DNA of 64,000 nt from contig OZ024741.1 in NCBI GenBank assembly GCA_964016885.1, positions 217,434,001 to 217,498,000 on the forward strand, read 5' to 3'. A program made the translations under genes and the position numbers. Of the stretch, positions 1 to 64,000 are shown in pieces (the first letter of the stretch is position 1; each line of letters opens with the position of its first letter). The DNA comes from Eledone cirrhosa. Its lineage: Eukaryota. Below the pieces are notes generated by a model. The model worked only from the letters and a program-made list of their open reading frames with translations, did no database searches and had not been told where the DNA came from.

Positions 1-181
1 AGTATTAGTATGCATATAAATACACACATGTATACATATGTACATGTACTCAGTTTTTCACTAGACACTTTACAGTGAGTGTCAGCTAGTCTGTATGTAA
101 CCACACAGACGGACCGGGTTTTAGAGTCATACGAGTTTTCAAGGAAACACATTTCCTCTATTCTCCAGAGGGCCAGACAGG

Positions 182-226
182 AATATTGGACTAGTTTCGA
201 TGTTGTTACATCTCATCAGCAATATT
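182..226 (-). ncRNA. Minimal type I hammerhead ribozyme (family a)
   Basis: Minus strand reads aatattg-CTGATGA-gatgt/aaca/acatc-GAAA-CTAG-TC-caatatt. This gives a 7-bp stem I, intact core, 5-bp stem II, palindromic ACTAGT helix III and a GUC cleavage triplet. Confidence 0.9.
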
Positions 227-347
227 TACCCATCTTCCCGGCTTCTCTGTGTATATGTATACATGTGTGTATTTATATGCATACTAATACTTCCGTATAC
301 ATATGTAGATGTACACTTTAAAATTTGGCTTCGTTTATTAAAGGTGT

Positions 348-402
348 ACTGCTATATATATTTCGGTGACAGCCATCCTTGGCTGTGACCTCTTCAGGCA
401 GT
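348..402 (-). ncRNA. Type I hammerhead ribozyme (family b)
   Basis: Minus strand reads actgc-CTGAAGA-ggtcacagcca/agga/tggctgtcacc-GAAA-TATATA-TA-gcagt. Stem I is 5 bp, stem II is 10 bp with one C.C mismatch, helix III is palindromic, and the triplet is AUA. Confidence 0.88.
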
Positions 403-599
403 CCGAATTGGTGTGGTAGAGACAGGCACACATGTTGTTGAAGTGTTTAACTCCGTCAACACTCCGATATGCCCAGTTCCTGGTTGGGTTGTTATTTCTC
501 TGAGGAACAGGAATCATATGAATTCGAATAAACGAATTTCGGCGTCAAAGGACACTCTCTCCTCCCATTGGTCAGTTGTGAGAACATTCATCATATATT

Positions 600-2108
600 T
601 ATATAGCACCCTTGACAATGGTACCTTCGTATTTTGTACCTTAGCCAAATTCTATAATGTGTATCTGGGTAGTTAACACCCAAGACTAGCCGTACAATAA
701 ATACCTTGGTATTTAGCATCCTAGACTAACTCTACAATGTGTATCTGGGTATTTAGTACCTTAACATATGCCTACAAGGTATACCTGGGTATGAGCACCC
801 TTGGCAATCAATACAATATATACTTAGACATTTAGCAACATAAACTAGTCCTACAATGTGTACCTGGGTATTTAGCACCCACGGCTAACAATACAATGTG
901 TGCCTGAGTACTTAGCACGATAGACAAATCCTAACATGTGTACCTAGGTATTTGGCGGGTTAGGCTAGCTCTACAATATGTACCTGGGTATTTGGCGTTC
1001 TAGACTAACTATACATTGTGTAACTGGGTATTTAGCACACTAGACTAATTCTACAATGTGCTTGTGTATTAAGTGTCATTGATTAGCCCTACAATATGTA
1101 CCTTGGTGATTAGCATACATGGCTAGCCTTACAATGAGTACCTGAGTATTTAGCACTCTTGACCATCTCTGTGGTGTGTACCAGGATATTTAGCAACTTA
1201 GACAAACCCTATAATGTGTACTTGGGTATGTAGTGTCCTAGGCAAGCGCTACAATATGTACCTGGATATTTATCACCAAAGGCTATCCCTATATTGTGTA
1301 CCTGTGTATTTAACACCCTAGACACACTCTACAGTGTGTACCTGGGTATTTAGCATCTAACGCCAGCCCTACAATGTCTATCTGTGTATTTAGCACCCTA
1401 GACTAACCCTGCAATATGTACCTGGGTACTTAGCACCCCAGACAAACCCGACAATGTGTAGCTGGGTATTAAGAACCCAAGGCTAGCCCTACAATGTGTA
1501 CCCGGGTATTTAGAACTCAAGGCTAGTCTTACAATGTGTACCTTGGTATTTAGCGTCTTAAGCTAGCTCTACAACGTGTACCTGGGTATTTAGCACCCTA
1601 GATTAGTCCTACAATGTGTACCTAGGTATTTAGTACCCTAGGCTAGCCTTACAATGTGTACCTGGGTATTTAGTACCCTAGGCTAACCCTACAATGGGTA
1701 CCTGGGTATTTAGTACCCTAGGCTAGCCCTACAATGTGTACCTGGGTATTTAGTACACAATGTTAGTCCTACAATGTGTACCTGGTATTTAGCACCCTAG
1801 ATTAGTTCTACAATGTATACCTAGGTGTTTAGTACCCTAGGCTAGCCCTACAATGTGTACCTGGGTATTTAGTACCCTAAGCTAGCCCTACAATGGGTAC
1901 CTGGGTATTTGGTACCTTAGGCTAGCCCTACAATGTGTACCCCAGTATTTAGTACCCAATGCTAGTCCTACAATGTGTACATGGTATTTAGTACCCTAGG
2001 CTAGCCCTACAATTGCTACCTGGGTATTTAGTACCCTAGGCTAGCCCTACAATGGGTACCTGGGTATTTAGTACCCTAGGCTAGCCCTACAATGGGTACT
2101 AGGGTAAT
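600..2108. repeat. 40-bp minisatellite (ctacaatgtgtacctgggtatttagtaccctaggctagcc), about 37 units
   Basis: Clear 40-nt periodicity. Units are degenerate at the left end and more homogeneous at the right. Confidence 0.93.
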
Positions 2109-2149
2109 TAACAGCCAAGGTTCTCCCAATTAATTCCTCTAATTAAGAT

Positions 2150-2265
2150 AATTGTTTCTACTTTTTGGCACAAGGCCAGCAAATACCCAGTACATTACTG
2201 GTACTTTATTTTATCGACCCCGTAAGGATGAAAGGCAAAGTTAACCTCGGCGGGATTTGAACTCT
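2150..2265 (-). mobile_element. tRNA-derived SINE fragment (same family as 26059-26233)
   Basis: Reverse complement matches gagttcaaatcccgccgaggttaactttgcctttcatcc...aaagtaccag...aaagtagaaac and includes the B box. Confidence 0.8.
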
Positions 2266-2366
2266 TCTAATTAAAATAATCTCAGTTTAGTAAGTTGACA
2301 AACCTAGTTTTTCACTCTTTCTGACCACACTAGGAACATCACTAAGTTAGCATTTTCCACTACACA

Positions 2367-2407
2367 GACCACTACTACCACTTCTACTACCACCACCACC
2401 ATCATCT

Positions 2408-2441
<34 letters not shown>

Positions 2442-2469
2442 CACCACCACCACCACCATCACCACCACC

Positions 2470-2528
<59 letters not shown>

Positions 2529-2548
2529 GATCATCATCACCAACATAT

Positions 2549-2600
<52 letters not shown>

Positions 2601-2626
2601 CACCACCACTACCATCACCAACATCT

Positions 2627-2657
<31 letters not shown>

Positions 2658-2908
2658 CACAATCATCATCACCAACATCTCTACTACTACGACTACTACT
2701 ACTACTACTACTACCACCACTACGATCACCATCCCAACATCTCTACTACTACTACTACCACCACTGCCATCATCATCACCGTCTCTACTACTACTACTAC
2801 TACCACTACCATCACCATCACCAACATCTCTACGACTACTACTACCACTACTACTACTACCACTACGATCACCATCCCAACATCTCTACTACTACTACTA
2901 CCACCACC

Positions 2909-2946
<38 letters not shown>

Positions 2947-2958
2947 CATCACCAACAT

Positions 2959-2997
<39 letters not shown>

Positions 2998-3036
2998 CAC
3001 TTCTACTACCACCACTACCATCCCCATCATCAACAT

Positions 3037-3069
<33 letters not shown>

Positions 3070-3090
3070 CCCCCACGACTATTACTCCTG

Positions 3091-3129
<39 letters not shown>

Positions 3130-3140
3130 TTACTATAACA
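2367..3140. repeat. Compound (ACT)n/(ACC)n trinucleotide repeat
   Basis: Seen directly. It produces the poly-Val and poly-Ser pseudo-ORFs in the track. Confidence 0.95.
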
Positions 3141-3419
3141 ACTAATGTATGGTATTAATTTAATATTTGAAATACTGTATCCCCCCCTCTATATATATAT
3201 TAATTAAAATAACAGATTAAAGTTTAAGCAAAGAATCGCTGCTTTCACCCTTAACGGGATCTTGTTTTATAAATATTTGCTCTAGGGTTCTTATATATTT
3301 GATATATATTTACCCTTATCGAGCCCTCTTTGCATTTTACGCTTCACATTTATTACTATATAAATATATATTATTCAAAATATTAATAAATGAAGACGTT
3401 CACATAATCAAAATATATG

Positions 3420-3481
3420 TTTTATTATACATATTTCGGAGGTACTGTGGTGTTTTTTCAGTACGTCCTCATCAGATAAAA
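3420..3481 (-). ncRNA. Type I hammerhead ribozyme (family c)
   Basis: Minus strand reads ttttat-CTGATGA-ggacgtactg...cagtacctcc-GAAA-TATGTA-TA-ataaaa. Confidence 0.85.
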
Positions 3482-3593
3482 TACATAAATTGGTGTACAA
3501 CATACCTCAACTGTCTTGATGGTTTAATTTCAGTCTTGGCAGTGAAATTAAACCATCAAGACAGTTGAGGTATGTCGTACATCAATTTATGTA

Positions 3594-3656
3594 TTTTATC
3601 TGATGAGGACGTACTGAAAAAAACAGCACAGTACCTCCGAAATATATATAATAAAA
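3594..3656 (+). ncRNA. Type I hammerhead ribozyme (family c)
   Basis: ttttat-CTGATGA-gga c gtactg/aaaaaaacagca/cagtac c tcc-GAAA-TATATA-TA-ataaaa. Confidence 0.88.
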
Positions 3657-3852
3657 CATATATTTTGATTATGTGAACATCTTTATTAATATTTTGAATA
3701 ATATTAATAACTCCAGAAAACTTTTATTTGTTGAGTGCTTTGAATCTATTGTAAAACTATATTCATTGAGTAATCAATGAACTTTATTAACATTTAGTTA
3801 TATATATATATATATATACTTTTTCCTATATATATATATATATATACTTTTT

Positions 3853-3903
<51 letters not shown>

Positions 3904-3968
3904 AACCTACATAGAGCACTCTATTTTCCTGGACCTTTCCGACGGAATTACTTCATTCATACATACAT

Positions 3969-4345
3969 TTTGTTTTTGAAATGCGCATAATAAAATACAT
4001 GGAACTCTTTTAACCATCTTTTGTTCTTATATATATATATATATATATTATGCGCATTTCAAAAACAAATATCATCATGCAATAATATTTGTGTTTTCAT
4101 CAGATAAAATAGGAAGACATGATATGAAGGTTAAAAAACACTTGTGGATAGTGCAGTTTTAAATCAACATAGTTGATAGTTATTGCATGATGATATTTGT
4201 TTTTGAAATGCGCATAATAAAATACATGGAACTCTTTTAACCATCTTTTGTTCTTATATATTATGTACACTCCAGTCCTACAAACTGTAGAGTGCTTCTT
4301 AACCGATATCTGCATTGCTTTATTGTACTACAATAAAACTCACCT

Positions 4346-4348
<3 letters not shown>
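3969..4348. mobile_element. Rearranged and inverted copies of hammerhead element family d
   Basis: 4048-4170 matches 50040-50165 directly. 4180-4348 is the reverse complement of about 49915-50080. An extra 3'-half fragment lies at 3969-4030. Confidence 0.8.
4046..4109 (-). ncRNA. Type I hammerhead ribozyme (family d), stem I partly truncated
   Basis: Minus strand reads ttttat-CTGATGA-aaacacaaatatta...tgatatttgttttt-GAAA-TGCGCA-TA-ata, then (TA)n. Confidence 0.75.
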
Positions 4349-4417
<69 letters not shown>

Positions 4418-4474
4418 AAACGGAAAAAATGAAACGAAATTTCATTTCCCACTCTTAGTACGGCTGTTACTTAA

Positions 4475-4916
4475 ATATAAGTATGTACACGTACATACAT
4501 ATATGTATACAGACGTACAGTCATGTATACAGGAACACATATATATATGTACGTATGGATTCACAGAACATTTATTATAATGCTCGGTGTGTTTGTAAAC
4601 AAACATCCCGTATTAAGCCGTAGTGTCTAGCAACCATCGTTGCTCGTTTGTTCAACACTGACAAAGGAACGCTGTACTAGTTTCAAGCTTATTAGCTATC
4701 GTCAGCAACGTATACCTTCTTGTCAGTGTTGAACAAACGAGCAACGATGGTTGCTAGACACTACGGCTTAATACGGGATGTTTGTTTACAAACACACCGA
4801 GCATTATAATAAATGTTCGGTGAATCCATACGTACATATATATATGTGTGCATGTATGTATATATATATATACATACTACTGTACATCTGTATACATATG
4901 TATGTACGTGTACATA

Positions 4917-4924
<8 letters not shown>
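4475..4924. repeat. Long inverted repeat (arms 4475-4664 and 4720-4924) with a hammerhead in the spacer
   Basis: The arms are near-perfect reverse complements, e.g. caacactgacaa/ttgtcagtgttg and cccgtattaagccgtagtgtctagc/gctagacactacggcttaatacggg. Confidence 0.92.
4669..4711 (-). ncRNA. Minimal type I hammerhead ribozyme (family e)
   Basis: Minus strand reads acgttg-CTGACGA-t agct/aata/agct t-GAAA-CTAG-TA-cagcgt. The triplet is GUA. The first stem II pair is mismatched. Confidence 0.8.
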
Positions 4925-4975
<51 letters not shown>

Positions 4976-4980
<5 letters not shown>

Positions 4981-5254
4981 GGTTAAACAAGGTTCAATGA
5001 ATAAATCAAAGAATGAATTTTACAATAGATTGGAAGCACTCAACAAATAGGTTTTCCGGAGTTATTAATATTAATTCAAAATATTACTATGACTGAATCT
5101 TAACCATCTACTATGTCAGGGTATATCATGCATCATCTTATTTTATCTGATGAGGACGTACTGTTGAAGATAGCTCAGTACCTCTGAAATATGTATAATA
5201 AAATATACTTGATTACACGAATGTCTATTTTTGTTAATATTTTGAATTAATATA
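4976..5254. mobile_element. Diverged family c hammerhead element with an inverted 3' part
   Basis: 4976-5086 is the reverse complement of about 3686-3795. 5100-5254 matches 3549-3705 directly. Confidence 0.75.
5141..5203 (+). ncRNA. Type I hammerhead ribozyme (family c)
   Basis: ttttat-CTGATGA-ggacgtactg/ttgaagatagct/cagtacctct-GAAA-TATGTA-TA-ataaaa. The loop differs from other copies while the stems are kept. Confidence 0.83.
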
Positions 5255-5653
5255 TATATATATAGTAATAATAAATGTGTGTGTGTATGTGTTGCCCGTC
5301 ATTTTTTTTCATATATCCCTATCTTCATTCCCAAGTGTGAACCCTATAAGACTGTTTTTGCATCTGTTGGTATTTGTTTATTATTTAACTAAGAATTTAT
5401 GTATATTAAAAGCCATTATGAATGAATGAGAGAACAAAAGAATGAATGAATGGTTTGATGAATGAACGAGTGGCTGACTGAAAAGCAGAATTAGTGAATA
5501 AGTGAATGGCAGAATGAGTTTAGTTGATATAATTTTGTTGCATCATTCCACCATCTGTTGTCAACAAAGATGTTCTTTCTGAATTAAATACATTTTTATT
5601 TCCGAATCCGAATATCGGTTTAATGACGTAAACACATTCCGGAACAGAAAGTA

Positions 5654-8610
<2,957 letters not shown>

Positions 8611-8784
8611 ATCAACATATGTGAATACAGGACGGGCTTCTGCAGGTTGCCACCTACCAAATTTTCCCTCTCACTTCTCTCTCTGTCTCTCTCTCTCTCT
8701 ATCTCTCTCTCACTGTGTCTCCCTCTTTCTTTCACTGGTCTTTGTCTTGTTTTCTCTTACTCTACACACAGACAAAAGAAACCC

Positions 8785-10282
8785 CACCATCACCATCAAC
8801 ACCACTAACATCATCATCACCATCAACACCACTAACATCATCATCACCATCAACACCACTAACATCATCATCACCATCAACACCATTAACATCATCAACA
8901 CCACTAACATCATCATCACCATCAACACCATCAACACCATCATCACCATCAACACCACTAACATCATCACCACCAACATCACCACTAACACCACCAACAC
9001 CACCACCAACACCACCAACATCACCACCAACGCCACCACCAACATCACCACCAACGCCACCACCAACACCACCAACATCACCAACACCACCACTAACATC
9101 ATCAACACCACTCACACCACCATCATCACCACTAACACACCAACACCACCACCATCACCACTAACACCATCACCATCACCACTAACACCACCATCACTTC
9201 TAACACACCAACGCCACCACTAACACCACCACCATCACCACTAACACCACCACCATCACCACTAACACCACCAACATCACCACTAACGCCACTACCAACA
9301 CCACCAACACCACCACCATCACCACTAACACCACCAACATCACCACTAACACCACTAACACCACTAACACCACCACCAACATCACCACTAACACCACCAC
9401 CATCACCACCAACACCACTAACACCACCACCATCACCACCAACACCACCAACATCACCACTAACACCACTAACACCATCACCACCAACATCACCACTAAC
9501 ACCACCAACACCACCACCATCACCACTAACACACCAACATCACCACTATCACCACTAACACCACCAACATCACCACCAACATCACCACTATCACCACTAA
9601 CACCACCAACATCACCACTATCACCACCAACATCACCACTATCACCACTAACACCACCAACATCACCACTATCACCACCAACATCACCACTATCACCACC
9701 AACATCACCACTATCACCACCAACATCACCACTAACACCACTAACACACCATCACCACTAACACCACCACTAACACCACCATCATCACCACTAACACCAC
9801 CATCATCACCACTAATACACCAACACCACCAACATCACCACTAACACCACCATCATCACCACTAACACCACCATCATCACCACTAACACACCAACATCAC
9901 CACTAACACCACCAACATCACCACTAACACCACCAACATCACCACTAACACCACCAACATCACCACTAACACCACCATCATCACCACTAACACACCAACA
10001 TCACCACTAACACCACCACCAACATCACCACTATCACCACCAACATCACCACTAACACCACTAACACACCATCACTACTAACACCACCACTAACACCACC
10101 ATCATCACCACTAACACCACCATCATCACCACTAACACACCAACACCACCACTAACACCACCATCATCACCACTAACACACCAACACCACCACTAACACC
10201 ACCATCATCACCACTAACACCACCATCATCACCACTAACACACCAACATCACCACTAACACCATCACCATCATCATCAACAT
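8785..10282. repeat. Compound ACC/ATC/AAC/ACT triplet array
   Basis: Seen directly. It is the source of the Thr/Ile/Asn-rich and Val-rich pseudo-ORFs. Confidence 0.93.
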
Positions 10283-10679
10283 TAGTACATGAGGAATTGC
10301 TACAAAAGAATGTATATAATTCATGTAAACATCGATATACACACGTGTATGTTTATATACATATATATATATAGAACCACTCGCTTGTAAATATATATGT
10401 ACACACGTACATATACACAAATATCAATACACACACACACATATACCTACACATACATATATGAACACACAGACATATATGTGCACACGCACATATATAT
10501 GAACGCACTGACATATATATGTACACACGCACATATACACACACTTGTACACACAGAATGCTTACGTAAGAAGACCTCCATGGATACATAGTGACATACA
10601 TATACACACATCCACACATCAGATAAGATATATACATTCAAACACATTATTTTACACACATTATTTTACCTCTGTATTC

Positions 10680-11090
10680 TATATTGGCATGGGCTTGACA
10701 GGACACTCTTGGACTAGCCAGATCAGATGACCACATCCTGCTCATATTCTGGCTTGTTTTAGAAGGCTGGTTACCCTTCCTAATACCAACCACACCACAC
10801 CACAGTGTATAGTGGGTGCATTTTATTGTGGCACCAGCACAACCACTTTACAGAGTGTACTGGGTGTATTTTCTCATGGCACCAGGACCACCATTATACA
10901 GAGTGTACTGGGTGTATTTTATCGCGGCACCAGCTCAACCATTATACAGAGTGTACTGGGTGTATTTTATCGTGGCACCAGCACTAGAAAGGTTGTCCTG
11001 TACTCGACCAGATTAAGAGCCCTTTCTATCCTATATTGCCTCCATTCAATTGTAAACCTCTTTACAGAGTGTACTGGGTGCATTTGTCCT
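10680..11090 (-). mobile_element. Old RTE-tail SINE/LINE 3' UTR relic with an internal repeat of about 48 bp
   Basis: cccttcctaataccaaccac and repeated cagagtgtactgggtg...gtggcacc resemble the RTE 3' UTR module seen at 24000-25110 and 42040-42160. Confidence 0.65.
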
Positions 11091-11959
11091 ACATCTTAAA
11101 ATATTTACCCTGACCCTAAATCCTAACTATATGTTCTTGGTTCTTCAATAGTGCACCTTACATATTTTAAGATGTGCAAATTAAACAAATATCCTGTGTT
11201 TACATTTCTTTAACACACAAAAACACAGTTTCCGGTGGAAACTCAGGTGCCTGAGCAGCCCTACTTAGGAGAGCACAGCTCACCCAATTACTTGTGAGGT
11301 TGCTAGAAAAGGTGCACCAAAAAATTGCTTGACCAACCACAAAAGTTGGTTAGTTTCCTGTAACTAACGGCAGTTCTCAAAATACCAGGACAGACAAAAG
11401 AAAAACAGAATTTTATATGCCAAAAGATGGATTCCACAGAGAATTTCCTGTTGGAATGTCATGTCTGGACACTTTTAGATTATGCCGATATAGACTGGTA
11501 TGGTTCTTCTTGATGAACTCCTCAGAGTCAACAGCCATCCACCCCAACATTTACATCACTCTACATTTACTATTATATTTTCACGGTAAAGGCTTTACTT
11601 CACATAATTTCAATTCTATGAGGTTTTGATATTATTTATTTTGAGAACAATACCTTAACATCAGTATGAGTGGCCGGTTTGAACAGAAAGAGGTGAGAGA
11701 ATTCTGGTCAGATACAACCAGTTTAAATGCTAAAGGGTTAAATAGCCTCAGTGGCCAAGTGTGGTGTGACAGCGACACCCCTGAAGACATGACCAAAACC
11801 AAACAGAAAGCAGTGGAGGTCAACCAGGGCGGGGTTCCTCCAACAGGAGTGAGAATCCTCTGGATTGGATTGGTTCATCTGGTTATATACTATTTTGGAT
11901 CAGGAAGCTTAGAAGGTGACATTGGCTTTGCCATTAAGACAGCTTGATGGGAATTCTTC

Positions 11960-12352
11960 TTCTTTTTCTTCTTCACTCACTTATTCCTGAGAGGGTCATT
12001 GGGGCAGAGTCCTCAAACACTTCTTCCAGCAGGTCCTGTTAGAAGCAATTGTCTCCAACTGATCCGGCTGGATCCCCAAGTGTGACCAGCCAAGCTCATG
12101 GATGTTATCCAACCACATGTCCATAGTATCGGAACTGTGATCTCTCAATTCAGAGAAGTAGTGACTCTACCTGGAGTAACTCCCTGATCTCCAAGCTACA
12201 CACTTTATTGAGTAAAGTTACTCCAAAGACTCTTTGGAGGAACTTTATTTCAGTTGCTTGTATTCGTGATTGTATTCTTTTGGTCATTACCCAAGATTCA
12301 TGACCAGAGGTAAGGGCTGGCATGAAAACCAAATTGAAGATAGCGAGTTTGG
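11960..12352 (-). mobile_element. Degenerate RTE-group LINE 3' fragment
   Basis: Peptide FMPALTSGHESWVMTKRIQSRIQATEIKFLQRV resembles the LINE ORF2 C-terminal YGxEsW motif. The same family occurs at 22786-23100. Confidence 0.7.
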
Positions 12353-12494
12353 CTGATTACTGAATGTTGAAGCAAGACTCAAATCTAAAAAAATCTGCCC
12401 CATGGTGAATATTTATAAGAAAAAAAAACAAAAAAAAAAAAAACAGAAAGCTGATGTGTAGCAGGAAATAAAACACATGAAGAATTAATGGGGG

Positions 12495-12897
12495 GTAAAC
12501 TTGTCTCAAGAAATACAATCTGTTGTTGATAGTAAGGGCAGTTTCCATGTGTCTAACACACGTGGGCATGCCCACAAAGTCAGAAAACAGCATAGCTCCC
12601 ATGACTCTTGGAAACATATTTTCACGCTCAGAGTTGCTGAAGCATGGAACAAACTACCTGCATCAGTTGTTAGCTGTCGAGACACTGCATCCTTTAAAAC
12701 CCCCATGCTTCCTGAGATTCGCCAATACTACACCTGATATACCCCCTCCATACACACGGACACATATATATCATGACTCATACACTATTCACTTCCCTGA
12801 CATTTGTACATTATTCTATGAACTATACATGCACCTTTGATGAGCTGTAGTGCACCTGAGCCCTGTACACAATAATTTCATTATTATTCATTATTAT
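12495..12897 (+). mobile_element. CR1/L2-group LINE 3' end
   Basis: TRGHAHKVRKQ...FTLRVAEAWNKLPASVV...ASFK is typical of a CR1 ORF2 C-terminus. It ends in an (ATT)n-like tail. Confidence 0.75.
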
Positions 12898-12924
12898 AAA
12901 ACATTTTATGCCCTATTACAATAA

Positions 12925-13310
12925 TCACTTGGCCCTCGGCCCTCAATGTCTCCTTTACTCAGTGCAATCGAAGGATAGTGAAGTTCTATATAAAGGCCCA
13001 GAAAACATTATGAAGAAATGGAAGGCACATTTTTCTGACCTTTTCTACAATCCTTCTATTGCTAACTTTGATGTCATAGAGGGTCTACCTCAAAATGATA
13101 TGGTAATGTCAATGGACAATCTACCGACTACTGATGAAATCAGAAAGGCAACCTCACAGGTAAATTCAGGCAAAGCACCAGGGTTAGATAGGTTTCCCAG
13201 TTTAGTTCTTGAAGGCTGGAGGGGGCCCTTATATCATCATCTACCCATTCTCTTCTCATGGAATGTTGGGAGGGATCACCAATACTGCAAGACGGGGTTG
13301 ATGGAATCTT
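12925..13310 (+). mobile_element. Degenerate RTE/BovB-like LINE internal fragment
   Basis: KKWKAHFSDL...LPTTDEIRKATSQVNSGKAPGLD matches the linker upstream of the RT domain. Confidence 0.7.
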
Positions 13311-14087
13311 GGTCACCATTTCCAATCTTGGTAACAGCCCTGTGACTGTTCCCGACATATATAAACAATTGTTGTTTATATCTACTCTTAAATATTTATG
13401 TCCAGTATGTGTCACCATACATTATGTACCACCCATGTTTAATGTTTACGTTAACACACACACACACACACACACATATACATATCTACTACTCCTCTCC
13501 TTCTTCTTCATCATCTTCCTTCTTCATTCACATAACCACCTCCCTCTTTCACTCACACAACCACCTCCCTCTTTCACTCACACAACCACCTCCCACCGTC
13601 ACTCACAACAACCTCTCTCCATCACTCACAACCACCTCACTCCTTCACTCACACCTCCCTCCATCACTCAACCACCTCCCACCGTCACTCACCAACAACC
13701 ACCTGCCTGGTTGATGCCAACATTCCAGATTTCTCTCTTGTTTACCAGAAAATGTTACTGTTGCTTTTGTCTGTCAAGACCGTATAAAATTTATGGCCAG
13801 GCCCCATGCTTTCGTGTATTTTGAAGCCCCACCCTAACCCTCTGGTACTTCAATCTTTCATCCAACATAGCTGACAGCTTAGGCTGTGTTAACCTACAGG
13901 GCCTGGCCCCTCGGCTTTCAGCTATTTCGGGGGTCCTCCAGGCAGTTCAGTCTTTCACCCCACCATAAGCATATTGCTCCTATTACTTTGGTGGGTGCTG
14001 ACATTCAGAGTCAAAATGACTAAATTGCAGACAATCATTATTTATTTATTTATATTTTATTTATTTTTATTTCTTTATATATATATA

Positions 14088-14640
14088 TTGGGAATACGGA
14101 AGATGATGTGGTCGAGAGGAAGACCAAAGCCTGGGCAGTGTGCCACAGCTTGAGATCGGTGTGGAAGTCGGACCTTCGTTAAGACCTGAAGATCCGCCTG
14201 TTCGTTGCTGCAATGGAGTCTGTGCTGCTGTACGGGTCTGAGACTTGGACACTGACCAAGAAACTCACTCAGATGGTGGATGGGTGCTATACGAGAATGC
14301 TGAGGATGGCTCTGAACATTAATCAGTATACACTGAGGATGAAAAACTCAGAGCTGTATGGGAGCCTCCCAATAGTCAGCTCAAAAGTGACACAGAGGAG
14401 ACTGAGGTTAGCCGGACATGCTCACCGACATCCAGAGTTGACATTGCACTCAGTGCTCCTGTGGGAGCCCCTGCATGGACACACTGGAAGAGGAAGACCG
14501 AGGGTAACATATGTTGATGCCCTGGTTTGTTGGAGACGCAGGACATGGCAGCGATAATGAGGGACAGAGACCTCCGGAGAGAACTCGTCCATGGATCTCG
14601 GGAATTTTACCCGCCCTAGATAGATAGATAGATAGATATA
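14088..14640 (+). mobile_element. RTE-group LINE 3' fragment with a (GATA)n tail
   Basis: ESVLLYGSETWTLTK...RRLRLAGHAHRH...LLWEP..GRGRPRVTY. Confidence 0.8.
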
Positions 14641-15942
14641 TATGTATTGGGGGGGGGGGTGCACTCCAGCAATACGCCATTGCACCTCACTACAACGAAA
14701 AAATAAAATAAAATAAAATACGGGTTCCTTACTCCCCGTGGAGCTCCCAGTCAGTGAAGAGCCCCCAATCCCTGTCGAACCTTTTTACGTGTAGTGCCCC
14801 TAATCCCTGTAGAGCTGCAAGTCCTTACGGAGCCTCTAATCCCCATAGAGTTGGTAGTACTTGTGGAGTTGGTAGTACTTGCGGAGCCTCTAATCTCGGT
14901 GGAGCTGGTAATCTTTGCGGGATCCCTAAACTTCATCCTATTCACCATTATGAACAATACAGCTATGAGTATTGTTACTGTTATTGTCGTTATTGTTTAA
15001 CCTCAGAGCAGCTCTGGTCAAAGACCTTCCAACCATGAACATCCCATCATATATATATATATATTCCAGATATAGTGTAACTAGAACTACAATATTCAAA
15101 GTATCTTTTTAGTATTAAAGGTAGTAGTAGTATGATTTGAGGGAAATTTGGCTGGTATTTCTAGCAGGCCAACCGACCACATAGAAGCACTGTTAGTTAT
15201 AGTATTAATGGTGGTAGTTGCAGTAGTAATTACAGTAGTGGTGGTGGTGGTGGTACTGATAGTAATGTATCTTTCTCTTGTTCTTTCTCTTTTTTATGTC
15301 TATGTATCTCTCTCCCCCTCTCTCTCACTCTTCTCTCACCTCTATCTCTTTCCTCTCTCCTCTCTCTTTCCCTCTTCTCTATCTCTATCTCTCCACTTCT
15401 CTCCCTCTCCTCTATCTCTCCCCTTCTCTCCCTCTCCTCTCCCTCTCTCTCCTCTCCCTCTCTCTCCTCTATCTCCTCTCCCTCTCTCTCCTCTCCCTCT
15501 CTCTCCTCTATCTCTCTCCCTCTCTCTCCCTCCCCTCTATCTCTATCAGTTCCCCTTCTCCCTCTCCTCTATCTCTATCACCTCCCTCCTCCCTCTCTCT
15601 CTCTATCTATCTCTCTCTTCACTCCCATCTTAAACAGTAAATCAATAAATCTATTTTTGTCATAGTCTTCTACTTTTCTTCTTACCTCATCAATGGTTAT
15701 ATGTGTGTGTACACACATATACACATAACTACACACACACACATAACTATACACACACACATGCACACATACATACACATACATACACACACATATGTAT
15801 ATACATACATAGACACAAGTATACACAGAGGCTCATATATACACACATGAACACGTGTGTATATATCACATATATATATATATACATACCCTTATACTCG
15901 TACACACATATATACACAGACATATATACACACACACATGTG

Positions 15943-15977
<35 letters not shown>

Positions 15978-16009
15978 AAAATTCTTTTGTCTTAACCTAT
16001 ATATCCTAT

Positions 16010-17053
16010 AAAAGCTGCCAAAAGTTTATGGGTCCTTCTGCAAAATTAAAGGGTTTCCATCAAAAAAGGACCCTGCTCCATGTCAACCCTGCCCCTTGTT
16101 GACCTTGATCTAAATAGATCCTTCTTTAAGTAGACCCATCTTTGTGTGGGTCCTTCTGCAAAGTTAAAGGGTTTTCATGGAAAAAGATCCCTCACTCCAT
16201 GTGGGTCTTTCTCTCTGTTGACCCTGATCCAAGTAGATCCTTGTGGGCCCTTCTGCAAAATTAAAGGGTTTTAATTTTAGTAAGATCCTGCTTCAGGTTT
16301 TATTTCATTGAAGTGGGCCCTTCTTCAAAGTTCGATGGTTTTAATGAAAGAAGGACCTGCTCCGAGTAGATTCTACTTCACATAGACTCTTCTTGAAATG
16401 GACCCTTTTTCAAAGTTCAAAGAAGGACCCTGCTCCTTATAGACCCTTTTGTCAAGTAGACCCATCTCCAGGCAGGCCATTCTTCAAAGTTAAAGGATTT
16501 TAATCAATTAATGAACCTTGCTCCAAGCTGGCCCTTTTCCAGTTGATCAAACATTCTGGTGATGAACCAACTGAATGCTCGTCACGGTAACTGACATAGC
16601 ATCCATCATATAAGACACCACTGGCATGGCACTAAACCTTTCACACACCCATCATCCTGTTACCCCACAAATACCACTGGTATGTTACTAAATCATCTCT
16701 CTCCTCACTCTCTCTCCTTTCTCAAACCAACCAGTTTAATGACTGTCTGTCTTAAACCACCCGACACCCCTGGTATGGCACTAAACCTCTCCCACACACA
16801 CCATCCTGTTACTCACCAGATATCACTGGTATGTTACTAAACCATCTCTCCTCTCTCTGTCAGACCAGTTTAATGTCTGTCTGTCTTGTAACCCCTCAGA
16901 CACCCCTGGTATGGCACTAGACCTCTCACACCCTCACATCCTGTTAACCCACAGATACCACTGGTATTTCACTAAACCATCTCTCAGTCAGACCAGTTTA
17001 ATGTCTGTGTCCTGTTACCCAACAGATACCACTGATATTTCACTAAACCATCT

Positions 17054-17097
<44 letters not shown>

Positions 17098-17100
17098 ACA
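16010..17100. repeat. Two adjacent degenerate tandem repeats (gggtccttctgcaaagttaaagggttt type; cactggtatg..actaaacc type)
   Basis: Recurrent motifs at 16010-16545 and 16610-17100. Confidence 0.65.
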
Positions 17101-17212
17101 AGCTTAATATCTGTCTCTCTGTCTGTGTGTCTCTCTGGTACCTGCTTCTCTCTGTCTATCTCTCTGTCTGTCTGTTTGTCTGTGTACCTATATCTGTCTC
17201 TATCTGTCTGTA

Positions 17213-17258
<46 letters not shown>

Positions 17259-17488
17259 GCCTGACTTTCTGGCTCTCTGTATCTGTCTATCTGTCTGTCT
17301 GTCTCTCACCTCTCTCTCTCTCTCTGTATCTGTATGTCTGCCTGTATCTGTCTCTTTGTCTGTCTGTCTCTCTCTCTGTCCCCCCTCTCTCTCTGTCCCC
17401 CCTCTCTCTGTATCTCTCCCCTCTCTATCTCTCTGTATCTGTCTATCTCTCTCTCTGTATCTCTCCCCTCCCTCTCTCTCTGTATCTG

Positions 17489-17577
<89 letters not shown>

Positions 17578-17769
17578 CTGTCTATCTGTTCCCCTCTCTC
17601 TCTGTATCTCTCTCCCCCCTCTCTGCCCCTCTGTCTGTATCTGTCTATTTATCTATCTATCTCTCTCTCTCTCTCTCTCTATGACATTTAAAGTGGCTGT
17701 AATAGTTATTCAGTACAATATGACCTGGCCATGTCTGGTTTCAAACATACACATACATACATACATACA

Positions 17770-18510
17770 ATTTCAGACTGACAGACATACATACAGAGAT
17801 ACATACACATACATACACACAATTTCAGACTGACAGACATACATACAGAGATACATACACATACACACACACACTTTCAGACTGACAGACATACATACAG
17901 AGACACATACACACACACTTTCAGACTGACAGACATACATACAGAGACACATACACACACACACTTTCAAACTGACAGACATACATACAGAGACACACAC
18001 GCACACACTTTCAGACTGACAGACATACATACAGAGACACACACGCACACACTTTCAGACTGACAGACATACATACAGAGACACACACGCACACACTTTC
18101 AGACTGACAGACATACATACAGAGACACATACACACACACTTTCAGACTGACAGACATACATACAGAGACACATACACACACACTTTCAGACTGACAGAC
18201 ATACATACAGAGACACATACACACACACTTTCAGACTGACAGACATACATACAGAGACACATACACACACACTTTCAGACTGACAGACATACATACAGAG
18301 ACACACACACACACACTTTCAAACTGACAGACATACATACAGAGACACACACACACACACTTTCAAACTGACAGACATACATACAGAGACACATACACAC
18401 ACACTTTCAGACTGACAGACATACATACAGAAACACACACACACTTTCAAACTGACAGACATACATACAGAGACACACACACACACACACACACACTTTC
18501 AGACTGACAG

Positions 18511-18582
<72 letters not shown>

Positions 18583-20470
18583 TCAGACTGACAGACATAC
18601 ATACAGAGACACATACACACACACTTTCAGACTGACAGACATACATACAGAGACACATACACACACATTTTCAGACTGACAGACATACATACAGAGACAC
18701 ATACACACACACTTTCAGACTGACAGACATACATACAGAGACACATACACACACACTTTCAGACTGACAGACATACATACAGAGACACATACACACACAC
18801 TTTCAGACTGACAGACATACATACAGAGACACATACACACACACACACACACTTTCAAACTGACAGACATACATACAGAGACACATACACACACACTTTC
18901 AGACTGACAGACATACATACAGAGACACATACACACACACACACACACTTTCAAACTGACAGACATACATACAGACACACACACACACACTTTCAGACTG
19001 ACAGACATACATACAGAGACACATACACACACACTTTCAAACTGACAGACATACATACAGAGACACACACACACACACACTTTCAGACTGACAGACATAC
19101 ATACAGAGACACATACACACACACTTTCAGACTGACAGACATACATACAGAGACACATACACACACACACACACACTTTCAAACTGACAGACATACATAC
19201 AGACACACACACACACACTTTCAGACTGACAGACATACATACAGAGACACATACACACACACTTTCAAACTGACAGACATACATACAGAGACACACACAC
19301 ACACACACTTTCAAACTGACAGACATACATACAGAGACACACACACTTTCAGACTGACAGACATACATACAGAGACACATACACACACACACTTTCAAAC
19401 TGACAGACATACATACAGAGACACACACACTTTCAGACTGACAGGCATACATACCGAGACACATACACACACACTTTCAGACTGACAGACATACATACAG
19501 AGACACATACACACACACTTTCAGACTGACAGACATACATACAGAGACACATACACACACACTTTCAGACTGACAGAGATACATACAGAGACACATACAC
19601 ACACACACTTTCAAACTGACAGACATACATACAGACACACACACTTTCAGACTGACATACATACAGAGACACATACACACACACTTTCAGACTGACAGAC
19701 ATACATACAGACACAAACACACACACTTTCAGACTGACAGACATACATACAGACACATACACACATACACTTTCAGACTGACAGACATACATACAGAGAC
19801 ACACACACTTTCAAACTGACAGACATACATACAGAGACACACACACACACACTTTCAGACTGACAGACATACATACAGAGACACACACATACACACACAC
19901 TTTCAGACTGACAGACATACATACAGAGACACATACACACACACTTTCAGACTGACAGACATACATACAGAGACACACACACACACACACACACACTTTC
20001 AGACTGACAGACATACATACAGAGACACATACACACACACTTTCAGACTGACAGACATACATACAGAGACACACACACACACACACTTTCAGACTGACAG
20101 ACATACATACAGACACACACACACACTTTCAGACTGACAGACATACATACAGAGACACATACACACACACTTTCAGACTGACAGACATACATACAGAGAC
20201 ACATACACACACACTTTCAGACTGACAGACATACATACAGAGACACATACACACACACTTTCAAACTGACAGACATACATACAGAGACACACACACTTTC
20301 AGACTGACAGACATACATACAGAGACACATACACACACACTTTCAAACTGACAGACATACATACAGAGACACACACACTTTCAGACTGACAGACATACAT
20401 ACAGAGACACATACACACACACTTTCAGACTGACAGACATACATACATACAGAGACACATACACACACAC
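17770..20470. repeat. Minisatellite of about 40 bp: tttcagactgacagacatacatacagagacacat(ac)n
   Basis: More than 60 near-identical units with a variable-length (CA) spacer. Confidence 0.95.
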
Positions 20471-20969
20471 ACATACATACAGACGTCCAAACATAGACAC
20501 ACATTCACACTCACAAACACATACAAATATACACACAGACTGACAGACAAACATATACATACACACACAGTCACGTTCACATACACACACATATGCACAC
20601 AGAGACACAGACAAATAATCATGCAGATGCAAACAAATACACATACGTACACACACACACATACACACACAACACGTACAAATGCACAGACTCACGCATA
20701 TGTATATATATACACACACACATACAAATAACGACACGCACACACAGAGACACACATATACAAACAGATACACACACACTCACAAAAAGTTAGCAAATGA
20801 CATGCACATAAGTGTACAGACACACAGGCACATACATGCACACACAGACACACGTACAGACACACACATACAAACAGATATGTACATACACACTCTCACA
20901 AAGTTAGCAAATGACATGCACATAAGTGTGCACACACACACAGGCGTACACACACACACACACACACAG

Positions 20970-21014
<45 letters not shown>

Positions 21015-21016
21015 CG

Positions 21017-21064
<48 letters not shown>

Positions 21065-21104
21065 TAGCAAATATACATCTGGATTGTTGCTGCCCTAATT
21101 TAAG

Positions 21105-21845
21105 ATTTTAAACTGGGTTGAGTTGACTCAGTATTGAAAGGTTACTCTGGTTCAGCCCTGCCCTAATCCAGGGTCCCTGACTAGATCTGGGTGAACTAGT
21201 ATTGAAGGTTACCCTAGTTGAGCCCTGCCCTAATCCAGAGTCCCTGACTGGGTAAAAGGTGGTTTGGTATTGCAAGGATACTGTGATGTATGTAGCCCAG
21301 CATAAGCACTTTAAACTGGATCAAGGTGATCTAGTATTGCAAGGTTACTGTGTTACCCTGCTCTAATCCAGAGCCCTAGACTAGATCTGGGTGACCTAGT
21401 ATTGAAGATTACTGTGGTACAGCCTTGCACTAATCTAGGGTCCCTGAATGTGTACAGGGTTATTTAGTAATACAGTTTACTGTGGTGTATGTAGCCCTGC
21501 CCTAATCTAGCGACCCTGACTGGGTACAGGGGGATTTAGTAATACAGTTTACTGTGGTGTATGTAACCCTGCACTAATCTAGGGTCCCTGACTGGGTACA
21601 GGGTGATTTAGTAACACAGTTTACTGTGGTGTAGCCCTGCTCTAATCCAGAGCCCTTGACTGGATCAGGGTGACTGAGCGATTGAGTTTACTGTGGTTTA
21701 GCCCTGCTCTAATCAACGACTTAAGACTGGATCAGGGGAATTTAATTCTGAAGGTTACTGCGCAACCCTGCTCTAATCCAGGGCTCTTGACAGGGTACAG
21801 GGTGGTTTTGTAATACAGTTTACTGTGGTGTAGCCCTTCCAGGGC
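21105..21845. repeat. Degenerate minisatellite of about 65-70 bp (ccctgc.ctaatccaggg.ccctgactggg...ttactgtggt)
   Basis: About 11 recurring units directly upstream of the first coding exon. Confidence 0.8.
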
Positions 21846-21950
21846 CTTAGAAGCAGCAGTGGTTTCAGGTAGTTTTGTGTGAAAAGAATTAAAATCTGTT
21901 CATTTTCTTTCTCTGTGTCTTTCAGTGGGTCTCTCATGTAAATTCTAGGG

Positions 21951-22130
21951 ATGGTTAAACAGAACAGCCAAGCTGAGTTAGTGAAATGTGTTATTGTTGG
22001 TGACCCTGGTGTTGGTAAGACCTGTCTGATCTGTGCATGGGCCTCTGGAGTGAAGTACTGCCTCAATGAACTGGTCAAGACACATGTGGCCACAGTGTGG
22101 GCCATTGACCACTACAGGACTGATAGAGAG
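21951..22130 (+). CDS. RhoBTB: RhoBTB-family atypical Rho GTPase, first coding exon
   Basis: MVKQNSQAELVKCVIVGDPGVGKTCLICAWA...THVATVWAIDHYRTDRE carries the P-loop and the RhoBTB-specific THVxTVWAID motif. An upstream acceptor ttcag ends at 21925. The donor is GAG|gtaagc (phase 0). Confidence 0.92.
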
Positions 22131-22179
22131 GTAAGCTTGATTTCACCTTTTACTTTCCTAACATTGACATTAGGAAGGA

Positions 22180-22580
22180 TGTGAGTGACTGGATGATGGG
22201 ATTAGAGACTGGGATGGATGTTGTGTAGGGAAGTGGAATCAGATGGTTGGGTCATGTGTTGAGGAATAGAGCCAGTGATGAATGTTGTGAAGAGAAATAG
22301 AATGAGATGGTTGGGTCATGTGTTGAGGAAGAATGAAAGTAACTGGGTAAGAGGAGTGATGGAAATAAATGTGGAAGGAAGTAGAGGAAGAGGGAGACCA
22401 AGAAAGACATGGTTAAAGATGATGGAGGAAGAAATGAAAGCTTGGGATTTGACGAGGAACCATGCAGATAATAGGGACAAAATCGTAAAGCTTGTCGTGG
22501 AACCCTGCAAGGCTAATTTCTGCTTTAGTAAGAAAAATGGCTGGCTTTAAAATTCTTCTTGTTGCTGCTATTGTTGTTAT
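22180..22580 (+). mobile_element. RTE LINE 3' fragment in intron
   Basis: RNRMRWLGHVLRK...GSRGRGRPRKTW. The segment agatggttgggtcatgtgttgaggaa is internally duplicated. Confidence 0.75.
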
Positions 22581-22785
22581 TACTATTGTCTAACCAATTG
22601 TGGAAATGGGTGAGGAGAAAACATAATAGGTGAGTGAGTGTTGACAGAAATGATAGAGCATTGGACTAGACCTTGTGGTGTTTATTCTTGATCCCTTGTC
22701 TTCTGAGTTCAGACCCCACTAAGATCAACATTGCTTTTTTATCCATCCAGGGTCAATAAACAGCAGTTTCTGCTTCATCTGTTAA

Positions 22786-23100
22786 ATGCTGCATAGCTTG
22801 AAGATCAGAGATTCACTCCAGGTAGAGCTGCTACTTCTCCGAATTGAGAGATTACAGCTCCGATACTACAGATATGTGGTTAGAATGTCTCGGGGAAAAA
22901 AAATTGCTGGACAGATTTTATGGGCGAAACTAACTGGCAGGAGACCCAAGCAAGATGGTTGGATAACATCAATGAGTTTAGCTGGTCCCACTTGGAAACC
23001 CAGCCGAATCAGCTGGAAATGGTTGGTTCTGACAGGACGCGCTGGAAGGTGTGTTTGAGGACTCTGCCCCCATGACCCTCTCAGGAAAAAGCAGATGAAG
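22786..23100 (+). mobile_element. Degenerate RTE-group LINE 3' fragment
   Basis: LLLRIERLQLRYYRYVVRM...GRRPK. Reverse-complement similarity to 11960-12210. Confidence 0.65.
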
Positions 23101-23312
23101 GAGAAGGGTCAATAAGTAAAATACCTGTCCATGGTGAAAGACTGACAGAGTTGTTAGAGCATTAGATAGATTACCTTGTATTCCATCTCTGTGTTCTGAG
23201 TTCAAATCTCACCCAGCTCAACATTGACTTTTTATCCTTCCAAGTAACAGTCCAGGGTACCTTATGGTATTTAATCCTTAGGGGTTTTTTTTTTGTTTTT
23301 CTTTTTTTCCAG

Positions 23313-23416
23313 ATTCTGGAACGTTCTTGGATTGATGTAGATGGCGCTTGTGTATCTCTACGACTGTGGGACACTTTTGGTTACCATGACAAAGACAGAA
23401 GGTTTGCTTATGGAAG
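23313..23416 (+). CDS. RhoBTB: RhoBTB coding exon 2
   Basis: Polypyrimidine tract plus ccag| acceptor. [34 protein letters not shown](R) matches the RhoBTB motif [19 protein letters not shown]. The donor is AG|gtaaat (phase 2). Confidence 0.95.
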
Positions 23417-23859
23417 GTAAATGTCATCTCACACGCACATATATATACTTACACCTAGACACATACACACACATTCAGGCATAAAAACACACATTCATGC
23501 ATAAACACACACATTCATGCATAAACACACACATACATATATAAACCCACACATACATACACAAACACATAATTACAAAAACACATGCACACATACACAC
23601 ACATACATATATATTCGTACATGCATACATACACAAATGCTCACACATGTACACAAACGCTTACACAAACACTCACACATATACACAAACACACAAACAC
23701 TCTCTCAAACACACACTCACACATACACAAACATATTTTCAGCTGGATGCCCTTCCTAATGCCAACCACTTCACAGTGTGTATTGAGAAGCGTTTTATCC
23801 TGCCCTAGTCTCTCCACATTGAAAAGTAACATACTTTTAAAAGATTCAAGTTTGCTCAA

Positions 23860-25110
23860 CATCATCATCATCATTCTTTAACATACATTTCTCCTGGCTA
23901 GCATGGGTTAGATGTGTTGTCCAGTTGTGAGACAAGCCAGATCGGATGACCATGTCTTGCTCATACAGGGCTGATTTTGATTTGGTTTCTACCACCAACC
24001 TTCCTAACACCAACCACATTTATGGGCTGGGTGGTTTTTGTTGTGATACCTACACTACCACTTTACAGTGTGTACTGGGTGCTTTTTGTCATGACACCTA
24101 CATGACCATTTTAAAATGTGTACTGGGTGCTTTTTGTCATGCTACTTTCCGAACCACTTTACAGTGTGGGCTGAGTGCTTTTTGTCATGACATTTACTCG
24201 ACCACTTTACAATGTGTACTGAGTGCCTTTTGTCATGACACCTACACGACCACTTTACAGTGTGGACTGGGTGCTTTTTTTGCCGTGACACCTTCATGAC
24301 CACTTTACAGTGTGGACTGGGTGCTTTTTGTTGTGACACCTACAGGACCACTTTACAGTGTGGACTGGGTGCTTTTTTTTGCCGTGACACCTACACGACC
24401 ACTCTACAGTGTGGACTGGGTGCTTTTTTTTGCCGTGACACCTACACGACCACTCTACAGTGTGGACTGGGTGCTTTTTTTTGCCGTGACACCTACACAA
24501 CCACTTTACAGTGTGGACTGGGTGCTTTTTGTTGTGACACCTACAGGACCACTTTACAGTGTGGACTGGGTGCTTTTTTTTGCCGTGACACCTACACGAC
24601 CACTCTACAGTGTGGACTGGGTGCTTTTTTTTGCCGTGACACCTACACGACCACTCTACAGTGTGGACTGGGTGCTTTTTTTTGCCGTGACACCTTCATG
24701 ACCACTTTACAATGTGTACTGGGTGCCTTTTGTCATGACACCTACACGACCACTCTACAGTGTGGACTGGGTGCTTTTTTTGCTGTGACACCTTCATGAC
24801 CACTTTACAGTGTGGACTGGGTGCTTTTTGTTGTGACACCTACAGGACCACTTTACAGTGTGGACTGGGTGCTTTTTTTTGCCGTGACACCTACACGACC
24901 ACTCTACAGTGTGGACTGGGTGCTTTTTTTTTGCCGTGACACCTACACGACCACTCTACAGTGTGGACTGGGTGCTTTTTTTTGCCGTGACACCTACACA
25001 ACCACTTTACAGTGTGGACTGGGTGCTTTTTGTTGTGACACCTACAGGACCACTTTACAGTGTGGACTGGGTGCTTTTTGTTGTGACACCTACATGACCA
25101 CTTTACAATG
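23860..25110 (-). repeat. Tandem array (48-52 bp unit, about 22 copies) expanded inside an RTE-type 3' tail
   Basis: Unit is gacacctacacgaccactttacagtgtggactgggtgctttttttgccgt. The left flank is a (CAT)n tail plus gcatgggttaga...ccttcctaacaccaaccacattta, as in the RTE 3' UTRs. Confidence 0.9.
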
Positions 25111-25148
25111 TTATTTGTTTAAATATGTTTATTATTTTTCTGTTTCAG

Positions 25149-25340
25149 GGCTGATGTTGTAATCCTGTGCTTCAGTGTAGTGAAGCCTCCATCCTTGATC
25201 AATGTCAAGAAAGTGTGGCTACCTGAAATACGTACATATTGTCCTACAACTCCGATAGTTCTGGTTGGTACACAAGCTGATATGAGATACCTCTACAACA
25301 CTGAAGTCTATCAAAACCTTGAGAAAGGGTTACTTTACAG
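25149..25340 (+). CDS. RhoBTB: RhoBTB coding exon 3
   Basis: tttcag| acceptor is phase-compatible with exon 2 (AG+G = Arg). It encodes ADVVILCFSVVKPPSLINVKKVWLPEIRTYCPTTPIVLVGTQADMRYLYNTEVYQNLEKGLLY(R). The donor is AG|gtaata. Confidence 0.95.
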
Positions 25341-25345
25341 GTAAT

Positions 25346-25730
25346 ATCATCATCATCATCATTTTACATCCGCTTTTCCCTGCTTGCAAGGGTGGGATGG
25401 GTCCTATTCAGCACAGCATCTCTCCACTTGTCACGGTCCTTCGTCATCTCCTCCGTCAGCTTCAGCGATCTGAGGTCTGCTCTCACCAACTCTGCCCATG
25501 TTTTTCGTGGCCTACCTCTACTGGGATTTCTTGGCACTTCTTTACCCAGCGGTCATCCTCCATGTGCATCACATGTCCATACCATTTCAGCCTTCTCCCC
25601 TGCACACCACAACTTATCCCTCTTATACCCAGTTTCTCTCTCAACTCATCTATGCTTGGTCGTTCACACACATTGACATTGCACATCCAACGGAGCATGC
25701 TTGCTTCATTTCTCTCCAGCCATCGCATGT
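25346..25730 (-). mobile_element. RTE LINE 3' fragment with a (GAT)n tail
   Basis: LERNEASMLRWMCNV...RRLKWYGHVMHM. The (CAT)n tail starts 5 nt after the splice donor. Confidence 0.85.
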
Positions 25731-25963
25731 ATATGTGTTTTAATATTAGTAGATAAAAAGAGATTAACCTCTCCAAGGATTACTGATTACAGAATTCTCT
25801 AAGGATAACCCTACAATCGACCTACTGAAGTAAACCTCTTGTTGAGTCAACGACCACTGTATGCTGAAACAGTCCTCATTATAGGCTACTCTAACCCTGA
25901 ACTAGAGAAACTGAAAACAATATCTCGTATACCTATATATATATACGCTCCAGTATTTTAACC

Positions 25964-26015
<52 letters not shown>

Positions 26016-26058
26016 TTCAAAATATTAATAAATGGAGACATTCACGTACTCAATAGAT

Positions 26059-26233
26059 TGGCAGTATCGGTAGAGGGTCGGACGCCATGCTTTCCAGCAT
26101 AGTTACGTCCCTTTATGATCTGAGTTCAAATCCCGCCGAGGTTAACTTTGCCTTTCATCCTTACGGGGTCGATAAAATAAAGTACCAGTAATGAACTGGG
26201 TAATTGCTGGTCTTGTGCCTAAAGTAGAAACAA
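26059..26233 (+). mobile_element. tRNA-derived SINE
   Basis: A box TGGCAGTATCGG and B box GAGTTCAAATCC. Other copies or fragments lie near 2150, 8482, 22690 and 23190. Confidence 0.85.
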
Positions 26234-26242
26234 ATATATATG

Positions 26243-26304
26243 TTTTATTATATATATTTCAGAGGTACTGTGGTGTTTTTTCAGTACGTCCTCATCAGAT
26301 AAAA
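26243..26304 (-). ncRNA. Type I hammerhead ribozyme (family c)
   Basis: Minus strand reads ttttat-CTGATGA-ggacgtactg...cagtacctct-GAAA-TATATA-TA-ataaaa. Confidence 0.85.
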
Positions 26305-26364
26305 TATATAAATTGATGTATGACATACCTCAACTGTGCTGATGGTTCAATTCCAGTCTTGAAA

Positions 26365-26698
26365 ATGGCTTAGTGGTTAGAGCATTGGCCTTGCAATTGA
26401 AAGGTTGTGAGTTCAATTCTCAGACCGGGTGATGTGTTGTTTCCTTGAGCAAGACACTTTATTTCACATTGCTCCAGTTTACTCAGCTGTAGAAATGAGA
26501 TGATAGGGACTGGGGTCCCTATCATTCCACTGCAAAGTGGTCGTGGAGGTGCCACGGCAAAAAAGCACCCAGCACTCACTGTAAATGAGGTTGGTGTTAG
26601 GAAGGGCATCCAGCTGTAGAAATCAACCCAGACTCAGTTCCCGTCCCACCCTTGCAAGCAGGGAAGAAGCGGACGTGAAATGAAATGATGATGATGAT
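26365..26698 (+). mobile_element. tRNA-headed SINE with a conserved central domain and an RTE-derived 3' tail
   Basis: A box TGGCTTAGTGG, B box GAGTTCAATTC and a ccttgagcaagacactt core. The tail is shared with the RTE subfamily A 3' UTR and ends in (GAT)n. Confidence 0.85.
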
Positions 26699-26715
26699 AT
26701 ATGTATGTATATATG

Positions 26716-26746
<31 letters not shown>

Positions 26747-29700
26747 GTAAATATCTTTAAGTCGTTTAGAAGCCTCGACAATGCAAATGGGTAAATCTCC
26801 GGGTAACAAGATCCGGTGGTGGAGAGAGAGATGTAAGTGGGTGTACGTTGAGATGCGTGGTGTGTATAAGACGTGTAGAAGAAAGAAGGAAAGAGTATAA
26901 AGGATAAAATAAAAATAAGAACACGAGAGAGAGTTACCTTGGGAGAGATTTAATTGTCCCTATATATTTCGGATTCACATCCATCAACTGGGGTTTTTTT
27001 CCGGGGTGGGGGAAAGGTTGTCTGTTGGAAAGGTGCGAAACGCATCCTCCGCTGTTTGTTGTTTTGAATATCTGAGGTATTCAGCAGAGCGCGCGTGCGC
27101 ATGAAATGGGGTCGGTCGGGCAGAGGTCAGCGGCCGAAGTAGTTCTTTCAATTGTGGGAGTGGGGTGGCGCTAGCTGTTAGTCCATAGTATTCTCTGTCT
27201 GTTTGGTGAATGTTACTGTGTGTGTGTGTGTGTGTGTGCGTGTGTTGTTGTCTCGCTTGAGTGTGTGTGTGTGTGTTGTTGCCTTGTTCCTCTGTATTGG
27301 CAGTGTAGTATGTTCGTATGGTGGAATGCTACTGTGTGTGTGTGTGTGTAGTTGTCTCGTTTGTGTGTGCGTGTGTTGCTGCATCGTTTGTTAACTAAAA
27401 CCAGCCACCTCATTTCGCTTCTCTCGGATCGATTGTTTATTTGCGGTGCAAGGCGTTTGATAAAAAGCGCTTCCTTGATACGTAACGTGGCGACGTTTCT
27501 TTCAGTCGCTAGAATTGTGACAATGGGCCTTCCGTCTTTGTTTCCGCATTTGTCTATGTGTTTCCGGAAAGACGAGGCCCTGGTTTTAGTGTATTCCTTG
27601 ATCCGGATGTGCAAAGGTCGGATTGTGCTACCTATATAGTATTGGTTGCACCTGTCACATTCTATCTTATACACGACGTATGTGCGTAGGCAACAGTTCG
27701 CAGTGCGTATCGGGCAGTCTCTGAGGGAGCGCGCGTCAGTAGATTTCCCGGGTTTCCTGGAGAGGCATCTTCGCAGGGAGGGGTCCGAGTGGGCCAGGTG
27801 GATGTCGAGGCTCTCCCTCCGTATAGCCTTGCGGATAGCGTTGGTGGTATTCTCGCCCAGGTGTGGCATTTTAAGGAAGCACTTGCCTTGGGTGCCTCTC
27901 TGTCTCTTGTGTCTGGTGTCTCCTACTCTCTCAGTGAGCGAGGTAGGGTACCCGTTTGTCTCCAGCACCTCGAGGAATCGCTTGGTATGAGTGACACCAC
28001 TCGCGGGATCGCTGCATCTGTTTTTGATTTGCGCGATCTCGTTCGTGATGTATCCTCTTTTGGCACTGTTAGGGAGGGCGGACTTGTAGTGAACGAACAG
28101 GTTCCTGCAGGCTGCTTTTCGGTAGAAGTTGCAGTGGATCCTTCCCTCTTCCGTGATGTTGATTCGGAAGTCGAGGAGGGCAAGTGACCCGTCTTCATTG
28201 GGGTGTTCAACACTGAAGTCAATGTTCTCGTCCGTGTTGTTGAATGTCTCATAGATTCTGTTCGCCGTGTCTTGGGAAGATGTGAGGATGAGGATATCGT
28301 CCACGTACCTTGAGAAAAAGGCGACGGCGTTGGGGTGGCAGGCGTCGAGTGCCTTGTGCTCGAGGTTGTCCATGTAAGATGTCGCTAGCACACCCGACAG
28401 GCTTGATCCCATGGGCCATCCCGAGGTTTGTTGGTATGTTTGGTCAAGGAATCCGAAGTAGGTGTTGTCGACGATGATGGATAGGTGGATGTCAGTGGTG
28501 GTGAGCCCGAAGCAGTGTAGGTCGGTGGTTTGGACGCGTTCCATCAGTATATTGACGGCCGGGAGTGCCGGGACCGAGGTGGAGAGAGCGACTACATCAA
28601 GGCTGAAGGCATATCTGTTATTCCTTCTGGTGTCAGGATCCATTTGATGCAGGCGCTTCAACACCTCCTTGGAGCTGTTAACGTGTCCCGGTAAGGTGTC
28701 TAAGATGGGTTTGAGTATTCTGGCTAGGAGCCATGAAATTTTGTAGAGTGGTCCCTCCATGCTCGATACAATGGGCCTGATCTTCAGGTCGAGTCCCTGT
28801 TTATGTGCTTCCTTAAAATGCCACACCTGGGCGAGAATACCACCAACGCTATCTGCAAGGCTATACGGAGGGAGGGCCTCGACATCCACCTGGCCCACTC
28901 GGGCCCCTCCCTGCGAAGATGCCTCTCCAGGAAACCCGGGAAATCTACTGACGCGCGCTCCCTCAGAGACTGCCCGATACGCACTGCGAACTGTTGCCTA
29001 TGCACATACGTCGTGTATAAGATAGAATATGACAGGTGCAACCAATACTATATAGGTAGCACAATCCGACCTTTGCACATCCGGATCAAGGAACACACTA
29101 AAACCAGGGCCTCGTCTTTCCGGAAACACATAGAGAAATGCGGAAACAAAGACGGAAGGCCCATTGTCACAATTCTAGTGACTGAAAGAAACGTCGCCAC
29201 GTTACGTATCAAGGAAGCGCTTTTTATCAAACGCCTTGCACCGCAAATAAACAATCGATCCGAGAGAAGCGAAATGAGGTGGCTGGTTTTAGTTAACAAA
29301 CGATGCAGCAACACACGCACACACAAACGAGACAACTACACACACACACACACAGTAGCATTCCACCATACGAACATACTACACTGCCAATACAGAGGAA
29401 CAAGTCTACTGTTCCTCGTGAGGAGGTTGTATCTCAGCTTCTTCGGGAGCTTCCACCGGTCGCAGATGTTGGTCCAGGCGGCGTTGATGTGCTCTTCTCT
29501 CTGCGCGGGAGTGATTCCCGTGACCTTGGAGTAGAGGTTGTCATCGTCAAGGTGTTGGAGGGCCAGGGTGTTGTAGGCCTCTCTGCTGATGACGCAGAAT
29601 TCTTTTCCCTTGTCGGAGGGGAGATAGATGAGGTTCTTCGATTTTAGGTTGGAGAGAGTGGTGAGTTGAGATTTGGTGAGGTTATGTGTTGTGCGTGTGT

Positions 29701-30876
29701 GTGTGTGTTTGAGAAGTATATCCGAGGTGGAGTGTTTTAGCCTGATGAGTTTAGTGTCGAGTTCGTGGTTGGTGGGTGGGGGGTGGAGTGGGTTGTCGGG
29801 GTGGTAAGTGGAGAACTTGGGGTGGGTTGTGTGGGCGCTGTTATTTTCTGTGGTGCTGTTGATGGCGGTCACCCATTTAAGTTGGTAAGCGGCTCAACAA
29901 AAGTTGGCCTCGATGTTGAGTTTGAGTCTGTCGTCGAGACGTGAGACGATGAACTTGGGTCCGAGGTGTAGGAGTTTCAGCTCGTCGCTCGTGAGAGTGC
30001 CGGTTAGGTCGGTGACCAGGTGCATCGCATCGTTGAGATGTGGCTCGGTGTTGGTGGATGCGGCGGTGGCGGTTGTTAAGTTGTTGTTTTCCACGTGGTT
30101 CTGGTCCGTCTGTTCGTTAGTGTCGATGTTCTCGTTGTGGCGTTTCGACAAGATCCACTCATATTTTCGCTTGAGCCGTTTTTTCTCGTATTGGACTCTG
30201 GAGTGGTAGCATTGGTCAATTGCTTTAGTGATTTTCAGGAGCAAGTCCCCTGGTGCTATTGGCAGTCGATGTGTCCGCTCTGAGAGTGTCCGCTTATGGA
30301 CGTGTAATTGGCGGTTGAGATGTCTCAGGATCTGTTTAACACACGTGCGATGTATGCGGTTAGTGGTGTTTTGGAATGCTGGTGTACGTAGGCTTACTGG
30401 TAAGCGGATGTTCCTGATGGTGTTGGGGATGACATCGTTTTTTAGGCAGCGTTTCAGGAAAATAATCTGACAGCCAGCGTTGGCCCATTTCTCCGACAGT
30501 CTAAACCGTTCCCTTACGGTTGCAAACAATTCCTGGCTCAGGTGTAAGGATAAAAGAGTATTGAAGTTTGCTTGAAGCATTGTGGAATAATAGGTAAATA
30601 TCTTTAAGTCGTTTGGAAGCCTCGACAATGCAAATGGGTAAATCTCCGGGTAACAAGATCCGGTGGTGGAGAGAGAGATGTAAGTTGGTGTACGTTGAGA
30701 TGCGTGGTGTGTATAAGACGTGTAGAAGAATGAAGGAAAGAGTATAAAGGATAAAATAAAAATAAGAACACGAGAGAGAGTTACCTTGGGAGAGATTTAA
30801 TTGTCCCTATATATTTCGGATTCACAGCCATCAACTGGGGTTTTTTCCGGGGTGGGGGAAAGGTTGTCTGTCGGAA
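26747..30876 (-). mobile_element. Near full-length Penelope-like retroelement (RT + GIY-YIG) with direct pseudo-LTRs, disrupted
   Basis: Pseudo-LTRs at 26747-27030 and 30594-30876. RT motifs are LPSDKG, IRPIVS, FSLDVVAL, GWPMGSSLS and RYVDD. The endonuclease motif is VVYKIECDRCNQYYIGST. There is an in-frame TGA at 29894 and an inverted insertion at 28805-29404. Both flanks are (TA)n. Confidence 0.95.
28805..29404 (+). repeat. 600-bp inverted duplicate of 27283-27882 (GIY-YIG region) inserted into the PLE RT
   Basis: The peptide CFLKMPHLGENTTNAI...YYIGST...QYRGT appears on both strands with only a few substitutions. Confidence 0.95.
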
Positions 30877-30887
30877 TATATATATAC

Positions 30888-30923
<36 letters not shown>

Positions 30924-30955
30924 GTATGCACATATATATAAACATATATATATAC

Positions 30956-30991
<36 letters not shown>

Positions 30992-31018
30992 TATATATAC
31001 ATATATATATATACATAT

Positions 31019-31287
31019 ATCATCATCATCATCATCATCGTTTAACGTCCGTGTTCCATGCTTGGTTTGGACGGGAGTTTTCCCACTTGAGGCAAGAGTG
31101 GTTGTCTTGCTCGCATAGGACTGTCTGGCGGGTTTTCTACAGTTGGATGCCCTTCCTAACACCAACCACATTTACAGTGTGGGGCTGGGAGGTTTTTACC
31201 GTGTTGCCTACACGGCCACATTACAGCGTGGACTGTCTGGCAAGTTTTCTACAGCTGGATGCCCTTCCTAACACCAACCACATTTAC

Positions 31288-31288
<1 letters not shown>
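31019..31288 (-). mobile_element. RTE subfamily B 3' UTR fragment with an internal duplication
   Basis: (CAT)n tail. The segment ggactgtctggc...ccaaccacatttaca occurs twice. Confidence 0.85.
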
Positions 31289-31349
<61 letters not shown>

Positions 31350-31361
31350 ACATATATATAC

Positions 31362-31464
<103 letters not shown>

Positions 31465-31616
31465 CATACCCCCCACTCTCCTGAGCGTGAATCTAATAAA
31501 CATTTGTCGTACTGCCTCTCTGTTCTGTCCCTGTTCAATTTTTTATTATATACATATATATATATACATATATATATGTATATGTATATATATATGTATA
31601 TATATATATGTATATA

Positions 31617-31953
31617 TCATCATCATCATTTTACGTCCGCTTATCCCTGCTTGCAAGGGTGGAACGGGAGCTGATTCTGGCTTGATTTCTACAGCTTGAT
31701 GCCCTTCCTAACACCAACCTCATTTACAGTGAGTGCTGGGTGCTTTTTTATCGTGGCATCTCCACGACCACTTTGTAGTGGAATGAAAGGGACCCCAGTG
31801 CCTATCATCTCATTTCTACAGCTGAGTAAACTGGAGCAATATGAAATAAAGTGTCTTGCTCAAGGAAACAACACATCACCCGGTCTGAGAATTGAACTCA
31901 CAACCTTTCGATTGCTAGGCCAATACTCTAACCACTAAGCCATGTGCCTCCAC
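31617..31953 (-). mobile_element. tRNA-headed RTE-tail SINE (same family as 26365-26698)
   Basis: Reverse complement of 26365-26698 with a more complete 5' end (gtggaggcacatggcttagtgg). Confidence 0.87.
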
Positions 31954-32053
31954 TATATATATATGTATATATATATGTATATATATATGTATGTATATAT
32001 GTATATATATATGTATATATATATATATGTATGTATATATGTATATATATATG

Positions 32054-32116
<63 letters not shown>

Positions 32117-32189
32117 GTATATATATATGTATATATATATGTATATATATATATATATGTATATATATATGTATATATATATGTATATG

Positions 32190-32243
<54 letters not shown>

Positions 32244-32328
32244 TGTATATATATGTATATATATATATGTATATATATGTATATATATATATGTATATAT
32301 ATATATTTGTATATATATATATGTATAT

Positions 32329-32467
32329 GTTTTTTTGTCGTGACACCTACTGACTGTGGTAGGTTTTACTTTGTATTTAGGTAGGGCGGGTCTTCTCTAT
32401 TACTGAGTACCGCCATAGGTCTCGGTCCAGTGACATTGTCTTGGAGAGGTGTATGTGTATATATATA

Positions 32468-32511
<44 letters not shown>

Positions 32512-33151
32512 GAAATAAGAGGGATCAGATGTTGTTTACTCGAGAGAAGGCTACGTTGGTACGGTCAAGTGATGCGCATGAAAGTCGATAGCTGTATAAC
32601 AAAGTGCAGGGCAATAAAGATAGACGGTAGCCACGGAATAGGCAGACCTAGAAAATCCTGGGACGAGCTGATAAACTCCGACCTCACACACTTACACCTC
32701 TCCAAGACAATGTCACTGGACCGAGACCTTTGGCGGTACTCAGTAATAGAGAAGACCCGCCTTGCCTAAATACATAGTAAAACCTACTACAGCCAGTAGG
32801 CATCTCTAACAAAATACACCCCCGTCCCACCACCCCCACCCCATCCACACCATCCCCTCCTATGTAAAGTTATGTTGGTGCCACACCATCCAGGCCGAAA
32901 CAAATGAGATCGTGTAGGTGTCACGACAAAAAAACACACAGTCCATGCTGTAATGTGGCCGTGTAGGCAACACGGTAAAAACCTCCCAGTCCCACACTGT
33001 AAATGTGGTTGGTGTTAGGAAGGGCATCCAACTGTAGAAAACCTGCCAGACAGTCCTATGCGAGCAAGACAATCACTCTTGCCTCAAGTGGGAATACCCC
33101 CGTCCAAACCCATGCAAGCGTGGAACACGGACGTTAAACGTTGATGATGAT
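32329..33151. mobile_element. Two RTE subfamily B 3' fragments, head to head (32329-32452 minus; 32505-33151 plus)
   Basis: [20 protein letters not shown]...KTRLA followed by the 3' UTR and (GAT)n. The minus fragment has a deletion joined at a cctac microhomology. Confidence 0.88.
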
Positions 33152-33156
33152 ATATG

Positions 33157-33189
<33 letters not shown>

Positions 33190-33192
33190 GTA

Positions 33193-35119
33193 TCTATATA
33201 TATAAAACAGAGGATGTGTGTTTGTCTGTGTGTGTGGATGCTACATTATTCGAGGTTGGCGTCTACACCGCTCGCCCGATCTCGCTCAAATTTGCATACA
33301 TCACTCCTCATGACCCTTTACATTGCTTAGGCTACTTTGTTTTTTGATAGGTTCCCCCCCCCCCCCCCCGGGGCCCGCAGTCCACCTTTTTGTCTATTTT
33401 GGGTGAAATCGGGAGATGAGGTTGCATTTTATGCACGCGTGAAAAATTTTTCCTTTTGAGTTTTTTTACCTGGTTTTTTGCTAATATGGGTAGAATAGAG
33501 TCTAAATTTTGTTGACGTGCTCGAATCATTTCGAAATTCGGTCGAGAGTGAAGCTCGAGGTCAAATCTCCACTTCGTATATAGAGAGACAGGAATAACAG
33601 GTCTTATAGTAACATTACCTTCCCCTTCCCCCTTCTTTAGAGCGAGAGAGAGGAAGATAGAGAGAGAAGTTTTGGGTGTCACAGAAATATTACATTCCCC
33701 TCTCCACTTTGGTCAGTGAGCGAACCACTGTTGCTATAGTAACATTACCTTCCCCCCCCTTCTTTATTGAGCGAGGAATATAGAGAGACGTTGTTGGTGC
33801 TACAGTAACATTACCTTCCCCTCTCTACTTACTTTGGTCTTTGAGACCGAGGGAACCACTGTTGCTATAGTTACAGCTTCACGTGACACAAACCAGTTCC
33901 TGCCAGTTCTGACCACCTGGCACCAGTTGAGTCAGTTTTTGCTTTCTTTCGGTCGAGAAGTGGACAAATTTTCACCTTGAATCAAAAAAAAAATTTCATG
34001 GACGGCTGGAGGTGGCAGCTTTTATTCTGTTTTGGCAAGACTGCTATCAAAAAATTCTGCAGACTCTTATCGTTGATTTGAGTGGCCTGCAAAGCTTTGG
34101 TTTTCAAACGCTACACTTGCTACTTGGTTAGGCTACTGTGTAGACGTGTGCTTCACTCTCACTGCATTACATTTTGTGACCTCGCTTTCGGACTTTGCCA
34201 TTCCCAGTACGTTTTTTGTTTACTTTTTTCTTGCTTAAAATTGTAACAATTTGTCACTTTTTTTTACCTTCCCCAAAATACTGCTTATCACCTTCGCTTT
34301 TTTGCCTTTGCTCTAAACCTGCTTCCCCTTTACTGTTTACTGTACTATTGCAACCATGCCACTGAAAAGAAAGAGTACCCTTAGCCGTAGGAAAACATCG
34401 TCTGTTGTTTCAAAAAAGAGGCGATTGAATGAGCAGTCTACGGATGCCGGACTGCATTTTTGGCCACAAACCCCTTTTACTTCGCTTTCAAACTTAAGTA
34501 CCCCTAGCACAGCCCAACCCAGCGCCTCTCTATCTACGGTTACCGCTTCGAATCGTGCCATTCGTAATTGTCAGAATGCAGTTGCAACAGCTGTCTCTAG
34601 GGCAGCAGAGAGTGACAGCCAAAGAGCTCTTCGTAGGGCTAGGAATGCTGCAACAACTGCTGCTGCAAGGGCCTCCAAAACTAAACAGCAAACAGCCACC
34701 AGACGGTCAAAGAACGCTGCTTCAACCGCTGCCTCCTGTGCCGCAGAAACCGACCAGGAGACAGCCATCCGAAGGTCCAAGGACTCCGCCTCCAAGGCAG
34801 CTGCCAGAGCATCCCAGACCGAGATACAGACAGCCATCCGAAGGTCCAAGAACTCCGCCACCACCGCAGCTGCCAGAGCATCCCAGACCGAGATACAGAC
34901 AGCCATCCGAAGGTCCAAGAACGCTGTATCCACCGCCGCCTCCCGTGCCGCAGAACATCAAACAGCCCGCCGTGCTCGGTTGGACACAATTCTATTATCA
35001 TTACAACTTTGACATATTTTATGTAAAGTGAATATGAGAAAAAAAATTCTTCATATTTATTGTTTCCTAATCTGAATAAAAACAGCAGTAACCCGGGCAA
35101 AGCCGGGTCATTCAGCTAG
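33193..35119 (+). mobile_element. Internally deleted Helitron retaining the RepHel N-terminus
   Basis: 5' end is A|TCTATATATATAAAA. The 3' hairpin acccgg-gcaaag-ccgggt is followed by CTAG|T. It contains ORF 34356-35012. Confidence 0.88.
34356..35012 (+). pseudogene. Truncated Helitron RepHel N-terminal ORF (basic NLS-like start plus 22-aa repeats)
   Basis: MPLKRKSTLSRRK...KKRR is followed by repeats of RASQTEIQTAIRRSKNSATTAAA. This resembles animal Helitron N-termini. No HUH or helicase motifs are present. Confidence 0.7.
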
Positions 35120-35121
35120 TA

Positions 35122-35357
35122 TCTATATATATAAAAGCAAGTCGGTCTGTGTGTGTGTGTGTCTGTCTGTGTACAAATACTAGGCTCCTTTTAACTTTTG
35201 AAGTACTAGGCCGATTTGGCACGTGCTATTGAGGCGACCTCTCATTGGCTAGCCAATTAGCTGACATGCACTCAGAAATTGCTAGCTAAGCCATAAACGA
35301 CCTTGAACAATTCAGGCTGTCATTCATTTCCCGAGCAGCGGCGGGTACATCTGCTAG
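35122..35357 (+). mobile_element. Short non-autonomous Helitron
   Basis: 5' TCTATATATATAAAA, a subterminal GC-rich cccgagcagcggcggg motif and a 3' CTAG|T. Confidence 0.82.
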
Positions 35358-39209
<3,852 letters not shown>

Positions 39210-41487
39210 AAGGATAACTTCGATACTAACCCTAAAATTAGATTAATATGTCCTTCTAAGTCCGATATAGGTAGGATTAGTAAGTACATATTAGATCGTA
39301 TTATCCCCCATGTTAAGGCTAAGGTAGATATTAAATTATGGGGTAATACTCACCAGGCAATAAGATGGTTCAATAACATTAGGGACAAAAACAAATTTTA
39401 TTCAATTCGATATAGATGAATACTATTCCTCTATTTCACCCGAAACCCTGCATAAGGCCCTCTCTTTCGCTAAGACTAACTCGGACCTCACAAACGAGGA
39501 AATTAATATTATACTTGAAGCTAGACGCACAGTAATGCACTTTGAAAATAGTTATTGGGTCCGCAGGGATAGACCCTCGGAATTCGACATTACGATGGGT
39601 TCTAATGATTCGGCGGAGGTCACGGATTTGGTTGGGATCTATATAGCCCATAGACTCCAGAGCGAATTTACGGACCTCCACGGCGGAATATACCGCGACG
39701 ATACACTTCTATTAGTCAAGAATATGAACAAACAAAACCTAGAAAGGCGACGTAAAAACATTAGGAAACTTTTCTTAGAACTAGGGCTTAATATTACCTT
39801 TGAACACAATCTTAAGGTGGTCAACTTCTTGGATGTCACCTTCAACCTTAATAACGGTAATATAGAGCCATTTCACAAACTTAATGAAAATCTAAAGTAC
39901 GTTAATGTAAAATCGAACCATCCTCATTCCATTATTAAATCTATCCCTAAAAATATATCCATAAGGATCTCCCGACTGTCGTCTAATTTGCAGACCTTCA
40001 ACGAGCATGCTGAATATTATAATGACACACTTAGAAAAGCTGGTTACTGCGAGAAAATTGAATATCTAGACGATAACCACATAAGTACTATGAATAAAAC
40101 ACATCTAAGTCAAACTAGTATTGCACCACACACACACACATCAATAGGCATACTAACAGGTGCAAACCAGCAAATAGAGTCAGACGTAGAGAGTACATAT
40201 GGTATAACCCCGTGTACAATTCTTCTATTAGCACTAAGATTATCTCACAATTCTATACACTAATCAATAAACACTTTACAACTTCACATAAATACTATAA
40301 AATCTTTAACTCGCGCACCATTAGACTCTCATACTCCACTGCACCTAACATAGAACAACTAATTAGAAAACTCAACTCAGCAATACTGAATAAGTACATC
40401 CCTAATGACTCAGCGCACCAGCATAGCAACATGCAACGCACTAACACGCAACCACAACCCCACCAAACTATCCAGGATTCTACTGCAAAACATAAAAATA
40501 GTTGTAACTGCACCAAACCAGGTACGTGCCCACTGAATAACCAGTGCCTAGCACGCAATATTGTCTACCGGTGTACAATAAATTCCGGGACCAACAAATG
40601 GTATTACGTCGGATGTACCGCAACTTCTTTCAAGGCTCGCCTATACCAACATCGATCTTCGATCAGGCACGAGAAAATGCGCTCCGTAACAACCCTCGCC
40701 GATAAAGCCTGGCAGCTTCGGAGGAACAATCAAGCGTTCTCCCTTGATTGGCAAATTATTGCAGCTGCGCCTGCATATCAGCAAAATCATCGATTCTGCA
40801 TGTTATGCAATTTAGAGATATACTGCATTTTAACGTCGGTAAACAAACTTTTGAACAGCAAAATTAAACGTTCTCTATACTGTAACCATCGTTTGAAAAT
40901 GACTTTTTCTTTTTTTAAATGCATATAATGTTACCTTTTTACACCAACGTTTGCAAATTTCTGTCTGTTTATACACTAGATATGGCTTTCTATAATAATA
41001 GTACTAAACACTGTTTTTCTGGACCCCTTTAGAAATAACCTGCTACTATAATAGCCCTGATAACTTGTCTGAGACATTGTACCACTTTGACCCCTCTAAC
41101 TAAATTTTGTCCAATAGAAGTATCTACTTCCCAGCCAACCTTAGCACGCCTCATTAAGCTAACTGCTGCCAAAACATTCTCTCTTCACAATCTCTACTAG
41201 TCTGACAGTCTTAAACCCTAAGACTCCCTCCACCTTACTCACTTCGCTCTTCCCCTTCTCCTCCTACCTCCTTCTTTATCTTTTATCTAGTGTATAAAAT
41301 ATTTTCATATCATTCTAATACAAAGGTCTGATGACATGGTGTGTTGGCTTACAGTGTACTTTCGGTTTTTGATAATATTTGTGTATTATTCAAATAGCCA
41401 GGTATAGGTAACTCATACACTATAGAAACAATTGTTACCTAATAAATTCTATATACCCGCATTTCCATTTCGTAAATTTTTTCTCCA
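39210..41487 (+). mobile_element. 5'-truncated Penelope-like element of the Naiad type (RT + GIY-YIG), frameshifted
   Basis: Motifs are [72 protein letters not shown]...YYVGCT..FKAR and CMLC. Frameshifts lie near 39395 and 40135. The stop is at 40928 and both flanks are (TA)n. Confidence 0.92.
41324..41440 (+). ncRNA. Type I hammerhead ribozyme with a very long stem II in the PLE 3' pseudo-LTR (family f)
   Basis: aggt-CTGATGA-catggtgtg...(about 90-nt stem-loop)...tacactata-GAAA-CAATTG-TT-acct. TATAAAA lies about 30 nt upstream and AATAAA immediately downstream. Confidence 0.8.
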
Positions 41488-41520
41488 TATGTATATATAT
41501 ATATATATGTATATATATGC

Positions 41521-41630
<110 letters not shown>

Positions 41631-41682
41631 GCATATATATATATGTATATATATATATATATGCATATATATATATATATGC

Positions 41683-41716
<34 letters not shown>

Positions 41717-41718
41717 GC

Positions 41719-41770
<52 letters not shown>

Positions 41771-41897
41771 GCATATATATATATATATATAATATATATA
41801 TGTATATATATATATATATGCATATATATATATATATATATATATATGCATATATATATATATATGCATATATATATATATATATATATATATGCAT

Positions 41898-56362: not shown

Positions 56363-58030
56363 ATCATCATCATCATCATCATCACCGTTTAACGTCCGTG
56401 TTCCACGCTTGCATGGGTTTGGACGGGGGTAGTCCCACTTGAGGCAAGAGTGATTGTCTTGCTCGCATAGGAGGGGGTGGTGTGGATGGGGTGGGGGTGG
56501 TGGGACAGGGGTGTATTTTGTTAGATGCCTACTGGCTGTAGTAGGTTTTACTATGTATTTAGGTAAGGCGGGTCTTCTCTGTTACTGAGTACCGCCAAAG
56601 GTCTCGGTCCAGTGACATTGTCTTGGAGAGGTGTAAGTGTGTGAGGTCGGAGTTTATCAGCTCGTCCCAGGTTTTTCTGGGTCTGCCTATTCCGTGGCTA
56701 CCGTCTATCTTTATTGCCCTGCACTTTGTTATACAGCTATCGACTTTCATGCGCATCACGTGTCCATACCAACGTAGCCTTCTCTCGAGTAAACAACATC
56801 TGATCCCTCTTAGTTCGTTTATGCTTTGCCGTTCACGTATATTATTGTTACACATCCAGCGGAGCATGCAAGCTTCGTTCCTCTCTAGTCTGCGTATATC
56901 CTCTGCACACAATTCCCAGGTCTCACTGCCATGCAACATTGCTGTTCGTATGCAGGCATCGTACAACCTGCCTTTCATTTTTAGGGAGAACCCTTTAGTG
57001 GCTAATAGTGGTATAAGCTCTCTGAACTTTTTCCATCCAGTTCTGACTCTAGCTACTGTACTTTCAGAGCACCCTCCCACACTGCTGATTTTGTCACCCA
57101 GGTAACGGAAGCTGTCCACTATTTCTATAGAGCCCTCTGCGCAGTTGTAAGAGCTAGTATTTGTGGGCACTTGCTGCTACTTATTGCACCAGAGCACCGG
57201 CCACATGTAAAATCTATGTTCTTAGTTAGCTTACCTGTGATCCCACTACATCTTTTATGCACCCATACTTTGCATTTGGGACATAAAATGGAGTTTCTAC
57301 CTACGCCTTTCCTACACACTGAGCATGGCCATTTCCCGGAAGGGACCGGCGCCTTATTTTCTTTCCTACAAACTAGAACTTTAGTCTTAGCCAGGTTAAT
57401 TTTAAGGCCTTTTGATTCTAGGCCATGCTTCTATGTTTGGAATTTCTCCTCTAGCTCGACCATTGATTCAGCTATGAGAGTTAGGTCGTCTGCGTATAGG
57501 AGTTCCCATGGGCAGCCGGTCTTGAACTCCTCTGTTATAGCCTGAAGGGCAATAATAAATAGTAGGGGGCTGAGAACAGAGTCCTGATGGACGCCAACTT
57601 TTACGCTAAACTCTTCACTATATTCGTTGTTAATTCTAACCTTGCTAACTGTTTCTTTATACATGGCTTGTATAGCTCTCACAAGCCATTCGTCGACACC
57701 TAGTTTTCTAAGGGCCCACCAGATAATCGAACGGGGGACTCTGTCGAAGGCTTTCTCCAAGTCGACAAAAGCTAAGTAGAGGGGTTTACCTTTAGCTAGG
57801 TACTTCTCCTGTAGTTGTCGTACAATGAAAAGAGCATCTGTGGTACTTTTGCCTGACACAAACCCGAACTGCATTTCATCTAGGTCAATTCTCTCTCTGA
57901 TTAGTTGCGCTATTACTTTTTCCGTGACCTTCATGACCTGGTCGATTAATTTAATGCCTCTATAGTTACTCCTATCTAGGGCATCTCCTTTACCCTTATT
58001 ACAGTTAACGATGATGCTGCTATGCCAGTC
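56363..58030 (-). mobile_element. 5'-truncated RTE LINE, subfamily B
   Basis: RT motifs with stops and frameshifts, a deletion in the 3' UTR, and (CAT)n on the + strand. Confidence 0.93.
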
Positions 58031-58043
58031 ATATATACATATG

Positions 58044-58074
<31 letters not shown>

Positions 58075-58127
58075 GTATATATATATATATATGTATATAT
58101 ATATGTATATATATGGCTTAGCTTTTG

Positions 58128-58160
<33 letters not shown>

Positions 58161-58227
58161 GGCTTAGCTTTTGTATATATATGTATATTTATGTATATAT
58201 ATATTGGCTTAGCTTTTATCGACTTGT

Positions 58228-59866
58228 CTAGCTAAAAGTAAACCCCTATACTTAGCTTTTGTCGACTTGGAGAAAGCCTTCGACAGAGTCCCCCGTTCCA
58301 TTATCTGGTGGGCTCTTAAAAAATTAGGTGTTGACGAATGGCTTGTGAGAGCTATACAAGCCATGTATAAAGAAACAGTCAGCAAGGTCAGAATTAACAA
58401 CGAATATAGTGAAGAGCTTAGCGTAAAAGTTGGTGTTCATCAGGGCTCTGTTCTTAGCCCCCTACTATTTATTATTGCCCTTCAGGCTATAACAGTGGAG
58501 TTCAAGCCCGGCTGCCCATGGGAACTCCTATACGCAGACGATCTAACGCTCATAGCTGAATCAATGGCCAAGCTAGAGAAGAAATTCCAAACATGGAAGC
58601 ACGGCCTATTATCAAAAGGCCTTAAAATTAACCTGGCTAAGACTAAAGTTCTAGTTTGTAGGAAAGAAAATAAGGCGCCGGTCCCTTCCAGGAAATGGCC
58701 ATGCTCAGTGTGTAGGAAAGGCGTAGGTAGAAACTCCATTTTATATCCTAAAGGCAAAGTATGGGTGCATAAAAGATGTAGTGGGATCACAGGTAAGCTA
58801 ACTAAGAACATAGATTTTACATGTGGCCGGTGCTCTGGTGCAATAAGTAGCAGCAAGTGCCCACAAATACTAGCTCTTTCAATTGCGCAGAGGGTTCTAT
58901 AGAAATAGTGGACAACTTCCGTTACCTGGGTGGCAAAATCAGCAGTGGGGGAGGGTGCTCTGAAAGTACAGTAGCTAGAGTCAGAACTGGATGGAAAAAG
59001 TTCAGAGAGCTTATACCACTATTAGCTGCTAAAGGGTTCTCCCTAAAAATGAAAGGCAGGGTGTATGATGCCTGCATACGAACAGCAATGTTGCATGGCA
59101 GTGAGACCTGGGCATTGTGTGCAGAGGATATACGCAGACTAGAGAGGAACGAAGCTTGCATGCTCCGCTGGATGTGTAATAGTAATATACGTGAACGGCA
59201 AAGCATAAACGAATTAAGGGAAAAATTAGAAATAAGAGGGATCAGATGTTGTTTACTCGAGAGAAGGCTACGTTGGTATGGTCACGTGATGCGCATGAAA
59301 GACGACAGCTGTATAAAAAAGTGCAGGGCAATAAAGATAGACGGTAGCCACGGAGTAGGCAGACCCAGAAAAACCTGGGACGACCTGATAAATTCCGACC
59401 TCACACACTTACACCTCTCCAAGACAATGTCACTGGACCGAGATCTTTGGCGGTACTCAGTAATAGAGAAGACCCGCCTTACAAAATAAAACCTACTACA
59501 GTCAGTAGGCATCTCTAACAAAATACACCCCGTCCCACCACCCCCACCCCATCCACACCGCCTCTTTCAATGTAAAGTTATGTTGGTGCCACAACACCCA
59601 GGCCGAAACAAATGAGATCGTGTAGGTGTCACGACAAAAAAACACACAGTCCACGCTGTAATGTGGCCGTGTAGGCAACACGGTAAAAACCTCCCAGCGC
59701 CACACTGTAAATGTGGTTGGTGTGAGGAAGGGCATCCAACTGTAGAAAACCTGCCAGACTGTCCTATGCGAGCAAGACAACCACTCTTGCCTCAAGTGGG
59801 AAAACTCCCGTCCAAACCCATGCAAGCGTGGAACATGGACGTTAAACGATGATGATGATGATGATG
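58228..59866 (+). mobile_element. 5'-truncated RTE LINE, subfamily B
   Basis: [21 protein letters not shown]...LYADD...KTRLTK, then 3' UTR and (GAT)n. Confidence 0.93.
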
Positions 59867-59908
59867 TATATATATATATATGTATATATATATATGTGTA
59901 TATATATG

Positions 59909-59941
<33 letters not shown>

Positions 59942-59956
59942 GTATGTATATATATG

Positions 59957-59987
<31 letters not shown>

Positions 59988-60002
59988 GTATATATATATA
60001 TG

Positions 60003-60047
<45 letters not shown>

Positions 60048-60048
60048 G

Positions 60049-60146
<98 letters not shown>

Positions 60147-61153
60147 CCACAAACTACTAGCTCTTTCAATTGCGCAGAGGGTTCTATAGAAATAGTGGAC
60201 AGCTTCCGTTACCTGGGCGATAAAATCAGCAGTGGGGGAGGGTGCTCTGAAAGTACTGTAGCTAGAGTCAGAACTGGTTGGAAAAAGTTCAGAGAGCTTA
60301 TACCACTATTAGCTGCTAAAGGGTTCTCACTAAAAATGAAAGGCAGGTTGTACGATGCCTGCATACGAACAACAATGCTGCATGGCAGTGAGACCTGGGC
60401 ATTGTGTGCAGAGGATATACGCAGACTAGAGAGGAACGAAGCTTGCATGCTCCGCTGGATGTGTAACAGTAATATACGTGAACGGCAAAGCATAAACGAA
60501 CTAAGGAAAAAATTAGAGATAAGAGGGATCAGATGTTGTTTACTCGAGAGAAGGTTACGTTGGTATGGACACGTGATGCGCATGAAAGTCGATAGCTGTA
60601 TAACAAAGTGCAGGGCAATAAAGATAGACGGTAGCCACGGAGTAGGCAGACCCAGAAAAACCTGGGACGACCTGATAAATTCCGACCTCACACACTTACA
60701 CCTCTCCAAGACAATGTCACTGGACCGAGATCTTTGGCGGTACTCAGTAATAGAGAAGACCCGCCTTACAAAATAAAACCTACTACAGTCAGTAGGCATC
60801 TCTAACAAAATACACCCCGTCCCACCACCCCCACCCCATCCACACCGCCTCTTTCAATGTAAAGTTATGTTGGTGCCACAACATCCAGGCCGAAACAAAT
60901 GAGATCGTGTAGGTGTCACGACAAAAAAACACACAGTCCACGCTGTAATGTGGCCGTGTAGGCAACACGGTAAAAACCTCCCAGCGCCACACTGTAAATG
61001 TGGTTGGTGTGAGGAAGGGCATCCAACTGTAGAAAACCTGCCAGACTGTCCTATGCGAGCAAGACAACCACTCTTGCCTCAAGTGGGAAAACTCCCGTCC
61101 AAACCCATGCAAGCGTGGAACATGGACGTTAAACGATGATGATGATGATGATG
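60147..61153 (+). mobile_element. RTE subfamily B 3' kilobase (chimeric copy)
   Basis: Starts at ccacaaactactagc. The 5' part matches the 61314 copy and the 3' part matches the 58228 copy. Confidence 0.92.
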
Positions 61154-61195
61154 TATATATATATATATGTATATATATATATGTGTATATATATG

Positions 61196-61228
<33 letters not shown>

Positions 61229-61243
61229 GTATGTATATATATG

Positions 61244-61274
<31 letters not shown>

Positions 61275-61275
61275 G

Positions 61276-61309
<34 letters not shown>

Positions 61310-61313
61310 TATA

Positions 61314-62332
61314 CCACAAACTACTAGCTCTTTCAATTGCGCAGAGGGTTCTATAGAAATAGTGGACAGCTTCCGTTACCTGGGCGATAAAATCAGCAGT
61401 GGGGGAGGGTGCTCTGAAAGTACTGTAGCTAGAGTCAGAACTGGTTGGAAAAAGTTCAGAGAGCTTATACCACTATTAGCTGCTAAAGGGTTCTCACTAA
61501 AAATGAAAGGCAGGTTGTACGATGCCTGCATACGAACAGCAATGCTGCATGGCAGTGAGACCTGGGCATTGTGTGCAGAGGATATACGCAGACTAGAGAG
61601 GAACGAAGCTTGCATGCTCCGCTGGATGTGTAACAGTAATATACGTGAACGGCAAAGCATAAACGAACTAAGGAAAAAATTAGAGATAAGAGGGATCAGA
61701 TGTTGTTTACTCGAGAGAAGGCTACGTTGGTATGGACACGTGATGCGCATGAAAGTCGATAGCTGTATAACAAAGTGCAGGGCAATAAAGATAGACGGTA
61801 GTCACGGAATAGGCAGACCTAGAAAAACCTGGGACGAGCTGATAAACTCCGACATCACACACTTACACCTCTCCAAGACAATGTCACTGGACCGAGACCT
61901 TTGGCGGTACTCAGTAACAGAGAAGACCCGCCTTACCTAAATATATAGTAAAACCTACTCCAGCCAGTAGGCATCTCTAACAAAATACACCCCGTCCCAC
62001 CACCACCACCCCCACCCGATCCACACCACCCCGTTCTATGTAAAGTTATGTTGGTGCCGCGCCATCGAGGCCGAAACAAATGAGATCGTGTAGGTGTCAC
62101 GACAAAAAAACACACAGTCCACGCTGTAATGTGGCCGTGTAGGCAACACGGTAAAAACCTCCCAGACCCACACTGTAAATGTGGTTGGTGTTAGGAAGGG
62201 CATCCAACTGTAGAAAACCTGCCAGACAGTCCTATGCGAGCAAGACAATCACTCTTGCCTCAAGTGGGACTACCCCCGTCCAAACCCATGCAAGCGTGGA
62301 ACACGGACGTTAAACGTTGATGATGATGATGA

Positions 62333-62336
<4 letters not shown>
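61314..62336 (+). mobile_element. RTE subfamily B 3' kilobase
   Basis: Same 5' breakpoint as the 60147 copy. It shares private variants with 45931-46956. Confidence 0.93.
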
Positions 62337-62372
<36 letters not shown>

Positions 62373-62665
62373 ATATATATGTATGTATATATATATGTAT
62401 GTATATATATATGTATGTATATATATATGTATGTATATATATATGTATGTATATATATATGTATGTATATATATATGTATGTATATATATATGTATATAT
62501 ATATATATGTATATATATGTATATATATATATATATATGTATATATATGTATATATATATATATATGTATATATATGTATATATATATATATATGTATAT
62601 ATATGTATATGTATATATATATATATGTATATATATATGTATATATATATATGTATATATATATG

Positions 62666-62712
<47 letters not shown>

Positions 62713-62915
62713 GTATATATATATATGTATATATATATGTATATGTATATATATGTATATATATATGTATATGTATATATATATGTATATATATATATGT
62801 ATATATATATATGTATATATATATGTATATATATATGTATATGTATATATATATGTATGTATATATATATGTATATATATATATGTATGTATATATATAT
62901 GTATATATATATATG

Positions 62916-62946
<31 letters not shown>

Positions 62947-63061
62947 GTATGTATATATATATGTATATATATATATGTATATATATATATATGTATGTAT
63001 ATATATATGTATATATATGTATATATATATATGTATATATATATATATGTATATATATATG

Positions 63062-63108
<47 letters not shown>

Positions 63109-63169
63109 GTATATGTATGTATATATATATGTATATATATATATATGTATATGTATGTATATATATATG

Positions 63170-63224
<55 letters not shown>

Positions 63225-63383
63225 GTATATATATATGTGTATATATATATGTATACATATATATATGTATATATATATATATGTATATATATGTATATAT
63301 GTATATATATATATATGTATATATATGTATATATGTATATATATATATATGTATATATATGTATATGTATGTATATATATATG

Positions 63384-63416
<33 letters not shown>

Positions 63417-63479
63417 GTATATATGTATATATATATATATTTATATATATATGTATATATATATATATGTATATATATG

Positions 63480-63558
<79 letters not shown>

Positions 63559-63693
63559 GTATATATGTATATATATATATGTATATATATGTATATATAT
63601 GTATATATATATATATATGTATATATGTATATATATATATGTATATATGTATATATATATATGTATATATATGTATATATATGTATATATATG

Positions 63694-63726
<33 letters not shown>

Positions 63727-63821
63727 GTATATATGTATATATATATATGTATATATATGTATATATATGTATATATATGTATATATGTATATATATATAT
63801 GTATATATATGTATATATATG

Positions 63822-63870
<49 letters not shown>

Positions 63871-63927
63871 GTATATATGTATATATATATATGTATATAT
63901 ATGTATATATATGTATATATATATATG

Positions 63928-63974
<47 letters not shown>

Positions 63975-64000
63975 ATATATATGTATATATATATATATGT
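62337..64000. repeat. G-interrupted (TA)n array running off the window
   Basis: Seen directly. Confidence 0.97.

Follow-up and report, generated by a model that had tools for sequence, protein, structure and literature searches.

The seven hammerhead ribozyme sites at the start of the window (the whole 64,000-nt stretch of DNA analysed here) belong to six insertions of five sequence families, and four of these insertions are chained via (TA)n tracts. All six are high-copy insertions, four of them truncated 3' ends of Hydra-clade Penelope-like elements (PLEs) and two of them tandem retrozymes, and a Penelope-type reverse transcriptase-endonuclease probably placed them in (TA)n tracts. As a cluster they are ordinary; it is the marks of insertion that are informative, in that a single rule, one long plus one short end, holds in five families and gives exact predicted start sites. 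This rule bears on the open question of which enzyme moves animal retrozymes and, in addition, the origin of the tails and inverted ends of PLEs. The layout is as follows, with A to E denoting families and F an insertion of a C-related subfamily.

1..249, minus strand: sense arm of a family A retrozyme, 99.2% identical to a natural A unit (tandem 469-bp arrays elsewhere); the 469-bp unit is 5'-truncated, and its long 3' end, with (TA)n after it, falls outside the window, 110 nt to the left
182..226, minus strand: hammerhead A, with helix I of 7 bp, helix II of 5 bp and ACUAGU helix III; predicted cut after GUC (C at 189)
253..321, plus strand: family A inverted arm, stopping about 10 nt before the usual short 3' end and overlapping B
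317..593, minus strand: family B, truncated 3' UTR/pLTR of a Hydra-clade PLE, 97% identical to other copies and trimmed at the 3' end, where it overlaps A by TTTAA
348..402, minus strand: hammerhead B, with helix I of 5 bp, a long helix II and AUAUAUAU helix III; predicted cut after AUA (353)
3368..3545, minus strand: family C inverted arm, ending at the short 3' end and containing the hammerhead at 3420-3481
3543..3799, plus strand: family C arm, running to the long 3' end (93-nt tail) and then (TA)n, containing the hammerhead at 3594-3656
3969..4041, plus strand: family D fragment, from the 3' half of the hammerhead through the short end; apparently a flipped distal piece of the D inverted arm
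4046..4171, minus strand: family D inverted arm, carrying the damaged hammerhead at 4046-4109
4180..4349, plus strand: family D arm, running to the long 3' end; it starts within helix II and therefore lacks CUGAUGA
4411..4734, minus strand: sense arm of a family E retrozyme, a 5'-truncated 420-bp unit running to the long 3' end
4669..4711, minus strand: hammerhead E; predicted cut after GUA (4675)
4720..4926, plus strand: family E inverted arm, without a hammerhead, to the short 3' end, which precedes the long one by 56 nt
4976..5089, minus strand: arm of insertion F, tail and long 3' end only; 79% identical to family C over 4991-5089, with 4976-4990 assigned by eye
5120..5253, plus strand: arm of insertion F, with a hammerhead at 5139-5205, predicted cut at 5197, and the short 3' end followed by (TA)n

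The count of five families in the first-pass annotation was right, although the sites at 3420 and 3594 are two arms of one insertion and that at 5141 belongs to a diverged C subfamily (78-79% identity). Its statement that no reverse transcriptase (RT) ORF lies nearby also held: positions 1-5254 contain no protein-like ORF of at least 120 aa, only simple-repeat frames. The first detectable exon of RhoBTB-like coding sequence starts near 21950 on the plus strand.

Hammerheads were identified with a structural descriptor comprising, in this order, CUGANGA, helix II, GAAA, helix III, UH and helix I. The descriptor matches six of the seven sites, namely, 182-226(-), 348-402(-), 3420-3481(-), 3594-3656(+), 4669-4711(-) and 5141-5203(+); a stricter earlier version matched five, missing also the site at 4669, where helix II has a U.U at its base. 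The site at 4046-4109(-) retains the core boxes and helix II, but fails both versions because (TA)n takes the place of the helix I 3' strand past about three pairs; an intact motif of its family, D, lies at 50036-50106. Thus, six of the seven hammerheads reported as intact pass the descriptor, whereas the seventh is damaged, with most of helix I gone. The proposed type I architecture with a palindromic helix III was borne out, with self-cleavage predicted at NUH: the same six sites are open at helix I, and 4046-4109 departs from the type at this helix. Among 1000 dinucleotide shuffles of positions 1-5300, 998 yielded zero matches and two yielded one. Covariation among genomic copies, which had been anticipated, was found in the A/E clan (202 motifs, 48 distinct), where pairs 1-6 of helix I and pairs 2-5 of helix II are paired in 95.5-99.5% of motifs; both-sided changes in the two helices between subfamilies were recorded for this clan and represent few independent events in a tree-free count. 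The other proposed search, with Rfam, gave no hammerhead at the gathering threshold: the best match (Hammerhead_HH9 at 167-237(-), E 5.3e-6) scored 31.4 bits compared to the threshold of 52, no hammerhead family was found among 83 matches over 3350-5260, and the matches listed for the whole window (150 of 385) included only sub-threshold miRNA-like ones. Because Rfam misses these motifs, standard annotation would not show them.

By their sequences, B (348), C/F (3420, 3594, 5141) and D (4046) come from Hydra-clade PLEs, of which they are the truncated 3' ends. Using tblastn with the PLE proteins of the window, we detected parents with RT and, at the C terminus, a GIY-YIG endonuclease (EN) upstream of the hammerhead. 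For family B, RT, EN and B are in one orientation in 14 of 25 loci, and one locus (L275) has a pLTR-ORF-pLTR arrangement. Among loci picked for upstream extension, RT and EN lie upstream of C in two of eight (L262, L268) and EN upstream of D in four of six; at the D locus L271, a 741-aa RT-EN ORF has D downstream and inverted D upstream. The assignment to the Hydra clade rests on motifs and architecture as defined by Craig et al. 2021 (PMC8557442): the B parent (L275) has all four motifs (RWK, DKT, the CxCx5C linker and CxxC before a conserved E), the D parent (L271) has DKT, CxCx5C and CxxC, and the C parent (L262), the 5' part of which is missing, has CxCx5C and CxxC. Insertion in (TA)n, a one-ended tail and an inverted 5' copy were found in B, C and D alike. 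Pfam recognised RVT_1 in two of nine window proteins and no GIY-YIG family, and it found neither domain in the Hydra-type PLE of the window. The two PLEs of the window had been proposed as mobilising these families; the tie of B, C and D to Penelope-like elements stands, given the RT and GIY-YIG parents, but the parents are not those two, their proteins being about 25-58% identical per tblastn segment to the second PLE of the window. The view of the families as small and non-autonomous likewise holds for A and E, with tandem units of 469 and about 420 bp, and not for B, C/F and D (five of seven sites), which are truncated PLEs encoding RT and endonuclease; short tandem retrozymes without an ORF parent were rejected for the latter, as their copies run upstream into UTR, EN and RT. 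A fixed palindromic element was also considered for family C and was tested with a pattern for the C sense arm: the palindrome came from a palindromic query, and at least 12 of the 29 loci listed continue into a common upstream UTR. Direct repeats 3.8 and 4.4 kb apart, considered as pLTR pairs, proved to be separate insertions or local duplication.

To judge from their repeat structure, A (182) and E (4669) are tandem non-LTR retrozymes with units of 469 and 420 bp, respectively. Their arrays comprise from 2 to more than 45 non-coding units with one type I hammerhead per unit, and have no LTR and no linked ORF. The longest, of family E, has more than 45 units at 90-96% identity, and one family A array has at least 23. 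Units of family A are 99-100% identical across many unlinked loci, suggesting a young family that may still be active and that offers a usable template for in vitro work. In the search for autonomous parents, which yielded none for A or E, EN was found upstream of none of 50 E motifs and of five of 95 A motifs, the latter matches being to differing PLE families; a pattern for other CUAG-type hammerheads gave 258 matches, and none of the 30 loci examined ties a new type to a PLE ORF. The tails of A and E share no alignable sequence with those of B, C and D, so that the partner of A and E need not be a Hydra-clade element. A helix can form across the unit junction (GAGUGGG/CCCACUC in E, GAGUGAG/CUCACUC in E variants, GUGAGU/ACUCAC in A), although it is absent from the minimum-energy fold in three of eight cluster representatives.

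Two fixed 3' ends, separated by 56-93 nt, were found in every family. Relative to the long end at 0, the second TA-flanked end is at -69/-74 (A), -56 (E), -89 (B), -93 (C) and -82 (D). We classified 86 head-to-head junctions, allowing 17 nt of slack for the long class, at loci that were top-scoring matches rather than a random sample and were retrieved, for C and E, with queries including the palindrome and, for D, part of it. Long plus short was found in 72, long plus long in one and short plus short in none; nine had one end elsewhere and four ran off the locus. Hence, 72 of 73 classifiable insertions combine a long and a short end, including 25 of 25 in A/E (among 36 A/E junctions, seven were of other kinds and four were at the locus edge). 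The predicted cleavage sites are 133-299 nt upstream of the genomic ends, and therefore cleavage does not set the insertion ends. The two ends match the two reverse-transcription start sites reported in vitro for a PLE, and their pairing in A and E suggests that retrozyme arrays are inserted ready-made by PLE machinery. In A/E the two arms break off at unrelated positions of the unit (e.g., 342 versus 189, 136 versus 376); most of them join with an overlap of 1-5 nt or a gap of some few nucleotides, and even the shorter arm can hold up to three units. Two arms from the same insertion resemble each other more closely than do arms from different ones in A (0.993 versus 0.968), C (0.971 versus 0.948) and D (0.988 versus 0.965), weakly so in E (0.969 versus 0.960) and not in B (n=2); gene conversion between arms could be an alternative source of this likeness.

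From the observed family memberships, parents of B, C and D, tandem units of A and E, (TA)n flanks and paired ends, we infer the following course of events. The enzyme would cleave a (TA)n tract on both strands; cDNA would be primed by one DNA end at the distal start site on the element RNA and by the second end 56-93 nt upstream; both cDNAs would halt early and be joined head to head through microhomology of a few bases. In the case of A and E, either a read-through multimer or a circle would serve as template, given that several units can occur in each of the two arms and that the helix at the long end needs the unit junction; that a PLE-type enzyme inserts such ready-made arrays, priming the two cut strands at two fixed sites of a circular or multimeric RNA, we consider about an even bet. 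If true, the A/E insertions would be direct genomic footprints of retrozyme mobilisation and of the formation of PLE tails and inversions. Since each insertion leaves (TA)n on both sides, fresh targets would arise and clusters would build up. The ribozymes would trim or circularise the RNA, probably as dimers via the palindromic helix III. Dimer cleavage through such a helix is established for similar motifs; minimum-energy cofolds of two motif copies gave swapped helices, with a helix III dimer in B only, and have no bearing on dimer cleavage. Cleavage by the Poseidon hammerhead occurred only in the presence of protein, and insertion in vitro did not require this ribozyme (Frangieh et al. 2024, PMC11167929); only one of nine frog retrozyme dimers showed cleavage (Li, Clavereau and Pollet 2026, bioRxiv 10.64898/2026.07.22.740005).

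The closest likeness of B, C and D is to the Hydra-clade PLEs, which, as described by Craig et al. (PMC8557442), have the C-terminal GIY-YIG, the RWK/DKT/CxCx5C motifs, the hammerhead near the 3' end, (TA)n targets, 5' truncation, the inverted 5' copy and the one-ended tail in common with them. The tails are longer here (82-93 nt versus 30-40), and copies of the hammerhead-bearing ends number in the tens of thousands; that paper lists one cephalopod family, Hydra-1_Obim. The long helix II, short helix I and palindromic helix III of B, C and D resemble those of the minimal PLE hammerheads known from metazoans (Cervera and de la Pena 2014, PMC4209133); unlike in the strict minimal form, a small helix III is kept in all motifs here, as in the Drosophila, rotifer and shrimp variants. 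Opposite-strand dual motifs 100-700 bp apart were already known from that work, in which most motifs are truncated PLE remains. Like the animal non-LTR retrozymes of Cervera and de la Pena 2020 (PMC7229834), A and E are non-coding tandems with one type I hammerhead, GC below 50% and a predicted circle that is highly self-paired; the one-pair helix III with a palindromic tetraloop recalls axolotl HHR_Amex1, and the U.U at the base of helix II in E recalls HHR_Amex2. Family A (469 bp) slightly exceeds the 150-450 bp range given there, target-site duplications are unreadable in (TA)n, unlike in those retrozymes, and PLE-type inversions with two fixed ends are not described for retrozymes in the available text. 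Li et al. also concluded PLE dependence, and co-occurrence with PLEs is a further shared feature; their basis is co-occurrence and pLTR homology, whereas ours is insertion anatomy, no pLTR homologue of A/E having been found; their 35 genomes, mainly vertebrates, include no mollusc in the available text, and they proposed local tandem expansion. Poseidon PAc has two internal RT start sites and extension of both target strands in vitro, its targets are AT-rich and its ends are not set by hammerhead cleavage, as here; it belongs to a different clade, however, and the available text describes no difference in start site between its strands, compared to the nearly constant long-plus-short pairing of inverted insertions observed here (PMC11167929). 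In the literature covered, mostly non-subscription, we found nothing on families A-F or on the long/short rule for retrozymes.

The inverted arm could instead derive from a single cDNA that folds back, with the endonuclease then cutting the hairpin at the short site. Variants private to both arms of one insertion, the tendency of C and D arms to break at almost one position and the view that endonuclease resolution makes the tail (PMC8557442/bioRxiv 2021.04.23.441226) favour such folding, which we nevertheless consider unlikely: in most of the 36 A/E junctions the breakpoints are tens to hundreds of nucleotides apart, the C loci came via a palindromic query, the D hot spot coincides with an internal CATATG palindrome, and in vitro the tail reflects two RT start sites (PMC11167929). 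Doubtful, and somewhat more so, is the entry of A and E as monomers or small pieces, PLEs handling the seed only and arrays growing by unequal crossing-over, as proposed for vertebrate retrozymes by Li et al. (bioRxiv 10.64898/2026.07.22.740005). The very long arrays (C28, more than 45 E units; C1, at least 23 A units) are in keeping with this, and local expansion probably contributes to them; it does not readily account for small insertions in which multi-unit arms flank an inversion and every arm terminates in a defined end and (TA)n, or for the near-identity of A units at unlinked loci. That the palindromes are MITE or foldback DNA transposons carrying hammerheads by chance is the least probable reading, despite the long near-perfect inverted repeats at 3368-3710 and 4472-4926 and their TA flanks. 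Fixed symmetrical terminal inverted repeats were not found, the arms being unequal and the centre differing between copies, and many copies have no inversion; A and E build direct tandems and B, C and D run on into RT-EN ORFs, so that MITEs were rejected on the RT parents of B, C and D and the variable centres of A and E.

Insertion by Penelope-type machinery also has to be weighed against selection for a regulatory ribozyme array of the RhoBTB transcript, which appears very improbable. Its appeal lies in local density, about 27 times the genome mean (6 cores in 5.3 kb versus 0.22 expected, by hand arithmetic), with none of 80 sampled 5.3-kb tiles holding five or more cores. However, only the motifs at 3594 and 5141 are on the gene strand, that at 3594 is fully paired with the antisense arm in the predicted fold (-240.7 kcal/mol), one motif is broken, and the copies resemble ordinary family members. 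Further mixed clusters were found, with five cores in 10 kb (L147, from the systematic sample) and nine in 7 kb (L274). The cluster is an upper-tail, dense yet non-unique pile-up, because the genome carries one such core per 24 kb: three exact patterns found 123,753 cores genome-wide, and control patterns found 0. With this lower bound of at least 123,753 cores in 3.0 Gb, the genome joins the list of hammerhead-rich ones, at about 41 cores per Mb, or about nine times the axolotl figure (126,247 motifs, PMC7229834, in 28.2 Gb, Li et al.), obtained under search rules that differ from ours.

The seven hammerhead sites noted at the left end of the window (positions 217434001-217498000 of its contig) belong to six insertions, of which the last four (C to F) lie in series with mainly (TA)n between them:

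Insertion A, which begins 110 nt outside the left edge of the window and reaches 321: holds the site at 182 (-)
Insertion B, 317-593: holds the site at 348 (-)
Insertion C, 3368-3799: holds both the 3420 (-) and the 3594 (+) sites
Insertion D, 3969-4349: holds the damaged site 4046-4109 (-)
Insertion E, 4411-4926: holds the site at 4669 (-)
Insertion F, of a C-related subfamily, 4976-5253: holds the site at 5141 (+)

A and B overlap at TTTAA, each of them trimmed, and we infer that the intervening tract was deleted. Between this pair and the C-F chain lie a 40-bp minisatellite and a tract of CAC/TAC triplets (621-2116 and 2370-3140). The repeat landscape looks like that of an octopod. The ORF scan revealed no protein-like ORF within region 1-5254, in agreement with the first-pass annotation, which had seen no RT ORF nearby. 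Three coding exons that we take to be RhoBTB-like lie at 21950-25290(+), near 21950, 23330 and 25130; the RhoBTB strand carries only the sites at 3594 and 5141.

A type I hammerhead descriptor run over the window, a check proposed in the first-pass annotation, recovered six of the seven noted sites and two more intact hammerheads elsewhere (26243-26304(-), family C, and 50036-50106(-), family D), with one further match in the 50 kb upstream of the window. Among 1000 dinucleotide shuffles of 1-5300, 998 contained no match and 2 contained one. The claim of seven hammerheads thus holds for six sites, but not for 4046-4109, where the 3' strand of helix I is replaced by a (TA)n tract and the descriptor fails. 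The companion Rfam check gave a single hammerhead match over the cluster, below threshold, and none within 3350-5260. Covariation, in turn, was found in the A/E clan, with few independent events: across 202 motifs (48 distinct), the inner pairs of helices I and II are kept in 95.5-99.5%, and the subfamilies differ by changes on both sides of the helix pairing. E has U.U at the outermost helix I pair and at the first helix II pair. The C read-through is predicted to fold as one long hairpin, with both C motifs buried.

Copy number was assessed by DNA search, which returned at first look 1460 candidates for A, 2250 for B, 2685 for C, 198 for D and 1285 for E, 40 being scored per family. The description of these families as small and non-autonomous fits A and E. 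The A unit measures 469 bp and is arranged in direct tandems; copies at unlinked loci share 99-100% identity, and one array has at least 23 units; the E unit is about 420 bp, and one array exceeds 45 units. A and E are distant homologues, aligning at 77.6% along 76 nt and at 71% within the hammerhead. B, C and D, by contrast, continue into parents with RT and a GIY-YIG endonuclease (EN) that carry Hydra-clade motifs. Upstream of B lie a UTR of about 1.1-1.5 kb and then GIY-YIG and RT, with RT, EN and B co-oriented in 14 of 25 loci; at one locus, B copies flank the ORF on both sides (L275). For D, a 741-aa RT+EN frame has D downstream and inverted D upstream (L271). EN precedes D in 4/6 extended loci and RT+EN accompany C in 2/8, the extended loci having been chosen for upstream continuation and the majority of copies being short; an upstream UTR is common to 12 of 29 C pattern loci among those listed. 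Linkage to Penelope-like element (PLE) ORFs is thus found for B, C and D but not for A and E. Since no autonomous parent of A/E was found among the assembly loci examined, a putative Hydra-clade enzyme is a likely, rather than an established, mover of these two families. The two PLEs of the window, which the first-pass annotation had named as examples of the mobilising elements, are not the parents of B, C and D: 39220-41440 is Hydra-type but of a family other than the B/C/D parents, and 26740-30880 has DKG and is not Hydra-type.

In 198 merged stretches (1.22 Mb), nearly all (TA)n-flanked 3' ends of a given family map to one of two sites, here called the long and the short end.

Counts of 3' ends by family
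A: 21 long, 21 short, of 43
B: 20 long, about 10 short, of 33
C: 29 long, 23 short, of 52
D: 33 long, 19 short, of 55
E: 22-24 long, 15 short, of 40

Among 86 head-to-head junctions, 72 join a long to a short end, where independent choice of ends would give about half, one joins long to long and none short to short, nine have one end elsewhere and four run off the stretch; these loci are best-scoring matches, the C and E queries are palindromic and that of D partly so, and the "long" class allowed 17 nt. For A and E alone (n = 36), the corresponding numbers are 25, 0, 0, 7 and 4. The simplest reading of the A-F insertions is priming at one site per strand, followed by head-to-head joining. Each cut target strand would prime at one of two RNA start sites, and the two truncated cDNAs would then be joined head to head. 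For a Poseidon PLE, Frangieh et al. (PMC11167929) showed that both target strands are cut and extended, with two internal RNA start sites defining the tail and hammerhead cleavage dispensable. Fold-back synthesis is a possible alternative, mainly for C and D. Under one-site-per-strand priming, the template RNA of A and E would be a multimer or a circle; both arms (halves) of an A or E insertion begin at unrelated unit positions, and several units are possible in each. The likeness of the arms suggests a single RNA, or a single source locus, as the origin of both: identity is higher within than between insertions for A, C and D, weakly so for E and not for B (n = 2), the between-insertion pairs not being independent of one another.

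The long end lies 133-299 nt downstream of the predicted cut sites. A helix spanning the long-end junction, which requires sequence of the next unit, is present in the minimum-energy fold of 5/8 cluster representatives, including those of the two largest clusters (55/63 segments), and has A-U in place of G-C in E variants. The hammerheads may process or circularise the element RNA. Small PLE hammerheads reportedly cleave as dimers, as Lunse, Weinberg and Breaker are said to have found in 2017. By analogy with systems described in PMC7229834 and PMC4209133, any cleavage by the hammerheads studied here would probably take place in dimers too.

Exact patterns matched 30,145 cores of the A/E clan, 83,529 of the C/D/F clan and 10,079 of the B clan, in total 123,753 in the 3.0-Gb assembly or one per 24 kb, with no match to reversed-pattern controls; these patterns specify the core plus short flanking sequence, leave helix II pairing free and count sister families in. 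Forty 10-kb stretches, sampled systematically, contained 20 descriptor matches in 399.8 kb. Among 80 sampled 5.3-kb tiles, 65 had none, 11 one, two had two, one three and one four, and none had five or more. The six motifs in 5.3 kb compare with a mean of 0.22 expected, and by hand arithmetic a Poisson model predicts less than one such tile per genome. The motifs are clumped, however: one sampled stretch has five in 10 kb (L147), and a locus fetched for D has nine in 7 kb, from four families (L274). Common (TA)n targeting would account for the clumping without selection, and the cluster is ordinary for the Eledone cirrhosa genome.

Published precedents include PLE hammerheads, with opposite-strand pairs from truncated PLEs (PMC4209133), Hydra-clade elements, one cephalopod family among them (PMC8557442), animal retrozymes (PMC7229834), non-autonomous head-to-tail Chlamys elements (PMC8557442/bioRxiv 2021.04.23.441226) and a PLE origin of retrozymes (Li, Clavereau, Pollet 2026, bioRxiv 10.64898/2026.07.22.740005). 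Within the literature searched, nothing was found on families A-F or on a long/short rule in retrozymes. The initial interpretation as a whole is supported in part; B, C and D have RT+EN parents. Of the results, the rule for the insertions and the density of motifs are those that merit further work.

Several further features were observed. Directly past the short end, the B, C and D tails have by eye a common motif, ACUCC(A/G)G ... GU(A/C)GAGUG, a candidate recognition signal that is missing from the A/E tails. At the end of the Hydra-type PLE (~39220-41440), 41324-41440(+) is a hammerhead-like motif, seen by eye, with some 90 nt inserted between CUGAUGA and GAAA; its helix III is CAAUUG and its triplet UU, and the motif is longer than the descriptor allows. 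The DKG-type PLE (26740-30880(-)) has direct pseudo-LTRs and an internal inversion; its pseudo-LTR reads GAAA-UAUA-UA by eye, the first core box being degenerate. The merged loci also hold several hammerhead families whose helix III palindromes differ from those above (GAAC/GGAC, CCACUGG, CCAUGG, UGCA and CAUUAAUG), the GAAC type following a different PLE ORF in 4/7 cases. Another short head-to-head family lies in (TA)n at L281:700-1300, and the copies listed show no hammerhead. A 231-aa frame at 34317-35012(+) with repeated RRSKN(A/S) units had no Pfam match and presumably resembles Helitron N-termini. Finally, 42500-62000 holds many LINE-type RT ORF fragments, which we take to be RTE-like, in both orientations and partial tandems, together with a PHD-finger match.
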